IMG/VR virus record: IMGVR_UViG_3300010358_000002
Reading direction: 5' to 3' (one strand)
Origin: an uncultured virus (IMG/VR IMGVR_UViG_3300010358_000002)
Taxonomy: Duplodnaviria > Heunggongvirae > Uroviricota > Caudoviricetes
DNA: 64,000 nucleotides
Shown: positions 1 to 64,000 of the stretch, piece after piece
Layout: each line of letters begins with the position of its first letter
Numbering within the stretch: position 1 is the stretch's first letter
Program-made: the position numbers and the translations under genes
The notes under the pieces: generated by a model
The model's input: the letters and a program-made list of their open reading frames with translations, nothing else
What the model was told of the DNA's origin: nothing
Database searches by the model: none

Positions 1-1
1 G

Positions 2-652
2 ACCATCACGCAGAATACCGGGTTCTTCACCGGCCTGCCGCCTGGGACCGTTTGCACCAACAACGGAACGTGTAACAACCAACCTCAGGTCGAACTCGAC
101 AAGTCAGCGGTCTACTCCGTTGCCTCGTTGGGTTGGACGACTGGGCAGAGCGTGGGCATCGGTCTCGACACCAATGAGACCGGTTCAAACGCCGCGCTCA
201 CGTTCAACAGCCTCGTGTTGACCATCTGGAACTCCGACGCAACGCAATCTATTTCGTTCGCAGGAAGCCAGCCAGTCAACATCCCGCTTGCGTTGCTCAA
301 TCTTCAACAGGGCAACGGCAACAGCGTGTTCGACATCGGACTCGATGCTACTCAGCAAGCGCAGTTCGATGCCTTTGAACTCGCCAATGGCGGGCCAGCG
401 AACACCTTCGCCAGCTTGTCGGCGTCGTTTGGAACTGGCCTTCCGGGACAAGTCTGTCCAAGCGCGGGCTCTCTTGCAGGGTTCGCGTCTCCGGGCGGAT
501 GCTTTGCCTCCACCGACGGTCAGGAGTCGTTCCTGGCCTTCGTGCAACCGGTCCCTGGACCGATTGCTGGTGCTGGCATTCCGGGCTTGATAATGGCGGC
601 TGGTGGCATGTTCGGCCTCAACCGCTTCCGGCGTAAGCGTCGCGTAGCGTAA
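2..652 (+). CDS. PEP-CTERM-like (VPGP-type) exported/surface protein, 5' end outside window
   Basis: Frame open from position 2. Thr/Asn/Gly/Ser-rich body ending VPGPIAGAGIPGLIMAAGGMFGLNRFRRKRRVA (motif, TM helix, basic tail). Confidence 0.8.
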   Translation, partial: TITQNTGFFTGLPPGTVCTNNGTCNNQPQVELDKSAVYSVASLGWTTGQSVGIGLDTNETGSNAALTFNSLVLTIWNSDATQSISFAGSQPVNIPLALLNLQQGNGNSVFDIGLDATQQAQFDAFELANGGPANTFASLSASFGTGLPGQVCPSAGSLAGFASPGGCFASTDGQESFLAFVQPVPGPIAGAGIPGLIMAAGGMFGLNRFRRKRRVA

Positions 653-673
653 CGGGAAAACTCGCGCTCAATA

Positions 674-704
674 CCCCTCGCGTACGCGCGGGGGGCTCTT
701 TCTT
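674..704 (+). terminator. Probable intrinsic terminator
   Basis: GC hairpin cccctcgcg-ta-cgcgcggggg followed by ctctttctt. Confidence 0.5.
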
Positions 705-718
705 CAATGGAGCACAAC

Positions 719-982
719 ATGAAAACCCTGATCATAGCACTTGCACTTATGATGACGACTGCGGCAGCAGCTCAGACGGAAATGCCAAGGACCGGAGAAT
801 TCACTGATAAGGATGGCAACAAGATCGGCACCGTAACATTCTCGCAGAGGGGATGGTTTTTCCGAGATCTTAATGGAGAACTCATTGCCTTCATTACCCG
901 CGATCAAGAGGGTCGGCTCACGATGTATGATCCTAATGGCAAAGTCCTCGACCAGCTCCCCGCTAAGACGCCACAACAATGA
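719..982 (+). CDS. Small secreted protein with D-x-x-G beta-hairpin repeats
   Basis: GGAG RBS, signal peptide MKTLIIALALMMTTAAAA, repeats DKDGNKIG / RDLNGELI / RDQEGRL / YDPNGKVL. Confidence 0.7.
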   Translation: MKTLIIALALMMTTAAAAQTEMPRTGEFTDKDGNKIGTVTFSQRGWFFRDLNGELIAFITRDQEGRLTMYDPNGKVLDQLPAKTPQQ

Positions 983-1224
983 AGATACCAATCCCCAAGC
1001 AATATGACGCGGTCATGGATTGGCTCGCAGTGCATCTGTTGCCACCGGACAAGCCGACCGGACTGCGGCTATTCGGTCATAACGTCACATGGCTTGAAGT
1101 TGCAGTCACTGCATATCCAACCATAGCTGCATTCGGGCTATGGGCATGGACCGGGGAATGGTTATGGTTGCCGATGGTCGCAGGAGGTATGGCTTTCGCA
1201 ATCGTGATGATGGGCTGGAAATAG
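979..1224 (+). CDS. Hypothetical membrane protein
   Basis: ATGA overlap with upstream gene; two hydrophobic segments. Confidence 0.65.
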   Translation: MKIPIPKQYDAVMDWLAVHLLPPDKPTGLRLFGHNVTWLEVAVTAYPTIAAFGLWAWTGEWLWLPMVAGGMAFAIVMMGWK

Positions 1225-1234
1225 GAGGAACAAG

Positions 1235-1501
1235 ATGGGACGAAAGGAAGATAATACCCTGATACAGCTAATTGCTGATCGGGCTTCACGGTATTCGTTA
1301 ACTCACGGTATCCACGTAGGTCCAGAGTATATAGCCAGCGAGTTGAGAGTATGCCACGAAGAAATTTGCCCTCTCCGACTTCAAGATCTGTTAGACGCCG
1401 AGCTGCCGCATCTAATGCACGACGTCTACGGCATACATCAGCATATGGATATACTAGACGGGAGCTTCAGGGAGTGCTTCCAGCCAAGATTCGCAAGGTA
1501 A
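1235..1501 (+). CDS. Hypothetical phage protein
   Basis: AGGAGG RBS; contains HDVYGIHQH...CFQPRF. Confidence 0.7.
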   Translation: MGRKEDNTLIQLIADRASRYSLTHGIHVGPEYIASELRVCHEEICPLRLQDLLDAELPHLMHDVYGIHQHMDILDGSFRECFQPRFAR

Positions 1502-1640
1502 CGGACCCAGAAACGCACGGTCCGTAATGTATTCCCGCGGTCCGTGCGCTAGGAGCGGACGTCGTGCTCACCGCTCCAGGGGCCTCTTACGCCATCTTTG
1601 TCGCAGTAGGGTGGAGCGGGGAGGCCCCACTATTTTGAGG

Positions 1641-1669
1641 TTGCATTCGGCAATCTGTAAAGGTAAAGT
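1641..1669 (+). promoter_or_regulatory. Sigma70-type phage promoter (TGTAAAG family)
   Basis: TTGCAT-17bp-TAAAGT, directly after a hairpin/T-tract. Confidence 0.6.
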
Positions 1670-1674
1670 ACCCT

Positions 1675-1851
1675 ATGCCCAAAGTCACTTGTCCATGTTG
1701 CAAAGGTGATAAGAAACTTGTTGTATGGAGTGAGGGAAAATTACCGGGAGTGGACATACCAACAATTTTCGTAGATGAAAAGGAATGTGCTCATTGCGAA
1801 GGAACGGGGCAAGTAGACGCAGAGGTCGAGGAAAATGGTAGTAAGCTATGA
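1675..1851 (+). CDS. 58-aa DnaJ-type zinc-finger protein (not in ORF track), possibly leaderless
   Basis: Manual translation MPKVTCPCCKGDKK...ECAHCEGTGQV...; ATG lies 5 nt after the -10 box. Confidence 0.7.
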   Translation: MPKVTCPCCKGDKKLVVWSEGKLPGVDIPTIFVDEKECAHCEGTGQVDAEVEENGSKL

Positions 1852-2062
1852 TACGGCGATAGAGATACATCGGGCATTCACACGCCATTGCACCGCGAGA
1901 CAGGTGCGATTGATATTGGAGGATCTAGCAAACATACCGGGAAATAGGTCGTTTCGCGAGACGGTACTTCGGATGCAACACATCCACAGAACATGGACAG
2001 CGGGGAAAGCTGATGTTGAAAGTAATCGTGATAGCTCAAGTCCCGGAAGCTCTGATAAATGA
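1835..2062 (+). CDS. Hypothetical protein
   Basis: GAGG RBS, co-oriented in operon. Confidence 0.55.
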   Translation: MVVSYDTAIEIHRAFTRHCTARQVRLILEDLANIPGNRSFRETVLRMQHIHRTWTAGKADVESNRDSSSPGSSDK

Positions 2063-2210
2063 GTTTCTGCAAGTATTGCGAAACTTTGATGTCAAGCACC
2101 CTGGATGCCACTTTAGCATGACGATTGATGCTCCTGGCAAAAGCGTCGAGGAGATAGAGGAGATGATAGGGGTTGAACCGCCTTTGGCCTTTAGAAAGAC
2201 AATTTCCTAG
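2013..2210 (+). CDS. Hypothetical protein
   Basis: Co-oriented ORF ending just before the next promoter. Confidence 0.55.
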   Translation: MLKVIVIAQVPEALINEFLQVLRNFDVKHPGCHFSMTIDAPGKSVEEIEEMIGVEPPLAFRKTIS

Positions 2211-2239
2211 TTGCGTTCGGGCGTTCTGTAAAGTATAAT
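2211..2239 (+). promoter_or_regulatory. Sigma70-type phage promoter (TGTAAAG family)
   Basis: TTGCGT-17bp-TATAAT with TGTAAAG abutting the -10; GAAAGGAG RBS downstream. Confidence 0.75.
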
Positions 2240-2274
2240 GGTTGCATGGTGGTTAATGAAAGGAGTACAGCCCC

Positions 2275-2430
2275 ATGTCGAAAAGACGAAAACAGATTAG
2301 GCATTCTACTTATGGAAAATTACGAAAGGCGATGCGTCGCGCCGGGTTTCCAATGCCCACCAGGAAAACTGCTCAACGCAACGGTGTACTGAAGCGTACT
2401 GGATGGGGTAGCTACGAAATTATGGCTTGA
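2275..2430 (+). CDS. 51-aa basic protein (not in ORF track)
   Basis: GAAAGGAG RBS; MSKRRKQIRHSTYGKLRKAMRRAGFPMPTRK... Confidence 0.65.
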   Translation: MSKRRKQIRHSTYGKLRKAMRRAGFPMPTRKTAQRNGVLKRTGWGSYEIMA

Positions 2431-2443
2431 GTTAGTCGGTGAG

Positions 2444-2675
2444 TTGAGCATTGCCGACCAACCGCGCAGCCGAAGGTCGCGGACCAATAACATCGGCAGC
2501 TCAAGGGTAAAAGAGCGCGCTCTCATCGGGGCTGCGCTCGCTCCAAGACAGGCTGTCCCATCTGTGGTTTCCCGATAACCGGGTTCTTCTGTGGGTGTGG
2601 ATCATAGGCTTGGCCAGATTGGGCCGTGAGCCCCTACGATAGTGGGGCACCTTGCCGCGACGGAGGAGCGGCACT
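2444..2675 (+). ncRNA. Candidate structured RNA
   Basis: Nested stems ttgagc/gctcaa, tgccga/tcggca and ccgcg/cgcgg, plus further hairpins in a ~250 nt intergenic gap. Confidence 0.35.
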
Positions 2676-2690
2676 TACCGGGAGATGGAT

Positions 2691-2882
2691 ATGTGCGCGA
2701 TAAACCCTAAACGTGAACGGCACTTCACGCTATCGGTGTACACTACAATGGATATGACTGATGAGCAGTTTGATCACTTAGTCGCAACCAAGGCCGTGAT
2801 CGCGGAGGCCGAACTCAACCAAGACATGCGGCTCCGATGGCACGTGAAAGAGATGAAAAGAAGGTTACGAGTGGTAAAATGA
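2691..2882 (+). CDS. Hypothetical protein
   Basis: GGAG RBS, co-oriented. Confidence 0.55.
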   Translation: MCAINPKRERHFTLSVYTTMDMTDEQFDHLVATKAVIAEAELNQDMRLRWHVKEMKRRLRVVK

Positions 2883-3004
2883 TCGCTATCGTTGCTCCGT
2901 TTATTGTGCCATTCTTGTTGATCAGTGTTATATTAGCTGGATGCTGGTTTTATTGGCATCCGGTTTGGTGAGGGTGGGCCTGGGGTAGAGGGACAATTTC
3001 TTTA

Positions 3005-3033
3005 TTGCGTTCTGGCTTTCTGTATTGTAAAGT
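3005..3033 (+). promoter_or_regulatory. Sigma70-type phage promoter (TGTAAAG family)
   Basis: TTGCGT-17bp-TAAAGT. Confidence 0.6.
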
Positions 3034-3121
3034 AAAAATACGGCACCGTTCTTGGTCTTGGTAATAGGCCAGGGAGCATTGGGCGTCAGCTCTAGATGAC
3101 CCCATCAAGAAGGAGGGCAAT

Positions 3122-3409
3122 ATGCCCACCAATGAAGTCGAAGCCCGCCAAGGCCAGAGGATGATTGAAGTAACTGTGAGATTCTGGACGGACGATATTG
3201 CCGACCAGGATGGTCACATTATTCCCAAGCATTGCTGGTCCAGCGGAGTTGTTAGAGTGAGCCCCAACCAGTCTCACGGTATCAATGGCACAAAGCCAGT
3301 GCCGTTCAACTCACTCTCACAGATTATTACGACAATTGAAGACCTGTTCATCTCTCATGGTATAAAGGTCCGCTCTGGGCACCACGAGCGCCGGTACAGG
3401 GAGGGGTAA
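3122..3409 (+). CDS. Hypothetical protein
   Basis: AAGGAGG RBS; 95 aa. Confidence 0.75.
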   Translation: MPTNEVEARQGQRMIEVTVRFWTDDIADQDGHIIPKHCWSSGVVRVSPNQSHGINGTKPVPFNSLSQIITTIEDLFISHGIKVRSGHHERRYREG

Positions 3410-3413
3410 TCCA

Positions 3414-3662
3414 ATGGTAAATGCCTGGGAAAATCTATTCTTCGTAGCAAAGACTGCCGTTGAAAAACGGGAAGTTAGCGACGCAGATCTTATTCGGCTG
3501 TTTGAAAAGCTACAGCCAATCTTTGCGTCAGGACCAGAGGAAGACAGGATTGGCAATCATCCCACAATCGTAGATTTGAATACGCGGTGGGCGGGACGAC
3601 ACCAATACGTCATGTACAGTGGTGACCCTGATAGGCCAGAGGACGACGAAGGGGAAGAATGA
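3414..3662 (+). CDS. Hypothetical protein
   Basis: GGAGG RBS; operon position. Confidence 0.65.
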   Translation: MVNAWENLFFVAKTAVEKREVSDADLIRLFEKLQPIFASGPEEDRIGNHPTIVDLNTRWAGRHQYVMYSGDPDRPEDDEGEE

Positions 3663-3710
3663 GTAGTGGGAGGTAGCCCTCCTGAGATGCAGTCGGAAAG
3701 GAAAGTTAAG

Positions 3711-3965
3711 ATGAGTAAAGTATCAGACAAACTACGCTTCAAACGTATCATTGACAGCGCAGTGTTAGCTGCTCGCGGCGAAGGCTTGACACTCAATCTA
3801 CGGATTGGATGTTACCTGCGCGATGGACATATTGCAATTGACGCACCAAATGCGGAGGAAAATTGCCTCAACAGCAAGGACGGTTATATTGCAGTCGCAA
3901 CATTTGCTACGATCCTGCGAGCTTTGGAAAAGCGCGTGCGCAAGGAAATTAGCTTGAAGTCTTAA
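3711..3965 (+). CDS. Hypothetical protein
   Basis: AAAGGA RBS before MSKVSDK. Confidence 0.55.
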   Translation: MSKVSDKLRFKRIIDSAVLAARGEGLTLNLRIGCYLRDGHIAIDAPNAEENCLNSKDGYIAVATFATILRALEKRVRKEISLKS

Positions 3966-4520
3966 GTCGGTTCTGGGGGTATGGGCCTTGGGGTCTTTTC
4001 TTTGCCTTAATTTAGGCGTGCTGATTTGGTATAATTGTGGGAGTATAAAAGGGGAGGGGTGCATGGAGAAGGGGAAGGGGTCTACGGTGGGGCTGATATT
4101 GTCGATTCTGTTTTGTGCTAAGATCTGGGCTATTGATTTTACGAGTATGTCATTGTGGTGGGTGGCTCGGGTTCCTAAGAGGTAGGGCCTTGGTTCAACA
4201 AATCGGTTTTCGGCTCGTCAATCAAAACAGAGTTTCTCTTTCTCCATGATGGGTGATACGTATTTGAGCGCCCGGAGAGAAATGACTGCGATTTTCTGTT
4301 GAATCGCCGGCCGACCCGGCGATAAGAGAGAATCCATGTGCGACGACGAAAAAAGAGAGCGCCCGAGCCAGAGCCCGAGCGCCCAGAGAGGAGAGATGTA
4401 GGGTGCGATTAGCGATAGAGCATGACGAGGCGAACGCGCATTGCTACGCGATTGCGATAGCGACGGCCGAGAAGAAGATCGACAAAAGAGCGATACATGG
4501 GATGTGCCCTATACCTTGGA

Positions 4521-4554
4521 GGAAGGGAAAGAGGTGTGGCATTTGCGCCACACC
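4521..4554 (-). terminator. Intrinsic terminator
   Basis: Stem ggtgtggc/gccacacc followed by a pyrimidine tract on the minus strand, just after the stop at 4565. Confidence 0.7.
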
Positions 4555-4564
4555 AGATTTTGCA

Positions 4565-4948
4565 CTAGGCGACCGCCTTAGCCTTGCGAGCCTTGGGCAC
4601 GACCGGAGCCGTGGGGCGAGCGGCGGACCACCGCTTGCCATCGACCTCGATAAAGCGACCATTCCAGGCAAACAGCCAGCGGAGATGCGCCTGAACCCGG
4701 GCGGGCGACAGACCCATGAGCGACTTGCCCAGATCGATTGCCTGCTGGACCGTTTTGGCTTGCGTGAGCACTTTGGCGTAAAACTCGTTGCTTTCCGCCG
4801 CGCGCCACGGGTTAGTGGTGCCAGCAATGAGCTCGAGTTTTGCGGTAACGGGGAACGCTGGCTGAGCGCGCCATGCATCCACGTGGCCACGTTTGCCCCA
4901 CACATGAGCGGGGGAGTGCTGAACGCCGTTAGAGACTTGAGTTACCAT
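4565..4948 (-). CDS. Basic protein, divergent paralog of the NPK..TV..(D/H)xRW..FI family
   Basis: GGAG RBS before MVTQVSNG; motif NPWR...KTVQQ...AHLRWL...RFIEV; Lys/Ala-rich tail. Confidence 0.75.
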   Translation of the reverse strand: MVTQVSNGVQHSPAHVWGKRGHVDAWRAQPAFPVTAKLELIAGTTNPWRAAESNEFYAKVLTQAKTVQQAIDLGKSLMGLSPARVQAHLRWLFAWNGRFIEVDGKRWSAARPTAPVVPKARKAKAVA

Positions 4949-5099
4949 GTTAGTTACTCCAGGGCCGGTATTGGCCCGACGCTGACCGGGCGGTATGCCC
5001 AACCAACGCATGAATACTCGCACATTCTTCGGCAGAAAGCAAGTACGATTATTTCTTTTTTGCATGAAAGTGAGCAACAATATTGCGAATTATCAGCAT

Positions 5100-5440
5100 G
5101 GCTGGTATGCTGAATTGCATAGCTCGGTCGGTGTTGCTGGCACGATTTTTGCTTCAGCGTGCAGTGTTGCTGAAATGCAACTTGCGCGTGTCTGTGGCAT
5201 TTGAGTAACAGGATAGATTCTTGCAACAATGTGTCAGGCAACACGATAAGCTCAGGCCACAGTGTTGCTGAAATGATACATGTTGCACGAATACATCAGT
5301 TGCAAAATCGCATCAGTGTGGCATGACACACAGAAAGAGTCTGCAACAGTGATGCTGAAATGCAACACGAAAGAGTCTTTCAAGAAAGAAAGAATCTTTC
5401 TAGAGGACGATAGATTCTTTCTAGAGGAAAGATTCTTTCA
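5100..5440. repeat. Intergenic repeat array: 3x CAGTG(T/A)TGCTGAAATG and 3-4x palindrome AAAGA-N-TCTTT
   Basis: 16-mers at 5162, 5260 and 5347; palindromes at 5370, 5389, 5428 and a near-copy at 5410. Confidence 0.75.
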
Positions 5441-5441
5441 C

Positions 5442-5488
5442 AAAAGAAAAAAGAGAGAAAGAAGGGGAGTTTCGCTCCCCCTCTTTTT
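5442..5488 (-). terminator. Intrinsic terminator (possibly bidirectional)
   Basis: ggggag-tttcg-ctcccc flanked by A/G-rich and T tracts. Confidence 0.7.
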
Positions 5489-5676
5489 CAGGTCAGCTTC
5501 TGCTGGAAGAACTGCCGCTGGAGCTTCGCATATTTTTCTACATCATTTTGAAGCTTGGCCAGTTCCTTCTGTGCCTCAGGCGACAGAGCCTTCGTAAACG
5601 TATCGTAGTCAGTCACGGTTCGTAGGCCAAGACGCTTGGCCTTTTCGTTAAAGAAGTCTACTACCAGGGCGCTCAT
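5488..5676 (-). CDS. Small helical protein in its own transcription unit
   Basis: AGGAG RBS; TTGCTT-17bp-TACCAT promoter upstream; own terminator. Confidence 0.75.
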   Translation of the reverse strand: MSALVVDFFNEKAKRLGLRTVTDYDTFTKALSPEAQKELAKLQNDVEKYAKLQRQFFQQKLT

Positions 5677-5847
5677 TTCTAGCTCCTATGTTACCGGTTG
5701 AATTACCAGCATCATCATGGTAGCATACGGAGCTGAGGAAAGCAATAGGGAATTTGTTCGCTCACACGGGATTTCTAATCTCCATGCGAAAGAATTTGTC
5801 GCGCCCGCGATTCTGATCTTCTAGAGGGATTCTTTCTGCGGAACAAT

Positions 5848-5879
5848 GAAGGGAAAGAGGCGAGCCGAAGCCCGCCTCC
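5848..5879 (-). terminator. Intrinsic terminator
   Basis: gaggcgggc-ttcg-gctcgcctc followed by a pyrimidine tract on the minus strand. Confidence 0.75.
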
Positions 5880-5886
5880 GTCCTAG

Positions 5887-6294
5887 TTACGCGACAGTGA
5901 TAAAGCCAGCGGCCTTATCCCAGCGAACATCAGCCAGCGCCGCAGCCGGAGAACGGTTAAACTTCTCCTTGCAGAGCTCCTGGTACCGCTTGACGGTCAT
6001 CCCGTCCGTGTACAGGGCGAACCGGTCGCCAGCCTTGCTGCGAGCAGAGCTGAGCTTGGGGTTCTTGGCCTTGTGCTGCGGAGGGACAGTGATCTTGGCA
6101 TCGAGGCCGAAGCTCTTTGCCGCGATCTCCGCCTTCCACCGGCTGACTTGGGCGGACGGCGTCTTGGGAGACGACGTGCCTTCCGTGTTACCGGTTGCAG
6201 CGACTTTCTGATCTTCCACCTTGGGCGTCTCCGCCTTCGGTGCCGTGCGATCCTGGGCCTTTTGGAGGGCCGCGGATTTGGTGCTCTTTGCCAT
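5887..6294 (-). CDS. Basic protein with NPK..DRF..Y..GMTV..Y..D.RWD..FI domain (putative DNA-binding)
   Basis: GAAAGGAG RBS; TTGCAC-17bp-TAAATT promoter; clear paralog of 35943..36332. Confidence 0.85.
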   Translation of the reverse strand: MAKSTKSAALQKAQDRTAPKAETPKVEDQKVAATGNTEGTSSPKTPSAQVSRWKAEIAAKSFGLDAKITVPPQHKAKNPKLSSARSKAGDRFALYTDGMTVKRYQELCKEKFNRSPAAALADVRWDKAAGFITVA

Positions 6295-6480
6295 GATTGG
6301 GTACTCCTTTCACATGGCGGTGGCTGAGCGGTATGCCCAACCATCGAGTGCAATTTAGCTCGTTCTTTGTTCTTGTGCAATAGCGAAATTTTCCTGGGGA
6401 TAAAAAGAATTTTTCTGTATTCAACGACCTTAATAGGCGGGCACAGACATGTGCGCCCGCGCGCGCGTAAGAAAGAATCC

Positions 6481-6662
6481 TGCGTAGTTTGTGTAGTTTG
6501 TGTATAAGAAGCCTTATGCGAGCTTTATAGGCATTTCCGGTTACACATTCTGCTACACACTGATGGAAAACTACACAAAAACTCCATGACACCACGGCCC
6601 AAGCCGAAAGAATCCAGGCCCAAACCCCAAGATCAGTGTAGGTTGTGTAGTCCATGTGTAAC
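6481..6662. repeat. Cluster of ~9 TGTGTA(G/A)-like heptamers in both orientations
   Basis: Copies at ~6481, 6490, 6499, 6635, 6644, 6655 (+) and 6541, 6553, 6571 (-). Confidence 0.7.
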
Positions 6663-6841
6663 CCCTATTTTCCGCTTAATTTTCCACTAACCGCCAACTG
6701 GAAAAGAATCGCATTCGCAAGTGGTTCCATAGCATCCAAAGGAAATCTAAAGATCCTTTCATCACACCAACGAATAAAGAAATAATCCTCCTCTATCCAT
6801 GTATCCACAGATTCTGGATCTGGCATTTTCTTAATATCCAT

Positions 6842-7102
6842 CTATCCCTCCTGCTCCTTAAACAGATTCGCCTGAGTCGCCACCTCCTCTTCCATGCCCT
6901 CTTTTTCCCTCTCTTTCTGCGCCACCATATCCCTCCTTGCCTCCAATATCGTATTCCCCCATTCCTTCCATAGCACCTCCGCCTCGCTTAGTTTCATGAG
7001 AACGACACTCGTACTCTTATTAAACGTCAGCCAGCATTCCCCGTTTTCAAAGCCCATCTCGACTTGCACTCGTCCCTCATCATCATCGGCCCATGTGGTC
7101 AT
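6842..7102 (-). CDS. Hypothetical protein
   Basis: ATGA overlap with upstream gene; AGGAG RBS. Confidence 0.65.
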   Translation of the reverse strand: MTTWADDDEGRVQVEMGFENGECWLTFNKSTSVVLMKLSEAEVLWKEWGNTILEARRDMVAQKEREKEGMEEEVATQANLFKEQEG

Positions 7103-7368
7103 TGCAATCTCTCCTGGCTTTCAAAGCTATCGATGCAAACACGGAATGTTTTGTTCCATGCCTTATTCGGCTTATGATCTTTCAGGGTGTGCCACTTATC
7201 GGCCCAATCGCTACAGAATCTGATAATCTTTGCCTCTGCATCGTCTGGGATTGTTACAACCTCCCCCTCTACAGGCATTTCTATAATCTTGGCCTCGCCA
7301 GCAGCAATCGCGTTGCCGGAGATTAACCCGGCAACAACGATCGCGCATATGAACGTAATCTTCTTCAT
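7099..7368 (-). CDS. Putative secreted protein
   Basis: Signal peptide MKKITFICAIVVAGLISGNAIA. Confidence 0.65.
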   Translation of the reverse strand: MKKITFICAIVVAGLISGNAIAAGEAKIIEMPVEGEVVTIPDDAEAKIIRFCSDWADKWHTLKDHKPNKAWNKTFRVCIDSFESQERLQ

Positions 7369-7565
7369 GTGACAGGATACCGGAATGTCCGGCCCTCGCC
7401 TCCATTTAGATAATTCACCAAGGCCCTAGCCTCGTCTTCCCTGGATGTATCCTCCAGAGAAACGAATTTATAGAACGTGCCGTGGTCGTCAGCATGTGGC
7501 TCATAATACCCCACGGTATACAGCCAGTTCCCATCTTCCCTATGCTTGTGATATACGTGGATCAT
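7365..7565 (-). CDS. Hypothetical phage protein
   Basis: TGATG overlap; YTVGYY...ARALVNYLNGG. Confidence 0.65.
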   Translation of the reverse strand: MIHVYHKHREDGNWLYTVGYYEPHADDHGTFYKFVSLEDTSREDEARALVNYLNGGEGRTFRYPVT

Positions 7566-7825
7566 CACACACCATCCCTCTCCGCACGCGCGGCGGTGTG
7601 GTCTAATGTCTTGGCCCACGAATCCCAAACATTGGCGAGGGCCGTATCCTGCCAGTTGCTTGCGATATGATTTGCCTTATCAAAGCAAACATCACAGAGA
7701 ACTCCCAGCACTCCGTGCAGCCCATGGGCATCCACAAGCTTTTCTAGAGTTTCCAGGACTTCTCCAGGCATCTTTACGCTTGGCACATCTTGCCGAGCGC
7801 CCGGAATGTGATTATCAATATTCAT
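7565..7825 (-). CDS. Hypothetical protein
   Basis: GAAAGGAGC RBS; promoter at 7862-7890. Confidence 0.75.
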   Translation of the reverse strand: MNIDNHIPGARQDVPSVKMPGEVLETLEKLVDAHGLHGVLGVLCDVCFDKANHIASNWQDTALANVWDSWAKTLDHTAARAERDGV

Positions 7826-7861
7826 GGCTATGCTCCTTTCATAAGCTAGTGCCATGGTTAA

Positions 7862-7890
7862 ATTATACTTTACAGATTTGGCGATTGCAA
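7862..7890 (-). promoter_or_regulatory. Sigma70-type phage promoter (TGTAAAG family)
   Basis: TTGCAA-17bp-TATAAT with TGTAAAG before the -10. Confidence 0.75.
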
Positions 7891-7906
7891 CAGTTGATTA
7901 GTCCCT

Positions 7907-8218
7907 CTATGGTCGCCCCACCATGATCTCGTAGTTCAGTTTGTGCTCCTTCCCCTTATTGTGCTGCGCCGCACGACCACATGGAACCCAGGACCGGCAC
8001 GCCTTGCACAGATATCGAACACGATGTGGCCGTGGGCTGCGAACTCGCTTGCCCTTGTGAATATCGTACAAGCCAGCAGATGGCTCGCACATAAACATCA
8101 CATCCTCAACCACCACGGGGCCAAATCCCTCGTCTGGCAGCTTTTCTCCTGGCTTGAACCCGAGCTTGCGCATAAGCTCTGGTGAATCCAGGAAATATCC
8201 TCGTTCATTTCGTAACAT
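7907..8218 (-). CDS. Hypothetical protein with C2H2-like zinc finger
   Basis: GAAAGGAGC RBS; CKAC...QHNKGKEH. Confidence 0.7.
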   Translation of the reverse strand: MLRNERGYFLDSPELMRKLGFKPGEKLPDEGFGPVVVEDVMFMCEPSAGLYDIHKGKRVRSPRPHRVRYLCKACRSWVPCGRAAQHNKGKEHKLNYEIMVGRP

Positions 8219-8254
8219 GGCATAGCTCCTTTCATTAGCGTTGGCCATGCTGCA

Positions 8255-8283
8255 ATTATACTTTACAGACTAGCGGATTGCAA
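8255..8283 (-). promoter_or_regulatory. Sigma70-type phage promoter (TGTAAAG family)
   Basis: TTGCAA-17bp-TATAAT with TGTAAAG. Confidence 0.75.
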
Positions 8284-8481
8284 CTTCTTTTGCTTCTGTG
8301 CCTCCTTCCGCTTCCTTCGTTTGCGAATCTTTCTTAACATCCCTGCGATATCATGTTCTCTATTGTACTGCTTCTGCCAACAGACAATCGTGCAGTTCTT
8401 TTGCCAAGATCGAGTGGGGACGAATTCATATCCACACCCACGACAGATCCGCATTTCTGGCTGCATCAATGGCTTAACCAT
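8263..8481 (-). CDS. Small zinc-finger protein
   Basis: CRGCGYEF...QKNCTIVC; basic tail. Confidence 0.6.
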   Translation of the reverse strand: MVKPLMQPEMRICRGCGYEFVPTRSWQKNCTIVCWQKQYNREHDIAGMLRKIRKRRKRKEAQKQKKLQSASL

Positions 8482-8522
8482 GGCGTCAAACCCCTTGCTA
8501 GGTACCGCCCTAGCCTAGCACT

Positions 8523-8539
8523 CTGTTAATGGCATTACA
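8523..8539. promoter_or_regulatory. 17-bp motif CTGTTAATGGCATTACA, copy 1
   Basis: Identical at 33814 and 40634. Confidence 0.6.
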
Positions 8540-8596
8540 AGCCTACGCCAGCGTTCCCTGGAGGCATCCCAGGGAAAATGCTAGGTTGCCGCGCAG

Positions 8597-9097
8597 CTAC
8601 AGCAGAGTCATTTGGTGAAGGTGTACGCTCATTGTCCCTAAATTCGTATCGACTAATGCTCGCTTGCCATGCAATAACGAAATAATCATTGCCTGAATAT
8701 CATATACAGGAGTATGAATACGGACCTTCCTTCCAGGTGTGAATGGGTTAACTTGGACTTCTCGTACGAGCACTTTCAGTCCTTCTAATCTCTGCAAGTC
8801 CCATATTACCCTGTCCGGAATCGTGCTGATTTGAGGCCCAAATCTCACGTATCGTGCTCTAACAGGCGTTGATATTAGCATATGGACAGATTCCCCATTT
8901 ACGTCCAATTTCGCAAATATATAGCCTGGATACACAGGTCTCTTTACAACTATAGGTTGTCTCATGCCATGGGGTCGTGTTATCTTATCGTAACGCGGAA
9001 AATATAATTCCACATCAGGGATATTTTCATGCACATGCTCAACGTATTTATTTTGATTCTGCGCGTTTAATCGCAGGAGAGTCCAGCTATTGACCAT
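8597..9097 (-). CDS. nusG: NusG/RfaH-family transcription antitermination factor
   Basis: NGN motifs YFPRY...RPVYPGYIFA, VRFG...TIPD; KOW-like FTPGRKVRI. Confidence 0.85.
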   Translation of the reverse strand: MVNSWTLLRLNAQNQNKYVEHVHENIPDVELYFPRYDKITRPHGMRQPIVVKRPVYPGYIFAKLDVNGESVHMLISTPVRARYVRFGPQISTIPDRVIWDLQRLEGLKVLVREVQVNPFTPGRKVRIHTPVYDIQAMIISLLHGKRALVDTNLGTMSVHLHQMTLL

Positions 9098-10808
9098 CTC
9101 TACTCTCCTCTGGATGCAGCCAGCGTTCTATAATCAAAGAATCAAACATATCAAAAGGAACAGAGATTGTACTACGATACCAACCTCCTTTTCCATAACT
9201 TCTATCATGCTCTAATCCTTTATCGGCTATAAACATTCGGAATCTTTCCGCTTGTCTATCACCTAGACTGAATACCCTCTGGCAATAGAGCAAGCCTTGT
9301 GCCCATTTGAAATAGATCCGATGTTCATCTTCTCTTATAGCAACAGCACCATCATTCTCGCGACCAGATCTTACTAAAGCTGGGATATGGCTATCGAAAA
9401 ATCGCACGAGCATTTCTAGTTCACCAGCATTCTTTTGTAGAATAGTTGGTGGCTCAACTACCATCGCATTTTCTATTGCAACCTGTATCACTCGTTCCCA
9501 CTCCGCCTTCTTAAAGGATGGAGGGAGTACAGTCGCATAAGCCAAACACTTTTCCCGGTACTTCTCTACATTCTTGAATTCAGCAGCACTCATCGGGACT
9601 CTTTCACTCCCTACGTTTATAGTGAAAATGGTCTCACTCCCTCGTTTCGTGATAGTTAATCCTAAATCTTGATGATCAATTCCATTACCTGCGCCTACTC
9701 CATACGGTCGCTGTTTACATGCATGAGCATGGCAACGATTACAAATAGGAGGATTCTTGCATGTATATTCGTAAGCTCGATCCTGCCTATCTTGTTTACT
9801 TTTAAGATCTTTTATCATTTCCTTTAGCTTTTCGCCATCTCCCGTCGGCCTCAACACATTATAATTCACCCATTCTAATACCTTTTCCCAATCTCCAGGA
9901 TATTTTCTCATAAAGAATAGCCCACAGTTGAATAAGAAATAATGTTGATCTCCAGCAGGACATTTCTCTAATGATATATGCCACAGGCATATAGGACCAT
10001 CCCAAAATACAGTTTTGACAGTATCTTCATAAGACTCATTCTCAGGCCATACAAACATTCCTTTAGGATGCTTCTTTCCGTTAGCTCTTCCATTTGCTTT
10101 TGCCTTGAAATCTTCTACAAATAAACCTTTGAAGATATCAAACGTAATCCTCTTCTTCATAGCGTGTATAACAGATTCATACAATTCCATCGCATTACCA
10201 GATTCATTCATACAGCATTGGTCTGGGAATTTATTAGCAGTTGGCCCATAAGGTATGAATATCCAGTTAGGATAACCATCCTTTTCTACTTTCACTTGCT
10301 TGGGGAAAATTTCTTGTCCAGCATATCCTAATTGTGCGGCGATCTGTTTCATTCTCCTAACAGCCAATTCAGCCTCTATTGGCTCGGAAAAGAATAGAGT
10401 AACTCGTAACCCTCCTGACTTGGTGCGAAATACAACCAGAGGCAGCTTTGAATTCTTTATTTTCCACATTTCTTGTGCATAATCAAAATCATAATTCACA
10501 TTATCCTCTGTTTTATCCACATCAATACATGTGAACCAAACAGTGTTGTCGTCTTGTATTGGAGATATTCCTATGAATCTTTCCCCCGATAAATGAGCAC
10601 GCCAATCATCTTCTGTTAATTTTCTATGTCTATATCCAGCAGTACCCTCCTTAAATTTCCACTTTCCTGTTTCTTCATCCTTATTAGCGCCTTTTATATC
10701 ACCATAACCATGGAAACGTTCATTACCTCTAAACAACTCCATTAGTTTCGTAATAATTTCTGCTTGCTTTGAAGCCCCATACGTGCTAAATATATCGTTA
10801 GATGGCAT
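9087..10808 (-). CDS. Archaeo-eukaryotic primase (AEP) family protein with Cys-rich PriL-like region
   Basis: HLSG..IGISP, CIDVD, RTKSGG, EIFPKQ, NWIFIPY; GPICL...YTC..PIC..C...C. Confidence 0.75.
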   Translation of the reverse strand: MPSNDIFSTYGASKQAEIITKLMELFRGNERFHGYGDIKGANKDEETGKWKFKEGTAGYRHRKLTEDDWRAHLSGERFIGISPIQDDNTVWFTCIDVDKTEDNVNYDFDYAQEMWKIKNSKLPLVVFRTKSGGLRVTLFFSEPIEAELAVRRMKQIAAQLGYAGQEIFPKQVKVEKDGYPNWIFIPYGPTANKFPDQCCMNESGNAMELYESVIHAMKKRITFDIFKGLFVEDFKAKANGRANGKKHPKGMFVWPENESYEDTVKTVFWDGPICLWHISLEKCPAGDQHYFLFNCGLFFMRKYPGDWEKVLEWVNYNVLRPTGDGEKLKEMIKDLKSKQDRQDRAYEYTCKNPPICNRCHAHACKQRPYGVGAGNGIDHQDLGLTITKRGSETIFTINVGSERVPMSAAEFKNVEKYREKCLAYATVLPPSFKKAEWERVIQVAIENAMVVEPPTILQKNAGELEMLVRFFDSHIPALVRSGRENDGAVAIREDEHRIYFKWAQGLLYCQRVFSLGDRQAERFRMFIADKGLEHDRSYGKGGWYRSTISVPFDMFDSLIIERWLHPEESRDGQ

Positions 10809-11077
10809 ACCAGCCTCCTGGTTGTGTCATTGCACGATTTGCCGTCGTGCTCTGTTTCCGTCTCTATTCTGCGCCTCCTCCCTCCGCTCCAGCAATGGGG
10901 CGGAGGAACTTTTTGCCAATTATGTCAATTAGATAACGAATTTGTGTTCGTTTGATTACATAGTGTACGCCCCTTTTACCCTGTTGAGCAAGGGGCAGAA
11001 TCTCTCCATTTCTCAGGCTTGCGCTCATAACACTCTCCGTGTTATACTAATTTTCTTACCATTAATAGGAGCACGAT

Positions 11078-12028
11078 ATGAAAACTGCACTCGTCTGCGG
11101 AGCTGGAGGATTTATTGGCCATCACCTCGTTAAACGCCTCAAGAAAGAAGGATATTGGGTCCGTGGTGCGGACCTTCATTTCCCGCTATATTCCCATTCT
11201 CTTGCTGATCACTTCGTTACTGGTGATCTGCGGGATTATGGTTTTTGCTGGAAGGCTGTGAACCAGCAGTGCGAGGAAGTATATCAACTCGCAGCCGAAA
11301 TGGGCGGAGCAGGCTACATATTCACCGGTGATAACGATGCGGAGATCATGCATAACTCAGCTCTTATCAACCTAAATATAGCTGATATCTGCCGCAAGCA
11401 CGAGGTTAAGAAGCTATTCTATTCCTCCTCTGTGTGTATGTATCCTGTAAATCACGATTTCCAATTGGTCCAAGAACACCTCGCATATCCGGCTAATCCC
11501 GATAGCGTATATGGATGGGAAAAGATATTCAGCGAACAGTTATATCAGGCATACCGCCGCAACCATGGATTGCAGACCTATATCGCTCGCTTCCAGAATA
11601 CCTATGGCCCAGAGAGCGATTGGTATAGCGATCGGGCCAAGGCTCCAGCCGCTATATGCCGAAAGATAGCCCAAGCTCCCAATGGCGGAACGATTGAAAT
11701 ATGGGGCGATGGCAATCAATCTCGATCTTTCACATACATAGACGATACTGTAGAAGGAATCTTCCGCCTTATGCAATCTGATTTCCCTGGTCCCGTAAAC
11801 ATTGGCACCGAGGAAATTATCACTATCAAAGATATGGTTGATATAGTCGCGGGTATTGCCGAAAAGCATATCAACATTGCCTGTATTCCTGGTCCTATCG
11901 GCGTACAGGGACGAGGCAGCGACAACCGGTTAATCCGCGAGAAACTTGGATGGGAACCTAAAACAAGGATTCTCTCTGGTCTTACAGATACATATGCATG
12001 GATTGAAGCCCAGTCTCTCAAGAAATAA
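11078..12028 (+). CDS. NAD-dependent epimerase/dehydratase, GDP-mannose 3,5-epimerase-like (extended SDR)
   Basis: GAGGFIG, LAAEMGG, SSSVCMYP, YGWEK (YxxxK), KAPAAICRK, WGDGNQSRSF; own promoter (TTGCGC-18bp-TATACT) and AGGAG RBS. Confidence 0.9.
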   Translation: MKTALVCGAGGFIGHHLVKRLKKEGYWVRGADLHFPLYSHSLADHFVTGDLRDYGFCWKAVNQQCEEVYQLAAEMGGAGYIFTGDNDAEIMHNSALINLNIADICRKHEVKKLFYSSSVCMYPVNHDFQLVQEHLAYPANPDSVYGWEKIFSEQLYQAYRRNHGLQTYIARFQNTYGPESDWYSDRAKAPAAICRKIAQAPNGGTIEIWGDGNQSRSFTYIDDTVEGIFRLMQSDFPGPVNIGTEEIITIKDMVDIVAGIAEKHINIACIPGPIGVQGRGSDNRLIREKLGWEPKTRILSGLTDTYAWIEAQSLKK

Positions 12029-12242
12029 ATATGCCGAGGATTGTCACCCTCGGCCGGTGCTGCCTCCATTCTGCGCCTCGGCAGTCGGCGCACGCCTCAC
12101 TAAGCCCGTTTCGCTTGCTTCAATACCTCAGCAATGCGAAGCATGTTTTCTACTGCTTCTTGATAGCGAGGCGAATCCTTGGGTGTAGCCTCCAACGTAT
12201 TCGCAGCAGCCAGAGCAAGATACTCAAGATCCCTAAGGTTGC

Positions 12243-12560
12243 TCATGGCTGCACCGATGGCAGAGGTTGCCAAGCGACCACTTTGTCGTATTGAGTGCCG
12301 ACAAAGCAATCCTGACACCAGTCCCATCCCACGTATTCCCAATGGCCCTCTTCCTTTGTGCCATCAGAAAGCTCGATTTCCGGATACCAATGACCCATTG
12401 TCACGTAACGAGTGCCTTGTACTTGATCTACAAGACAGTTGGTGCTCTTATCACTTACTTCCACCAATACCAGAACAAGGTCGTTGGGGTAGCACCCTTC
12501 TTCTTCAACCCACGTTTCGACTGGTTGCCAGCCTACACGAATGATCGTTGTGGGGTCCAT
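12243..12560 (-). CDS. Hypothetical phage protein
   Basis: GWQPVET...VVAWQPLP pattern seen in small phage proteins; start chosen from TAATG overlap. Confidence 0.6.
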   Translation of the reverse strand: MDPTTIIRVGWQPVETWVEEEGCYPNDLVLVLVEVSDKSTNCLVDQVQGTRYVTMGHWYPEIELSDGTKEEGHWEYVGWDWCQDCFVGTQYDKVVAWQPLPSVQP

Positions 12561-12775
12561 TAGTTCCTCCACCATCCGTAGCGGCCATCCAACTTCCACC
12601 AATGGCGGCTCTTGGGCAACCGGAGATAACGACGCTTGCCATTGATAACCCAAAACATTTCAGGCCCAGGCCCGAATGTGGGATCAATGCCAAGGGCGAA
12701 CAGCACTTGGCCGTGAGGCCTGCGCTGAATATAGAATGCGTGCCAAGCGCATTTCTTAGCGAATGCTATATTCAT
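12560..12775 (-). CDS. Hypothetical protein
   Basis: Overlapping operon arrangement. Confidence 0.55.
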   Translation of the reverse strand: MNIAFAKKCAWHAFYIQRRPHGQVLFALGIDPTFGPGPEMFWVINGKRRYLRLPKSRHWWKLDGRYGWWRN

Positions 12776-12996
12776 CGCTCACCTTCCCGACGCGGAATGT
12801 GCGTGTCCTTCATAGCCTCGGCCGTTTGATTAAAGGACTTGGCCATAGCACGAGGCTTTGCCGCAGTCAGAATATTGAGCAATCCGCCCAAGCTTCTAAC
12901 ATAGGGGCTCTCCTTATTCTCCGGGAAGTTGTTAATTTCCCGCTGAACAAGAGTTTCTAGCATGGCGATTTGCCATGTATTCAGTTCCGCTTTCAT
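12772..12996 (-). CDS. Hypothetical protein
   Basis: GAAAGGAGC RBS; promoter at 13028-13056. Confidence 0.7.
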   Translation of the reverse strand: MKAELNTWQIAMLETLVQREINNFPENKESPYVRSLGGLLNILTAAKPRAMAKSFNQTAEAMKDTHIPRREGER

Positions 12997-13027
12997 AGCT
13001 GTGCTCCTTTCAAAAGCCAGTATGTAT

Positions 13028-13056
13028 ATTATACTTTACAGAATAGCTGAATGCAA
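13028..13056 (-). promoter_or_regulatory. Sigma70-type phage promoter (TGTAAAG family)
   Basis: TTGCAT-17bp-TATAAT with TGTAAAG. Confidence 0.75.
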
Positions 13057-13248
13057 GCACGGATTTACAATTTGCACTCCCTCTTAAGCGATAAAATCCA
13101 TTTCTGCTGCACCTCGTTTGGCATCGCGTATTCATCTATCGTCAGGATATTTATCATTTCACGTAGAAACGAACGGTCCGGACCATAGAGACACCGCTCC
13201 TGCTTTTCGAGCAAGATTACAAGCTTGAACCATTCGTTGGGTGATAAT

Positions 13249-13500
13249 TCAGCGTAACCAGAGGCAGTGAAAATCCACGTTTTGGTAGAGTTCGCTCCCG
13301 GTACTGGCGAGGATTTTCCCATCACTATATCGCCGACCAATAGACCAGATATAACACTCACGCACAGCATCGCAATAGTCCATGCCACTATCATCCCAAA
13401 GAGTTTCAGGTACCACATAGTAGCGACCCTCTCGCTCACATTTGCTGAGGTCTATAGCCTCGCCATTTTCCAGCTTTTCCTCCATACGCTTATTGATCAT
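13249..13500 (-). CDS. Hypothetical protein
   Basis: GGAG RBS; ATGA overlap. Confidence 0.6.
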   Translation of the reverse strand: MINKRMEEKLENGEAIDLSKCEREGRYYVVPETLWDDSGMDYCDAVRECYIWSIGRRYSDGKILASTGSELYQNVDFHCLWLR

Positions 13501-13706
13501 AGTTTCTCCCCTAGGCTATAGGAGCTGTATCTGCGTTCGATAGAGTTTAGTTTATCTTCGATACGTGGAGCACCGAAACAATCGGTAAGGAGAGGGCGTT
13601 CCATACCTCGTGTAAGAAAAAGCCAATACTGGCGAGCAAAGATCCGTCGCTTTGTTCCCCACAAACTAGCGATATAATCCGCAGCCACCTCGTCTGCTTT
13701 ATCCAC
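13497..13706 (-). CDS. Hypothetical protein
   Basis: GGAGG RBS; overlap with neighbours. Confidence 0.55.
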   Translation of the reverse strand: MDKADEVAADYIASLWGTKRRIFARQYWLFLTRGMERPLLTDCFGAPRIEDKLNSIERRYSSYSLGEKL

Positions 13707-13990
13707 TACTTCCCTCCCTGCACCACCTTCAACTTTCTCTGCGGCACAGTGAGCTCTGGCTTACCATTCACAAACCTAATACCATCTGCACCACACATCA
13801 GCGCCACCGCTGATATAGTCGCAAACTGTGGTCTTTTAGTCTTTTTCCCAAACCAGTTGCTGATTGTGGTAGTACTGACGCCACATTCCGCAATCTGCTT
13901 ACGTTTGAGACCAGATGCCTGCACGATTGTGCGGAGCTCATCGATGATAGGGTCCTGATTACGAAAGACGTATGTGCGATAGGTTTTCAT
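13706..13990 (-). CDS. XRE/Cro-like HTH regulator
   Basis: SGLKRKQIAECGVSTTTISNW...RPQFATISAVA; start from ATGA overlap. Confidence 0.8.
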   Translation of the reverse strand: MKTYRTYVFRNQDPIIDELRTIVQASGLKRKQIAECGVSTTTISNWFGKKTKRPQFATISAVALMCGADGIRFVNGKPELTVPQRKLKVVQGGK

Positions 13991-14334
13991 GCGACCATCC
14001 ATCTAGTTTTCATGCCTGTTCCACGCCGCCGCAGGATGCCTTTTTCAGCAGCATCCCTAAATGTGTTGGAATAGTTTTTCTCACGTTGCCCAAGTCCTCG
14101 CATGAATTCTTTGCCTTGGGCAGCAGTCACCTCCCTTAGTTTGTGGGATTTGAGATATTTGGCAAAAGCCTCTAGGGTACTTCCATGCTCCTGCGCCAGT
14201 CCATTTCTGGTCTTCTTAACGTTCGTTACCGGGGTGACTTCGGGTGTACCGATAGCTATCCCGGTAAGTGCCCTAAGAACCTCTCCTACTTTCTTATCAA
14301 GACAGTAGAATACTACACGACTTACATCACTCAT
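13987..14334 (-). CDS. Hypothetical basic protein (possible winged helix)
   Basis: Operon position; C-terminal helix followed by GILRR. Confidence 0.6.
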   Translation of the reverse strand: MSDVSRVVFYCLDKKVGEVLRALTGIAIGTPEVTPVTNVKKTRNGLAQEHGSTLEAFAKYLKSHKLREVTAAQGKEFMRGLGQREKNYSNTFRDAAEKGILRRRGTGMKTRWMVA

Positions 14335-14336
14335 TC

Positions 14337-14519
14337 CTAATCTCCGTCTATAGGCTCGTCCGTCTCGTATTGCTCCATGATATCCTCACGGAATCGCCTG
14401 AGCTTCTTCTTGGTGCATTTCTTGCAGCCATAGAATAAGAATATCCCATAGCCATCAAGAACTTCCTCACCCTCCAGACCGCTGCCGCAGTCACACTGTG
14501 GGATTGTTTTTCTTGTCAT
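14337..14519 (-). CDS. Small Cys-rich protein
   Basis: CDCGSG...DGYGIF...CKKC. Confidence 0.65.
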   Translation of the reverse strand: MTRKTIPQCDCGSGLEGEEVLDGYGIFLFYGCKKCTKKKLRRFREDIMEQYETDEPIDGD

Positions 14520-14797
14520 GGATTATCATCCATTTCCGGGCTGGAATCAAGATAGGCGTAATACCGGTCCTCGTCGTCCCGCCATTCTCTTTCTTCACGA
14601 GCACGATCGGCGTTGCAGTATGGGCATCCACCCTCTTGGCATTCGGTACGTGATAGGCGTACCAGTAGATTTTCAACGGCTTCTTTGTACTCCGGGTACA
14701 TTTCCAGTCGTTCGGTGCGAAAGTAATCCAGCGCAGTCTGTAGTACAGACCGCTCGCTGTAGGAGTCCAAGTGAAACTCGTTAAGTTTCAGGCCCAT
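14516..14797 (-). CDS. Hypothetical protein
   Basis: Operon position; C..GGCPYC. Confidence 0.6.
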   Translation of the reverse strand: MGLKLNEFHLDSYSERSVLQTALDYFRTERLEMYPEYKEAVENLLVRLSRTECQEGGCPYCNADRAREEREWRDDEDRYYAYLDSSPEMDDNP

Positions 14798-14798
14798 C

Positions 14799-15014
14799 TC
14801 ATCCTACTCCCCACTTACGATTAGTCGCCTTCATCTCATCGAAGCGCAGAGATTTACCCTCTTCCCAGCCCATTCGGTACTCGGGATTATTCATGTAGGT
14901 TTTACTCTTGCCGAGTACGGCATCATACCCACAATAGAAACCGAATACGCGCATACCAACGCGATCCTGAGGATGGTCGAACCACATCATAAGTATAGGG
15001 TCCTTGGTTAACAT
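14799..15014 (-). CDS. Hypothetical protein
   Basis: GAAAGGAGC RBS; promoter at 15049-15077 (TTGCGT-17bp-TAAAGT). Confidence 0.7.
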   Translation of the reverse strand: MLTKDPILMMWFDHPQDRVGMRVFGFYCGYDAVLGKSKTYMNNPEYRMGWEEGKSLRFDEMKATNRKWGVG

Positions 15015-15228
15015 GGCTGGCTCCTTTCATAAGCGTTGCCATATTTATACTTTACGCCAAAGAAAGGCTGAACGCAACAAAGAAATTAGGGTCTACACTC
15101 CTTTGGCGTTCCTCCACGGGCGAGACATTCGTTCTGTTGCTGCTGGAGCTGTTGCTGACGCAAAGGATCAAACCTATGCGGTTGCGAGCAGCCAAACAGA
15201 AGCAAAGATAGAAGTAGGTAGATTGCGC

Positions 15229-15435
15229 TCATCGTTCTCTATCCCACCATGGTACATAGAACCTGGGGCGACGAAGTCCTTTAAACACACGATACGCAAG
15301 CTGCGCCTTAGCGAGTTTGACCATCTGTTCAGCACGTTGGCGACTAACTCCAAAATGACGAGCGATATCATCGTACTTACATCCCTCTAAACGCATATCT
15401 AAAGCTTTGGCATATCGTTGCCAGTTACGGTTCAT
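15229..15435 (-). CDS. Sigma70 region-4-like HTH protein
   Basis: ALDMRLEGCKYDDIARHFGVSRQRAEQM. Confidence 0.7.
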   Translation of the reverse strand: MNRNWQRYAKALDMRLEGCKYDDIARHFGVSRQRAEQMVKLAKAQLAYRVFKGLRRPRFYVPWWDRER

Positions 15436-15699
15436 TTTCTCATTTATGTGTCTGTTCCGGATAATCGGGGTTCTTTGGCTTTCGTTTGCAAACAGTTTCA
15501 TCTCTAATTTGAGTAGCCCAGTCATGGGCAATCTTGCAACAATTACTCAGCTTGTAGCAAGTCTTGCCATTTTCATCAGAGCATCGACTATCACGTTCCC
15601 GACACATATCAATAGCGTGCGCCCCGGATGCATAGAATAGCACCCAGAGCGCCGCGCCTATCAGCAGCAGTTTCTTAGCCTTGCGTCGTTGACGCCAGC

Positions 15700-15993
15700 T
15701 CACCAACGCCTCCCATTAGCGAACATCCCGGCAATGCCAAGGATAGTCCCGGCAATAACCTGAGCGTCTGTGGGAGGTGGCGCTACGATTACAGGTCCAC
15801 CATATACCGGTCCGTAATAAACGGGAGGCGGCGGAACGTAGTAGTAGGGAGGATTGTACAGCGGGGATGCTGGCGAGTATGGGGCAACGAACCCAGGCCC
15901 CTCATGCCAACGACCCCAACGATCAGTCCAAGCGTTTGCCGCAGTATTCGTTAGCACGAGCACAGTAGCAGAGAGTGTGAGTAGCTTTTTCAT
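15700..15993 (-). CDS. Secreted Pro/Tyr-rich protein
   Basis: GAAAGGAGC RBS; promoter at 16025-16053; signal peptide; PPPPVYYGP repeats. Confidence 0.75.
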   Translation of the reverse strand: MKKLLTLSATVLVLTNTAANAWTDRWGRWHEGPGFVAPYSPASPLYNPPYYYVPPPPVYYGPVYGGPVIVAPPPTDAQVIAGTILGIAGMFANGRRW

Positions 15994-16053
15994 GGTATGG
16001 CTCCTTTCAACTAACCATACCATTAGCTTAAATAAGCTTTACAAGGATTGCAA

Positions 16054-16338
16054 CTAAGAATATTTCTTTGGTTTAAGGGCCTTCTGGGGCATAGGATTCT
16101 TGTAATATTCGTCCATCCCTGCCTTTTGTTCCTGATGTATTCTTAGCCTATCTTCCGCAGTCTTGGGTCTATATTCAGTAGTCTGTGGAGGGATTGTAGT
16201 TGGAGTGACCGGTTTCATATGTGGCTGAGCCTCTGGCCCAGACATGACTTTCTGCTGTTCCTCAGCCACCGGTTGTTCTTGGACCTGCTCCTCCACCTGC
16301 TCCTCCACCTGTTCTTCGGTCTTCTTCTTCCTAGCCAT
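16054..16338 (-). CDS. Hypothetical protein with EEQV repeats
   Basis: AAGGAG RBS. Confidence 0.6.
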   Translation of the reverse strand: MARKKKTEEQVEEQVEEQVQEQPVAEEQQKVMSGPEAQPHMKPVTPTTIPPQTTEYRPKTAEDRLRIHQEQKAGMDEYYKNPMPQKALKPKKYS

Positions 16339-16341
16339 GAT

Positions 16342-16560
16342 TTACTCCTTCCGTTTGATAACTACTTCTACCTCGTCCCCCACACTGAGTCCTTCTGGAG
16401 ATTCTTTCCCCACATAGAGATATTCCCAACTACCTTCCAATAGCATGAACCATCCCATATCTTCGTACTCGAATTTTTCCTCGCCTCGTTCGTTTTTCCA
16501 GCCCCGAGAGATTCTTCTCTTGGGCTCGATCTTCTTGACCTGAGAATAGAACTTTATCAT
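16342..16560 (-). CDS. Hypothetical protein
   Basis: TAATG overlap. Confidence 0.6.
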   Translation of the reverse strand: MIKFYSQVKKIEPKRRISRGWKNERGEEKFEYEDMGWFMLLEGSWEYLYVGKESPEGLSVGDEVEVVIKRKE

Positions 16561-16871
16561 TAGTCCATCCTACAGGCTTCGAACGACCTATCCGGCTGTA
16601 TGATTGCAACCCAGGCATGTTCATAGAACACAACTAGTTCATCTCGTAACCAAGCCTGAGCCAACGGAACTAACGGAGGATCTTCAGGATATATGAGCCT
16701 GTTTTGGGCTGTCAGTTTAAATCCTCCAAAAGGACGCCAGCCACCACCATGTCCATAATGCTCATTAAACTGTTCCCGGGCAGGGCGAGGATCATCCCTA
16801 TCCAACCACCCCGGTAATAGGCCCAGATGCTCTGGAGTCATATTAGGGTGGAGCATTTGCCATACTATCAT
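16560..16871 (-). CDS. Hypothetical phage protein
   Basis: GGAGGAG RBS; 103 aa. Confidence 0.7.
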   Translation of the reverse strand: MIVWQMLHPNMTPEHLGLLPGWLDRDDPRPAREQFNEHYGHGGGWRPFGGFKLTAQNRLIYPEDPPLVPLAQAWLRDELVVFYEHAWVAIIQPDRSFEACRMD

Positions 16872-16898
16872 TTCTAATCTCTCCTCCAGGTAGAGCGC

Positions 16899-17153
16899 CT
16901 ATCCCACCAGCGCAGGAAACCACTCTTGAGTCTCGTAACAGTAGAACTTGCCGGAATTGACAGCCTTATGTCGGCAAAAGATAGGAACCATTTCACGATG
17001 CCTGCAAGTCGGTGCTTTGCCTCCTTGTGGGCAGTCACAGTAAAATCTCCCACGCCTATAGGCGATGTTATAAACCTGATCGACAAACCACCAGCTATCA
17101 AACTTCACCATGCGGTAGTTGTCACCGGGTAGAGATTTAAGATTGTAGTACAT
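16899..17153 (-). CDS. SWIM-type zinc-finger protein
   Basis: FYCDCP...TCRH. Confidence 0.7.
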   Translation of the reverse strand: MYYNLKSLPGDNYRMVKFDSWWFVDQVYNIAYRRGRFYCDCPQGGKAPTCRHREMVPIFCRHKAVNSGKFYCYETQEWFPALVG

Positions 17154-17458
17154 CAGATCTTCTTACCACCAAGATTAGGTAGATCCTTCCTGTGAAATAC
17201 CTGATATCCAGACTTATGCAGATGCTCGATAACAAACTCAGGCCCAAGCATAGCGATTAATTGCGCCTTCTTAAGAAGAGGCGGGGTATCCAACCGGTTA
17301 CTCATAGGTGCGGTCCTCTGCTCTATACTAAGATCTGGGAAGCTGCGAGCCAAGCTTCTATCAGTGCCGTGCTTCGCTTTCAGTCGTAGTATCTCCGCCG
17401 CTCTCTTTTTCCACTTCATCCTTGAATTCCTGTTGGAGATCCTCGATGCATTGTTCAT
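17153..17458 (-). CDS. Hypothetical protein
   Basis: Operon position; start uncertain. Confidence 0.5.
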   Translation of the reverse strand: MNNASRISNRNSRMKWKKRAAEILRLKAKHGTDRSLARSFPDLSIEQRTAPMSNRLDTPPLLKKAQLIAMLGPEFVIEHLHKSGYQVFHRKDLPNLGGKKI

Positions 17459-17599
17459 CGTCCCACAAAGCAGCTAGAACCCAACCGGCTCCTTGGAAAA
17501 ATGCCCATCTAAAAGCATTTATGGTTTCTGGGTGCCAGTCAGGATGATGCTTTTCCAGGATACCCCGAAGCATTACCCAACCCTCTTGAATTCTCTTTT

Positions 17600-17821
17600 T
17601 CATCCTTCCACCTTCAGCCATTTGCCATCAGGCTGCTTCTTGTATCGTTGCCCTTTTCCCATACCGAGGCCAGTTCCATACATCTTAAATGAATAGTGAG
17701 ACATGATAGCCCAAGAACCGTATCGTGTCTTACCATCAATAAACTCGTTAATGATAGAGTTACCAAAGTCATCCTTGGTGCCAACATCACTACCCATCCA
17801 GTATCGTGGTTCCTTAGGCAT
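17600..17821 (-). CDS. Hypothetical phage protein
   Basis: FIDGKT..GSWAIM...GLGMGKGQRY. Confidence 0.7.
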   Translation of the reverse strand: MPKEPRYWMGSDVGTKDDFGNSIINEFIDGKTRYGSWAIMSHYSFKMYGTGLGMGKGQRYKKQPDGKWLKVEG

Positions 17822-17978
17822 GTTCTTCCTCTCGCATAAATTTTTCTACGCGAAAACCCTCTTTGCGGAAAAGCTTTGTGATCTCAAGCTCCAGCACAGC
17901 ACTACGAGTTTCGCATGTAGCAACAGGAACCACATTCGGACTGCCTTTCACCCAGGCTTGGATAACAATCATTTTCAT
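17814..17978 (-). CDS. 54-aa protein (not in ORF track)
   Basis: GAAAGGAGC RBS; MKMIVIQAWVKGSPNVVPVATC... Confidence 0.65.
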   Translation of the reverse strand: MKMIVIQAWVKGSPNVVPVATCETRSAVLELEITKLFRKEGFRVEKFMREEEHA

Positions 17979-17994
17979 CTTGTGCTCCTTTCAA

Positions 17995-18195
17995 CAAGCG
18001 GGCAGTTTCGCGTCATGCCCAGGACGTCCAGCACCGAGCTGGCTCGGACGGTCCGACGTGACCGACAGGCGAGTAGTTTCTCCGTGCCACTACCAAGGGT
18101 CCAGTCTAATCTCTGCCTTCGAACTGGCGGCCCTTCATAGCGCTCACTCTAACGGCGGACACCGGTGGGAGTGAGGGCGGTGCAGAGGGGCTATG
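17995..18195 (-). ncRNA. Candidate structured 5' leader or small RNA
   Basis: ~200 nt between the promoter (18202-18230) and the RBS, with several stems. Confidence 0.35.
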
Positions 18196-18232
18196 CTTTT
18201 TACTTTACAGGCAAAAAGCCTTGAACGCAACA

Positions 18233-18439
18233 TCATTTAATTTTCGCAGGGTCCTTCTCTGGATGTTCCTTGATCAGAGCTTCTAGTAACGGATCATGGT
18301 CTCTTAAGTCTAAATCTCCTGGGCGGTAGTGAACCCCGCTATCTTCGACCCTGGTCTGTTGCAGCTTACGAATCCGCTCTTTTTCTCTAGCGAGTTTTTC
18401 TTCTTCTGTTAATGGCTCCTTCTTCGCTCGTTCTGCCAT
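18233..18439 (-). CDS. Hypothetical protein
   Basis: AGGAG RBS. Confidence 0.6.
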   Translation of the reverse strand: MAERAKKEPLTEEEKLAREKERIRKLQQTRVEDSGVHYRPGDLDLRDHDPLLEALIKEHPEKDPAKIK

Positions 18440-18455
18440 ACGCTACTCCTACTAA

Positions 18456-18743
18456 TTACCTCCCCTTCGTTGCAGTTCCGGTTGTACGACCCCGGCTATC
18501 ACGATAAATGATAGTCCCGTTGCTGTTTGTCGCAGTTCCTGTGGTGCGGCCCTGACTATCACGGTATATCGTGGTGCCATTAGATTGAGTAGCTGTACCG
18601 ATTGTTCTGCCTTGGGCATCACGAAATATCTCTTGCTCTCCTGCTCCTGCATACCGGGCAGAAAGTATAATGATGATAAAGACAATAGCCATCATTAACG
18701 CGACAGCTACTAGCCTCTGCGCAGCACCGGGTTTCAGGCTCAT
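18456..18743 (-). CDS. Exported protein with three RDxxGRTxGTAT repeats
   Basis: N-terminal hydrophobic helix; three 19-aa repeats. Confidence 0.75.
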   Translation of the reverse strand: MSLKPGAAQRLVAVALMMAIVFIIIILSARYAGAGEQEIFRDAQGRTIGTATQSNGTTIYRDSQGRTTGTATNSNGTIIYRDSRGRTTGTATKGR

Positions 18744-19123
18744 GATTCGTCACCAGTATCTTCGGGGTTGCTTTCCATGTAGGCCAAAAACATTTCCTCG
18801 TCTTGCAGCTTCTCACGAAGCTCGTGTATACGCATTCTAGCTTGACCCATAAGCTGTTCCCGGTTATATTTGAGACCATGTCCGCCTATCGATGGCGTGA
18901 TAATTACTCTTCCTCCCTTACTTGGTCTTGGTTCGCCAACGCGCACAGGTTCATAGCATTTGGGATTACCCTGTTCTTCACAGTGAGGGCATACAGGGCA
19001 AATGCAATCGGCCGGGTCATGACCGCAGCATTGACAGGGGCCTTCGTCCCCGCCATACGCCTCGTCGATCATACGTTGGGTAACTCCTGGGGGGAGGTCC
19101 CAACCAAAGGGGTGTCTACTCAT
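18740..19123 (-). CDS. Cys-rich hypothetical protein
   Basis: GAAAGGAGC RBS; promoter at 19156-19184; CQCC..CICPVCPHC. Confidence 0.7.
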   Translation of the reverse strand: MSRHPFGWDLPPGVTQRMIDEAYGGDEGPCQCCGHDPADCICPVCPHCEEQGNPKCYEPVRVGEPRPSKGGRVIITPSIGGHGLKYNREQLMGQARMRIHELREKLQDEEMFLAYMESNPEDTGDES

Positions 19124-19192
19124 TGCTATGCTCCTTTCAATGCACTAGCCTGTAAAGCGTAATGCCAAACCCTGTAGAATGCAAACAAGAAA

Positions 19193-19516
19193 TTAGGTGT
19201 TTACTCTTTCGTAGAGCTCGTAAAAAAGTTCTTCGAGCTCTGGGTAAATCTTGTTACGATAATTGTAATCAAAACATCCAACAAATCGCATTTCTTTTAA
19301 GATGTTAATGGCAGTACTCCCATCTATATTGGGTAATTCCTCAATAACATCCCTAATGGCATCGAGGATATCACAAAACATTTCTCTGTCTATTATCATC
19401 TTGGTAAGAACCACCTTCTTTTCAAAATCTACTCGAACCACGCGATGAACTCGTAAAGATCGGTTTTTTGATCTTCGGAGGCGAGCTCCAAGATCTTGTT
19501 CTTTTTTTCTTGCCAT
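19193..19516 (-). CDS. Hypothetical protein
   Basis: ORF at the head of the leftward block. Confidence 0.5.
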   Translation of the reverse strand: MARKKEQDLGARLRRSKNRSLRVHRVVRVDFEKKVVLTKMIIDREMFCDILDAIRDVIEELPNIDGSTAINILKEMRFVGCFDYNYRNKIYPELEELFYELYERVNT

Positions 19517-19602
19517 GAGCCTTCTCCCGACACTAGATCATGCATTGCATCGAACATTGCTTGGATCGCTGTTTCCATAATATCCTCCTACGCGCACGCA
19601 CA

Positions 19603-19692
19603 AGTGTAAAGCAAAAATTTTTGTGATGCAAGTTGGATAGAATCTCCCACAAAAATCTTTAGCTTGTGTTCATTGCGGCGTTTTGGTAAAGT
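19603..19692. promoter_or_regulatory. Divergent promoter pair at the switch between leftward and rightward blocks
   Basis: Minus: TTGCAT-17bp-TACACT (19603-19631). Plus: TTGTGT-17bp-TAAAGT (19664-19692). Confidence 0.6.
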
Positions 19693-19699
19693 AAAAGTG

Positions 19700-19836
19700 T
19701 GGCCGAGTTCCAGCTCTGGCCATGGATGTGCTTGAGACGTGCTTTGCTCTTTTCACGCGTCTCGTGGCCTTATAGCGCATCCGGCCCCCTGAGCCCCGGT
19801 ACCCACATCACTGAGGGCTCGGGGGCCTCCTTTCTA
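19700..19836 (+). ncRNA. Candidate small RNA or attenuator leader
   Basis: Three consecutive stems directly after the promoter, ending in a terminator-like GC hairpin plus TCCTTTCT. Confidence 0.4.
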
Positions 19837-19853
19837 ATCTTGGGGAGCTATCC

Positions 19854-20369
19854 ATGGCCAATATGCCGAATCCTCCTCCGAAACCTCCATCACGAGGCAA
19901 TTCTCAGCAGGTTGTTCCTCATGATGTAGCACAGCAACGGGCTCGTCCCCGGGAAATACACCCGGCTGTCACTGAATTTCACAATAAGTATGCCCAGGTT
20001 TGGGATGAAAATGACCGGTTAATAGCTGAGAATATTCGGCTAACAAAAGAAAATGAAGTGTTACGGCAACTAGATGCAGAGAAGTCTGCCCTAATTGATA
20101 GCCTCCGTAAAACAGCCGAAGAGGCTCACAGGACAACAGACGCTCGCATGGCAGCACAAGAGACCCACTTCCGTGAACGGGTAGCTGAGGCCGAGCGCGC
20201 CAAGGAACGCTACCTACGATTCGCAGTCAGCATGAGTGAGCGTGTGCAATCATGTATTTCTGATCTTCAAGCTACCCACGATCTTGCCATGGAGATGGCT
20301 CATGGTTCAAATAAACCTCTAAATGATGTTGAACAAGCAGTCGCTGATGCAATGAATTTGGAGAAGTGA
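19854..20369 (+). CDS. Coiled-coil protein
   Basis: GGAG RBS; heptad-rich. Confidence 0.75.
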   Translation: MANMPNPPPKPPSRGNSQQVVPHDVAQQRARPREIHPAVTEFHNKYAQVWDENDRLIAENIRLTKENEVLRQLDAEKSALIDSLRKTAEEAHRTTDARMAAQETHFRERVAEAERAKERYLRFAVSMSERVQSCISDLQATHDLAMEMAHGSNKPLNDVEQAVADAMNLEK

Positions 20370-20554
20370 ACCATGTGCAATCTCCGGATCCAGGTTCTAG
20401 CGGGCCTCCGCCCTCCCCATATCAACATGCGACAGGTTGCGACGCAACCAAATACAGTCTTTGCGACTCCTTCTTCTGTAGTTATTCGGCGGCGCAGACG
20501 ATATCTCAACCGGTTTAAGAAGCTGCCCCGACGTAATGGACCTATGGGGAGGAA

Positions 20555-20986
20555 ATGATGCCTTGGACTGGCGACCAGCTTCCCTGGAATGTTTCGTTCT
20601 CCAAGCCACCACGCCCATCAGGGCAATGGGAACCTTTGAACTATTTCCCAGGCCCTACTCCACTTATACGTGGAAAAGGGGCTTCCAGTCTTCCTAGGCA
20701 AATACTTAGGAACTTCCCAGGCAGTCCTGTCCTTTGTAGAGGGCGAGGTAGTTCTAGCCTAGTCCGCCAGATCCTAAGATACTTCCCTGGTCAACCACCG
20801 CTTGTTCCAGGGGTAAGTTCAAAACTCGCTAACCTGAATAATATCTATCGTGCTCCTACAATCGTTACCGGAGGGATGGGATCTGCCCTTAACAACCTGA
20901 AGTTCTTCCCTGGAAGTCCAGTTTTGTCAGGAGCTCCTGTTCCTGTTATCGCTGCTAAACTTGAAAGGTTCTTAGCCCATCCATAG
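20555..20986 (+). CDS. Repeat protein (FPGxPxL repeats)
   Basis: GGAGG RBS; four FPG motifs, the first three 23 aa apart. Confidence 0.6.
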   Translation: MMPWTGDQLPWNVSFSKPPRPSGQWEPLNYFPGPTPLIRGKGASSLPRQILRNFPGSPVLCRGRGSSSLVRQILRYFPGQPPLVPGVSSKLANLNNIYRAPTIVTGGMGSALNNLKFFPGSPVLSGAPVPVIAAKLERFLAHP

Positions 20987-20994
20987 GAGAGCCT

Positions 20995-21561
20995 ATGTCA
21001 GAACAAGAAATCCTGGACGCTGCGGCAACCCATCCACTACCAGCCAAGGAGGTAAACCTTAGTGAAATACGTGACAAGGCCAAAGAACTCCGTGACCACT
21101 ATCTTGAAAAAACTTACCTAGAAGAACAACTCAAAGCGCTCGGGAGCAAGATCCAACATGTCGAACGACATGAGCTTATTGATATGTTCGATGCTGCCGG
21201 TATTTCTTCTGTTACTGTGGATGCTGATGGCAATCATCCTCCCTTCATAGCCAAGCGGGCTACCGTCTACGGAGGTAAGATACCGGAGGAACGACGCATA
21301 GAAGCTTTGAATTGGTTTGAATCTGCTGGACATGGTGACCTAGTAAAGTCAGTTATCACCATACAGTATGGAATGCATGAACATGCGGAAAGGCTCCGTG
21401 TGATGAAGTTGTTGAGCGATAACCACGTGGAATATTATACCAACGAATCTGTCCACCATAGTACACTCAAGGCTTTCATTAGAACTGAAATCCAACAAGG
21501 ACATGTAATCCCCATGGACTTGCTTGGGGGATACATGTTTGATGAGGTAAAGATAAAATGA
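20995..21561 (+). CDS. Conserved phage protein of replication modules
   Basis: AGGAG RBS; ALNWF..GHGDLVK...VHHSTLKAFI. Confidence 0.75.
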   Translation: MSEQEILDAAATHPLPAKEVNLSEIRDKAKELRDHYLEKTYLEEQLKALGSKIQHVERHELIDMFDAAGISSVTVDADGNHPPFIAKRATVYGGKIPEERRIEALNWFESAGHGDLVKSVITIQYGMHEHAERLRVMKLLSDNHVEYYTNESVHHSTLKAFIRTEIQQGHVIPMDLLGGYMFDEVKIK

Positions 21562-21827
21562 GCCAGTCAATAGTAGGAAACAGCACAGTCTTTACTTGCG
21601 ATTCTTGCCCTAGAGATAATCGCAAAAAATTTCGTCTGATGACAACTAACATGGATATAATAAGAAGTCAATTTCGTCATACTGGATGGGGAGCTCAGCC
21701 AGGGAAAGGAGGTACATGGCGACATCTTTGTCCGGAATGCTATCGAATACATAAGGCAGAAGTGGCAATACGCAGAGAGAGACGGAAGGAAAAATCAAAT
21801 GACCGTAGATCTAGAAACATTGGGTGA
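21558..21827 (+). CDS. Small zinc-finger protein
   Basis: CDSC...GW...HLCPEC. Confidence 0.65.
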   Translation: MSQSIVGNSTVFTCDSCPRDNRKKFRLMTTNMDIIRSQFRHTGWGAQPGKGGTWRHLCPECYRIHKAEVAIRRERRKEKSNDRRSRNIG

Positions 21828-22074
21828 ATGGGCAGGTGATATTGCGGTCGTACTGAAAGATCATGATGCACCAACACTCAAAAATCTGTATGGTTATGTG
21901 AGGGACCATAGAAGAAAAACAGGTCGTACCTGGAAGAAAGGAAACGAAGCCACGGTAAGAAACGTACTTCAACGACATTGCCGTACATCTGACCAATATC
22001 AGGGCAAGCACGACTTGTTCGAACATTTGGTTGATGGATGCTGGCGATTAAGGCCAGAAATCAAAATTAAATAG
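21799..22074 (+). CDS. Putative winged-helix DNA-binding protein
   Basis: TLKNLY...EATVRNVLQRH...DLF...GCWRLR. Confidence 0.6.
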   Translation: MTVDLETLGEWAGDIAVVLKDHDAPTLKNLYGYVRDHRRKTGRTWKKGNEATVRNVLQRHCRTSDQYQGKHDLFEHLVDGCWRLRPEIKIK

Positions 22075-22083
22075 GAGGATAAA

Positions 22084-22647
22084 GTGTCGAGCCCACCTGG
22101 AATAAAGAAAAATGTGTGGTATTCAACTCCCTATCTTCAAATTGTTCTTTGTTTCTGCTGCCTAATTCACAATGACTTGAAAAAGAAACATGGTAAGGTA
22201 GAGGCTGATGCATTCTGGAGAAGTTTTCATCATCTTATTCCACATGTTGACGAGTATTTACCAGAACATCATAAGAATCTACCCCGTAAAGAATATGTAA
22301 ATCGCTTTATCCAACGGGGAGATAAGCTAAATCGTTATCCTACTGAACATCCAACACACCCTACAAAACAAGAAACTACTGGTCGATTTTGGGGATGGGC
22401 TGTAGAATTATACAATGGACCAGGAGTAGAATTTACTGTAAGGAGAGAAGATATTGAGGGTATTGTTTCTAAAATAGAGGGACGATTACCGATAGTACAA
22501 CGTAACATGGAAGAGCTTGACGAACCAGAATCTGCCATCATCGATCTTAATGAAATAATAGAACGGTTAGATCATCTTGATGGTATCTTCGAAGACATCG
22601 AGGACCGAATCTCTATGTTGGAAGAGTATTTCCAACGGAAAAGTTAG
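22084..22647 (+). CDS. Hypothetical protein
   Basis: AGGAGG RBS, GTG start. Confidence 0.65.
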   Translation: MSSPPGIKKNVWYSTPYLQIVLCFCCLIHNDLKKKHGKVEADAFWRSFHHLIPHVDEYLPEHHKNLPRKEYVNRFIQRGDKLNRYPTEHPTHPTKQETTGRFWGWAVELYNGPGVEFTVRREDIEGIVSKIEGRLPIVQRNMEELDEPESAIIDLNEIIERLDHLDGIFEDIEDRISMLEEYFQRKS

Positions 22648-22718
22648 GCGCGGCTGTCCTTGAGCGGTCGCGAAATGGGCGCGGCGGGTCGCCTCCTAAA
22701 CACCCGCCACTTTCTTGT

Positions 22719-22747
22719 TTGTACTCAGCGGTTATATATGCTTTACT
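22719..22747 (+). promoter_or_regulatory. Promoter; 29-bp direct repeat, copy 1
   Basis: TTGTAC-17bp-TTTACT; 27/29 identical to 23821-23849. Confidence 0.7.
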
Positions 22748-22786
22748 GCCCCCAGGCACACTATGCCTGGAAGGGAGGTGAACCAG

Positions 22787-23206
22787 ATGCCGGAACAACC
22801 ACCGGAACAACCACCAGAACAACCACTTAGACACGCTCCGCCGTCGCTACCAACGACAAGGGCGGACTTGGCCTCGCATTTGACTTACAGGCGTCCTCGG
22901 ACTATTCTCGATGACGTGCAGGAAGTCAATGATATACTTTGGGAAGACCCGGAGTATCGCAAGTACTTCAACGCCGTCTATAATGAGGAAGCTGTTACGG
23001 GTAGCTGTGACAACGACTACTTCATGGCCGCGTTGATGATCAAGGCCAAGGCTCGTGAACTTGGTATGGAATCCCTGGCTGGCAAAAACGAAACTGCCAT
23101 CCAAAAGGCTCTTCGCCGAGTTCATAAAGGCCGCTACGAGGGTATCCATTATACGGACCGTCGTGAGGCTGCCGAAGGCAATGGGCAAGGAACCCCTACT
23201 CCATGA
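22787..23206 (+). CDS. Hypothetical protein
   Basis: GGAGGT RBS; N-terminal PEQP x3. Confidence 0.7.
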   Translation: MPEQPPEQPPEQPLRHAPPSLPTTRADLASHLTYRRPRTILDDVQEVNDILWEDPEYRKYFNAVYNEEAVTGSCDNDYFMAALMIKAKARELGMESLAGKNETAIQKALRRVHKGRYEGIHYTDRREAAEGNGQGTPTP

Positions 23207-23811
23207 AAAAGAGTAAGGTCCCTCCTCAGCTTACCAAGGCTCGGGCAATAATACGCCCGAGCCTTGAAGCTGGCAAGGATGTAATTCCCAAAAAGTTTGA
23301 GCAACAGTTCGGCATTTCTGCCGATAGTTTTGAGCGTGCGCTACATGCTGAACTTGCGCGCCTGGAAGCTTTTGAAGAGATGGGGGCTTCGCCTTGGACT
23401 AAAACTACTGGTAAGAAATTGGCTGCGACGATTAGGGCTCATAAGAAGAAGCTGAATTTAGAGTTTGAAGGGCAAGTTATTAGAGAAATCCAGCGTCGTA
23501 TCAATATGATAGTGTTACCCTCGCTACTTAAACGTGAAGCTGATGCTAGTCATATCATAAAAGGACGCAAAGGATCGGTGAGTAAGGAGGAATACCGGTT
23601 GATACTATCATGCCTCCACCCGGATAGGGTTCCTGAAGAACTGAAGAAAAAATACGAGGCTGCATTTCATATCTTTAAAGGTCTAGAAAAATTATTACTA
23701 AGTGAGAAAGAGCTTCCGACCAATGTTGTGAAGTTGCCGACCACGTATGCTGATTTGATGGCACGTCGCAAAGTCCGTACGAGCGGAGCTAAGGTAGTGA
23801 GGGTGAAATAA
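23203..23811 (+). CDS. Protein with C-terminal J-domain-like HPD segment
   Basis: YRLILSCLHPDRV...YEAAF. Confidence 0.65.
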   Translation: MKKSKVPPQLTKARAIIRPSLEAGKDVIPKKFEQQFGISADSFERALHAELARLEAFEEMGASPWTKTTGKKLAATIRAHKKKLNLEFEGQVIREIQRRINMIVLPSLLKREADASHIIKGRKGSVSKEEYRLILSCLHPDRVPEELKKKYEAAFHIFKGLEKLLLSEKELPTNVVKLPTTYADLMARRKVRTSGAKVVRVK

Positions 23812-23820
23812 ACTTTGAGC

Positions 23821-23849
23821 TTGCACTCAGCGGTTATTTATGCTTTACT
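23821..23849 (+). promoter_or_regulatory. Promoter; 29-bp direct repeat, copy 2
   Basis: TTGCAC-17bp-TTTACT. Confidence 0.7.
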
Positions 23850-23854
23850 AATAT

Positions 23855-23990
23855 TGCAGCGCAGTAATGTCATGCACGAGCATGACACCCCTGTATAGCT
23901 GCGTAGGAGTAAGACCGGTCTGAAATACGCTACGGCGTGAATGCCGCAACTACGGGCTGCTGACTGTAGGACTAGGCCCTGCGCAGGGCA
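23855..23990 (+). ncRNA. Candidate structured RNA
   Basis: Long nested stem gcagc..tgtcatgc-acga-gcatgaca..gctgc plus more hairpins right after the promoter. Confidence 0.4.
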
Positions 23991-23994
23991 TCTT

Positions 23995-24372
23995 ATGACC
24001 AAGCTACCACCAAGATGGAGGCGAGAGCCACTAGAAAACTGCCCGATTTGTAAAGGAAAGGGCGAAATAAACTGGCGACTTTATAGCAAGACTAAGCCAG
24101 AAGAGTGGATATGCGTGGGACGTGCCAAGCCTATTCCCCCTAAGAAAAAGGGGAAGCTGCTAATGGCCGAAAGCGCAGAAAGCATAGAACGCCGCGAGGT
24201 GTGGATGGAACATGCCGCAACCTGGGATGGCCCTTGTGCTTGTGTGACTCAGCGTCGTGTAGACTTCACACAATTGAAGCGCACAGCCGCACAGATGCAA
24301 CGCATTATTCATAATGAAAAGCCTCCGGAGCATTCGTTAGACGATAGCATAGACGACTTATTTAGACAGTAA
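23995..24372 (+). CDS. Hypothetical protein with CxxCxGxG motif
   Basis: CPICKGKG...PCAC; start uncertain. Confidence 0.5.
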   Translation: MTKLPPRWRREPLENCPICKGKGEINWRLYSKTKPEEWICVGRAKPIPPKKKGKLLMAESAESIERREVWMEHAATWDGPCACVTQRRVDFTQLKRTAAQMQRIIHNEKPPEHSLDDSIDDLFRQ

Positions 24373-24457
24373 TCAACTGTTGCGTTCCACCGCATTTATA
24401 GCTTACAATGCCCTTAGCAGATTCCTTCTGGAGTCTGTGGAAACAGGAGTGATGACT

Positions 24458-25246
24458 ATGGCTAAAGAACCTGGAACTGATGTAACTATTCGTACAGAGC
24501 TACCGGTAGAGCTGCTTGAAGAAACTGCAAAAGATGCAGGGATGGGGGTAAGCTTCAAGCCAGAAGACCAGTTACTGCCATTAATCTATGTGCTGCAATC
24601 AAATTCACCGGCTGTGGATAAGCGTGGTGATACCTACGTGGAGGGAGCCGAGGCTGGTGATTTTTGGCTGAGAAATGCCCTAGACCCCATCGCAAATGGG
24701 GAGGAAGGAATCTCAGTGATACCATGTGAAATGCAGCGCACATGGATTGAATGGCTCCCTAACCGGCAAGGGTTCGTCGCAAGGCATGACAATCCGCCTT
24801 CGGATATGGAAACTAGAAAAGAGCGGGACGACTCTGGTCGTGAAAAAACTATCCTTGTGCGCGGTGAAAATGGGAATATCATACAAGACACGAGGGAGTT
24901 TTTCCTGCTTGTAAATGGACAACCCTTCGTGCTACCTTGCACTGGGACCAAGCATACCTTCGCTCGCCAGTGGAACACCTTCTACAAACAGTTCACCCAT
25001 CCAAAGACTGGCGATGTCATGCCTGCCTTCAGTCGCAAGTATCGGTTGACCACTGTCCCAGCAAGCAACGCTATCGGCAAATGGTTCGGTCTAAAATTTC
25101 AAGACGAGGGATGGGTCAAAAAGTCTGAGTATGAAGCGGCGAAACAGTTATGTCTTGCAGTAAGGAAAGGTGAAAAGCGTGCCGAAACGCCAGACGCAAG
25201 GCACGAAGAGTCGGGCACAGGCGACGGCTCGGAGATCCCTTTCTAA
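24458..25246 (+). CDS. Putative ssDNA-binding/annealing protein
   Basis: AGGAG RBS; EDQLLP.IYVLQSNSP...GAEAGD; acidic tail ending EIPF; upstream of helicase. Confidence 0.65.
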   Translation: MAKEPGTDVTIRTELPVELLEETAKDAGMGVSFKPEDQLLPLIYVLQSNSPAVDKRGDTYVEGAEAGDFWLRNALDPIANGEEGISVIPCEMQRTWIEWLPNRQGFVARHDNPPSDMETRKERDDSGREKTILVRGENGNIIQDTREFFLLVNGQPFVLPCTGTKHTFARQWNTFYKQFTHPKTGDVMPAFSRKYRLTTVPASNAIGKWFGLKFQDEGWVKKSEYEAAKQLCLAVRKGEKRAETPDARHEESGTGDGSEIPF

Positions 25247-25350
25247 AGAAATCAAATGGTGGCAAGATCAGATGCGCTCTGCAAAGGGCGATGAGCTTGC
25301 CTTCATTTGTTGGGGTATCGCTACCGGTCTAATGATAGCGAGGGATACCT

Positions 25351-26910
25351 ATGATCGAGCCAACGATCTTTCTAGGCCCACCCGGAACAGGTAAGACAAC
25401 AACACTACTAGACACCGTTGACCAGGAGATGGCCAACGGTGTCCCTCCAGATCGTATAGGATTTATGACCTTCACCAAACGTGGTGTAGAAGAGGCTATT
25501 ACTCGTGCTAGTGCTCGTTTTAACCTTGACCGTAAGCAATTTCGATATTTCAATACCCTTCATAGTGCTGCATTTAGACATCTCGGCCTTAGCACTAATC
25601 AAGTGTTTACTGGAAAACGAGTTTATGAATTTGGTGCTGCCCATGGACTCGAGCTCCACGGTGGCTTATCGTCTGACGATGGAACATATACAAGTTTTTT
25701 CGGTGACGATCTAATCCTATTTCTTGAGAACTATGCTCGCATTACTCAGCAACCATTGGAACAAGTGCTAAGCAAATATGATTACGCCTTACCTGATTCC
25801 GATCGTGCTTGGCGAGCTATTCGTGCTCTCCATGCCTATAAACAGGAGCAAGGGCTGTATGATTTTACTGATATGCTTGAGGAGTTTATTAAGATAGACG
25901 ATCCACCACGACTGGAGGTGTTATGTGTCGATGAAGGACAAGACCTCAGTGAAATACAGTGGACCATGGTCGGCCAGCTATCCCGTCACGTTAAGCGTAT
26001 GTATGTCGCCGGAGACGATGACCAAACTATCTTCACATGGGCAGGTGCTTCAGAGCGATTCATCCACATGCCTGGTCGGGTTCACCAACTTACAAGAAGC
26101 TATCGAGTTCCTCGAAAAGTACACCACCTTGCCGTCAGAATAATTGAACAGATATACGACAGGCGTGAAAAAGACTGGGAACCAAGAGACGCACTAGGAT
26201 CTTATAACACTTTAGAAGGAATCTCAAGGCTAGATCCCGGTAAGCTAGACCCAGGCCTCGGCAACGTCATGTTGCTTGGGCGAACAGTAAAGATGCTAAG
26301 GCAAAAGTTCATCCCATATTGTAGACACCATGGGCTCCTATATCGTTACTTCGAAAACCCAAGTATCAAACCAACTCAAGCGGTTGCGATCGACGCATGG
26401 AATCAACTCCGACAAGGTTTTCGCATATCGGCGGAAGATGCTGTACGTATATACGATTTACTCCCGTCGGAAGGCCACAAGAAAAAGAAAGGGCTAGTAA
26501 AGAAAGGTTTCAAAGTACAACTCAATCGGTTGGCAGATCAACCAGATCCTCCGAAAATCACTATAGAAGAACTGCGACATGATTATGGGCTATTGGCGGA
26601 GGGAGAGTGGAAAGATGTTTTCACTGAGATCGAACCTAAGGACGTGGAGTATATCCAAAAAGTACTCGATAATGGGTTCAGTATATTGGATAAGCCTCAT
26701 ATACACATCTCTACGATTCACAGAGTCAAAGGAGGGCAGGCAAACACAGTTGTTCTTTTATCTGACACTCCGAAAGCATCCGAGCGACTTGCCGCTACCA
26801 ACAGAGACGAAGAGCGACGCGTTTTTTACACAGGGATCACAAGAACCTACGAAGACTTGATCGTAGTGCAACCAGACAGACGGCATTATTTCGGGGACTT
26901 GTTCGACTAA
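25351..26910 (+). CDS. UvrD/Rep-like superfamily 1 helicase
   Basis: GPPGTGKTT, TLHS, DEGQD, GDDDQTIF, SYR, STIHRVKG, FYTGITR. Confidence 0.92.
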   Translation: MIEPTIFLGPPGTGKTTTLLDTVDQEMANGVPPDRIGFMTFTKRGVEEAITRASARFNLDRKQFRYFNTLHSAAFRHLGLSTNQVFTGKRVYEFGAAHGLELHGGLSSDDGTYTSFFGDDLILFLENYARITQQPLEQVLSKYDYALPDSDRAWRAIRALHAYKQEQGLYDFTDMLEEFIKIDDPPRLEVLCVDEGQDLSEIQWTMVGQLSRHVKRMYVAGDDDQTIFTWAGASERFIHMPGRVHQLTRSYRVPRKVHHLAVRIIEQIYDRREKDWEPRDALGSYNTLEGISRLDPGKLDPGLGNVMLLGRTVKMLRQKFIPYCRHHGLLYRYFENPSIKPTQAVAIDAWNQLRQGFRISAEDAVRIYDLLPSEGHKKKKGLVKKGFKVQLNRLADQPDPPKITIEELRHDYGLLAEGEWKDVFTEIEPKDVEYIQKVLDNGFSILDKPHIHISTIHRVKGGQANTVVLLSDTPKASERLAATNRDEERRVFYTGITRTYEDLIVVQPDRRHYFGDLFD

Positions 26911-27308
26911 TGGAAACGCTTATGGGACTATATCAAATCTTTGATTCTATCTTACCAGATGAGAATGGTTGTCTCAACTTCCCTTCTCTTTCAGATAAGC
27001 CTAGGAGAAATCGTTATGTGTGGAAAGTTATAAGCGGAGAACCACGCGTCTGGGTGCATAGAGCGGCTTTGGAACGCAGGCTAGGAAGACCAATTCGTCC
27101 TGGATTTTATGCTCTACATTCTTGTGACAATAGGATCTGTGTTAATCCGAATCATATTTATGAGGGCACGTATAGAGACAATGCTAATGATAGGTCTACT
27201 AGGAATCATGGTAGTTACCTAATAGGAGATGATCATTGGACTAGAAGACATCCGGAATGGAATGTGCATGAAAGAGACGAATATGGAAGATTTAAGAAGA
27301 CGTCCTGA
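26910..27308 (+). CDS. HNH endonuclease (homing-type)
   Basis: VHR...ALHSCDNRICVNPNH...GT..DN..D. Confidence 0.85.
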   Translation: METLMGLYQIFDSILPDENGCLNFPSLSDKPRRNRYVWKVISGEPRVWVHRAALERRLGRPIRPGFYALHSCDNRICVNPNHIYEGTYRDNANDRSTRNHGSYLIGDDHWTRRHPEWNVHERDEYGRFKKTS

Positions 27309-27702
27309 GGGCAAGCTAATCTTGCTTGTAGACTTTGACGGATGCGTTCATAGTTATGCCTCGGGCTGGCAAGGTGCTACAATAATTCCTGACCCACCGG
27401 TTAAGGGAGTGTTTGAATGGTTGGAAACTGCTTTGATCTATTTTGATATACATATCTACTCTGCTCGATCTTCAGCTCCAGGGGGCAAGGAGGCGATGTA
27501 TGAGTATGTTAAGTGTCATGCTGGCAGGGATAGCACTCTTGCTATGCGTCTTAAATTTGTATCAGAAAAGCCAAGTTGTTTTCTTACTATTGACGATCGT
27601 TGCATTCGTTTTGATGGTAACTGGTCTGACCATCGCTTTGACCCGGTGAAACTTCTGGAGTTTAAATCATGGTACGAATTGAACAAATCAGCAATCCAAT
27701 AG
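27283..27702 (+). CDS. HAD-superfamily phosphatase
   Basis: Motif I VDFDG, SAR, KP, motif IV IDD. Confidence 0.85.
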   Translation: MEDLRRRPEGKLILLVDFDGCVHSYASGWQGATIIPDPPVKGVFEWLETALIYFDIHIYSARSSAPGGKEAMYEYVKCHAGRDSTLAMRLKFVSEKPSCFLTIDDRCIRFDGNWSDHRFDPVKLLEFKSWYELNKSAIQ

Positions 27703-28580
27703 AGCGTTTCGTTGCCTTTATTGCGGAGCGGGAGGCTATCCGTACCCGTAGATTTATTATGATGAAGCCTTGGCCATGGACAGAAGACCCTATATTACAG
27801 GAGTTTCGGTTCACAAATATACACAGGGAAGACGATGCAGTATCCCAACATTACCAGCGTACTATTCGCAATCGGTATAGCAACGATCCTCGTGTATTAC
27901 CCGCCACAGTCATCTATCGCTGGTTTAATAGGATTTCTACTTGCAATGCTATATTTAATAAACCTGATGTAAACAGCCTGTCAGTGTTTGAAAGATACGT
28001 ACAGAATTATGACATAGATCTCCTAATAAACTGTGTGGAGGCACTTCCACCTCCTCACGTAACAGGAGCATACATTATTCAAGGGAAACCCGGCCTTCCT
28101 AAAGCCAAGGGAGTAATCTATTATATTCATCGATGGCTTTTGAAACCATGGTTCGAACTTTACACAGCCTGGAAGGAGAAGCCTCCGCTACTGTCTGAAA
28201 TGTACGCAGAGCTTCATGGAGAAGGCTTGGGAAGCTTTATGCGAGGACAACTTGTCGCAGATCTCAAATACCTACCATTCATGTTAGAGGTAGAAGATTG
28301 GTGGACCTGGGCTACTCGAGGACCTGGAAGTATGCGCGGTTTGAACGTAGTATTTGATCGACCAATGATGGCCCCCTATGCTAAGGATCAATGGTTATTT
28401 GAGCTAAAGATATTGAGTGAAAGGGTTACTCCTTTGTTGGCAGGATATGGGATGGAACGCCTGCACAACCAAGATCTACAAAACTGTCTATGTGAATGGA
28501 GTAAATACACGAAAGTATTGACACTGCAAGGCCGTCCCCGACAAGTCTTCAAGAATAGGGAGCAAGTCCATGTTCAATGA
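27669..28580 (+). CDS. aGPT-Pplase clade 1-like DNA base hypermodification protein
   Basis: ERE.IR..R, PWTEDPILQEFRFTNIHREDD, RWFN, TGAY, GLGSFM..QLVADL, GPGS.RGL, QNCLCEWSKY. Confidence 0.85.
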   Translation: MVRIEQISNPIERFVAFIAEREAIRTRRFIMMKPWPWTEDPILQEFRFTNIHREDDAVSQHYQRTIRNRYSNDPRVLPATVIYRWFNRISTCNAIFNKPDVNSLSVFERYVQNYDIDLLINCVEALPPPHVTGAYIIQGKPGLPKAKGVIYYIHRWLLKPWFELYTAWKEKPPLLSEMYAELHGEGLGSFMRGQLVADLKYLPFMLEVEDWWTWATRGPGSMRGLNVVFDRPMMAPYAKDQWLFELKILSERVTPLLAGYGMERLHNQDLQNCLCEWSKYTKVLTLQGRPRQVFKNREQVHVQ

Positions 28581-29328
28581 TCTGCAAATATTAATTCCTT
28601 CTCGCTCCCGAGCCAAGAGTCAAAAGACCATCTACAATATGTCAGAAAGACTTTGGCCGATTACAGCTATCGTTGTGCCTGCGACACAGTACAGGGAATA
28701 TCGCACTACGATACCAATGCAGATAGGAATAATAGGTTGTGATGGCATTGGGAATTGTGCTACTCGGCACTTCATGTTGCATACCAAGAAGACAGGCAAG
28801 CTCATTACATTCGATGATGATCTAACATTCTATAGACGCACTGAAGATGGTACCAAGTTTGAAAGAATCTTTGGGAAAGATACAGAGCGCATGGTAGAGA
28901 TAATCCTGGCTTATCTAGATGATTACCCATTCGTAGGACTAGTCGATAAATTCATGAGTCAGCACACTCCCCGTAGGCACAAGGAATGTGCTAGATTCAA
29001 TGAGGTATATGGATACAACCGGGATACCCTACCGGTCCCGTGGCCTGAGTTTCGAGTGCCTCATGAAGAAGAACACGACTTTCACCTACAACTGATCACA
29101 CGTGGTCACAAAACAGCCGTAATCACAGAGTATAGTAAAGGACAGCGGACCTGGGCTCCAGGTGGTTGTGCCGATTGGCGTAAGACAGAAGTCTTTGAAA
29201 AGGCTTATGAACAGATGGGTCAGTTATGGCCTGGAATAGTCAGCTTTGGTGGCAAGCCGACAGACTTTATGCCATACCGAATACGATATAATTGGGAAGC
29301 AGCTAAGAGACAAGGTGGAATAACTTGA
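28570..29328 (+). CDS. GT-A fold glycosyltransferase (GREB1/TET-associated GT-like), copy 1
   Basis: IPSRSR, TR..ML, FDDDL, EEHDFHLQL, APGGC. Confidence 0.8.
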   Translation: MFNDLQILIPSRSRAKSQKTIYNMSERLWPITAIVVPATQYREYRTTIPMQIGIIGCDGIGNCATRHFMLHTKKTGKLITFDDDLTFYRRTEDGTKFERIFGKDTERMVEIILAYLDDYPFVGLVDKFMSQHTPRRHKECARFNEVYGYNRDTLPVPWPEFRVPHEEEHDFHLQLITRGHKTAVITEYSKGQRTWAPGGCADWRKTEVFEKAYEQMGQLWPGIVSFGGKPTDFMPYRIRYNWEAAKRQGGIT

Positions 29329-29384
29329 CTGTGGGTAAAGCATAATTGAGCTTGCGTTCACATGTGGCAAAAGGTAGCATAGTT

Positions 29385-30176
29385 ATGCGAATAATCATAC
29401 CAACACGAGGCCGCACGACCAACCAGTTAACGATAATGTCGTTAATTGGTTGTGACCTTATCAAACGTACCATTCTAGTCTGTCCACAAAACGAGTACAA
29501 CCGAATACGTTCAATGCGTGACGACTACGATGTCGTGGCGCAGCCAGAACAGGATTGGAAGATAGCTGAAAAACGGGCCTGGATCTTGGAGGAATGGCAT
29601 AGACGTGGTGAGGAAAAGATCATCATGCTAGATGATGACCTGCGGTTTGCCACTCGTAAAAGCGAAGGCGATTGGCACCTACGGGAAATTAAAGGTGAGG
29701 AACTTATTCCTGAGTTCCAGCGTATCGAGGATAAACTTGGGCCTGAGTTTCCACATGTAGGGTTCGGACAACGACAGGGGAACAACCAACTCGCAGAAGT
29801 CGGCTGGAAATCACCCGGTAAGATGTGCTATGCACTCGGGTTCTATTTACCGGTTGTTCTCAAGGAGTGTGTTCTTCGGCGTATCGCGTTGCGGGAAGAT
29901 ATGGAACTGTCACTGCAACTGCTATTGAAGGGCTATCCCAATGCCATCTGGACCTCTACTGTTGTGGACCAGCGTGGTTATGATAAGCCTGGAGGAACTA
30001 GCAATGAACGTACTGTCGAAATCTCTAATGCTGAAGCTCGTAGATTGGCTGAGCTATTTCCAGGGTACGTTTCAACTGTAGAGCGCGCATATAAATCTAG
30101 CCTACCCCGCATAGAAGTGATGGTTCAATGGCAAAAGGCGTTGGAGGATGGCCAACGTAGACGAGCTACAAAGTAA
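29385..30176 (+). CDS. GT-A fold glycosyltransferase (GREB1/TET-associated GT-like), copy 2
   Basis: IIIPTRGR, KRAWIL, MLDDDL, EDMELSLQLL..GY, PGG; promoter-like TTGCGT-17bp-TAGCAT upstream. Confidence 0.85.
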   Translation: MRIIIPTRGRTTNQLTIMSLIGCDLIKRTILVCPQNEYNRIRSMRDDYDVVAQPEQDWKIAEKRAWILEEWHRRGEEKIIMLDDDLRFATRKSEGDWHLREIKGEELIPEFQRIEDKLGPEFPHVGFGQRQGNNQLAEVGWKSPGKMCYALGFYLPVVLKECVLRRIALREDMELSLQLLLKGYPNAIWTSTVVDQRGYDKPGGTSNERTVEISNAEARRLAELFPGYVSTVERAYKSSLPRIEVMVQWQKALEDGQRRRATK

Positions 30177-30894
30177 GCTTCGGGACTTATCAAAAGTTTC
30201 ACTGGAGTATAGAGCAGACTATACCCCGGTCCCACATTTTGCGACCGAGTTCCATGGATATAGCCAAGCTCATATTTCATTAGCAGTATTTAAGAGGACT
30301 GAGCCACCAGAGCTTGCCTTGGCTCAGGCTAGGTTTATGGATTACCTTGGGCCAGAAGTATGCCCTAGAATTTATGCTGTTAATGATGATTCCTATTGTA
30401 TGGAATATCTGTACCCGGTTGAGTTTCACCATGATAGTTTGATTGTGCAAGAAAGTTTTTTAGAAAGACATGTTTGGTGTCGAGAAGTTAAAGTACGTGA
30501 TAGAGATCCATTGTTTGATACGCTGCCTCTATGGGTAAAGGAACCAAAGTGTGTGATCCATGGTGATCCTACCCTTGATAATGTGTTAATGACTAAAGAC
30601 GGGATGATGCGTATTACTGATCCTATTCCGCCCGCATTTCTTAGGAAGCCAAGCATCAAGGGTGTAGACCATGGAAAAATCTTACAATCTTTTCTTGGAT
30701 GGGAAGTCGTACTCCGTGGTGCTCCTCAGATACAGTATCAATGGCCGAACTACATGCAGGATTACGATACAGCAAAACGAGCCATCTTCTGGGCCATGGT
30801 TGCTCTTAAACGAATTGCCAAGCGTGATATCTTCGATAGTGCAACCCAATGGGCGACCAGAGTAGGAAAGGGATTGGAGGAGTTATGCAAGTAA
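30148..30894 (+). CDS. APH/choline-kinase-like phosphotransferase
   Basis: PRIY...YCMEY, IHGDPTLDNV, ITDP, DHGK. Confidence 0.8.
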   Translation: MANVDELQSKLRDLSKVSLEYRADYTPVPHFATEFHGYSQAHISLAVFKRTEPPELALAQARFMDYLGPEVCPRIYAVNDDSYCMEYLYPVEFHHDSLIVQESFLERHVWCREVKVRDRDPLFDTLPLWVKEPKCVIHGDPTLDNVLMTKDGMMRITDPIPPAFLRKPSIKGVDHGKILQSFLGWEVVLRGAPQIQYQWPNYMQDYDTAKRAIFWAMVALKRIAKRDIFDSATQWATRVGKGLEELCK

Positions 30895-31574
30895 TCATCC
30901 TAGCAGCAGGACAAAGTCACCGGTTTAAGGAAGCTGGATATAGTATTTCTAAACCATTCTTAGAAATTGAATGGCGAGGATTAGTGGCTCCTATGCTGGA
31001 ACATGTTCGCTATACCATTCCGTTAGAATTTAAGGGAGTCACAGTAGCCACATTGATAGGTGGGAGCCCTATTAGCTCAGAAGTAAATATCATAGGAATT
31101 GAAAATACAAAGGGTCCAGCAGATACAGTCCGACAAGTCATAGAAAAAATAGAGCCACAGTCCTGTTTAATTATGGATTCAGATATTCTTAACTTCACTA
31201 ATGACCTTCGTGGAATAACCAATCTACCAGATTCATACATCGGTGTTCTAGTTTGTCGCAGCAACAATCCTGCTTTTTCATATGTTGACAGCATAGAGTT
31301 GTTTAATGTGATAAAGGAAAAGAACCGTATATCTGAGTATGCAGTAAGGGGAGCCTATTTTGTTGGAAAGGATGTCATGGGTGAATTCACGTTTGCCCTG
31401 GATGCTGCAACTACTGGTCAACAAGAACCGTTTGTCAGCCATGCCTTCGATCTAATGGGGTGTAAGAAAATGGCAATCGAAACGACCTATGTACCGGTAG
31501 ATTGGGGAACACCCCATGATGTAGAATTAAGCGGCGCAAGAATCATAACAGAACGGAGGAAGGAATGTTCGTAA
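30885..31574 (+). CDS. Sugar-phosphate nucleotidyltransferase
   Basis: ILAAGQSHRF..AGY..KP, TKGPA, DSD, KEK..IS, GAYF, WGTP. Confidence 0.85.
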   Translation: MQVIILAAGQSHRFKEAGYSISKPFLEIEWRGLVAPMLEHVRYTIPLEFKGVTVATLIGGSPISSEVNIIGIENTKGPADTVRQVIEKIEPQSCLIMDSDILNFTNDLRGITNLPDSYIGVLVCRSNNPAFSYVDSIELFNVIKEKNRISEYAVRGAYFVGKDVMGEFTFALDAATTGQQEPFVSHAFDLMGCKKMAIETTYVPVDWGTPHDVELSGARIITERRKECS

Positions 31575-32599
31575 TCAATGCTACCAACGTTCGTGATGCC
31601 CTGCCTACGGCTGTGAAGTATGTCACACGCTTTGGAGAAACAGAAATAACCAGGAATGGACGAGCCAAAGTATCGCCCAAACCTGTGACTATCCGTTACA
31701 GGTATCCGAAGAATCATGTCTTAATCAATGCAGTGCGTGATGCAAATCCATTCTTCCACCTAATGGAAGCTATGTGGATGTTATCAGGTAGGAACGATGG
31801 GGGGTTCTTGGACAATTATATCAAGGACTTCAGTAAACTGTATGGAAATACCAATGGCATCGTGCCTGATGCCTATGGGTATAGATGGCGAACTCAGTTT
31901 GGTTATGACCAACTCACCTCACTTGTTCAATTATTAAAGGAAGACCCTACCACACGGCAAGCGGTCTTACAAATGTGGGATGATGATTTACAAACCAAGG
32001 GGTCTATCAAGCCCTGTAATCTTGTAGCTACATTTCGTATTCGAAATGATAAGCTGGACATGACTGTATTCAATAGATCCAATGACCTAATCTGGGGTTG
32101 TTGTGGGGCGAATGCAGTTCACTTTCCTCTTGTACAGGAATACCTTGCCAGTATGATAGGAATACAGCAGGGGGAATATTGGCAAATCACTACCAATCTG
32201 CACCTGTATCAAAAACATCTTGATAAGTTTCATGATCGTATAGAACTTGGCAGAGATTTACATGTAGCCCTGAGGGATAAAGGTGACTACGAGAATACAG
32301 CTCCTTTGATAAATGATCCTGCACATTTCGATGAAGACTTAGAAGATACCATGGCTATCATAGAAGATGTAAACCAAGATCTAGAAACCTATGATGGTAA
32401 CATATCCAACACATTCCTAGCGAATGTGGTTATCCCTATGGCCAGGGCACATCGTCACTATAAGAATAGAGCTATGGCTGAAGCGTTTGTAGAGTTAGAT
32501 AAAGTGATCGCTGCAGACTGGAAGCGTGCAGGAGTAGAGTGGGTGAAGCGACGAACCTCGGTACGAGTGACGGAGCAAGCAGATGATCAACCGGTATGA
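31565..32599 (+). CDS. Thymidylate synthase homolog, probable dUMP hydroxymethylase
   Basis: NPFFHL.E..W, AYGYR, TRQA, catalytic PC, RSND..WG...N (Asn at the pyrimidine-specificity site), NLHLY. Confidence 0.85.
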   Translation: MFVINATNVRDALPTAVKYVTRFGETEITRNGRAKVSPKPVTIRYRYPKNHVLINAVRDANPFFHLMEAMWMLSGRNDGGFLDNYIKDFSKLYGNTNGIVPDAYGYRWRTQFGYDQLTSLVQLLKEDPTTRQAVLQMWDDDLQTKGSIKPCNLVATFRIRNDKLDMTVFNRSNDLIWGCCGANAVHFPLVQEYLASMIGIQQGEYWQITTNLHLYQKHLDKFHDRIELGRDLHVALRDKGDYENTAPLINDPAHFDEDLEDTMAIIEDVNQDLETYDGNISNTFLANVVIPMARAHRHYKNRAMAEAFVELDKVIAADWKRAGVEWVKRRTSVRVTEQADDQPV

Positions 32600-33101
32600 G
32601 ATATATCGTTCCCGGTATTTGGCTGGATGTGTCAAGCGGTATTCGACTTGGCCTATGCTGCGTGAACAGACAGTAGGGCATCATTGTTGGCGAGTCGCGT
32701 GTATATATGTTGAAATATTTGGGATGCCACGAGCAGAGGTCCTCTATTTTTGTCTTCATCATGATAGTGGTGAACTCTGGTCTGGTGACATACCGTTTGG
32801 AGTTAAGAAACAAATGCCAGGATTAAAGGACCTGATGACCCAGGCAGAATCTGTCGGGTTACATCAACTAGAATTAAGACTACCAGAACTTACTAAGGAA
32901 GAGCGTATCAAAGTTAAAATATCTGATCTTCTAGAAATGCACGAAACAGGTGAGCATGAAATGAACCTTGGTAACAAGTACGCTGAGCCTATTGTACTGG
33001 ATACTTTGCATGAAGCACAACTTCTAGCGAAAGAATCTTGTATGAGTCAACATGTCAACGACTGGCTAAGAGAAAGAGGGAGTGGCAAACATGTCCGCTA
33101 A
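32583..33101 (+). CDS. HD-domain 5'-deoxynucleotidase/dNTPase (YfbR-like)
   Basis: VKRY, TVGHH, HD..E..SGDIP..VK, VKISD. Confidence 0.85.
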   Translation: MINRYEIYRSRYLAGCVKRYSTWPMLREQTVGHHCWRVACIYVEIFGMPRAEVLYFCLHHDSGELWSGDIPFGVKKQMPGLKDLMTQAESVGLHQLELRLPELTKEERIKVKISDLLEMHETGEHEMNLGNKYAEPIVLDTLHEAQLLAKESCMSQHVNDWLRERGSGKHVR

Positions 33102-33633
33102 CGACAAGAAAATCAAGCACTATGCATCTGAATATCAGCACTGGGATTTGGCTGTAGTCATTCCTCTGGGTTACTTCGAGGGATGCTCAACCAAATATGT
33201 CTGCCGCTGGCGTAAGAAGGGCGGGTTAGAAGATCTGCAAAAAGCGATGCATTATCTGGATAAGCTCATAGAATTTTATCCACTCAAGATTCCTGTACGC
33301 AATCTTAATCGAAGTGAAATACAGTACGAAGTAAGTCGTTTCTCAGCCGCCAATAAGCTGAGTATAATAGAAGAAGAGTATATTCTACTGCTCTGTAACT
33401 ATAAACATGAGGATGACCTAAGGACAGCACGGCTAGTGCTTGAAGATATCATCGACCTAGCCCATGAACCTGACTTTCATAGTGAGGTGGCTGAAGAAAC
33501 CGGCCTTGATCGTAAACAAGCTAAGGAACTTAACCTCGCTAAAGCTTACAATGTAGAACCGAACCGTCCCGGCACACCAGATGATGGAGGACACCATGCT
33601 ACTGGACAAACTGATCCCGAAGAACTGGCGTAG
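33091..33633 (+). CDS. DUF3310-like protein with C-terminal PolA O-helix-like segment
   Basis: HY...YFEG..TKYV.RW.KKGG.EDL.KA.HY; then DFH..VA..TGL.R..AK..N..KAY. Confidence 0.8.
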   Translation: MSANDKKIKHYASEYQHWDLAVVIPLGYFEGCSTKYVCRWRKKGGLEDLQKAMHYLDKLIEFYPLKIPVRNLNRSEIQYEVSRFSAANKLSIIEEEYILLLCNYKHEDDLRTARLVLEDIIDLAHEPDFHSEVAEETGLDRKQAKELNLAKAYNVEPNRPGTPDDGGHHATGQTDPEELA

Positions 33634-33813
33634 CGGAAAGCACGCTGCGGAGCCATTTACCGGTGACTGTAAACTCGTCAGGAACTCGTCTTTTCGTAAG
33701 CTCGCTCGGGCTATGCGGCGAGGAAAAGTGCCTGAAGAACGACAGTTTATTATTGATGAAGCACAGAAAAATGCATCTAGGCGCGCGGGTATGTACAGCC
33801 GTACCCGCACCCC

Positions 33814-33830
33814 CTGTTAATGGCATTACA
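33814..33830. promoter_or_regulatory. 17-bp motif CTGTTAATGGCATTACA, copy 2
   Basis: 43 bp upstream of the DNA polymerase start. Confidence 0.6.
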
Positions 33831-33873
33831 CCCCATCCGGGCGGGCAGGGCGGAGTCATGAAAGGGCATAGCT

Positions 33874-35862
33874 ATGGGCGCGCGTAAACCACCAAGCTTT
33901 GATCAATTCCCTCTATTCGTACCGGATAGCTCATGGGTTCCACCCACCGAACTACCGGACTTATCACGCGAGACTGAGGTCGCTATCGACACAGAAACGC
34001 GCGATGATATGCTCGCCAAAGATAAGGGACCAGGGTTCTATGCCTACGAAAAAAGCAATCCCAACACTGGATTTATATGCGGAATCTCCGTTGCGTGGCG
34101 GGATCAGTCTATATATATCCCTCTCCGGCATTACGGAGAACCATGCTATTTCGATATTGATCTCATCCAGCGATGGCTCAAAACCCTCGTTAGTCAGGAC
34201 AAGACCAGATTCGTATTCCATAATTTTGGATACGACTGGGGATGGATCGACGCCTCATTTAAAATTGAACCTCCATCCCTAATAGATGACACGATGGCCA
34301 TGGCAAGCATGGTCAATGAGAACCTTCCTTCATTTGCCTTGGATAATCTTTGCCGAACATTTGGACTGCCCGGTAAAGATGAAAGACTCTTAGTTGAGGC
34401 AGCAGGAAACTACAAGATCAGGCCAGAAGACGTTAAGAAATACATCTGGCGTTTGGGAAGTAAGTTCGTTGGCCCATACGCTGAGCAAGATGCTAAGAGC
34501 ACATTGCAGCTTGCTCAAAAGCTACGTCCTTTATTAGCAGCAGAAAACTTAGAAGCTGCATATCAGGTTGAATGTGATTTATTACCTATCACACTAAAGA
34601 TGAAACAACACGGTATTCGTGTAGATACACTAAGAGCTGAAGAATATTCCGATAAGATTTTAAAGCGTTGTGAAGAAGAGTTATTTGATCTTAGCAAAGC
34701 TGTACAAGATAAAGTCACAATTAAGAGCCTAAGACAGAATCGCTGGTTAACAGAAAAATTCATAAAGTTTAACTTAGAACCACCCAGAACTCAAAAAGGA
34801 CATTGGAGTTATGAAAAAAGTTATATGGCTCACCATGAGCATTGGTTTCCTCGTGCAGCCTATAGAATCAAGCATCAATGGGATTTGGCTGAAAAATTCT
34901 TGCAGAAGTTTATCCTGAAGTATGCTCTTAACGGTAGGATTTATGCTACGATTAATCAATTCCGCAGTGAATACGGAGGTGCTCGTAGTCACCGGTTTAG
35001 TTACAGTGACCCACCGCTTCAACAAATGCCAAGCCGAGATGATGAATGGGCTCCTGTTATTAGATCGTGCTTTATACCAGAAGATGGGCAGCTCTGGTGT
35101 AGCATTGACTATAGGCAACAGGAATATAGGCTCATTGTATTTATAGCTGAACGCTATAGAGCAAGAGGAGCTAAGAAGGCTGCGGATAGGTATCGCAATG
35201 ATCCTGATACAGATTTCCACCAATATGTAGCAGATATCACACGGCTCGAACGTCGTCGTGCTAAGGATACTAACTTCGCCAAGGCTTATGGAGCAGGGGT
35301 AAGGAAGTTTGCTTTAATGACAGGCTTAGATGAAACTGAAGCAATGGAGGTTTATAATCAATATGATGAAGAGCTGCCATTTGTCCGTGAAGCGTCGGAT
35401 AAATATACCCGATTTGCAGCACAAAACGGGTACATAACACTGATCGATGGAGCACGCAATCATTTTAACTTATATGAACCAATTATGAGAGACTTTGCTA
35501 GGGAAGATCAATATGAAAATATGGATTGCACCCCTTGCCTAGAGGAAGAATATGAAAGGCGTAAAAATGATAAGAACCATCCCTGGTACGGGGAGCGTGG
35601 AAAGCGTGCCTATACTCATAAAGCTTTCAACCGAATGATTCAGGGCAGTGCTGCTCGACAGACTAAGAAAGCCATGGTCAATCTTGTTAAAGCAGGATAT
35701 CAGCCTGTGCTGCAACTTCATGATGAACTATGCTTTAGCCTGAATAATGAAAAAGAGGCTCGTGAATGTGCTCAAATAATGCAAGAGGCAATGCCAGTGA
35801 TCACTATTCCAATGCTGACTGATGTGAAGCTTGGTAAAAGTTGGGGGCAACTGAAAAAATAA
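33874..35862 (+). CDS. polA: DNA polymerase family A with 3'-5' exonuclease
   Basis: ExoI DTET, ExoII HN..YD, ExoIII YAEQD; motif A DYRQQEYR, motif B RRRAKDTNFAKAYG, IQGSAA, motif C HDE. Confidence 0.95.
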   Translation: MGARKPPSFDQFPLFVPDSSWVPPTELPDLSRETEVAIDTETRDDMLAKDKGPGFYAYEKSNPNTGFICGISVAWRDQSIYIPLRHYGEPCYFDIDLIQRWLKTLVSQDKTRFVFHNFGYDWGWIDASFKIEPPSLIDDTMAMASMVNENLPSFALDNLCRTFGLPGKDERLLVEAAGNYKIRPEDVKKYIWRLGSKFVGPYAEQDAKSTLQLAQKLRPLLAAENLEAAYQVECDLLPITLKMKQHGIRVDTLRAEEYSDKILKRCEEELFDLSKAVQDKVTIKSLRQNRWLTEKFIKFNLEPPRTQKGHWSYEKSYMAHHEHWFPRAAYRIKHQWDLAEKFLQKFILKYALNGRIYATINQFRSEYGGARSHRFSYSDPPLQQMPSRDDEWAPVIRSCFIPEDGQLWCSIDYRQQEYRLIVFIAERYRARGAKKAADRYRNDPDTDFHQYVADITRLERRRAKDTNFAKAYGAGVRKFALMTGLDETEAMEVYNQYDEELPFVREASDKYTRFAAQNGYITLIDGARNHFNLYEPIMRDFAREDQYENMDCTPCLEEEYERRKNDKNHPWYGERGKRAYTHKAFNRMIQGSAARQTKKAMVNLVKAGYQPVLQLHDELCFSLNNEKEARECAQIMQEAMPVITIPMLTDVKLGKSWGQLKK

Positions 35863-35875
35863 TTCTCTCGGGGGG

Positions 35876-35904
35876 TTGCATTCTTTCTCTTCCTGTGGTA
35901 AAGC
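35876..35904 (+). promoter_or_regulatory. Sigma70-type phage promoter (GTAAAG family)
   Basis: TTGCAT-17bp-TAAAGC followed by ATAAT. Confidence 0.6.
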
Positions 35905-35942
35905 ATAATTGTTGGAAGATACCAGCAAACAGGGAGAAAATC

Positions 35943-36332
35943 ATGGCTGGACCTAACCCTACCCCGACTCAGGCACCGGCTGCGAAGCCTGCGGCCGAAA
36001 AGAAGGAGCCCAAGGCTCCGAAGGTAAAGAAGGAAGGAACCGGCGTTGCTCGGCCTCGCCTTCCCAAGTTCCCCGAAGAGCACGTGATCACTGTGCTCAA
36101 GGAGAATGCCAAGTCACGTACCGCCAACGACCGGTTCATGCGTTACAAGACCGGTATGACTGTCAAGCAGTACGTCGATAAGATCCATGCGGACTTCGAT
36201 CGTACGGATGGGCAGATCTATGCAGATATGCGTTGGGATGCAGACCATAAGTTCATCAACATCGGACCTACGGTGGTTCCGGTTCCCGTGGCTGCACCCG
36301 CTCCTGCTGCTAAGGCTCCGACTGCTGCCTAA
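35943..36332 (+). CDS. Basic protein, paralog of 5887..6294 (putative DNA-binding)
   Basis: GGAG RBS; histone-like K/A/P arms; DRFMRYKTGMTVKQY...ADMRWD..KFI. Confidence 0.85.
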   Translation: MAGPNPTPTQAPAAKPAAEKKEPKAPKVKKEGTGVARPRLPKFPEEHVITVLKENAKSRTANDRFMRYKTGMTVKQYVDKIHADFDRTDGQIYADMRWDADHKFINIGPTVVPVPVAAPAPAAKAPTAA

Positions 36333-36347
36333 GATTCCTGGGCTACT

Positions 36348-36378
36348 GGGACCCCGAGACCATCGGGGTCCTCTTTTT
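36348..36378 (+). terminator. Intrinsic terminator
   Basis: ggaccccga-gacca-tcggggtcc followed by TCTTTTT. Confidence 0.75.
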
Positions 36379-36383
36379 ACCCC

Positions 36384-37082
36384 ATGAATTTGATTATCCT
36401 TGATACTGAGACGTCGGACTTGGATCCAGATAAAGGAGCCAAGCTTTTAGAAGTTGCCTGGATCGAACTTAATGACACTGGTCAAGGATGGATCCAAGTA
36501 GGTTCCGGTGAATATTACATTGAACATCCTTCTTCTCTTGTTATTAATCCTCATGCTCAAGCTGTACACCATATTCGAGCAGATATGTTAACCAAGGAAA
36601 AGGGAGCATTGTCAAGATATGAAGTTATTAGAACCTTGCTTGCTCACATACAGACCGACACACTTCTTGTTGCACATAACGCCGAATTCGACTCACGATT
36701 CCTTCCAGAGGTTAATAGACCCTGGATCTGTACCTTCCGAGCAGCAAAGCATGTCTGGCCCGGAGCTCCCGGTTATAGCAATCAGGTACTTCGCTATTGG
36801 TTAGGTCTTAAACCAGATCTGCCCAATGGCAGATTTCCTCATCAAGCTTTGTACGACGTGTCGGTGACTACTGGTATTCTGTTAAAGATGCTGGAAAGAT
36901 TCTCGCCAGAGCAACTATTGAGTCTTTCTAAGAAGCCAGTTCGACTAAAGACTATTGGATTTGGCAAGCACCGCGGTCAAGACTTCAACCAAATACCCCG
37001 AGACTATTTGATTTGGTTGCGTAGTCAACAGAACCTAGACTCCGATCTAGTACACACACTAGATTCTATCTTAAAGCCATGA
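36384..37082 (+). CDS. DEDDh 3'-5' exonuclease, exodeoxyribonuclease X-like
   Basis: DTET, HNAEFD, ICT, HQALYD; C-terminal FGKHRG..IP.DYL.WL. Confidence 0.88.
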   Translation: MNLIILDTETSDLDPDKGAKLLEVAWIELNDTGQGWIQVGSGEYYIEHPSSLVINPHAQAVHHIRADMLTKEKGALSRYEVIRTLLAHIQTDTLLVAHNAEFDSRFLPEVNRPWICTFRAAKHVWPGAPGYSNQVLRYWLGLKPDLPNGRFPHQALYDVSVTTGILLKMLERFSPEQLLSLSKKPVRLKTIGFGKHRGQDFNQIPRDYLIWLRSQQNLDSDLVHTLDSILKP

Positions 37083-37507
37083 AAGACGGCAACCTAAGAA
37101 TCATCTTTCGTATACGATTTAGGTCATGGCAGTGGACAAGTGTAGAGACGGCTGGAACTGCCAGTGGTGTTCCCGATAGTGAATTCTGTAGCCCTATTGG
37201 GAAACAGGGCTGGATTGAATTTAAACAGACCCACATTAACCGGGTGAATATCAGACCATTTCAGGTTTCATGGCTCTTGCAACGTTCCCGGTATGGGGGC
37301 AATGCTTGGATTGCTGTACGCCGTACTCCTAACTCACAAAGAAAAGCAGGAGCGGATGACTTAATACTAATGGAAGGAAATCAAGCTCAGGCATTATTTG
37401 AGGGAGGGATTACTAACACTTACAGAAAAGAGTGGCATGGTGGTGAAAGCAACTGGAACTTTCAAGAAATTAGCGATATACTCAATGGCTTGGCATCAAT
37501 AAGGTAA
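37079..37507 (+). CDS. PD-(D/E)XK nuclease (VRR-NUC/resolvase-like)
   Basis: GVPD...WIEFK...RPFQVSW. Confidence 0.75.
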   Translation: MKDGNLRIIFRIRFRSWQWTSVETAGTASGVPDSEFCSPIGKQGWIEFKQTHINRVNIRPFQVSWLLQRSRYGGNAWIAVRRTPNSQRKAGADDLILMEGNQAQALFEGGITNTYRKEWHGGESNWNFQEISDILNGLASIR

Positions 37508-37542
37508 CGTGCTAATATAGCTTTACAACCAGGGAGAATGAA

Positions 37543-37782
37543 ATGGCAAAGGACAGGAAACTGAAACTTCGTAGCCATAGTGCTGAGGGAATAAGTGAGC
37601 AAGAAACTAGCCTACCTGCTCCTTCATTCACCACGCGAGAGGTAACTCCACGTTTATCTTTAGCAGATATTCGTGCAGCAGCACTTAAACAACGAACAGA
37701 TGTTGCACATACGATTGCAGATTTAGAAGCATGGGCTGCGGAGATTGCAGCTACCATCGCTTTTCTAAAGGGGAGGGGTTAA
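37543..37782 (+). CDS. Hypothetical protein
   Basis: Promoter at 37490-37518; GGAG RBS. Confidence 0.6.
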   Translation: MAKDRKLKLRSHSAEGISEQETSLPAPSFTTREVTPRLSLADIRAAALKQRTDVAHTIADLEAWAAEIAATIAFLKGRG

Positions 37783-38228
37783 TGGCTCGTCAAAAAATGA
37801 GACATGTGGAATGCACACTTGAAGTAGCAGTTAAGAGTGGGCTAGATGAACTCACAGCTTTGGCTGAGGAGATTCGGGAAGTTGTTGATAGTGCGGAAGG
37901 TGGTCGTGCCCAGACTCAACGTATCCAAACACTGGATGAAACAGCCAGCACATTGGAAGAGATTAATGAACCTACCATCGAAGGCGAAATAGCCCAGATC
38001 AATGTAGTATATGTTGAGAACATACCGAGCGGTCGTAAAGGTTTATCCCGTCGTGTTAGATGCGACAATGCTCTCAATGCATTAGATGCAGCTATCCAGG
38101 CAATACAAGAAAAGGCCGACGAGCTTGAAGAAGGGGACCAAAAGAAAGAATTAGAAGGGCTAGTGAATGAACTCGAGGACATAAAAGGGAATGCCGAGGC
38201 ATGTGAATTCCCCGGCATGTTTGGATAA
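37782..38228 (+). CDS. Acidic helical protein
   Basis: GGAGG RBS; TAATG overlap. Confidence 0.65.
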   Translation: MARQKMRHVECTLEVAVKSGLDELTALAEEIREVVDSAEGGRAQTQRIQTLDETASTLEEINEPTIEGEIAQINVVYVENIPSGRKGLSRRVRCDNALNALDAAIQAIQEKADELEEGDQKKELEGLVNELEDIKGNAEACEFPGMFG

Positions 38229-38443
38229 TGGAGAAAGCTTTGAAAGATCTAAGACGTGAAAATCAACTTTTGCGAAGCCTAGTGGTGGACTTATCAACTC
38301 TTCTTAAGGAACTTCTTGAGGTAATGCCATCAGGTATACGGGAGCAAGAAAACGTACAACGAATGCTGGAGCTCTCAGAAAAGTTAATCCACTATGGAAT
38401 TGATTATGGATCCCCACTACCAGCATCAGATCACAGCGAGTAA
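38228..38443 (+). CDS. Hypothetical protein
   Basis: TAATG overlap. Confidence 0.55.
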   Translation: MEKALKDLRRENQLLRSLVVDLSTLLKELLEVMPSGIREQENVQRMLELSEKLIHYGIDYGSPLPASDHSE

Positions 38444-39893
38444 TCTTCTAGCGGAAAATGATTTCTATGCTCTGATCATGGAGCAGGGCACCGGTAAGTC
38501 GCGGCCAATAATCGACGACTGGCTGGCACGAGTGGCAGCGGGAACAGCTCAGGATCTTGTCATATTAGCCCCGAAGGGCTGTTATCTAAATTGGATAGGA
38601 ACTGATGAGGAGCCTGGCGAACTCACATTGTGGATCCCTCCAGAACAGTTTGCCACTATCAACATCGGATATTGGCGATCTGGAGGTACTGTAGCACACC
38701 GGCAAGCTCTTAGCAATCTCCTACATGCTAAGAGCCCACGCTTCTTAGCTATGAATATAGAAGCTCTTAATCGTCCCGGCAAAGCACGTGAGTATCTTCT
38801 TAAATTTATTGAAGGCCATGAGGTCATTGGTGTTATAGATGAATCCACCACCATATGCCATGAGGAGGCCGCACGTACCGAATGGATTTTAGAAAACTTA
38901 TCATACCTATTTGTGGCTCGTCGCATTCTTACCGGGTTGGTTGCGCCCGAAAGCCCGATGGACCTGTACACTCAGTACCGGTATTTAGATTGGCAGATTA
39001 TAGGGCAGAAGACCTTTTGGGGGTATAAGAATAGATATGGTATAGTTCAACAAATAGACTTCCGCCCTGCTGCCCAAAAAGTTATGGATGAGATACACAG
39101 AAAATTTTATAGGAAGCCTACCGTTGTCGTCGGCTATCGAAACCTAGAAGAATTGACTGAAAAGATAATGACTAAAAGTTATCGAGTTCTTAAGAAAGAT
39201 GTGCTTGACCTACCACCCAAGATCTACCAGTTTTGGGATGTAGAATTAACCGCAGAACAAGAGCGTGTCTATACTAATATGAAGAATATAGCCACGGCTC
39301 AATTAGAAAGTGGTGAATTTACCACAGCATCGCAAAAGCTTGACCAGTTGGGCAAGCTTCAACACATCCTTTGTGGGCATGTGAGGACAGAAGGCGGGGA
39401 GCTTGAGGATATACCAGAATTCCGCACCGACGCCGTAGTTGAGATCCTACATCAAACTGCTGATAAGGCAATCATATGGTGTCCGTGGCCACGAGCATTG
39501 CAAAAAATTCGGGACCGCCTTCACAAGGAATTTGGTCCCGAAAGTACCGCCAGCTTCTGGGGAGAAACGTCGTTAGACGAGCGCCTTGAGGCTAGAGCAC
39601 GTATTCAGCATGATGACACTTGTCGTTTTATTGTCAGTAACCAGAGTGTTGGAAAATTTGGTAATACCTGGACGGCCTGTAATGTGGTAATATACTATGC
39701 GAATAGTTTCGATAACGAGGATAGGCAGCAGAGTGAGGACAGAGCACATCGCATAGGTCAAACAAGATCAGTGACCTATATAGATCTGCGAGTTCGTGGG
39801 ACGGTGGACGAAAAGCTAATCAGGGTGCTGCGTAAGAAGATAAACATCAGTTCCACACTTCAAGGTGATGAGTTCAGATCATGGCTAATATGA
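38394..39893 (+). CDS. SNF2-family (SF2) helicase/ATPase
   Basis: MEQGTGKS, DEST, LTG, LDLPPK, QSEDRAHRIGQ. Confidence 0.9.
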   Translation: MELIMDPHYQHQITASNLLAENDFYALIMEQGTGKSRPIIDDWLARVAAGTAQDLVILAPKGCYLNWIGTDEEPGELTLWIPPEQFATINIGYWRSGGTVAHRQALSNLLHAKSPRFLAMNIEALNRPGKAREYLLKFIEGHEVIGVIDESTTICHEEAARTEWILENLSYLFVARRILTGLVAPESPMDLYTQYRYLDWQIIGQKTFWGYKNRYGIVQQIDFRPAAQKVMDEIHRKFYRKPTVVVGYRNLEELTEKIMTKSYRVLKKDVLDLPPKIYQFWDVELTAEQERVYTNMKNIATAQLESGEFTTASQKLDQLGKLQHILCGHVRTEGGELEDIPEFRTDAVVEILHQTADKAIIWCPWPRALQKIRDRLHKEFGPESTASFWGETSLDERLEARARIQHDDTCRFIVSNQSVGKFGNTWTACNVVIYYANSFDNEDRQQSEDRAHRIGQTRSVTYIDLRVRGTVDEKLIRVLRKKINISSTLQGDEFRSWLI

Positions 39894-40147
39894 CAAGCGA
39901 TGGCTTCTACATAGCAAAGTCGGGTCGTAAGTATCGTAATCCTCCTGGTCGTCCGCTACGTGAAGGGCCAACAGACCCTGCCCTAATTCGAAAGATCGTG
40001 CGGCTAAGAGACAAACATAATATGGACTGGAGAACTATAGGGGAGACATTGAACCTAAGTCACCAGGCCCCCTTCCTCCTTTACAAAAGATGGAAGCTCT
40101 GGGCCACTCTTCAAAAAAACCAGGAGGTAAGAGATGGAGCCGCGTGA
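39890..40147 (+). CDS. HTH DNA-binding protein
   Basis: IVRLRD..MDWRTIGETLNLS. Confidence 0.6.
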   Translation: MTSDGFYIAKSGRKYRNPPGRPLREGPTDPALIRKIVRLRDKHNMDWRTIGETLNLSHQAPFLLYKRWKLWATLQKNQEVRDGAA

Positions 40148-40589
40148 ATTTGTAGATCTGGAGCTCAAGCTCCTACATCAAATGTTCGACATACAGCAAG
40201 AAATCTACCCAATGGCTGTTCTAGTCAAAGATGGCAATAGATTCCAAGTTCCCATCAACTACACCAATACAGCTCATAAAGAAATTGTCGCTCAAGGTAT
40301 AAAGGATCTGGTGAAAAAATCAGAACCTGATATAGTGGTCTATGTAGCAGAAGCTTGGGCCAAGATCGTTCGAGATAAGCTTGACCGGTTAGATATAGCT
40401 GCACATGACCCAGACAAATACGAAATTGTCGTAGTGCAAATTGAATTCAAAACCGGGGAGAAGTACGGGGCAGAAGCTCAGATTACTATGTACGAAGGTA
40501 AGAGATTACTGAAAGACTGGGAGATTGTAGACTGTAATATGAGCATGGGGCGCTTCATGGACTTCTTCCCCGCAAAACGACTACATTGA
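40134..40589 (+). CDS. Hypothetical protein
   Basis: AGGAGG RBS; 151 aa. Confidence 0.7.
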   Translation: MEPREFVDLELKLLHQMFDIQQEIYPMAVLVKDGNRFQVPINYTNTAHKEIVAQGIKDLVKKSEPDIVVYVAEAWAKIVRDKLDRLDIAAHDPDKYEIVVVQIEFKTGEKYGAEAQITMYEGKRLLKDWEIVDCNMSMGRFMDFFPAKRLH

Positions 40590-40633
40590 TGGAAAAAAGC
40601 GTTTTTGGCTAGGTACCGTAGGTACCGGGGCTC

Positions 40634-40650
40634 CTGTTAATGGCATTACA
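40634..40650. promoter_or_regulatory. 17-bp motif CTGTTAATGGCATTACA, copy 3
   Basis: In the convergence gap between the replication and lysis blocks. Confidence 0.6.
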
Positions 40651-40870
40651 ACCCTGTTTGCGGGTCCCTGATGCAGCCTGAAAGCGTGGGGTTTATGCTG
40701 CCGCGTGGCAGTTTCAGGCTGACTACTACCAGGATACCATGAGGGTGAAATATAAGGCGGATGGTCTATCCATAAGTACCGAGAACAAGCATTATAGATA
40801 TATGTATGAGTTAGAGTACGAGCAGTAGTCAACTCCCGGTATTGTTGTAGAGTGTATGGCCACGGCATGA

Positions 40871-42358
40871 TTACACGCTGATGACCTCTTGTGAATCTAT
40901 ATAGTCCTGCACCGCCTTGAACATTTCGTCTGCATCTTTCTTAAGTTCGACCTCATGTCTATTAATCGGGCCATAGTGATTGCAGAGGTTTCGCAGTGTA
41001 AGAGCATGAGTTTCAACAGCAAACGCGGGCATCATCTTGCAAAGTCTCTGAAACAGAAGTCCTGGTCCACTGCCAAAGCATTCCCAATCATCATCATCAC
41101 ATGAAACATCTTCTGCAAATGCTTCTCGATAACCGGGTGACTGGCCAGTTCCATATTCAGCCATTAGTAGATTGAATTCTGGATCACTGGCACCATTGGC
41201 ATTGTATGAAGTTTGGAACGTCCCTGCCTCACAGGTATCAGCATCCACATTATCTGCACTCTGGTCCCGACCGCAGCAATACTGGCCTGAAGATTCCCGC
41301 ATACCTGAGCCAAGCATCAAAGCATATAGATGACGTAGCGTATCCGCACCATCCTTGCTATTGCTCATACCCTGTGAACGAAAATCTGCACCGTACACCT
41401 TCAATGCATCTTTATCAGAAGTAGTCACAGCCTTGGCCATTTCCATTGCTGCCGGATGCTGAGCTTTCAGCTTCAAATATGTTTGAGCGAAAGCTAAGGC
41501 CATGCCCTGAACATAACCGGTAGGAGCTTGGCCACGATCTTGCCAGCTATAGGCCGCGATTCTTGAATTATTGGCAATCTCCTTTACTCTCGTCTGCTGT
41601 TGCGGCGTCAATGGATTTGGAGGTGGAACAGGTGGAGTGATGACAGCAGGGGCATCATCATAAAGTGCGCTCCAGGTCTGCTGACCACACTCACCATCAA
41701 CATCCAATCCACGTGTCCACTGATAAGCTAGAACATTATCTTCTGTAGTAGGTCCAAAGTCCCCATCTACTTCCCCGGTAAAGAAAGGAATCATACTTTG
41801 CATATCAACTACATCTGGCCCCCTGTCACCCTCCTCTAGATCAGGGCGATCTTCTACTGGAACCTGTGGTTGGTCGCCGGCAGCGACCGGCCATACGTAT
41901 TGGATTACAGTTTCAGGATCATAGCTTGCTACGTTAACTTGATCGCTTTGGTTGCCACCGCGACAGCGCAGCATGTCGCCGTCCCATTCTTCAAAAAGCG
42001 TGACATGCCCACCACCTGAGCGTGTCATCACTACGATCGTACCCGGAGTAACTCTACCGGTAGGTTTGAAATTCTTGGAATCACCCGCCCAAGCCTGTGC
42101 CCACATCCATTTATCAGTATCAGTTGGTCCGAACACTGGACGGATACCTGCTTCGGTCATACAATAAGCGACAGTCAGCCCACACCAAGCAATATCATCT
42201 CCAGTATACAGATCACAATATGACTTCATCTCAGGATAGGTACGAGCAATCGTATCAACCCATCCCATAATTTTAGGATTGTTGGCAGCGCCGCTATACT
42301 CCTTCGTGCCGGAGATCCTGCGCATTACCTCTAGCCACTTCGGAACATTATCTGCCAT
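40871..42358 (-). CDS. Modular endolysin: NlpC/P60-CHAP-like domain, PG-binding domain, lysozyme-like C-terminus
   Basis: AWCG...GGGHV...GGNQSD; VDGDFGPTT...DVDGECG..TW; MRESSG...AGTFQ. Confidence 0.8.
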   Translation of the reverse strand: MADNVPKWLEVMRRISGTKEYSGAANNPKIMGWVDTIARTYPEMKSYCDLYTGDDIAWCGLTVAYCMTEAGIRPVFGPTDTDKWMWAQAWAGDSKNFKPTGRVTPGTIVVMTRSGGGHVTLFEEWDGDMLRCRGGNQSDQVNVASYDPETVIQYVWPVAAGDQPQVPVEDRPDLEEGDRGPDVVDMQSMIPFFTGEVDGDFGPTTEDNVLAYQWTRGLDVDGECGQQTWSALYDDAPAVITPPVPPPNPLTPQQQTRVKEIANNSRIAAYSWQDRGQAPTGYVQGMALAFAQTYLKLKAQHPAAMEMAKAVTTSDKDALKVYGADFRSQGMSNSKDGADTLRHLYALMLGSGMRESSGQYCCGRDQSADNVDADTCEAGTFQTSYNANGASDPEFNLLMAEYGTGQSPGYREAFAEDVSCDDDDWECFGSGPGLLFQRLCKMMPAFAVETHALTLRNLCNHYGPINRHEVELKKDADEMFKAVQDYIDSQEVISV

Positions 42359-42544
42359 AGCATGTTCTCCTAACATAGTGACGCTGTCGTCGTGGAACTT
42401 CTAAACAAGTACGCCAGACGGTATGGCGAAGATGATGACTAACGCTATGCCACAGCTCCTCATTCCAAGGTTCACGGCGCAAGCGTTCGAAGTCCTCGAA
42501 CGCATGATAAGCGTGGCGATGTGTGGCATTAGGATCATGATGAT

Positions 42545-42742
42545 TCATTTTGGCGCACACTGCTGAAGTGTTGTGTTGAGTAGCTCCTGCCAACGCTCAC
42601 CGTTGGTGTGCTGCACATAGCCGACGAGGCCCATGAACAGCAGATTAAAGATCACAAGCGCCAGAATCGCTGGCGTCGATTTCATCGCCTCGACAACCGT
42701 GCGCGCCGTCTCGCCCGCCTCATGGCCGACGCCGGGAGTCAT
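42545..42742 (-). CDS. Small membrane protein (holin candidate)
   Basis: One TM helix; close upstream of endolysin. Confidence 0.5.
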   Translation of the reverse strand: MTPGVGHEAGETARTVVEAMKSTPAILALVIFNLLFMGLVGYVQHTNGERWQELLNTTLQQCAPK

Positions 42743-43215
42743 TTCTGTTCCTCCGGCTTTGGGTGTATCTGTCTTTCAATCTCGGCCTCACGTCTCGACA
42801 ACGCTTGGGCCGCAAGAGTGTAACCACGCCGCGCAATCCTTAATCCATTCTGAAAGGCCGTAGCATCCTGTCCTTGCGTGCTAGAGAGCCATACATCGAA
42901 GAGCCGGATCAATCGTGCCGTATACGCTTGCTCAAGAGCTTGCTTGTCCAGTGCGAGCAGTTTCGTATCCGGGGGAATGCCCGCATAGACATCTATTGGT
43001 TGACCCTGTGCGAGTGCCACAGATTGCGCATATGAGATGAGTGTAGTCTCCTGTTTAGAAGAAAGCTCGAATTGTGAAACCTTAGACTGATCTTCCCAAC
43101 CTCCGGTGAAATAGCCGAAGGCTGCAAGCGCGAATAGGATGACCAGCACGATGACTATGATCAGTATGAATCGCTGACCTACAGTCATTTCATTCAGTGG
43201 TGGTATCCGCCTCAT
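42739..43215 (-). CDS. Membrane-anchored protein (lysis accessory candidate)
   Basis: N-terminal TM helix; real start may be MTVGQ. Confidence 0.55.
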   Translation of the reverse strand: MRRIPPLNEMTVGQRFILIIVIVLVILFALAAFGYFTGGWEDQSKVSQFELSSKQETTLISYAQSVALAQGQPIDVYAGIPPDTKLLALDKQALEQAYTARLIRLFDVWLSSTQGQDATAFQNGLRIARRGYTLAAQALSRREAEIERQIHPKPEEQK

Positions 43216-43352
43216 CTTTAGGCTCCGGTGTTGGCACTAGGACTTCAGAAGGCCGCTCACGTACCAGTTCAGCACCTCTTAAGGCCAACACTAGTGCTCC
43301 TCCTGGACGCCATCGCCTTACTTTCCGCATATGCTTAGTCCATGAGTAGAAG

Positions 43353-43631
43353 TTATTGATAGGTTCCATTAGAAGTCCTCCTTATCCGAACTCGCCTAGC
43401 TTCTAGCAGCAGGGCCTTAGCGATTGCACAAGCTTCTTCATCATTCAGGAAGATGCTTTGTAATGGCTGATTTAACTGCATCACTATCAGGCCATTGGGA
43501 TGGCTTGCTATCTTCGCTTCCAGTTCCTCTGGTTCCTTGGTCTTCTTGTGGAACCACGTACCTTGGAATCTCTTCCTTAGGCTCGTCTGGTAGCTCTTCC
43601 ACGATTGTACCGATTTGCCGGGAAACGACAT
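43353..43631 (-). CDS. Hypothetical protein
   Basis: GAGGAG RBS before MSFPGK. Confidence 0.45.
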   Translation of the reverse strand: MSFPGKSVQSWKSYQTSLRKRFQGTWFHKKTKEPEELEAKIASHPNGLIVMQLNQPLQSIFLNDEEACAIAKALLLEARRVRIRRTSNGTYQ

Positions 43632-43684
43632 ACGTCGGGTTCTCCTCGGAATCTTTCGGGTTGCTTTCAAAGATCGGTGTTTCT

Positions 43685-44200
43685 TTAATAGGTGCCACCG
43701 TCAAGCCCTGTGACTTCAAATCCGCTGATGGTGACGTTGGCACTACCATCAAAACTCGCCGCTGTGGCGGTAATCGTTGTTCCACCTGTCGCAGCCAATC
43801 CGATAGTTCTTGCCGTTGCGAGTTTAACCACTGATAATGGAGTCGCATTACCATCTCCTGTCATTGTTGTATCGTGCGAAACAGCCGTGATACCTCCGCC
43901 AGGAGCAGCAGTCCAGGAAAGATTTCCCGCTCCATCTGTAGAAAGGATATTTGTATTCGCTCCGCCTGTAAGCTTGAATGCGCCGACCGCGATAGTTTTT
44001 GTACCGGTAATCGTTTGCGCGCCAGCAATCTCTACTTGTCGAGAAGCATCAACAACAGTGAGAACAGCAGCAGGAGTAGTGCCGATATATAGGCTCGCAG
44101 GACCGCCACCAGGATCATGAAATGCGAGCTCACCTTCAGATAGTGTTGTAGGAACACCGGCTGAGCCTACGCGGCGTTTGATCTTGATGGTAGCAACCAT
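43685..44200 (-). CDS. Tail fibre adaptor-like protein
   Basis: N-terminal IKIKR...L.EGELA; KLATARTI...FDGSANVTI; C-terminal DGGTY. Confidence 0.7.
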   Translation of the reverse strand: MVATIKIKRRVGSAGVPTTLSEGELAFHDPGGGPASLYIGTTPAAVLTVVDASRQVEIAGAQTITGTKTIAVGAFKLTGGANTNILSTDGAGNLSWTAAPGGGITAVSHDTTMTGDGNATPLSVVKLATARTIGLAATGGTTITATAASFDGSANVTISGFEVTGLDGGTY

Positions 44201-44209
44201 GGTGATCCC

Positions 44210-44926
44210 TTAAAGTTTGATCATGATATTCCATACCGCAGACGGTTGCATCACATTTGCGGCGGTGCTGCTGCCAGCGTTACTGATAGTTGCAGAGCCT
44301 GGATTGACGGCAACAATCCAGCTATCAACACTGTCACTGTAAATCTGTGAGCCGGAATAGACGGCAGCATTGTGACCATGGCTATGCGTCGCCAATTCAC
44401 CACTACTCTGCACGTGGCTCTCTTCACCAAAATATGCGCCGAGTGTTCTGCTGGTCAAACCAGCACCAGTGCCGCCGATGATCAGTGCACGGCCGAGTTC
44501 ACGCGGCAAATAGATACGGCGATGCGCCGCCCAATCGGCGGCGGCACTCGCGCCGCGCGAAACCTTGTTGCCCGAGCTGTCATAAACTCCACACCATGTA
44601 TCACTGATATTATTCCAAAGCAGCGTGAACAACGCTTGACAATCAGCATTGGCGCGCGTGGTCCCATTCGAGGACGCGTCACCAATGTTTCCATCATCCA
44701 TTAAAACCCAACCGGTATCTGCCGTAGTTTTCAGCGTTAGCTTGGCATCACCGGTTGTAAATCCACCACCTCCAGTAGGATTAACTTGGACAATGGACCC
44801 ATCACTTCGACCAATGTAAAGCCCGCCATCCACCTCATTGAATGCAAGTTCACCAACGCCTAAACTAGATGGAGCACCAGCCGCACCACCAAGCGCCCGT
44901 CGCTTGATTCGAATAGTTGTGGACAC
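44210..44926 (-). CDS. Short tail fibre with collar domain
   Basis: IRIKR...GELAFNE N-terminus; GDAK..GWV..DG collar; HSH; NVMQP..WNIMIKL. Confidence 0.8.
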   Translation of the reverse strand: MSTTIRIKRRALGGAAGAPSSLGVGELAFNEVDGGLYIGRSDGSIVQVNPTGGGGFTTGDAKLTLKTTADTGWVLMDDGNIGDASSNGTTRANADCQALFTLLWNNISDTWCGVYDSSGNKVSRGASAAADWAAHRRIYLPRELGRALIIGGTGAGLTSRTLGAYFGEESHVQSSGELATHSHGHNAAVYSGSQIYSDSVDSWIVAVNPGSATISNAGSSTAANVMQPSAVWNIMIKL

Positions 44927-44927
44927 A

Positions 44928-45356
44928 TCATAATCCCAATTTTTCTTCTATCTTAGTAAGTCTCTCTCGTATATCGGCTAATCCCTGTTCTATTAATTCT
45001 GCTACTGATGGTCGAGGTGGATTATCCTTTATCCATTGGTCTAAATCAGCTTTAGCCTTGGCTTCTGCTTCTGCTCGTACTTGAGCTTCTCGAGCTTCCT
45101 TACGTGAATGTAACTGAGGCGCTGCTTTTAAGATAGCATCACCTTCTGGCCATGGCATCGGCCCACCATCCACAACACTATTATTGACTGCTAAGGCATG
45201 ACGAACATTGGGTTCATATTGCCGATCAGAAATTCCTGGTGGCAACATCGGGGCAGGTTTTCCGTAATCTTTTACGAAATTTTCTGGCGTATCCCCGTAG
45301 TGTTGATCACCAGTACGAACCCAAATCATGTCTTGCATTTGATGAACTTGTAGCAT
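44928..45356 (-). CDS. Probable tail fibre assembly chaperone
   Basis: Position between two fibre genes; C-terminal coiled coil. Confidence 0.5.
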   Translation of the reverse strand: MLQVHQMQDMIWVRTGDQHYGDTPENFVKDYGKPAPMLPPGISDRQYEPNVRHALAVNNSVVDGGPMPWPEGDAILKAAPQLHSRKEAREAQVRAEAEAKAKADLDQWIKDNPPRPSVAELIEQGLADIRERLTKIEEKLGL

Positions 45357-45363
45357 TGGATCC

Positions 45364-46197
45364 TCACAGTTTTAGCATGATATTCCAACCAGCATAAGGC
45401 TGCATTACGTTGAATGCTACACCTGATCCACTATTATTGGTTCCAGAGCTAGGACCACCTCCATTCGTATTATTAGTGATGAAATCTGCTGAGTAAGTGG
45501 AAACATAATTTTGCTGAACTTGCCATGCAAGACTATAATTAAAACTGTGACCATGAAGAGTTAATTCACTCGGAGTTTGCGTATGAGCTTCCTCACCACC
45601 ATATACTCCTAACGGTCTAGCCGTAAGACCTGCTCCTGTACCTCCAACAATCAATACACGTCCTAATTGCCGGGTGAGTTTGATAGGTTTATGTGCTCCC
45701 CAATCAGTAGCAGCACTCGTACCACGTCCCCCGGTTACAGGAGCCCATGTGTCTGTGATGTTATTCCACATCAATGTAAAAAGAGCTTGACAATCAGCAT
45801 TCGCACGAGTAGTTGCTCCTGAAGTTGCATCACCAATCGTACCATCATTCATTAAAATCCATGTAGGATCAGCAACAGCCTTTAGAGTTAATTTAGCATC
45901 ACCGGTAGAAAATCCTCCGGCTGGTTGAACCTGTGCCCATTGAGCAGGATTGAATGCTCCTGCTGGAACAGCCGTAGTTGCAAGATAAAGAACTCCTTGA
46001 TAACTGACAGCCGCCCCGGCAGGATAAGGAATAGAAGGCGAAAAGAACGGCACACCGATAAGATCTTGTGCCACGTTGCTATTATCAAAAACACCGAGTT
46101 GCTTATCAGCAACATTGACATACATTTCCCCATAAGTTCGTCCACTAGGGCGAGCACCAGGGGTTATTGAACGTAGGAATTTGAGGATATTTGCCAT
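45364..46197 (-). CDS. Short tail fibre with collar domain (paralog of 44210..44926)
   Basis: Shared GDAKLTLK...TTRANADCQALFTL.WNNI; HGH; NVMQP...NIMLKL. Confidence 0.8.
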   Translation of the reverse strand: MANILKFLRSITPGARPSGRTYGEMYVNVADKQLGVFDNSNVAQDLIGVPFFSPSIPYPAGAAVSYQGVLYLATTAVPAGAFNPAQWAQVQPAGGFSTGDAKLTLKAVADPTWILMNDGTIGDATSGATTRANADCQALFTLMWNNITDTWAPVTGGRGTSAATDWGAHKPIKLTRQLGRVLIVGGTGAGLTARPLGVYGGEEAHTQTPSELTLHGHSFNYSLAWQVQQNYVSTYSADFITNNTNGGGPSSGTNNSGSGVAFNVMQPYAGWNIMLKL

Positions 46198-46772
46198 TAG
46201 AAAGTTCCTAGATCGGTAGTCCCAGTCCAGGCATTATTATTCCGACCATAGTTTGTTCCGTCAGCAGGAGCATCTGGTACAGTCAACCCTGCGGTTGAAA
46301 ACAACGCATCTACGTATTGTTTCGTTGCTGTACCAAGAGCATTCACAGGATCTGCTGCCTGGAGCAAGGGACCAGTCATTGTCCCGCCAGATTTCTGAAG
46401 ATACCCGGTTAATGATGTATTCATATTATTTCGTAAAGTATCAACATAATTTTTCGTAGCAGCAGTAGTAGAACCATCAGCAGGTTGTGGATCTGCATTT
46501 AGGAGTAACTGGCCTGTCATACTACCGCCAGCCAGGAGCAGATAATTCCCAAGATTGACTAATGCACCATTGATATAAAGAGTTGGAAGATTTAATGTTC
46601 CAGTTCCCTTATTCCCCCCGGAAGGATTCCCTATTACAACTCCATTCTGATAAATAATATAGGCGGAGGTCGCATCTTTCATTGTATTCCAAGGCGTGGG
46701 CGGAGTAAGCGGACCGCCCGCCCCGGAACCTAGGATTGCTTCACGTGGTTCAGCTACAGGTGCGTCAGTCAT
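46197..46772 (-). CDS. Tail fibre proximal/adaptor protein
   Basis: GG.MTG.L..ADP...ATK.YVD repeats; DAPADG..YGR; C-terminal DLGTF. Confidence 0.75.
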   Translation of the reverse strand: MTDAPVAEPREAILGSGAGGPLTPPTPWNTMKDATSAYIIYQNGVVIGNPSGGNKGTGTLNLPTLYINGALVNLGNYLLLAGGSMTGQLLLNADPQPADGSTTAATKNYVDTLRNNMNTSLTGYLQKSGGTMTGPLLQAADPVNALGTATKQYVDALFSTAGLTVPDAPADGTNYGRNNNAWTGTTDLGTF

Positions 46773-46773
46773 G

Positions 46774-47079
46774 TTATGGCCATTGAACAGCGGTGAATTT
46801 ATGATTTGCGCTTGCGGATGCTACACTAACCGGGGAGGTTGTGTTCGGGATTACTGTATATGACTGCCCTGGTTGGAGGGCAATAGTCGTACCATTGGCT
46901 TGAGTATCAGCAGCTCCTACCTGATTAACATAGAGGACTTCTGCAGATGCAAGCCCTTGATCTGCTGCCGTAAGGGGATTAACGATATAACCCCCTGACA
47001 TGTTGGGACCGATAGCATTCGTGGGTATACCAGGAGTTGAGCCTGTTTGTGTCGCAAGACCGACAGCAGGGGTAGCCAT
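46774..47079 (-). CDS. Small virion/baseplate-associated protein
   Basis: GGAG RBS; similar to the N-terminus of 48574..50184. Confidence 0.7.
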   Translation of the reverse strand: MATPAVGLATQTGSTPGIPTNAIGPNMSGGYIVNPLTAADQGLASAEVLYVNQVGAADTQANGTTIALQPGQSYTVIPNTTSPVSVASASANHKFTAVQWP

Positions 47080-47091
47080 GTGATTCTCCCT

Positions 47092-48564
47092 TTATGTGAC
47101 CCATCCAGGTGCCAAGATATATCCAGCTTGAGTAGATGGGAAGTAAGTGGTTCCTACAAGGAATCCTACACCCCCTGCACTTCCAACAGCATATTCGTAT
47201 CCTTGGAAGGGCCAGCTTCCATATAGATTGATCGTGTTTCCTGATGGCCCTGTATCGTTAGCAACACTGATAATACCTCCAGTATTAGCTTCCAAGAAAT
47301 ATCCATAACAAGGTCCATCCAAATACAAATTCAAAACTATCTGGGTAAAATCGTCTCTACCACCAAGACCAATAAGTCCTGATTGTGCGACATCGAATAC
47401 TGCTTGTCCACCGACTGGTAGAGAAAGATGTATATTCCCGGTAATACCCACAGATCCACCAAGAGCCACTTCAACCACAGAACTATGGCCACTGGTAGGA
47501 GATTGAAAGTTACAGTTTGAAACATGCATCACTCCAGTATCACAACCAATACATGCACCATACGACTTAATGGAGAATCCATGAACTGTCAGATTTCCAA
47601 ACTTACCAGCACCGAATCCAGCAGGACCAGCTCCAGGAACATAGTTCGCTAGGTTTGTAGAAGTACAATCAATGAGGCAGTTGGCAGGATTGGCATCGTT
47701 CCCTTGAATTTCGAATGCTGAAATATACTGTGAACTATGAAACCCTGCTCCAATATATGACCCATCAGAAACCATAATCTTGACACTAATAGTAGAGATA
47801 TACGTGGCTTGTATCGTATTAATGGCTCCTTGAATAGTTTTGAAAGCATCTTGAGGAGTGTTAGCAAGTCCAGTATTGCTTTCCAAACCAGTTGTCATAT
47901 TCACAATACTGGTAGAATCAGATCTGACATAAAAAAGTGTGGGAGCAATTTTAGGAGAATGCATAATCGTAGACGAGAAATTGGTTCCATTCCATATAAA
48001 CAAATAGTCCATTGAACCAACAACGTCAGCACGAGTAAAATCAGCACCATCAGTATACTTGACCGCATATGCAGGAAGGCCGTTAAGGGCCATATCAGTC
48101 GCACCGGTATTCGCATGAGCTACTTTAATAACGAAACACATTCCAATAGCTAAGGCCGCAGGAACAGGATTAGTCGTAGCAACGATGTGGTTGATAGTAC
48201 CAACGTCAGTACCTACATAGATAAGAGATGTATTAGCAGGACCCGTGCCAGCCTGAACAAAGGCATTCAAAGTTCCCGCAGTAATCAAGTTCGCAAAGAT
48301 ATCACCGGCACCCCATGCCTTCGCAGTAGTTCCTTCCTGAGCACGAACAATGGTGGCAACATCCCCAGAAATTGCTGTGACATGGACAATTTCATTAATT
48401 GTCTTAGTCTGCTGGTCATAGAAGGTGGCTACAAAATAGTCACCACCAGTGGGTCCTGGTTGAAACAAGGTCCCACTATTAGCTGCCAATGCGACAGTGG
48501 TATCAAGAGCCGTGATACCTCCTGAAACAGTGGTAGAAGCGTTATTATAGAATTTGATCGTCAT
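47092..48564 (-). CDS. Tail fibre/spike (baseplate anchor plus beta-helix-like body)
   Basis: NNAST...EIVHVT...RAQEGT.A..W anchor; FYVR...AFKTIQ.AI; Gly-rich repeats. Confidence 0.75.
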   Translation of the reverse strand: MTIKFYNNASTTVSGGITALDTTVALAANSGTLFQPGPTGGDYFVATFYDQQTKTINEIVHVTAISGDVATIVRAQEGTTAKAWGAGDIFANLITAGTLNAFVQAGTGPANTSLIYVGTDVGTINHIVATTNPVPAALAIGMCFVIKVAHANTGATDMALNGLPAYAVKYTDGADFTRADVVGSMDYLFIWNGTNFSSTIMHSPKIAPTLFYVRSDSTSIVNMTTGLESNTGLANTPQDAFKTIQGAINTIQATYISTISVKIMVSDGSYIGAGFHSSQYISAFEIQGNDANPANCLIDCTSTNLANYVPGAGPAGFGAGKFGNLTVHGFSIKSYGACIGCDTGVMHVSNCNFQSPTSGHSSVVEVALGGSVGITGNIHLSLPVGGQAVFDVAQSGLIGLGGRDDFTQIVLNLYLDGPCYGYFLEANTGGIISVANDTGPSGNTINLYGSWPFQGYEYAVGSAGGVGFLVGTTYFPSTQAGYILAPGWVT

Positions 48565-48573
48565 GGTAGGTCC

Positions 48574-50184
48574 TCACCCTATGGAGCATGTCCAGTTAAA
48601 CTGGTATGGAAGTTCAATAACACCTAGATCTAACGCCTGTTTGAATTCATGCATATATGGCAACGGATCATATCGTTCGTAGGTTGTTTCAAGATCATTT
48701 ATATAAATTCCACCTGGAGGTACAATCCCGGTAGGCATTGGCGTTGTGTCAGTTCCTATATCCCAAGCTCCAAAAGGAGCTGGAGGAGGCCCTGGAATAA
48801 ATATTCCAAAAGCTGGTTCAATCCCATTACATCCTACCCAATTGATGATCCCTCCGCCAGTCACAGTCCGCTTGCCCATCACAAAACGAATATGGGCATT
48901 GCGGTGAACACCGAACGTAATGCTGATTTGCCTTGTATCCGCGATAAAAGCGTCGTCTGGATCGGCAAGGCTTCCTGGCCAAGTATCAGCCGGGTGTGGA
49001 GCACCTATTGTAGGATCTACAAAGTCCCAATGCTTACCATCTGTCCCATATAGAAACCGCCAAATACGACGTTTGATATATTCAACCGAACAATAGTTTC
49101 CATCCTGCTTAAAGAAATGCCATGTTATGATACGACGATAAAGATCATCACTAGTAAGATAAACATTCATCGGACCATACAGCCCAATCATATTATACCC
49201 GAAATTAGCTTCTACCGCTGCATTAACAGTTTGAACATAAATCTTCTGTCTATCATCCCATAAAATCTTATCACCCTGAGTAATTAACTTTCCACCAATA
49301 CCGGGTAGAGATGCAGGGGCCGTCTCCGGTACTGTCGGATTAGCCGTAATAGCATTCCAATAAAAGCCATCGAATGGATCAATAACATTGGGACTAATAT
49401 CAGGATCATTAGCAGCAACACTCCAATTCCCCTGGTTGAAAGTAAGTTGTGGAAAATCCCACATGGGCACGAGCCAGTTGCATCCATAGGTATTCAATGG
49501 CCCCATCAAACCCATTCGGCCAGAACCAAGAGTAGGCCGAGAGATTCCGTATACACCGCGCGCAACCCAATCCAATAGTTTCCCAGATACAGGATAATTG
49601 GTATAGATAGGAAGGTTCAATCCATTAAACGTATCAACATAGTTCTGTTGCATTTGATTTTGGGCTTCAACAAAACCCTGAAGATCATCGTCATCAGTAT
49701 ACTGTTGATAAAGGTAGGATGGAATAACATCAACAAGGCCAGTCACATGTCCTGGAGGATACGGCTGTGTCCCAGGTTCAGCAACTACGCTTGGGACATC
49801 AGAAGCAGGATCGCCGGGAACAGGAATAGCTGGAGGAACTTTATAGGAGGTAGAAAAGAATGCTGTGAACTTGTGTCTGGCATAAGCTGAAGCCACCCAA
49901 ACATTTGATTTTGGTGGAATAAGAAACCATTGTCCAGGCTGAAGTTCTATTGTTCCAGGTATACTAAGATTTCCTAATGGGGCAGAAACTAGATTAATAT
50001 ACAAAACTTGAGGAGTAGGAGCAATAGCCCCCTGATCTATAGCACTAAGAGGATTTATGACAACGCCACCCCTCTCACTTAATACATCATCAGCAACAAG
50101 GACAGCAAGATCAGCTTCATCGGTCTCCGTAGAGTACCCCGGTTGAAGCATCCATAACTGGTTTTCAGGTGCTACTGGCATCAC
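48574..50184 (-). CDS. Baseplate wedge protein
   Basis: IPSYLYQQY.DD.DL..FV; LLDWVA.GVYG; SDDLYRRI.TW; adjacent to baseplate J-like gene. Confidence 0.7.
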   Translation of the reverse strand: MMPVAPENQLWMLQPGYSTETDEADLAVLVADDVLSERGGVVINPLSAIDQGAIAPTPQVLYINLVSAPLGNLSIPGTIELQPGQWFLIPPKSNVWVASAYARHKFTAFFSTSYKVPPAIPVPGDPASDVPSVVAEPGTQPYPPGHVTGLVDVIPSYLYQQYTDDDDLQGFVEAQNQMQQNYVDTFNGLNLPIYTNYPVSGKLLDWVARGVYGISRPTLGSGRMGLMGPLNTYGCNWLVPMWDFPQLTFNQGNWSVAANDPDISPNVIDPFDGFYWNAITANPTVPETAPASLPGIGGKLITQGDKILWDDRQKIYVQTVNAAVEANFGYNMIGLYGPMNVYLTSDDLYRRIITWHFFKQDGNYCSVEYIKRRIWRFLYGTDGKHWDFVDPTIGAPHPADTWPGSLADPDDAFIADTRQISITFGVHRNAHIRFVMGKRTVTGGGIINWVGCNGIEPAFGIFIPGPPPAPFGAWDIGTDTTPMPTGIVPPGGIYINDLETTYERYDPLPYMHEFKQALDLGVIELPYQFNWTCSIG

Positions 50185-51677
50185 AAGTTACCTTTCAACA
50201 CCTGGATTTTACCATTTTCAGTATAGAAATAACTATACGGATCACCAAAGATAACCTGAGTACCAGCTTGCGGAAACACCCCTATCTCATTAATAAAGAT
50301 TTCCCAAACTATATCAATAACATATTCACCTACAAGGATCGATTGTATAGCATCTAGAAACACCTTATTCATCACATTCAAGTTAATAGGAGTAGTTCCA
50401 GCCGGTAAGGAATTAATATAGTCTACGATTTCTGGGATTGCTGCTTGAGCAATCGCATCAGGTGACACATAGTTTGGAGAGTCTGTCCGCCACGTCAGAA
50501 CTATAGCAACACGTTCCTGTGGAGGAATAACAAACGGAACTAGATAGGTATCTGGAAAATCTGATACTGTAATGAATGCGTTAATTGGATTTGGAGACAG
50601 AGTACCTCCATACATATATGGTCCCCAATTATCTCCAATTATGGGCCTATCAAAAATAGGAGGAGGAGGAACCTTAGTCGTGTCAAAATGTGGTTCATAA
50701 GCCAAGAACTGTGTGTCCTTATTAGGGTCACTATCAGCAAGTCTTTTCACCATAATCTGTTGGCCATTAATTAAGGACATTCCTACAACACCAAGAATCT
50801 GTGCTACATCTCCATCTATAAAGTTATGATTATTCACCGTAGTAATCTGTATCGGAGTTGTATTGGTCATATTATCAACTCTGATTACAGCCCCGGCAAG
50901 GCCGGGAATATAAAAGTCTGCTTGCCAAATCGCATAAGCAACTTGATAAGGATCACCTCCACCTACAATTATGACATGATAATCGCCATCAGTTTGAACA
51001 GTTATCAACCGCATCTGTACCCCAGGAACATTCCCACACAATGTTTTCAGATATCGACCCATGCCCGTAGATGCTGCTAATCCAGCCGTAAAGCAACGTT
51101 CACGGAAAATGCTGATAGGTTCACCAGACTGTGAAGGAATGCCAGCTACCGGGTTAGAAACAGTTAATGGAGTATCAGCGGGCACAGAAGTTAACATTTG
51201 AACAACAGTGCCAGGAAGAACCTCCCAAGCACCTGTCACCGTCGCTAAAGCATACATGGGAAGTGTGTTTCCATCTAACCCACAGATCCCACCAGTTTGG
51301 CAAACATACTGATAAGTTCCATCTGAAACAACAAATCCTTGAGCAATGACATAACCGGGGGTGCCAGTGAATACGACATAAACCGCTGTGTTCGTAATGG
51401 GTTGATGATCTACCCCATAAAGGATCCCAAGTTGATTAAGCAGAAAAGCATTGGCTCCAAAAGGTGTTACCGAATTAACCAGATCTACAAGGAAACTATC
51501 ACTTTCTATCAAAGCATATGTATCTGTGCTTGAAATATCTTCGATTAGTGACCCTGGTAGATTGGCTGTATAGTCAGGCACAATCGCCGAGACAAGCGAG
51601 ATCAATTGCGCCCGCAAGTCTGCCGGAGCTGCCGGTTGCAATCCTTGATCAGTCATTATCAGTGGGAGAAGAGCCAT
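50181..51677 (-). CDS. Baseplate J-like protein
   Basis: YTANLPGSLIEDISST; V.FTG.PGYVI..GF.VSDG; GGGD.Y.VA.AI. Confidence 0.8.
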   Translation of the reverse strand: MALLPLIMTDQGLQPAAPADLRAQLISLVSAIVPDYTANLPGSLIEDISSTDTYALIESDSFLVDLVNSVTPFGANAFLLNQLGILYGVDHQPITNTAVYVVFTGTPGYVIAQGFVVSDGTYQYVCQTGGICGLDGNTLPMYALATVTGAWEVLPGTVVQMLTSVPADTPLTVSNPVAGIPSQSGEPISIFRERCFTAGLAASTGMGRYLKTLCGNVPGVQMRLITVQTDGDYHVIIVGGGDPYQVAYAIWQADFYIPGLAGAVIRVDNMTNTTPIQITTVNNHNFIDGDVAQILGVVGMSLINGQQIMVKRLADSDPNKDTQFLAYEPHFDTTKVPPPPIFDRPIIGDNWGPYMYGGTLSPNPINAFITVSDFPDTYLVPFVIPPQERVAIVLTWRTDSPNYVSPDAIAQAAIPEIVDYINSLPAGTTPINLNVMNKVFLDAIQSILVGEYVIDIVWEIFINEIGVFPQAGTQVIFGDPYSYFYTENGKIQVLKGNL

Positions 51678-52093
51678 TAGATCGGTTGCTCCGTAGGATA
51701 ACCGGGTTTTACCTGTACGCCGATTCGTGAACCATAATTCGTGAGAACATTGATATAGTACCTGGGAGCAGGACCCCCTTCTTGCCCCGTAGCGAAACTA
51801 TCCCGTGATCCTTGTTTAACAGGAGAGATTGATACAATACATGATGCAAAGTGAGGGGCAAATTGTTGTTGAATACGAGTTAAAAAGAGATCAGGATATA
51901 TCTGAGTCACCACTGAGGGATGAGCTGGTATGCCCCAATTAGCGAAAAATGGGCTTTCACCTAAATTCAATTTTACCACCTGAGCTAAGTCTGTTAAATA
52001 GACTGAATCATTGAATCCATTGATATCAGTAATCACAACCCACCACTTCTTTCTACCGGTGAGTACGTCTTGAGTTCTACCATAAGTTCGCAT
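51677..52093 (-). CDS. Baseplate wedge/sheath-initiator-like protein
   Basis: LKL-type segment followed by GESPFFANWGIP; position upstream of the J-like gene. Confidence 0.65.
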   Translation of the reverse strand: MRTYGRTQDVLTGRKKWWVVITDINGFNDSVYLTDLAQVVKLNLGESPFFANWGIPAHPSVVTQIYPDLFLTRIQQQFAPHFASCIVSISPVKQGSRDSFATGQEGGPAPRYYINVLTNYGSRIGVQVKPGYPTEQPI

Positions 52094-52119
52094 GTTAATG
52101 CCATTACTCTATTTAGTGG

Positions 52120-53373
52120 TTAAATTTTCGCATAGACATTTTTACTAGGACCACATATTGTCTGAACTAAACAGAATTTATCCTTCTTAGGATCACCGCC
52201 CAAATAGACTTTTCCTCCGCCACCACCTCCACCTCCGCCACCACCTCCACCTCCACCATTGGCCATAGGAGTTACGGTAGGTCTTCTAGTCCCTAACTGC
52301 ACTTTAGGCTTCGGTCTACTCCTTGCGTAAGTCTCCAACCTTTCATTTTCTCTAGCTACTTGCATCGCTATCATTTCTTGTATTTCCGCAGACATTCCAC
52401 CTATTCCACCTAATCCACCTCCAGCACCTCCACCTCCAGCCCCTCCACCTCCAGCCCCTCCACTTCCCCCACTTTGTTGATCTTCATCCCAACCAGCACC
52501 ACTTTCTTCACCTTGCGCACCAGGATTAACGATACACATACTACCGGAGTTTAGATATGCATTACTCTTACCGAAGATGGTACTGTCACCCTCACCGGTA
52601 AGCATGACTTTTTTATCTTTCTGAGATACTTTAAGATAATGCTTACGATCTTTACTTTGAGAGATTATTTGCCCATCTTTATCGAAACTAAATTCAGTAT
52701 AGTCCTTCTGCTTCTGTTGTTGCTGTTGTTGCTGCTGACCACTGCTCCCATTAGATGAGGATGAACCATTCGCAGTAGCGTAAGGAGCCGTCCCACCTCC
52801 AAATAAAATAGGATTCCTCTGCTGCATTACTTGTAGATGCGCTCTTGCAGAAACTGGAGATCCTGCTCCAGCCCCATTACCAGAACCTCCACTTTGTCCT
52901 CCTTGTTGCCCCTGCTGTTTCTTTTTCTCTTGATCCTCCATAACTTTACATCGCCAACCATTGGGACCACCTGTTTCCCAATGCTGGTCATAGTCACGCT
53001 TAGGGGCATTCAAATTACCTAATGGCTGGAACGATAGTGTAGAAAGATTCCCACGAGGATAGAAGTTAGCTTGACCTCCAGCAAACGCAGTGTTCCCACC
53101 TAGATAGTAGTCTCCAGGAACAGCCATAGCCTTATCGCCTACCTGAGTAGGCTCACGGCCAAACCTCGAAAATGACTGAGTCATTTTCATAACTGGTGGC
53201 GTGAAAATACTATTCTTCGTATCAAATGCTACGTGAACAAAGTCTTTCTCAATCTTTACAACGTGGGCAGGAATAGACTTAGCCTCTTGCTCACGGCCTT
53301 GGTTCACCCTTCTACCGGCCCAATTATTCATCTGGCCAGTGAAAGGATTTTTATGTGAGTCATATCGTCCCAT
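52120..53373 (-). CDS. Baseplate spike/assembly protein (gpV-like) with Gly/Gln-rich insertions
   Basis: OB-like IPAHVVKI...PTQVGDK; GNLSTL.F.P; GPNG. Confidence 0.65.
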   Translation of the reverse strand: MGRYDSHKNPFTGQMNNWAGRRVNQGREQEAKSIPAHVVKIEKDFVHVAFDTKNSIFTPPVMKMTQSFSRFGREPTQVGDKAMAVPGDYYLGGNTAFAGGQANFYPRGNLSTLSFQPLGNLNAPKRDYDQHWETGGPNGWRCKVMEDQEKKKQQGQQGGQSGGSGNGAGAGSPVSARAHLQVMQQRNPILFGGGTAPYATANGSSSSNGSSGQQQQQQQQKQKDYTEFSFDKDGQIISQSKDRKHYLKVSQKDKKVMLTGEGDSTIFGKSNAYLNSGSMCIVNPGAQGEESGAGWDEDQQSGGSGGAGGGGAGGGGAGGGLGGIGGMSAEIQEMIAMQVARENERLETYARSRPKPKVQLGTRRPTVTPMANGGGGGGGGGGGGGGGKVYLGGDPKKDKFCLVQTICGPSKNVYAKI

Positions 53374-53381
53374 GTTGCACC

Positions 53382-53900
53382 TTACGGGTTGATTTCGAAG
53401 GAACCATTTCGATAAACCATAGTAGATCTTGTAAACACGGATTGCACCATATTCAATAATCGACTAACATGTCCTACGATAACCAATGGCCCTGGATCTC
53501 TAGGCATAGGAAGAGTAAACCTTAGAGGCTGTATATGAAGACACCTGTATCTCCCATTGTATGTGTTAGGTTGAAATCCATCTAAGGTGTAATGTATGAT
53601 AGTCCCTGGTTTAGTAGCGATACCGGCATATGGAGTAGTCCAACCCCCATATGGAGCCATATCTACAGTCACAACACCTAAGAAAGGATCATATGCTGCA
53701 CTCAAAACACTACGAGCAGGAGGAGAGGAAATAAGCGGAACTGTTATTATCCACGTTCCATCCGCTGCGTAAACATTGATATAAAACCGCTGTGCAGATA
53801 CGTTCCAAGTTATCCTAATAGTATGATCTTCCCCATCTAGTCTTGCACTAAATTCAGGAGTTACCACATTTGAAGGAAGAAATGGGATTACAGTTGTCAT
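53382..53900 (-). CDS. Baseplate protein
   Basis: F.A.LDG...ITWN...QRFYIN; C-terminal FEINP. Confidence 0.65.
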   Translation of the reverse strand: MTTVIPFLPSNVVTPEFSARLDGEDHTIRITWNVSAQRFYINVYAADGTWIITVPLISSPPARSVLSAAYDPFLGVVTVDMAPYGGWTTPYAGIATKPGTIIHYTLDGFQPNTYNGRYRCLHIQPLRFTLPMPRDPGPLVIVGHVSRLLNMVQSVFTRSTMVYRNGSFEINP

Positions 53901-54697
53901 TATGAAATACCCGCGTATGGAAATCCTGCTGTTGCTGCGGAAGGCGGAAAATTCCAAACATCTTGACTCGTAATAGCTCTAATAGGTGAAAGATTCGCCC
54001 CTAAGAGTGCTGACGGAATTGTCTTAATTGTCAAAGCTAGGTTAGAATTTCCTCCCGGTACCCCAGGCTGAACTCCGCTTAAACTTCCATCTGTTTGTAA
54101 TCCATTAGCTATTTTCTGCATCTGTTGATTAAACATCAATTCAAGTTCAGCCAATGCCACGAGTGGTTTCTCAAAATCAAACCGCCATGCATTCTGTGGT
54201 AATGAATTGTTACCACGTGAATTATCTGTTAATGAAGTCATAATTAAATTTTCATATACATATGCGGGAGTTGCAACTGAATAGGTCCCGCCTCTATTAT
54301 TATGCTGATCCAAGGTTCCCTTTAATGCTGTCATTACAGATTGCTTAATCGCCCACACATCTGCAAATGGATCATTAGATGGAGGACGCATAGGGGCATC
54401 CATAATAACGGATATTGTCAAAGGTTCACGAATAACAGCATTCGCCGCTACAGCCTGATTTGCAAACGGATATTTTCCTATTGTTTGAGAAACCAACGTC
54501 CCACCCGGCAAGACGTTGAATGCACCAAAAGCATTATCCAAATCACCAATATCAAATGGCAATCCAAGAGCATTCACATCTGATCCTTGAGCAAAAAGAC
54601 TAAGCATCGGTAGCATACCACCGGAGATTTGACTAGCAACTCCACCAGTCAAAATAATAGGGCAGACTTGATATTTGAGTTGTTGTTCGAAGGGCAT
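53900..54697 (-). CDS. Distal tail/tube-initiator-like protein
   Basis: YPFANQ.VAANAVI; H...GGTY.V.TP; WRFDF..PL. Confidence 0.65.
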   Translation of the reverse strand: MPFEQQLKYQVCPIILTGGVASQISGGMLPMLSLFAQGSDVNALGLPFDIGDLDNAFGAFNVLPGGTLVSQTIGKYPFANQAVAANAVIREPLTISVIMDAPMRPPSNDPFADVWAIKQSVMTALKGTLDQHNNRGGTYSVATPAYVYENLIMTSLTDNSRGNNSLPQNAWRFDFEKPLVALAELELMFNQQMQKIANGLQTDGSLSGVQPGVPGGNSNLALTIKTIPSALLGANLSPIRAITSQDVWNFPPSAATAGFPYAGIS

Positions 54698-56469
54698 TAT
54701 CCTGCCATCCCTGCTGTATTCATATGTATATTAGAACCTGGGACATTACGAACTACTAGATTAGATACCCTATTCATTTGCCAATTATCAACATCTAATG
54801 GACCTTGAAGCATTGATAATCCACGTCGGTTATCTACATTCATGGCTGTAGAAACAGACGTAGTGCCTTTAAATCCAGCCATCTCGGTTCCAGGAACTCT
54901 GCCACGCGCCGCTCCTCCAAACATGGCAATCCGATTACCACCGCGAATAGAGGCAAACATCCCACTCCGTCTACCACCCCTTACTGAAAGATCTCCACTA
55001 CTCCCCCCATACATTGCAAGATTACCTCCAGCTCCAGCACCAAAATAAGCCGCACTTCCTCCAATCATATTTCCACCAAGTCCAGCAAACTGATTTCCTC
55101 CCGCCAAAAAATTCCCTGGAAAGTTAATATCACCTCTTGTAGAAGGGGGAGGAGTTTGATCAGTTGGAGGAGCTGAAGTTCCATCATTCCCAGGAACTCC
55201 TTGTTGTGCTGGAGGTGGAGAAGTCCCATCTTGAACAGGAGGAGTAGCTGCTGGAGGCTGTGAAGGAGTCCCAAACGGAATTCGCCATGTATTAGGACTT
55301 CCCGGTTGCGCTGGTCTTGGTGGCTTACCATCCCCACCGAAAAGTGGTTCAAAGCCACCTCCAGGACCAATACCAAAAAGATTAGCCAGGAAAGGAACCA
55401 TCTTCTTTAGAATTTCCCAAAAAACTCCCATTGCCTCAACTAATCCCTTAAGGATAGGAATTAATTCCTGAACAGTTTTATCGACCTTTTCTATTGCCTC
55501 CTTAACCTTCTTGGGATCTTTCATCCAGTCGGACAACTTATTCAATTGCTTCGTTATCCAATTCAGAATTCTAGCAACTGTGCCAGAATCCAACAATGCC
55601 TTGATTAATTCAACTACTGATTTACTAAGTTCTTCAAGGTGTGGGGTAAGGTTTTTGAGTCTTTCACCAAATGCATTCTGTATGTTGACTTTTGCTTGTT
55701 CGAATACTATTGCCAAGTCGGACCAAGCTTTTTGAGCCCTTTCACTCAGCTTAGGGGCATCTTGCATTCTCTTTATTTCAGCTTCAAGATCCTTTCTACT
55801 CATTCTAGCAAGGCGGATTATATCTTCATCAGATATAGCTAATCCACCTCTAAAAGCTCTGCCAACTTGGATCGCAGCAAAAGGATCCTTTCCCGCAACC
55901 TGCCGATGCATATTCCTTAAGACTGTAGGCAATACCTGAGTAGGATCCTTAGCTCCCCCAGGCCCCACTCTTACTCCCAATGCTGCTAGTCCAGCCATTT
56001 CGTCCGGACTACCGTATAGTCCTTTAGAAATGCTCTGCAACAACCCGGTAGGATTTTCTAGGATTGTTTGACCGGCAACTTGAACCCCTTGCATTCGCCC
56101 ATAATCAGCTCCCATGCCTAATGCTTGTCTTCTTTTTTGCATGATAGACTGGGCAAGTCTATCAAGACCAAATAGTCCAGCGCCTGTTGCCAGCATCGAC
56201 GCAAGAGTGCCGACAGCCATAACGCCTTTGACAAGCAGATTGACTACATCCTTTACAGCACCTCCCCACGCTTTCGTGGCCTGGGTTAATGAGTGTATTG
56301 TCTGCTGAAGAACTGTGGTATTTGTCTGAGCCTTCTGTATCGTAGTATTGATATTCTTGAACTGTTGGTTCAAATTTCCAATCTGCGCCGAAAAGGCATT
56401 AAACCTTTGGACGAACTGCTTGAAATCAGTATCGTCTACTTTAACGGTGAGATTAACTGTCTTAGCCAT
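54697..56469 (-). CDS. Tape-measure-like protein 2
   Basis: Helical N-terminal ~360 aa similar to the N-terminus of 57908..63112. Confidence 0.6.
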   Translation of the reverse strand: MAKTVNLTVKVDDTDFKQFVQRFNAFSAQIGNLNQQFKNINTTIQKAQTNTTVLQQTIHSLTQATKAWGGAVKDVVNLLVKGVMAVGTLASMLATGAGLFGLDRLAQSIMQKRRQALGMGADYGRMQGVQVAGQTILENPTGLLQSISKGLYGSPDEMAGLAALGVRVGPGGAKDPTQVLPTVLRNMHRQVAGKDPFAAIQVGRAFRGGLAISDEDIIRLARMSRKDLEAEIKRMQDAPKLSERAQKAWSDLAIVFEQAKVNIQNAFGERLKNLTPHLEELSKSVVELIKALLDSGTVARILNWITKQLNKLSDWMKDPKKVKEAIEKVDKTVQELIPILKGLVEAMGVFWEILKKMVPFLANLFGIGPGGGFEPLFGGDGKPPRPAQPGSPNTWRIPFGTPSQPPAATPPVQDGTSPPPAQQGVPGNDGTSAPPTDQTPPPSTRGDINFPGNFLAGGNQFAGLGGNMIGGSAAYFGAGAGGNLAMYGGSSGDLSVRGGRRSGMFASIRGGNRIAMFGGAARGRVPGTEMAGFKGTTSVSTAMNVDNRRGLSMLQGPLDVDNWQMNRVSNLVVRNVPGSNIHMNTAGMAG

Positions 56470-56474
56470 AGTTC

Positions 56475-57907
56475 TTAATCCTGGACAGGTAGTTCAGTAG
56501 GTCGTGGTTGTTCTTGGCTATTTGGATCTTGTTCTTGACTCGATTTATCAACTTGGTCAGAAGCATCAGTCTGTGGAGCAGCAGATCCATCATCCCAAAT
56601 AACATCATAAGTAGAACTCCAACCAACACCATCAGGATTACGAAAATCTCCAATATGAACTGCCTTTGCCACAATTCCTGATCCTGATAATGTAAGGTTA
56701 GTTCTTTGCTGAGACGAAGTAGCTCCAATTATAGCATCAGGGGTAAGAGTCGCCAATATCCCTGGAGGAAGCGTAACCCTATTAGGAGGATGTATATCAC
56801 CTCGCATAATACATTTGATTTGTATCTTTTGAAGAGATAGCCAAGTGGGTTGTCCAATAAGATCTAAAAAATCTATATTCACAATACCAGAAGCTTGAGT
56901 TCCGTCCCAAACATTTATCGTATTATCATGAGAAGTCATGTTAACGCCTTGATAACCCTTTGTTCCAAGCAAAGAATGACTGAGATTTTTGATATAATTC
57001 GCGTACTGCGGCATGTTCTGATACATTCCAGCATCCTGATAAGGAAGCTTTAGAGCACCAGAAATCAGCATATTCACTTTTCCCTGGGGAAAGGCTTTAG
57101 ACAATGTTTGTTGAATAGCTGATCTTAAAGACATATTCGGCATTAAATTATGAATTAGATTAAGAGGGGCAGATAATCCATCTACACCACCTCCAAACAA
57201 CGAATTTGCAAATCCCCCACCAAAACTGGTCGCAGCACCAAGAGATCCTATACTGAGTCCCCCACCTCCCAAACCAGTCGGTGTAACTACTGCTCTATCT
57301 GTTCCAAATGCTACTACCGCCCCACGTGGATATGGTCTACGATCAATAGAACGAAACCCTACCCCACGAGTTCGTCTTACGCCTTGCTGTGACGCACCGT
57401 CCTGGCTTCCTCCATTCTGGCTTCCCCCATTCTGGCTTCCTCCATTCTGGCTTCCCCCATCTTGACTACCACCATCCTTACCATCACCACCTCCCTCTTC
57501 TGACAAACCAGCAGGAATAAAGGCCATCCCAATAGACATATCAGTCCCAATCCAATTCCCCCAAGCCTTCCAAATTCGACCACTCATTAATAAACCAGCA
57601 TGTTGAGCTTGATGAGTCGCAAGTGGTAATCCTGGCTTTAACCCTCCATACACTACAATAGATTTTCCCATTAACTTATCAGTATGCCTGATCTGCTCCC
57701 AAGCTACCCCATGAACAGTTATTACAGAATTGTCCGTGTCTGCTGTATGAGCAGCAGTCTCAGTTATCTGTATTTCAACCTGCTGTGCTCCAGGATCAGC
57801 AATACCATTCCTATGAGAACCCCAAACTGCTCCAAGTCCAGCAGGAGAATCATACCTTGGTGGAAATACTCCTGCTGGTGCATCCGGTATAAGTATGGAA
57901 TAGAATC

Positions 57908-57911
<4 letters not shown>
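56475..57911 (-). CDS. Baseplate hub-like protein
   Basis: GG.KPGLPLA; GNWIGT; DLIGQPTW; KCIMRGDI; HIGDFR.PDG..W. Confidence 0.7.
57403..57477. repeat. 15-bp tandem repeat (encodes GGSQN)
   Basis: tggcttcc(t/c)ccattc x4 plus one degenerate copy. Confidence 0.8.
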
Positions 57912-63112
<5,201 letters not shown>

Positions 63113-63244
63113 TCTAGGCTTTCCACAAGGCTATCATGTAGCGTTGCTGCCACTGGAGACGGGTGGAGTGTGGCCAAGACAATTCAAATTGGTCGAAGAA
63201 TTCGGTGAATCCTTCGTCCATTAGCCAAGTCAAACAGGAGTGAA

Positions 63245-63811
63245 CTATTGATTCACTACCGTTGCAGTCTCGCCAGTAGTCTCTTCCACTGTCGATGTCG
63301 GCAAGGAACGCATGTATTCCGTAACATTCGACGATGTAGTTCGCGCGTTCCAGAGAGTGCTCAACCCTTCCATTGCCACCGTCATTTCCGCTCTCAGGTG
63401 AATTGACGAGGCGCATGTAAAATATACGATGCAGTTTTCTACCTCTGAAGCATCGTCATCATTCAACACGCCACGCTTTCTGGCAACGTCAAAAGGCATA
63501 GACTCCCAACCACTATCGCCGGGAGCAATCACGTTCGTTAACCGGTGAATTTCACCCATCAACGATTGTTGAGTGCGTTCCCAGACGTTTAGTGTTTTCG
63601 CCTCTTGTTTAAGCAGCAGAGCCGCAACTCGCGGCCCTGTGACTGGTCCTAATCCGTTAGTGTAGACTGCGGTAAAGGCCCTTGATATCACGAGGAAATT
63701 GTCCTCGAATACCTCCCTACCTATTGGTGATGAATGTACGTGGATTGGCCCTTTCTCTGTGTCTACACTCAGAACAAGGTTAAGTTTCCTGTTCAGAGTG
63801 ACTTCTGCCAT
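63245..63811 (-). CDS. Probable tail assembly chaperone
   Basis: Between tail tube-like gene and tape measure; GAGG RBS. Confidence 0.65.
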   Translation of the reverse strand: MAEVTLNRKLNLVLSVDTEKGPIHVHSSPIGREVFEDNFLVISRAFTAVYTNGLGPVTGPRVAALLLKQEAKTLNVWERTQQSLMGEIHRLTNVIAPGDSGWESMPFDVARKRGVLNDDDASEVENCIVYFTCASSIHLRAEMTVAMEGLSTLWNARTTSSNVTEYMRSLPTSTVEETTGETATVVNQ

Positions 63812-63835
63812 ACACTACCTCACTTTCTCCTCTAG

Positions 63836-64000
63836 TTAGGTTCCAAAGAACCCTGTGTTGACGTTGTAGTAGCCGCGAGCTGTGACCACCATCGCTGCTT
63901 CCATACCCGCCATCGCCATCTCACGGATGCTTTCCAGCGCCACGTTATTGATAATGAACGGGTTCAGAACATCAGTATCAGGAAAGATACTTACCAGACC
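63836..64000 (-). CDS. Probable tail tube protein, C-terminal part
   Basis: Open frame ...IFPDTDVLNPFIINNVALESIREM...GYYNVNTGFFGT*; assignment from gene order. Confidence 0.55.
   Translation of the reverse strand, partial: GLVSIFPDTDVLNPFIINNVALESIREMAMAGMEAAMVVTARGYYNVNTGFFGT

Follow-up and report, generated by a model that had tools for sequence, protein, structure and literature searches.

A candidate two-stage pathway for thymidine replacement and DNA glycosylation in an uncultured Caudoviricetes virus

Base J of kinetoplastids is made by the thymidine hydroxylases JBP1/2 and the glucosyltransferase JGT. The GT-A DNA glycosyltransferases of phages are structural relatives of JGT, as stated in the accessible part of a recent preprint (bioRxiv 10.1101/2023.12.21.572611). 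Phage clusters of the cytosine type combine a 5mYOX or thymidylate-synthase (TS) homolog with TAGT GT-A/GT-B enzymes and sugar genes (Burke 2021; Pyle et al., bioRxiv 2023) or, as in RB69, DLP3 and HY126, yield arabinosyl-5hoC (Lee 2026). According to the portions of two reports available to us, a HAD-APH protein, a cytidylyltransferase and a glycosyltransferase (GT) lead to heptosyl- and diheptosyl-cytosine derivatives (5mC/5hmC) in phages (bioRxiv 10.1101/2023.12.21.572611), and AfhE (nucleotidyltransferase plus kinase) and AfhF (HAD) supply UDP-arabinofuranose for 5hoC (PMC13326640); there the kinase/HAD/nucleotidyltransferase logic has been demonstrated for cytosine derivatives of phage DNA that receive heptose or arabinose. 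Thymidine is the target in M6, PaMx11, ViI, phiW-14 and SP10, which carry a dUMP hydroxymethylase, a P-loop 5-hmdU DNA kinase and AADT (aGPT-Pplase2) (Lee 2018, 2022; Wen 2024), and the available text of Lee (2022) records a 5-hmdU-derived base in PaMx11 DNA. A published metagenome survey found the neighbours of GT-A enzymes to be about evenly TS homologs (ThyS) and 5mYOX. Also in the vicinity were genes of the epimerase, secondary-GT and APH types. In the literature searched, no phage was reported to have a sugar attached directly to 5-hmU.

The stretch analyzed here (the window) comprises 64,000 nucleotides of an uncultured virus (IMG/VR IMGVR_UViG_3300010358_000002). Nine plus-strand ORFs (27229/27283..33633) lie between a UvrD-type helicase/HNH gene and PolA, with overlaps of 10-80 nt at eight of nine junctions, the HNH/HAD junction counted in, and a 17-nt gap at the GT1/GT2 junction. 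ORF calls together with Pfam and PHROG profile matches confirmed the mostly overlapping nine-gene arrangement described in the initial annotation, and the identities of the genes came out much as named there. The analysis shows what the genes are, which folds and catalytic motifs they have, and that they are syntenic and co-inherited. The upstream context consists of a UvrD/Rep-type helicase (25351..26910, + strand; PF00580 1.9e-22; phrog_1967 1.4e-58) and an HNH endonuclease (26910..27308, + strand; phrog_1872 9.2e-18; HNH_3 1.3e-3) whose gene is probably a mobile insert outside the pathway; in one relative (L008), the helicase and HAD genes have no ORF between them. Downstream lies the family A DNA polymerase (PolA) with 3'-5' exonuclease (33874..35862, + strand; PF00476 1.3e-42; PF01612 3.6e-10). 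None of the scanned window ORFs was identified as a dCMP deaminase, dUTPase or P-loop nucleotide kinase, and neither the P-loop 5-hmdU DNA kinase (PF18748) nor AADT (PF18724) was found in the window. The DNA of the block was found solely in assembled contigs of soil-metagenome runs.

Across a comparison set of 90 related loci, HMUDK_hel, TS homolog, HD, DUF3310 and PolA form a conserved core to which swappable decorating modules are added. HMUDK_hel (27669..28580, + strand; PF18723 4.5e-32), Pfam's new name for aGPT-Pplase1, is an HhH DNA-glycosylase-fold protein and a conserved core partner of the TS homolog. Its Cys275-Glu276 pair is invariant, its HhH-glycosylase fold, a base-flipping one, resembles that of AADT gp46, and in other genomes it is fused to PolA or to a primase-helicase. 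JGI names in this family include 'alpha-glutamyl/putrescinyl thymine pyrophosphorylase clade 1', so the earlier aGPT-Pplase1 label is correct, but the characterised transferase is clade 2 (AADT), not clade 1. In most related loci, the HD gene is kept downstream of the TS gene and the DUF3310 gene downstream of HD. We propose that the HD-domain YfbR-like 5'-deoxynucleotidase (32583..33101, + strand; PF12917 1.9e-7; phrog_6047 1.2e-25) depletes the canonical dTMP pool. The DUF3310 protein (33082..33633, + strand; PF11753 2.1e-5; phrog_5839 2.2e-27) is possibly a nucleotide kinase taking 5-hmdUMP onward, which we treat as a lead; 'nucleotide kinase' is the annotation of DUF3310 PHROGs and some phage records.

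The TS homolog (31565..32599, + strand; PF00303 6.4e-25; phrog_5131 5.3e-96) is the proposed dUMP hydroxymethylase. It contains the string RSNDLIWGCCGAN, whose Asn falls opposite E. coli N177 in the HMMER alignment once a one-residue gap is placed in the E. coli sequence, and it keeps Cys146, Asp169 and the GxxGAN Asn (Asn177 equivalent); 146 of the 150 nearest TS representatives show RS[NQ]D...GxxGxN. The uracil-type Asn on which the initial annotation based a 5-hmU maker was borne out, but the enzyme has Ile at position 143 in E. coli numbering and thus misses the Asp143 hydroxymethylase signature, so that the product has to be deduced and is not directly readable. All eight hydroxymethylase-type homologs compared from outside the window's TS lineage have Asp143. 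Carriers of Asp at this position include PaMx11, PhiJL001, phiRSL1, LuckyBarnes, a ViI-like phage, a Spounavirinae phage and T4 gp42, as well as 69 of the 90 TS rows. In the available text of PMC13326640, a hydrophobic residue at 143 correlates with a methyl and not a hydroxymethyl product.

It is unlikely, in our judgement, that the TS homolog yields dTMP or another C5-substituted dUMP in place of 5-hmdUMP, in which case the GTs would need another acceptor or the base would differ from that predicted. Such an outcome would fit the Ile143/Lys144 and YGNTNG that stand where other hydroxymethylase-type homologs have KDxPC and FSDDG, the variable residue 143 (A, I, P, S or T) of the non-Asp143 subclade and the unexpected flavin-dependent 5-hydroxylation lately found in the TS family, as far as the accessible part of PMC13326640 describes it. 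However, the retained Asp169 means that the D169N hydroxylase signature is absent, and the sister branch (L024/L025) of this monophyletic subclade (15 sequences, support 1.0) adjoins a PF18748 5-hmdU DNA kinase (43.9 bits) and a PF18724 AADT (47.1 bits), neighbours that need 5-hmU DNA and count for the 5-hmdU reading. Besides, the motif could be read by a regular expression in 142 of the nearest representatives, and about 30 of these have no Asp at the 143 site, which shows that not every member of the family carries it; a long C-terminal extension and 37-40% identity place the enzyme with the hydroxymethylase-type clade and not with canonical ThyA, and HMUDK_hel, HD and DUF3310 remain linked to it. 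A pathway that glycosylates cytosine in its 5-hmC or 5-hoC form, like those of T-even phages, RB69 and metavirome clusters, is highly improbable: every experimentally shown phage TAGT and kinase/HAD/nucleotidyltransferase system does act on cytosine derivatives in the parts of the reports available, but here Asn is kept at the Asn177-equivalent site where dCMP enzymes have Asp, residue 169 is Asp and not Asn, and the enzyme has HMUDK_hel as a linked gene and its orthologs among the TS homologs of 5-hmdU phages (40% identity and synteny with PaMx11 gp51), with only 20% identity to T4 gp42.

GT1 (28570..29328, + strand; PF20691 3.3e-14, 53.7 bits; phrog_842 1.8e-29) and GT2 (29346..30176, + strand, likely start ~29385 at the Met of MRIIIPTRGR; PF20691 9.7e-14, 52.2 bits; phrog_842 1.8e-33) share 26% identity (E 2e-12) and both exceed the Pfam cut-off of 27.5 bits for PF20691 TAGT, which confirms them as glycosyltransferases of the DNA type. 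Each has a DDD motif (invariant in 17/17 for GT2), in agreement with the two paralogous GREB1/TAGT-like GT-A enzymes first annotated. The GT1 clade (8 rows; 100/100) occurs solely in contigs with HAD, kinase and nucleotidyltransferase genes, and HAD, GT1, kinase and nucleotidyltransferase were each found solely together with the other three. GT2 orthologs are also present without these four genes, and loci without sugar-activation genes (L020, L021 and L023) have their TS-adjacent GT inside the GT2 clade (13 rows; 98/99). We propose GT2 as the base-proximal transferase on 5-hmU in DNA and GT1 as the second, extending transferase using a phage-made NDP-sugar; where two GT-A genes are adjacent, it is the enzyme of the downstream gene that attaches the first sugar, according to the accessible portion of bioRxiv 10.1101/2023.12.21.572611.

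Five other viral contigs carry the full block in the same gene order (51-65% TS identity), and in these as in the window the GTs sit inside the replication module, between HMUDK_hel and the TS homolog. This placement, the TAGT-family membership of both GTs and the lack of any plus-strand terminator-like site of more than seven stem pairs before 36348 argue against the GTs and sugar-activation genes acting on host LPS/capsule or protein, for example in superinfection exclusion, which we regard as quite improbable. Kinase/HAD/nucleotidyltransferase pathways do supply LPS heptose too, about 65% of phage GT-A/GT-B contigs in a published survey had no adjoining base-modification gene, and the window holds a stray nucleotide-sugar epimerase/dehydratase (11078-12028); that epimerase, however, is missing in 10 of 10 related records, including 97%- and 100%-complete phages with the full module.

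The sugar-activation unit comprises three enzymes. A small capless HAD-type phosphatase (27229..27702, + strand, likely start 27283; phrog_23773 2.6e-19; phrog_1238 4e-9) had no sequence match in Pfam, NCBIfam or PDB; an ESM Atlas search gave HAD-like leads (0.91), and the HAD motifs (DFDG, S/R/S, K, DD) are invariant in all five aligned orthologs. We propose that it removes phosphate from a sugar bisphosphate or sugar phosphate, and that the APH/choline-kinase-fold small-molecule kinase (30148..30894, + strand) is a sugar-phosphate (anomeric) kinase. The sugar-1-phosphate nucleotidyltransferase (30849..31574, + strand, likely start Met13 ~30885; NTP_transf_3 2e-3; TIGR03992 9.3e-9) has an invariant N-terminal LAAGxSxRF...KP signature, and its six-sequence profile matched sugar-1-P nucleotidyltransferases in PDB (5z09 2.6e-8, 2ggo 9e-8, 4evw 1e-7). 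Strict co-inheritance and fusions in other viral proteins (APH+NTP_transferase, HAD+NTP_transf), with RB69 ORF052c among the BFVD matches, corroborated the earlier view of the three genes as one unit. The activation logic of the proposed 'NDP-heptose-type' synthesis also stood, but heptose is one possible sugar among others; HddC, the top single-sequence PDB match (3.2e-5), faded to 0.014 by profile search.

The kinase is also the basis of a fairly unlikely alternative, that thymidine is modified otherwise than by simple O-glycosylation, with the APH-fold kinase and/or HMUDK_hel acting on the polymer. Phosphorylation of 5-hmU or the first sugar, or C5 activation via Cys addition at C6, would then give a glycan joined by phosphate or by some other bridge, of the kind known from SP-15, YerA41 and Carin-5. 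Phosphate does occur in known oligosaccharide-thymidines, according to the available part of PMC12686479, and since the window has no P-loop 5-hmdU kinase, a non-homologous kinase could substitute for it. Conversely, other viruses have proteins in which a kinase of this family is joined to a sugar-phosphate nucleotidyltransferase or a HAD domain, free sugar phosphates are the substrates of the kinase in the closest characterised phage systems as far as their accessible descriptions go, and HMUDK_hel occurs with a GT but no kinase in PhiJL001, LuckyBarnes and the single-GT loci.

Our best reading of the block is a two-stage pathway of thymidine replacement and glycosylation, all of whose chemical steps we infer; on the sequence evidence, the product has a slightly better than even chance of being 5-hmU DNA with a first sugar from GT2 that GT1 lengthens by means of a phage-made NDP-sugar. 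Before replication, the TS homolog would convert dUMP to 5-hydroxymethyl-dUMP and the HD nucleotidase would drain the competing canonical nucleotide, while the DUF3310 protein and/or host kinases would carry 5-hmdUMP to the triphosphate from which PolA would synthesise 5-hmU DNA. On the polymer, GT2, whose orthologs in sister phages do without the extra genes, would link a first sugar from a host-available NDP-sugar to the 5-hydroxymethyl group, giving a base-J-like O-glycoside to which GT1 would add a second sugar. One attached sugar probably comes from a donor synthesised by the phage itself: the APH-fold kinase would phosphorylate C1 of a host sugar phosphate, the HAD enzyme would remove the other phosphate and the nucleotidyltransferase would form the NDP-sugar. 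Alternatively, the HAD enzyme could precede the kinase, as in MupP/AmgK/MurU-type salvage, where the phosphatase step comes first.

The initial description of a new pathway is too strong, since the metagenome survey had already placed GT-A enzymes beside TS homologs, and since the TS/HMUDK_hel/TAGT set, and similar gene sets more broadly, are already present in the published genomes of phiRSL1 (ORF228-238), PhiJL001 (gp19-gp26) and LuckyBarnes (gp38-gp41), with one to three TAGT GTs. phiRSL1 also shares an APH-domain protein, a nucleotidyltransferase and a HAD_PNKP phosphatase, although these resemble those of the window at motif level only and are accompanied by extra sulfotransferase and APS-kinase-like genes; the TS homologs of the three phages are only 27-38% identical to that of the window and keep Asp143. 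No report on their DNA chemistry was found in the literature searched. SP-15, YerA41 and Carin-5, as far as their accessible descriptions extend, likewise have T-lineage glycans in their DNA and a TS homolog with nucleotide-sugar/GT genes adjoining the polymerase gene, but are large myophages with a UDG-fused PolA and a pentyl-type linker plus phosphate, and their GT genes are described in other terms.

Compared with cytosine-glycosylation clusters, the locus has the same tandem TAGT-family GT-A genes, a TS-family enzyme proposed to make the acceptor base and equivalents of the phage APH-fold kinase, HAD and nucleotidyltransferase that lead to NDP-heptose or arabinofuranose. It differs in the uracil-type Asn and Asp169 of the TS homolog, in the linkage of that homolog with genes typical of the lineage of 5-hmdU phages (HMUDK_hel, HD and DUF3310), in having no methyltransferase, dioxygenase or sugar isomerase, and in encoding kinase, nucleotidyltransferase and HAD as separate genes, which are fused in those clusters. 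With the thymidine-hypermodification phages it shares the core order HMUDK_hel, TS homolog, HD, DUF3310, PolA and the common logic of post-replicative decoration of 5-hmU; unlike M6/PaMx11-type phages, it has two GTs plus sugar activation as decoration module in place of the PF18748 kinase and PF18724 AADT, and it is without the Asp143 that PaMx11 keeps. The predicted product, a sugar O-linked to 5-hydroxymethyluracil in DNA, resembles base J, but 5-hmU would arise through a nucleotide-level TS homolog and not a DNA-acting dioxygenase, replacement is predicted to be genome-wide and not at particular sites, and the prediction further includes a second sugar and a donor made by the phage.

The nine plus-strand genes at 27283..33633 form a real and coherent cluster, flanked by a UvrD-type helicase and an HNH gene (25351-27308) on one side and by PolA (33874-35862) on the other. 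The window is part of a tailed-phage genome in which the plus strand carries the replication genes (about 19.8 to 40.6 kb of the window) and the minus strand, from 40.9 kb onward, those for tail, baseplate and lysis. Eight of the nine junctions, that between HNH and HAD included, are overlaps of 10-80 nt and the remaining one is a gap of 17 nt; plus-strand terminator-like sites with more than seven stem pairs are absent within the block, and the first strong one is found at 36348-36372. The early and replication region additionally encodes a NusG-like protein, an AEP-TOTE-type primase (PF22548, 1.4e-15), a sigma-70 region-4 protein and homologs of Pam3 gp33/gp34 (PF23984, PF23977), at 8597-10808 (-), 15229-15531 (-), 20995-21561 (+) and 24380-25246 (+). 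Matching DNA was found in contigs of 9 sequencing runs, all labelled as soil metagenome, with no RNA run among the 9 listed. The nearest genome record (G001) is a 15.6-kb fragment that ends inside the block, and a nucleotide search against phages returned a single match, of 78 nt, to phiRSL1.

The identities that the initial annotation had assigned to the nine genes were all borne out by Pfam, PHROG, motif and ESM Atlas evidence. The first gene (27283-27702), described as a HAD-type phosphatase, is without a Pfam match and gave nothing significant in a PDB sequence search, yet its four HAD motifs (DFDG, S60/R62/S63, K96 and D104-D105) are invariant in five of five orthologs and the PHROG and ESM Atlas leads concur, the family assignment being made from these three sources alone. 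The aGPT-Pplase1-like protein (27669-28580) corresponds to PF18723 HMUDK_hel (4.5e-32), and the two GT-A glycosyltransferases claimed to be paralogous (GT1, 28570-29328; GT2, 29346-30176) both exceed the Pfam TAGT cut-off and share 26% identity. The string RSNDLIWGCCGAN attributed to the thymidylate synthase (TS) homolog occurs in the TS ORF (31565-32599), while the APH-like kinase (30148-30894), the sugar nucleotidyltransferase (NT, 30849-31574), the HD nucleotidase (32583-33101, a YfbR-like HD protein) and the DUF3310 protein (33082-33633) were likewise upheld. The HNH endonuclease gene (26910-27308, plus strand) lies between the helicase and HAD genes and overlaps both; in the related viral contig L008 the HAD gene directly follows the helicase with no HNH gene between them, and the HNH gene looks like a homing-endonuclease insertion.

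In a search of annotated phage proteins, the closest relatives of the TS homolog were Pseudomonas siphophages of the M6/PaMx11/Ab18 group (40-43% identity over the full length, the highest being 42.8%, and 40% over the full length for PaMx11 gp51). HMUDK_hel homologs were present in 127 phage records, and GT matches were limited to six (two of phiRSL1, two of LuckyBarnes, one of PhiJL001 and one of an uncultured phage). PaMx11 carries, in order, a P-loop kinase (gp49), HMUDK_hel (gp50), TS (gp51), HD (gp52), DUF3310 (gp53) and PolA (gp55), so that the core of HMUDK_hel, TS, HD, DUF3310 and PolA is common to both genomes. The AADT/FAD/acetyltransferase/kinase module of PaMx11 is missing in the window, where HMUDK_hel and TS are instead separated by GT1, GT2, the kinase and NT, with the HAD gene lying upstream.

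Related loci were compared in 80 viral contigs selected by TS alignment and three selected by the kinase, and all their ORFs were scored with the window proteins, PaMx11 gp46 and gp49, and PhiJL001 gp23. The resulting 90 TS-bearing rows count in the window, the named phages and fragments, one of which (L006) matches the window exactly, and two of the rows, L008 and L014, come from the same contig. HMUDK_hel was present in 76 of the 90 rows within the available stretch, mostly followed by HD, DUF3310 and PolA, and the decoration genes varied by locus, from AADT with a P-loop kinase, a P-loop kinase alone or one GT to the full set or none detected. The full set of HAD, GT1, kinase and NT was found in the window and five other full-stretch contigs (L007, L008/L014, L016, L019 and L022); no other row among the 90 carried HAD, the kinase or a member of the GT1 clade, and one weak NT-like match (L069) fell outside the full-set contigs. 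Besides, a protein with an Nmad5 domain recurs in these clusters: in PhiJL001 (gp23, 7836-8435 of that locus; PF18757, 1.7e-16) and in three AADT-type contigs (L032, L034 and L045) its gene stands between TS and either a GT gene or HMUDK_hel, and it is absent from the window. On the 78-kb viral contig L024, the region 1994-8065 upstream of an Ala143 TS homolog encodes two 5-hmdU-kinase-like proteins, AADT, HNH, a 2OG-Fe(II) oxygenase and a phage-tail-collar-domain ORF; no HMUDK_hel was detected on this contig, and its cluster may represent a further thymidine hypermodification variant.

The catalytic Cys146 (E. coli numbering throughout) is present in the TS homolog within a P-C-[NHT] motif, where IKPCN stands against APCH of E. 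coli, and is invariant in nine of nine aligned homologs. According to the available text of one study, Asn at position 177 selects dUMP and Asp there dCMP, a bulky hydrophobic Leu143 gives a methyl product and Asp or Glu at 143 a hydroxymethyl product, and D169N marks new flavin-dependent 5-hydroxy-dCMP synthases (PMC13326640). The Asn reported earlier at the Asn177 site was recovered by HMMER, which pairs the Asn of GCCGAN with N177 across one residue inserted in the query, the N177-equivalent column not being identical between the HMMER and MAFFT alignments. A cytosine substrate is the rival explanation at this point, and T4 gp42 has Asp in this segment. GxxGAN or GxxSIN is conserved in the PaMx11, ViI-like and Spounavirinae homologs, Asp169 is kept in the window TS (RSND) with the D169N hydroxylase signature absent, and RS[NQ]D...GxxGxN recurs in 146 of the 150 nearest TS representatives at 50% identity. 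The Asn of GxxGAN together with Asp169 therefore points to a uracil substrate and to an enzyme that is not of the hydroxylase type.

A different TS product is a further rival, and it gains from the state of residue 143. An acidic residue was looked for at this position of the window TS homolog and was absent, the residue being Ile (SIKPC), and YGNTNG stands where the FSDDG motif is expected, while KDxPC or SDFMC is present in PaMx11, PhiJL001, phiRSL1, LuckyBarnes, Menlow, Nachito and T4 gp42. The missing Asp143 signature is a real caveat on 5-hmdUMP as the product. Across 90 TS rows, position 143 was Asp in 69 and another residue in 21 (Ala 12, Ile 6, and Pro, Ser and Thr one each), the latter including the whole window subclade; a GT was nearby in 17 of these 21 rows, AADT with P-loop kinases in two and neither in two, one of which is a truncated fragment. 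The main non-Asp143 group is monophyletic (15 distinct sequences, L012-L025 and the window; FastTree support 1.0), nests within Asp-type sequences with modest support (0.74), and shows xKPCNL and FSKxxGxxG instead of KDxPC and FSDDG, with a variable residue 143 (A, I, P, S or T). Most of its members are GT-linked; in its basal pair, the contigs L024 and L025, the linkage is to genes for AADT and kinases, the TS lying directly behind genes that score above the Pfam cut-offs for the 5-hmdU DNA kinase (PF18748, 43.9 bits) and AADT (PF18724, 47.1 bits). Both the 5-hmdU DNA kinase and AADT require 5-hmU DNA. Moreover, a regular-expression search found the Asp at -3 to the Cys missing in about 30 of the 142 representatives with a readable Cys motif, indicating that Asp143 is common, and not universal, in this TS family. 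Considering these observations and the caveat together, we regard 5-hmdUMP as the likely product of the TS homolog. The non-Asp143 subclade is a side result of independent interest.

GT1 and GT2 match PF20691 TAGT with 53.7 and 52.2 bits (cut-off 27.5), covering profile positions 2-205 and 1-205 of 205, and the DxD motif reads DDD in both. This DDD is present in 35 of 37 GT rows, that is, in all full-length sequences, the remaining two being truncated, and D96-D97-D98 is invariant in 17 of 17 GT2-type sequences. In a tree of the 37 rows, GT1 belongs to a clade of eight (support 100/100) confined to the full-set contigs, and GT2 to a clade of 13 (support 98/99) that includes the TS-adjacent GT of L020, L021 and L023, three loci with a GT2-type enzyme and no sugar-activation genes. 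Where two GT-A genes are adjacent, the first sugar is installed by the downstream one, as described in part of a recent preprint (bioRxiv 10.1101/2023.12.21.572611). A non-DNA acceptor for the two enzymes is the rival explanation here. The available text of a survey of about 25,000 GT contigs reports GT-A neighbours divided about evenly between TS homologs (ThyS) and 5mYOX, and places APH, epimerase and secondary GT genes in the vicinity as well.

The HAD, kinase and NT genes behave as one unit, by co-inheritance or by fusion. The APH-fold catalytic residues of the kinase are intact, K49, H138-G-D140, N145 and D158 being invariant in the 39 sequences aligned among its 60 metagenomic homologs. 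A PDB sequence search with this protein gave nothing significant, and its AF2 model (pLDDT 92.7) had no Foldseek match in the PDB at E <=0.001. Its structural neighbours among viral proteins include fusions to sugar-phosphate nucleotidyltransferases and to HAD hydrolases, as well as RB69 ORF052c (E 1.1e-3, TM 0.52), and viral clusters of APH+NTP_transferase and HAD+NTP_transf fusions exist. A phosphatase-first order of reactions, as in MupP/AmgK/MurU-type salvage, is equally compatible with the kinase/HAD/NT unit. The accessible portion of one report describes RB69 gp52:53 as a fusion of nucleotidyltransferase and kinase with homology to HY126 AfhE, which acts with the HAD enzyme AfhF to convert arabinofuranose-5-P to the 1,5-bisphosphate, the 1-phosphate and UDP-arabinofuranose for DNA arabinosylation (PMC13326640). 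Independently, according to part of another, heptosyl- and diheptosyl-5mC in E. coli required a HAD-APH bifunctional enzyme, a cytidylyltransferase and a GT (bioRxiv 10.1101/2023.12.21.572611).

The initial annotation had proposed an NDP-heptose-type route. The sugar-1-phosphate nucleotidyltransferase part of that proposal stands, since a six-sequence NT profile (residues 12-222) matched the PDB entries 5z09 (2.6e-8), 2ggo (9e-8) and 4evw (1e-7), in addition to GlmU and MurU. The heptose-specific part was dropped: HddC, a heptose-1-P guanylyltransferase and the top single-sequence PDB match (3.2e-5), fell to an E-value of 0.014 with the profile. The block contains no isomerase gene, and the starting sugar phosphate must therefore come from the host. 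A nucleotide-sugar epimerase/dehydratase of the extended SDR type is encoded at 11078-12028 (+), alone among minus-strand early genes (PF01370, 4.8e-45; phrog_540, 1.2e-80), with its best NCBIfam matches (GDP-fucose synthase, LegB and dTDP-glucose dehydratase) all far under the cut-offs. It was rejected as a pathway member and is considered an accessory gene of the window phage because it is missing from ten of ten related viral records, among them two nearly complete phages that carry the whole GT/kinase/NT module.

HMUDK_hel matches PF18723 with 112 bits (cut-off 25) over positions 4-274 of 281. JGI names on PF18723 members include both HMUDK_hel and aGPT-Pplase1, and Pfam now calls its sister family PF18724 'ADDT', indicating that HMUDK_hel is the new Pfam name of aGPT-Pplase1. 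Its AF2 model (pLDDT 92.1) is all helical and has the HhH DNA-glycosylase-like fold expected from the literature; Foldseek against the PDB gave weak matches, none at E <=0.001, and a PDB sequence search nothing significant. All 70 distinct homologs compared, taken from kinase-type, GT-type and bare loci, keep Cys275-Glu276. In the clade 2 protein gp46 (AADT), Cys247 attacks C6 of the flipped base, as stated in the available part of PMC11472151, and Cys275 would lie near this residue, judging from the aligned ranges (model 2-294, chain 5-265) and not from a residue-level alignment. A local likeness of motif accompanies this placement (ILCKWKSH in gp46, CLCEFSKY in the window). Comparison of shallow clade 1 and clade 2 alignments with hhalign did not detect kinship (probability 0.2), and the relationship of clade 1 to AADT is thus argued from the fold and a short motif only.

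Thirteen long metagenomic proteins (P0181-P0193) carry the HMUDK_hel domain fused to DNA_pol_A, an AAA_25 helicase, PriCT_2 or DUF5906. Read-through in gene calling could account for some of them; 12 of the proteins retain the CLCE motif, and the thirteenth is truncated before it. These fusions suggest a replisome-coupled role, for which the UDG-PolA proteins of SP-15-like phages offer an analogy. Given the fusions, the Cys-Glu pair and the 38 of 76 rows in which HMUDK_hel occurs with no P-loop kinase in the available stretch, the name that Pfam gives it, 'helical domain of the 5-hmdU DNA kinase', looks too narrow. On these sequence features, HMUDK_hel is probably a core, catalytic, base-flipping partner of 5-hmU DNA synthesis, whose reaction might be base presentation to the first modifying enzyme, C5 chemistry via a Cys-C6 adduct, or U/T proofreading. 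Its replisome-linked HhH/Cys-Glu nature is also of independent interest.

The folds, motifs, synteny and co-inheritance of the block are direct observations, and for its chemistry we infer each step as follows. The TS homolog would convert dUMP to 5-hmdUMP, the HD protein would remove the competing canonical dNMP, and DUF3310 or host kinases would raise 5-hmdUMP to the triphosphate for incorporation into DNA by PolA. Several PHROGs and phage records annotate DUF3310 as 'nucleotide kinase', and it is presumably linked to T7 gp1.7. GT2 would then glycosylate 5-hmU and GT1 would extend the glycan with a phage-made NDP-sugar. The most far-reaching reading, which we offer tentatively and would not yet bet on, is that in this soil-phage lineage T is replaced by a two-sugar O-glycosyl-5-hmU, GT2 acting in a base-J-like manner and GT1 with the phage NDP-sugar, and that HMUDK_hel, which shares the Cys-Glu dyad with the AADT transferases, may be a replisome-coupled, Cys-dependent HhH enzyme, not a kinase accessory, acting on 5-substituted uracil in nascent DNA.

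Phage DNA with glycosylated cytosine derivatives is well documented, and to our knowledge the thymidine lineage comprises amine or amino-acid adducts and linker-borne glycans only. Work by Iyer et al. from 2013 may have predicted this gene combination already. In the literature searched, we found no report of a phage with a sugar directly on 5-hmU, and the glyco-thymidines of SP-15, YerA41 and Carin-5 have a linker and a phosphate (for the phosphate, the available text of PMC12686479). These precedents would favor the rival explanation in which the polymer itself is phosphorylated or carries bridged adducts. Among the window ORFs scanned, PF18724 AADT, the PF18748 kinase and any other P-loop kinase were absent, the same method having found PF18724 and PF18748 in PaMx11 and L024, and the block is thus not a member of the AADT system. 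Likewise, no 2OG-Fe(II) or TET_JBP family was found among the window ORFs scanned with Pfam, so the block is not a base-J system. If direct glycosylation of 5-hmU is true, it would be the first direct glyco-5hmU to be reported from a virus and a counterpart of base J in bacterial viruses, filling, by way of a nucleotide-level hydroxymethylase, the one quadrant still empty in the table of pyrimidine hypermodifications. It would also predict resistance of such phages to restriction and CRISPR nucleases, and offer biotechnology a compact cassette for sugar activation along with new DNA glycosyltransferases. Further questions concern the function of HMUDK_hel/aGPT-Pplase1 and the reach of the Asp143 rule among hydroxymethylases, and they are approachable at the bench with the cultured phages phiRSL1, PhiJL001 and LuckyBarnes, which have similar gene sets.

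In phiRSL1 (ORF228-ORF238), HMUDK_hel and TS are accompanied by three TAGT proteins, an APH-domain protein, a nucleotidyltransferase and a HAD_PNKP phosphatase, its kinase, NT and HAD showing likeness to their window counterparts at the motif level only in pairwise BLASTP. This phage additionally encodes a protein annotated as galactose-3-O-sulfotransferase and an APS-kinase-like P-loop protein (PF01583, 2.7e-15), which hint at a sulfated DNA glycan or a misnamed 5-hmdU kinase. The gene sets of PhiJL001 and LuckyBarnes are a minimal trio, HMUDK_hel with GT and TS. Overall, the window block shares its replication and nucleotide core with the thymidine-hypermodifying phages of the M6/PaMx11 type, and its working logic with the clusters of cytosine-glycosylating phages.

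Follow-up and report, generated by a model that had tools for sequence, protein, structure and literature searches.

An in-frame fragment of family A DNA polymerase within the linker of a phage DUF3310 protein, probably captured from a relative and tolerated

In a 64,000-nucleotide stretch of DNA from an uncultured soil virus of the Caudoviricetes (IMG/VR record IMGVR_UViG_3300010358_000002; hereafter the window), the gene of a DUF3310 (SaV-like) protein carries a 26-codon copy of the N-helix and O-helix (motif B) of family A DNA polymerase (PolA). Judged from sequence comparison, the copy is a true relative of PolA. It lies inside the protein and has been found in a single phage species. The insert is probably a tolerated fragment that was captured by illegitimate recombination from an unsampled relative. 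Coordinates of the features are collected in Table 1.

Table 1. Features of the DUF3310–polA region of the window.
Feature	Position	Strand	Basis or remark
DUF3310 (SaV-like) protein, 180 aa (P0053)	33091..33633	+	PF11753, phrog_5839, YuA/Sonora synteny, AF2
Copy of family A polymerase N-helix and O-helix (motif B), 26 codons	33472..33549	+	Alignments, O-helix HMM
New DNA relative to insertion-less cluster mates P0054/P0055: 27 codons replacing 3	33475..33555	+	
Conserved PGTPxDGGHH linear motif	33568..33597	+	Present in 61/66 family proteins
Recombination patch, strains differing at 34 codons (23 synonymous)	33198..33465	.	Window vs L001, otherwise 99% identical
YfbR-like HD phosphohydrolase gene overlapping DUF3310 start	32583..33101	+	PF12917, E 2e-7
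Basic 74-aa ORF, no known family	33596..33820	+	Present in several close relatives
Intact family A DNA polymerase with 3'-5' exonuclease, Phe762 type	33874..35862	+	PF00476, E 1e-42; PF01612
Polymerase's own N-helix and O-helix	35212..35289	+	Same type as in close relatives

The protein that carries the insert was assigned to the DUF3310 family by its Pfam score (PF11753; 24.9 bits vs. a gathering cutoff of 24) and by a PHROG match (phrog_5839, E 2e-27). Several PHROGs labelled "nucleotide kinase" match its N-terminal part, and its Atlas neighbours are DUF3310 clusters at 0.82–0.84, which we treat as a lead only. Translation likely starts at the ATG at 33091, preceded by a Shine-Dalgarno-like GAGGGAG (33076–33082), giving 180 aa. 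The protein is homologous to YuA gp20, whose gene sits directly upstream of polA in a synteny shared by YuA and Sonora, and its gene occupies the usual slot of YuA-like phages, i.e., 5' of polA and inside a hydroxymethyluracil-type modification cluster. A related protein, SaV of the lactococcal phage SK1, carries DUF3310 and confers sensitivity to AbiV according to the accessible part of PMC8306868. The modification cluster of the window (27669–33101) encodes an HMUDK helical-domain protein, two TET-associated glycosyltransferases, an APH-like kinase, an NTP transferase, a thymidylate-synthase-like enzyme and the YfbR-like HD protein, a predicted gene content that fits a sugar-modified hydroxymethyluracil pathway. 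A free-standing HNH endonuclease gene (26910–27308) lies between the helicase gene and this cluster. The basic ORF between the DUF3310 gene and polA, 57–77 aa long, is conserved in several close relatives and belongs to no Pfam or PHROG family. Elsewhere in the window, another fragment of 30 aa is shared between about 15028–15117 (+) and about 2968–3054 (−) (57% identical, E 2e-5), and the small proteins at 35943–36332 (+) and 5887–6294 (−) have a 48-aa region in common (42% identity, E 2e-9).

Proteins of the DUF3310 family consist of a helical core, a linker of variable length and then the conserved PGTPxDGGHH; in the window, the core extends to about residue 125 and is followed by a disordered tail. 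The linker comprises 7–18 aa in 53 of the 56 family proteins in which it is measurable, 28 aa in one and 37 aa in the two carriers of the insert. The PolA piece had initially been described as fused to the end of the protein. It is instead internal, 6 codons before PGTPxDGGHH and 27 codons before the stop codon, and represents an in-frame insertion into the length-variable linker, not a C-terminal fusion. The DNA of the PGTPxDGGHH motif also provides the next ORF in the window with its GGAGG site and ATG. We rejected the notion that the motif is merely the ribosome site of that gene, as it is kept with varied third positions and also where a downstream ORF is lacking. PGTPxDGGHH further occurs in proteins without DUF3310 (L009, L010, L011, L017, L030, L032, L050, L071, L087, L093), most of them encoded directly upstream of polA; the nine scanned against Pfam gave no convincing match and the four scanned against PHROG gave none. 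The occurrence of one short motif in different proteins of one genomic slot suggests a common binding partner.

The ungapped match of 33472–33549 to 35212–35289 reported in the preliminary description was exact on re-examination, in sequences as well as coordinates, with 15 of 26 residues and 47 of 78 bases identical. Smith-Waterman alignment of the whole DUF3310 protein with PolA reached a score of 79, as high as in none of 3000 shuffles (mean 35.9, maximum 62), and seven DUF3310 homologues without the insert scored 30–45. With the DUF3310 protein as query, tblastn against the window matched PolA at E 1e-4. An unguided tblastn search of a 33-aa segment against 50,697 phage records yielded 69 records at E ≤ 10, the best 30 of the matches all being DNA polymerases, and an HMM built from 68 distinct PolA O-helix segments recognized the insert with 38.6 bits (E 9e-10). 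These shuffles, the blind tblastn search and the HMM together establish the insert as a true PolA homologue, and the PolA origin and in-frame retention proposed for this piece are thus borne out. Only a 28-residue stretch of the DUF3310 ORF is matched by the full PolA HMM, and profile comparison of the DUF3310 and PolA families revealed no homology; the match to PolA is therefore private to the insert. The DxH...R-x3-K-x3-(F/Y/L)-x3-Y pattern of motif B is present in register. The register of a Klenow alignment supports the earlier reading that the Arg, Lys and Tyr of motif B are kept, to which His can be added, with Leu at what we take to be position 762 in E. coli numbering. The Gly following the motif Tyr, found in 66 of the 68 PolA segments, is replaced by Asn. 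The last codons of the new DNA (33550–33558) may be a decayed continuation of motif B.

The insert was found in 2 of 66 DUF3310 family proteins, both from one phage species, and among the first 50 homologues P0003 alone carries it. The window's own 90% cluster has four members, two with the insert and two without (P0054, P0055); the latter have three residues where the carriers have 27, with the same HEPD junction already present. The DUF3310 ORFs of the other fetched loci do not contain it, except on the contig of L001. The proposed comparison with homologues in related phages thus returned 64 of 66 proteins without the tail. A conserved domain fusion would be shared by homologues of more than one species, and this one is not (2/66); the tail appears largely unique and unconserved, the outcome that the preliminary description had named as speaking against its reading. 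Searches for further alleles or a donor gave nine candidates among longer proteins, none at E ≤ 10, and no candidate among shorter ones. A phmmer search of 1.84 billion representatives returned one match, a simple-repeat protein of no real relation. Pattern searches gave 0 matches in genome contigs and, with two tight patterns against viral sequences, the contig of L001 and one PolA, and nothing else. The Atlas search with the insert gave no usable match, and a metagenome scan of at least 596 stretches gave six loci, none with the insert among the matches listed.

Over 5 kb, the window and L001 share 99.0% identity, and the insert is identical in both. The strains differ in a recombination patch that stops at the left edge of the insert and in a second patch at 33703–33806. 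With the insert confined to one species and these patches between strains, it represents a single event, at a locus that recombines with relatives.

The insert shows foreign affinity. It matches PolAs of other phages in up to 19 of 26 residues, a maximum that is biased upward since those PolA loci were fetched with insert-derived patterns, and the PolA of its own genome in 15 of 26. With this greater similarity to foreign PolAs, it does not behave as the remnant of an older polA of this genome that had been proposed. It combines features of the Phe762 and Leu762 groups of PolA. Leu occupies the 762 position in 68 of 112 PolA segments and is a common natural state of family A PolA, as stated in the accessible parts of PMC6302109 and PMC10201439. 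The donor search found nothing above 19/26 aa or 53/87 nt, which counts against the capture reading. Compared by eye, the native linker codons that precede the junction and the polA codons that precede DxH agree in 9 of 12 bases, a similarity that could have seeded a crossover. Five long PolAs contain no intein or large insert at the O-helix site.

The preliminary description had taken protein conservation despite many codon changes as favouring selection, an argument that fails a control with foreign PolA segments. Ten of the 15 residues shared by the insert and the genome's own PolA are encoded by different codons (67%); 14 PolA segments of other phages with 14–17/26 identity to the same PolA show different codons at 64% of shared residues and 45.7 of 78 identical nucleotides. 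Since the control PolAs display an equal codon pattern, a foreign donor alone suffices, and the synonymous differences would reflect selection on two polymerases before the capture. The alleles of the insert are identical, and consequently no dN/dS can be computed. A neutral simulation, in which sampled Phe762-clade segments were mutated conditional on the number of residues unseen in the clade, assumes a donor from that clade and has low power (29 codons); within these limits, it gave no signal of purifying selection on the insert. With 18 proteins fetched independently of the insert, a new residue occupies 8 of 19 invariant columns (7.7 expected, P 0.74), and with all 38 proteins 4 of 17 (5.3 expected, P 0.23). 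Four of five key residues were kept in 28–41% of the neutral runs. If the donor came from the sampled clade, the neutral model implies about 0.22–0.27 substitutions per site, which is long for a passenger without frameshift or loss and counts against neutrality. Glu is found at column 5 in 1 of 112 PolA segments and at column 9 in none of 112, both columns being otherwise hydrophobic. These residues could reflect adaptation to existence as a free helix. Column 9 is Glu in E. coli Pol I, and an unsampled donor could thus be the source of that residue.

Other explanations of the insert have to be weighed against capture. Chance resemblance or an assembly artefact has a practically negligible probability. 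The match is short and reaches only E 1e-4 within the window, but no shuffle scored as high (0/3000), the HMM gives E 9e-10, and an artefact would duplicate the genome's own polA exactly and not at 60%. Moreover, independent contigs standing for two alleles bridge the insert in three of four runs (X1, X3 and X4, of which X1 is possibly the source sample; X2 has no cover there), and L001, an IMG/VR contig, carries it letter for letter; these contigs refute the assembly artefact raised earlier as a possible objection. Very unlikely, too, is a relic of the lineage's own earlier polA, left in frame after replacement of the polymerase gene. Adjacency to polA (1.7 kb) and a GC3 of 0.35, like that of the genome's polA (0.38), would agree with it, and swapping of polymerases is documented in tailed phages in the accessible part of PMC11348598. 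However, the PolA type of the window is shared by close relatives that lack the insert, so that no polymerase swap came with it. Moreover, the insert is an internal piece of polA lying within a different gene, and nothing else of polA remains between the two genes. Still less probable, to the point of being remote, is a repurposed dNTP-binding module on a protein of the modified-nucleotide pathway. In Pol I, the His, Arg and Lys of motif B contact the triphosphate, and all three are kept; the gene lies within the hydroxymethyluracil-type cluster and several PHROGs matching its N-terminal part are labelled nucleotide kinase. Yet the number of key residues retained lies within what neutrality predicts, 64 of 66 family proteins act in the same kind of pathway without the insert, and the protein lacks the carboxylates of motifs A and C with their metal sites, the palm domain and the template. 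The copy has a net acidic charge of −2 (6 acidic, 4 basic residues) vs. +2 in the PolA segment (4 acidic, 6 basic), and this charge, together with the lack of motifs A and C, makes dNTP binding by the insert unlikely. In the AF2 model, pLDDT is 86–98 in the core, 54–72 in the insert and about 40 beyond it; the O-helix part is predicted to be helical, and the tail has no alignment support. Fold searches with this model gave no match at E ≤ 0.001 (best Z 5.9), and a search by sequence gave no solved structural relative.

A further alternative arises from a second copy. In L175, a distant phage, a separate 116-aa ORF (5419–5769, +) with its own AGGAG site and a Cys-rich start lies between the DUF3310 gene and polA and contains an 88-residue copy, 92% identical, of the O-helix and fingers of the same phage's PolA. 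Homology to polA starts shortly upstream of the DxH codons, and 13 nt are deleted at the start. Of the 88 codons, 12 differ synonymously and 7 non-synonymously; the residue after the Tyr is changed from G to D. The first half hardly departs from polA, and most differences in the second half are silent. No further viral contig was found to contain the copy, L258 being the L175 contig itself. In a survey with a full-length PolA HMM (259 sources, 201 with near-full PolA, 174 distinct), 2 of 174 distinct PolA loci had a partial PolA copy nearby, the window and L175, a count subject to detection bias; these are also the only carriers among 54 distinct DUF3310 loci with polA downstream. Both copies cover the O-helix and are located within or beside the DUF3310 gene. 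Both begin at about DxH, which suggests either that polA breaks recurrently at this site or that the element is selected for. Under selection, a non-catalytic copy of PolA's most conserved surface would act as a decoy that occupies a host sensor or inhibitor without triggering it; solubility of the free helix would be due to the acidic substitutions. We regard this as unlikely. Host sensors of family A polymerases do exist: in the accessible parts of the sources, Avs19 is activated by the core domain of such a polymerase, with no confident model of the complex (PMC13581612), and mutations in the DNAP gene escape Borvo (PMC11348598). The shared location of the two copies, the separate ORF, ribosome site and synonymous excess in L175, and the helix predicted for the insert would all be in keeping with a decoy. 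Against it, each copy is confined to one phage and no family of such mini-proteins was found. Sets of 107 and 97 cultured-phage records gave no second PolA copy, although a 26-aa copy that had diverged would escape this search; since conservation is highest in the O-helix, diverged copies of other PolA regions would be missed. The L175 copy shows the start deletion and the G-to-D change, and its synonymous excess was possibly inherited from a donor allele. A mimic could equally trigger Avs19, and the insert in the window resembles foreign PolAs more than the PolA it would protect. The broader proposition, that YuA-like phages repeatedly copy the O-helix and fingers into or beside the DUF3310 gene and keep them as a soluble decoy against Avs19- or Borvo-like sensors, is doubtful to the same degree; it would imply two independent origins, one in the window (26 aa of foreign source, acidified) and one in L175 (88 aa from its own polA, in a separate ORF). 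If true, such decoys would map the epitope of polymerase-sensing immunity that could not be modelled in the accessible part of PMC13581612, and would mean that phages build anti-defence peptides from pieces of the sensed protein.

The most probable explanation is therefore capture of a fragment that was tolerated. Some 80–90 bp of a related phage's polA, comprising the N- and O-helix codons, would have entered the DUF3310 linker once by illegitimate recombination, probably in a co-infected cell, helped by the short stretch in which the native linker resembles the codons before the polA DxH. The insert would have stayed as the frame was kept, preserving the downstream PGTPxDGGHH and the start site of the next gene, and as a disordered stretch tolerates indels. 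It would be translated as a passenger helix with no polymerase or dNTP-binding function, and either it has drifted since the capture or its donor is unsampled. The two strain patches mark the locus as recombination-prone, in favour of capture. Counting against a neutral capture, the insert is in the PolA reading frame, it outlasted a recombination tract that ends at its edge, and an independent O-helix copy lies beside the same gene in L175. If captured neutrally, the insert is a minor but clean illustration of the way in which disordered linkers of phage proteins acquire foreign motifs. It also calls for caution: with a foreign donor, synonymous divergence from a gene in the genome itself cannot be read as a sign of selection.

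Compared with known systems, the DUF3310 protein of the window is an ordinary member of the DUF3310/SaV-like proteins (PF11753; YuA gp20) in the usual slot upstream of polA, set apart from every other member examined by the PolA-derived insert of the carriers. Among the literature matches listed, there was no report of an O-helix copy in DUF3310 proteins. Relative to motif B of family A PolA in YuA/phiJL001-like and related phages (PF00476), the homology is ungapped, with His, Arg, Lys, the 762 position and Tyr in register. However, the insert has only 26–29 residues, sits in another protein without motifs A and C, lacks the Gly after Tyr and carries Glu in two columns that are normally hydrophobic. 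The polymerase core sensed by Avs19 includes the copied element, and among the matches listed for the literature on Avs19- and Borvo-type phage triggers there was no decoy of this kind. Capture of gene fragments by illegitimate recombination is known from mosaic phage genomes. In T6, a homing endonuclease brings about microhomology-linked segment amplification, according to the accessible part of PMC13096335. As described there, that process differs from the present case, in which we see no tandem amplification, no donor and no sign of HNH cutting at the insert. Capture in mosaic phages and, from what is accessible on it, the T6 amplification nevertheless share with the window a short foreign segment at an indel-prone site of a recombining locus, here with an HNH gene 6 kb upstream.
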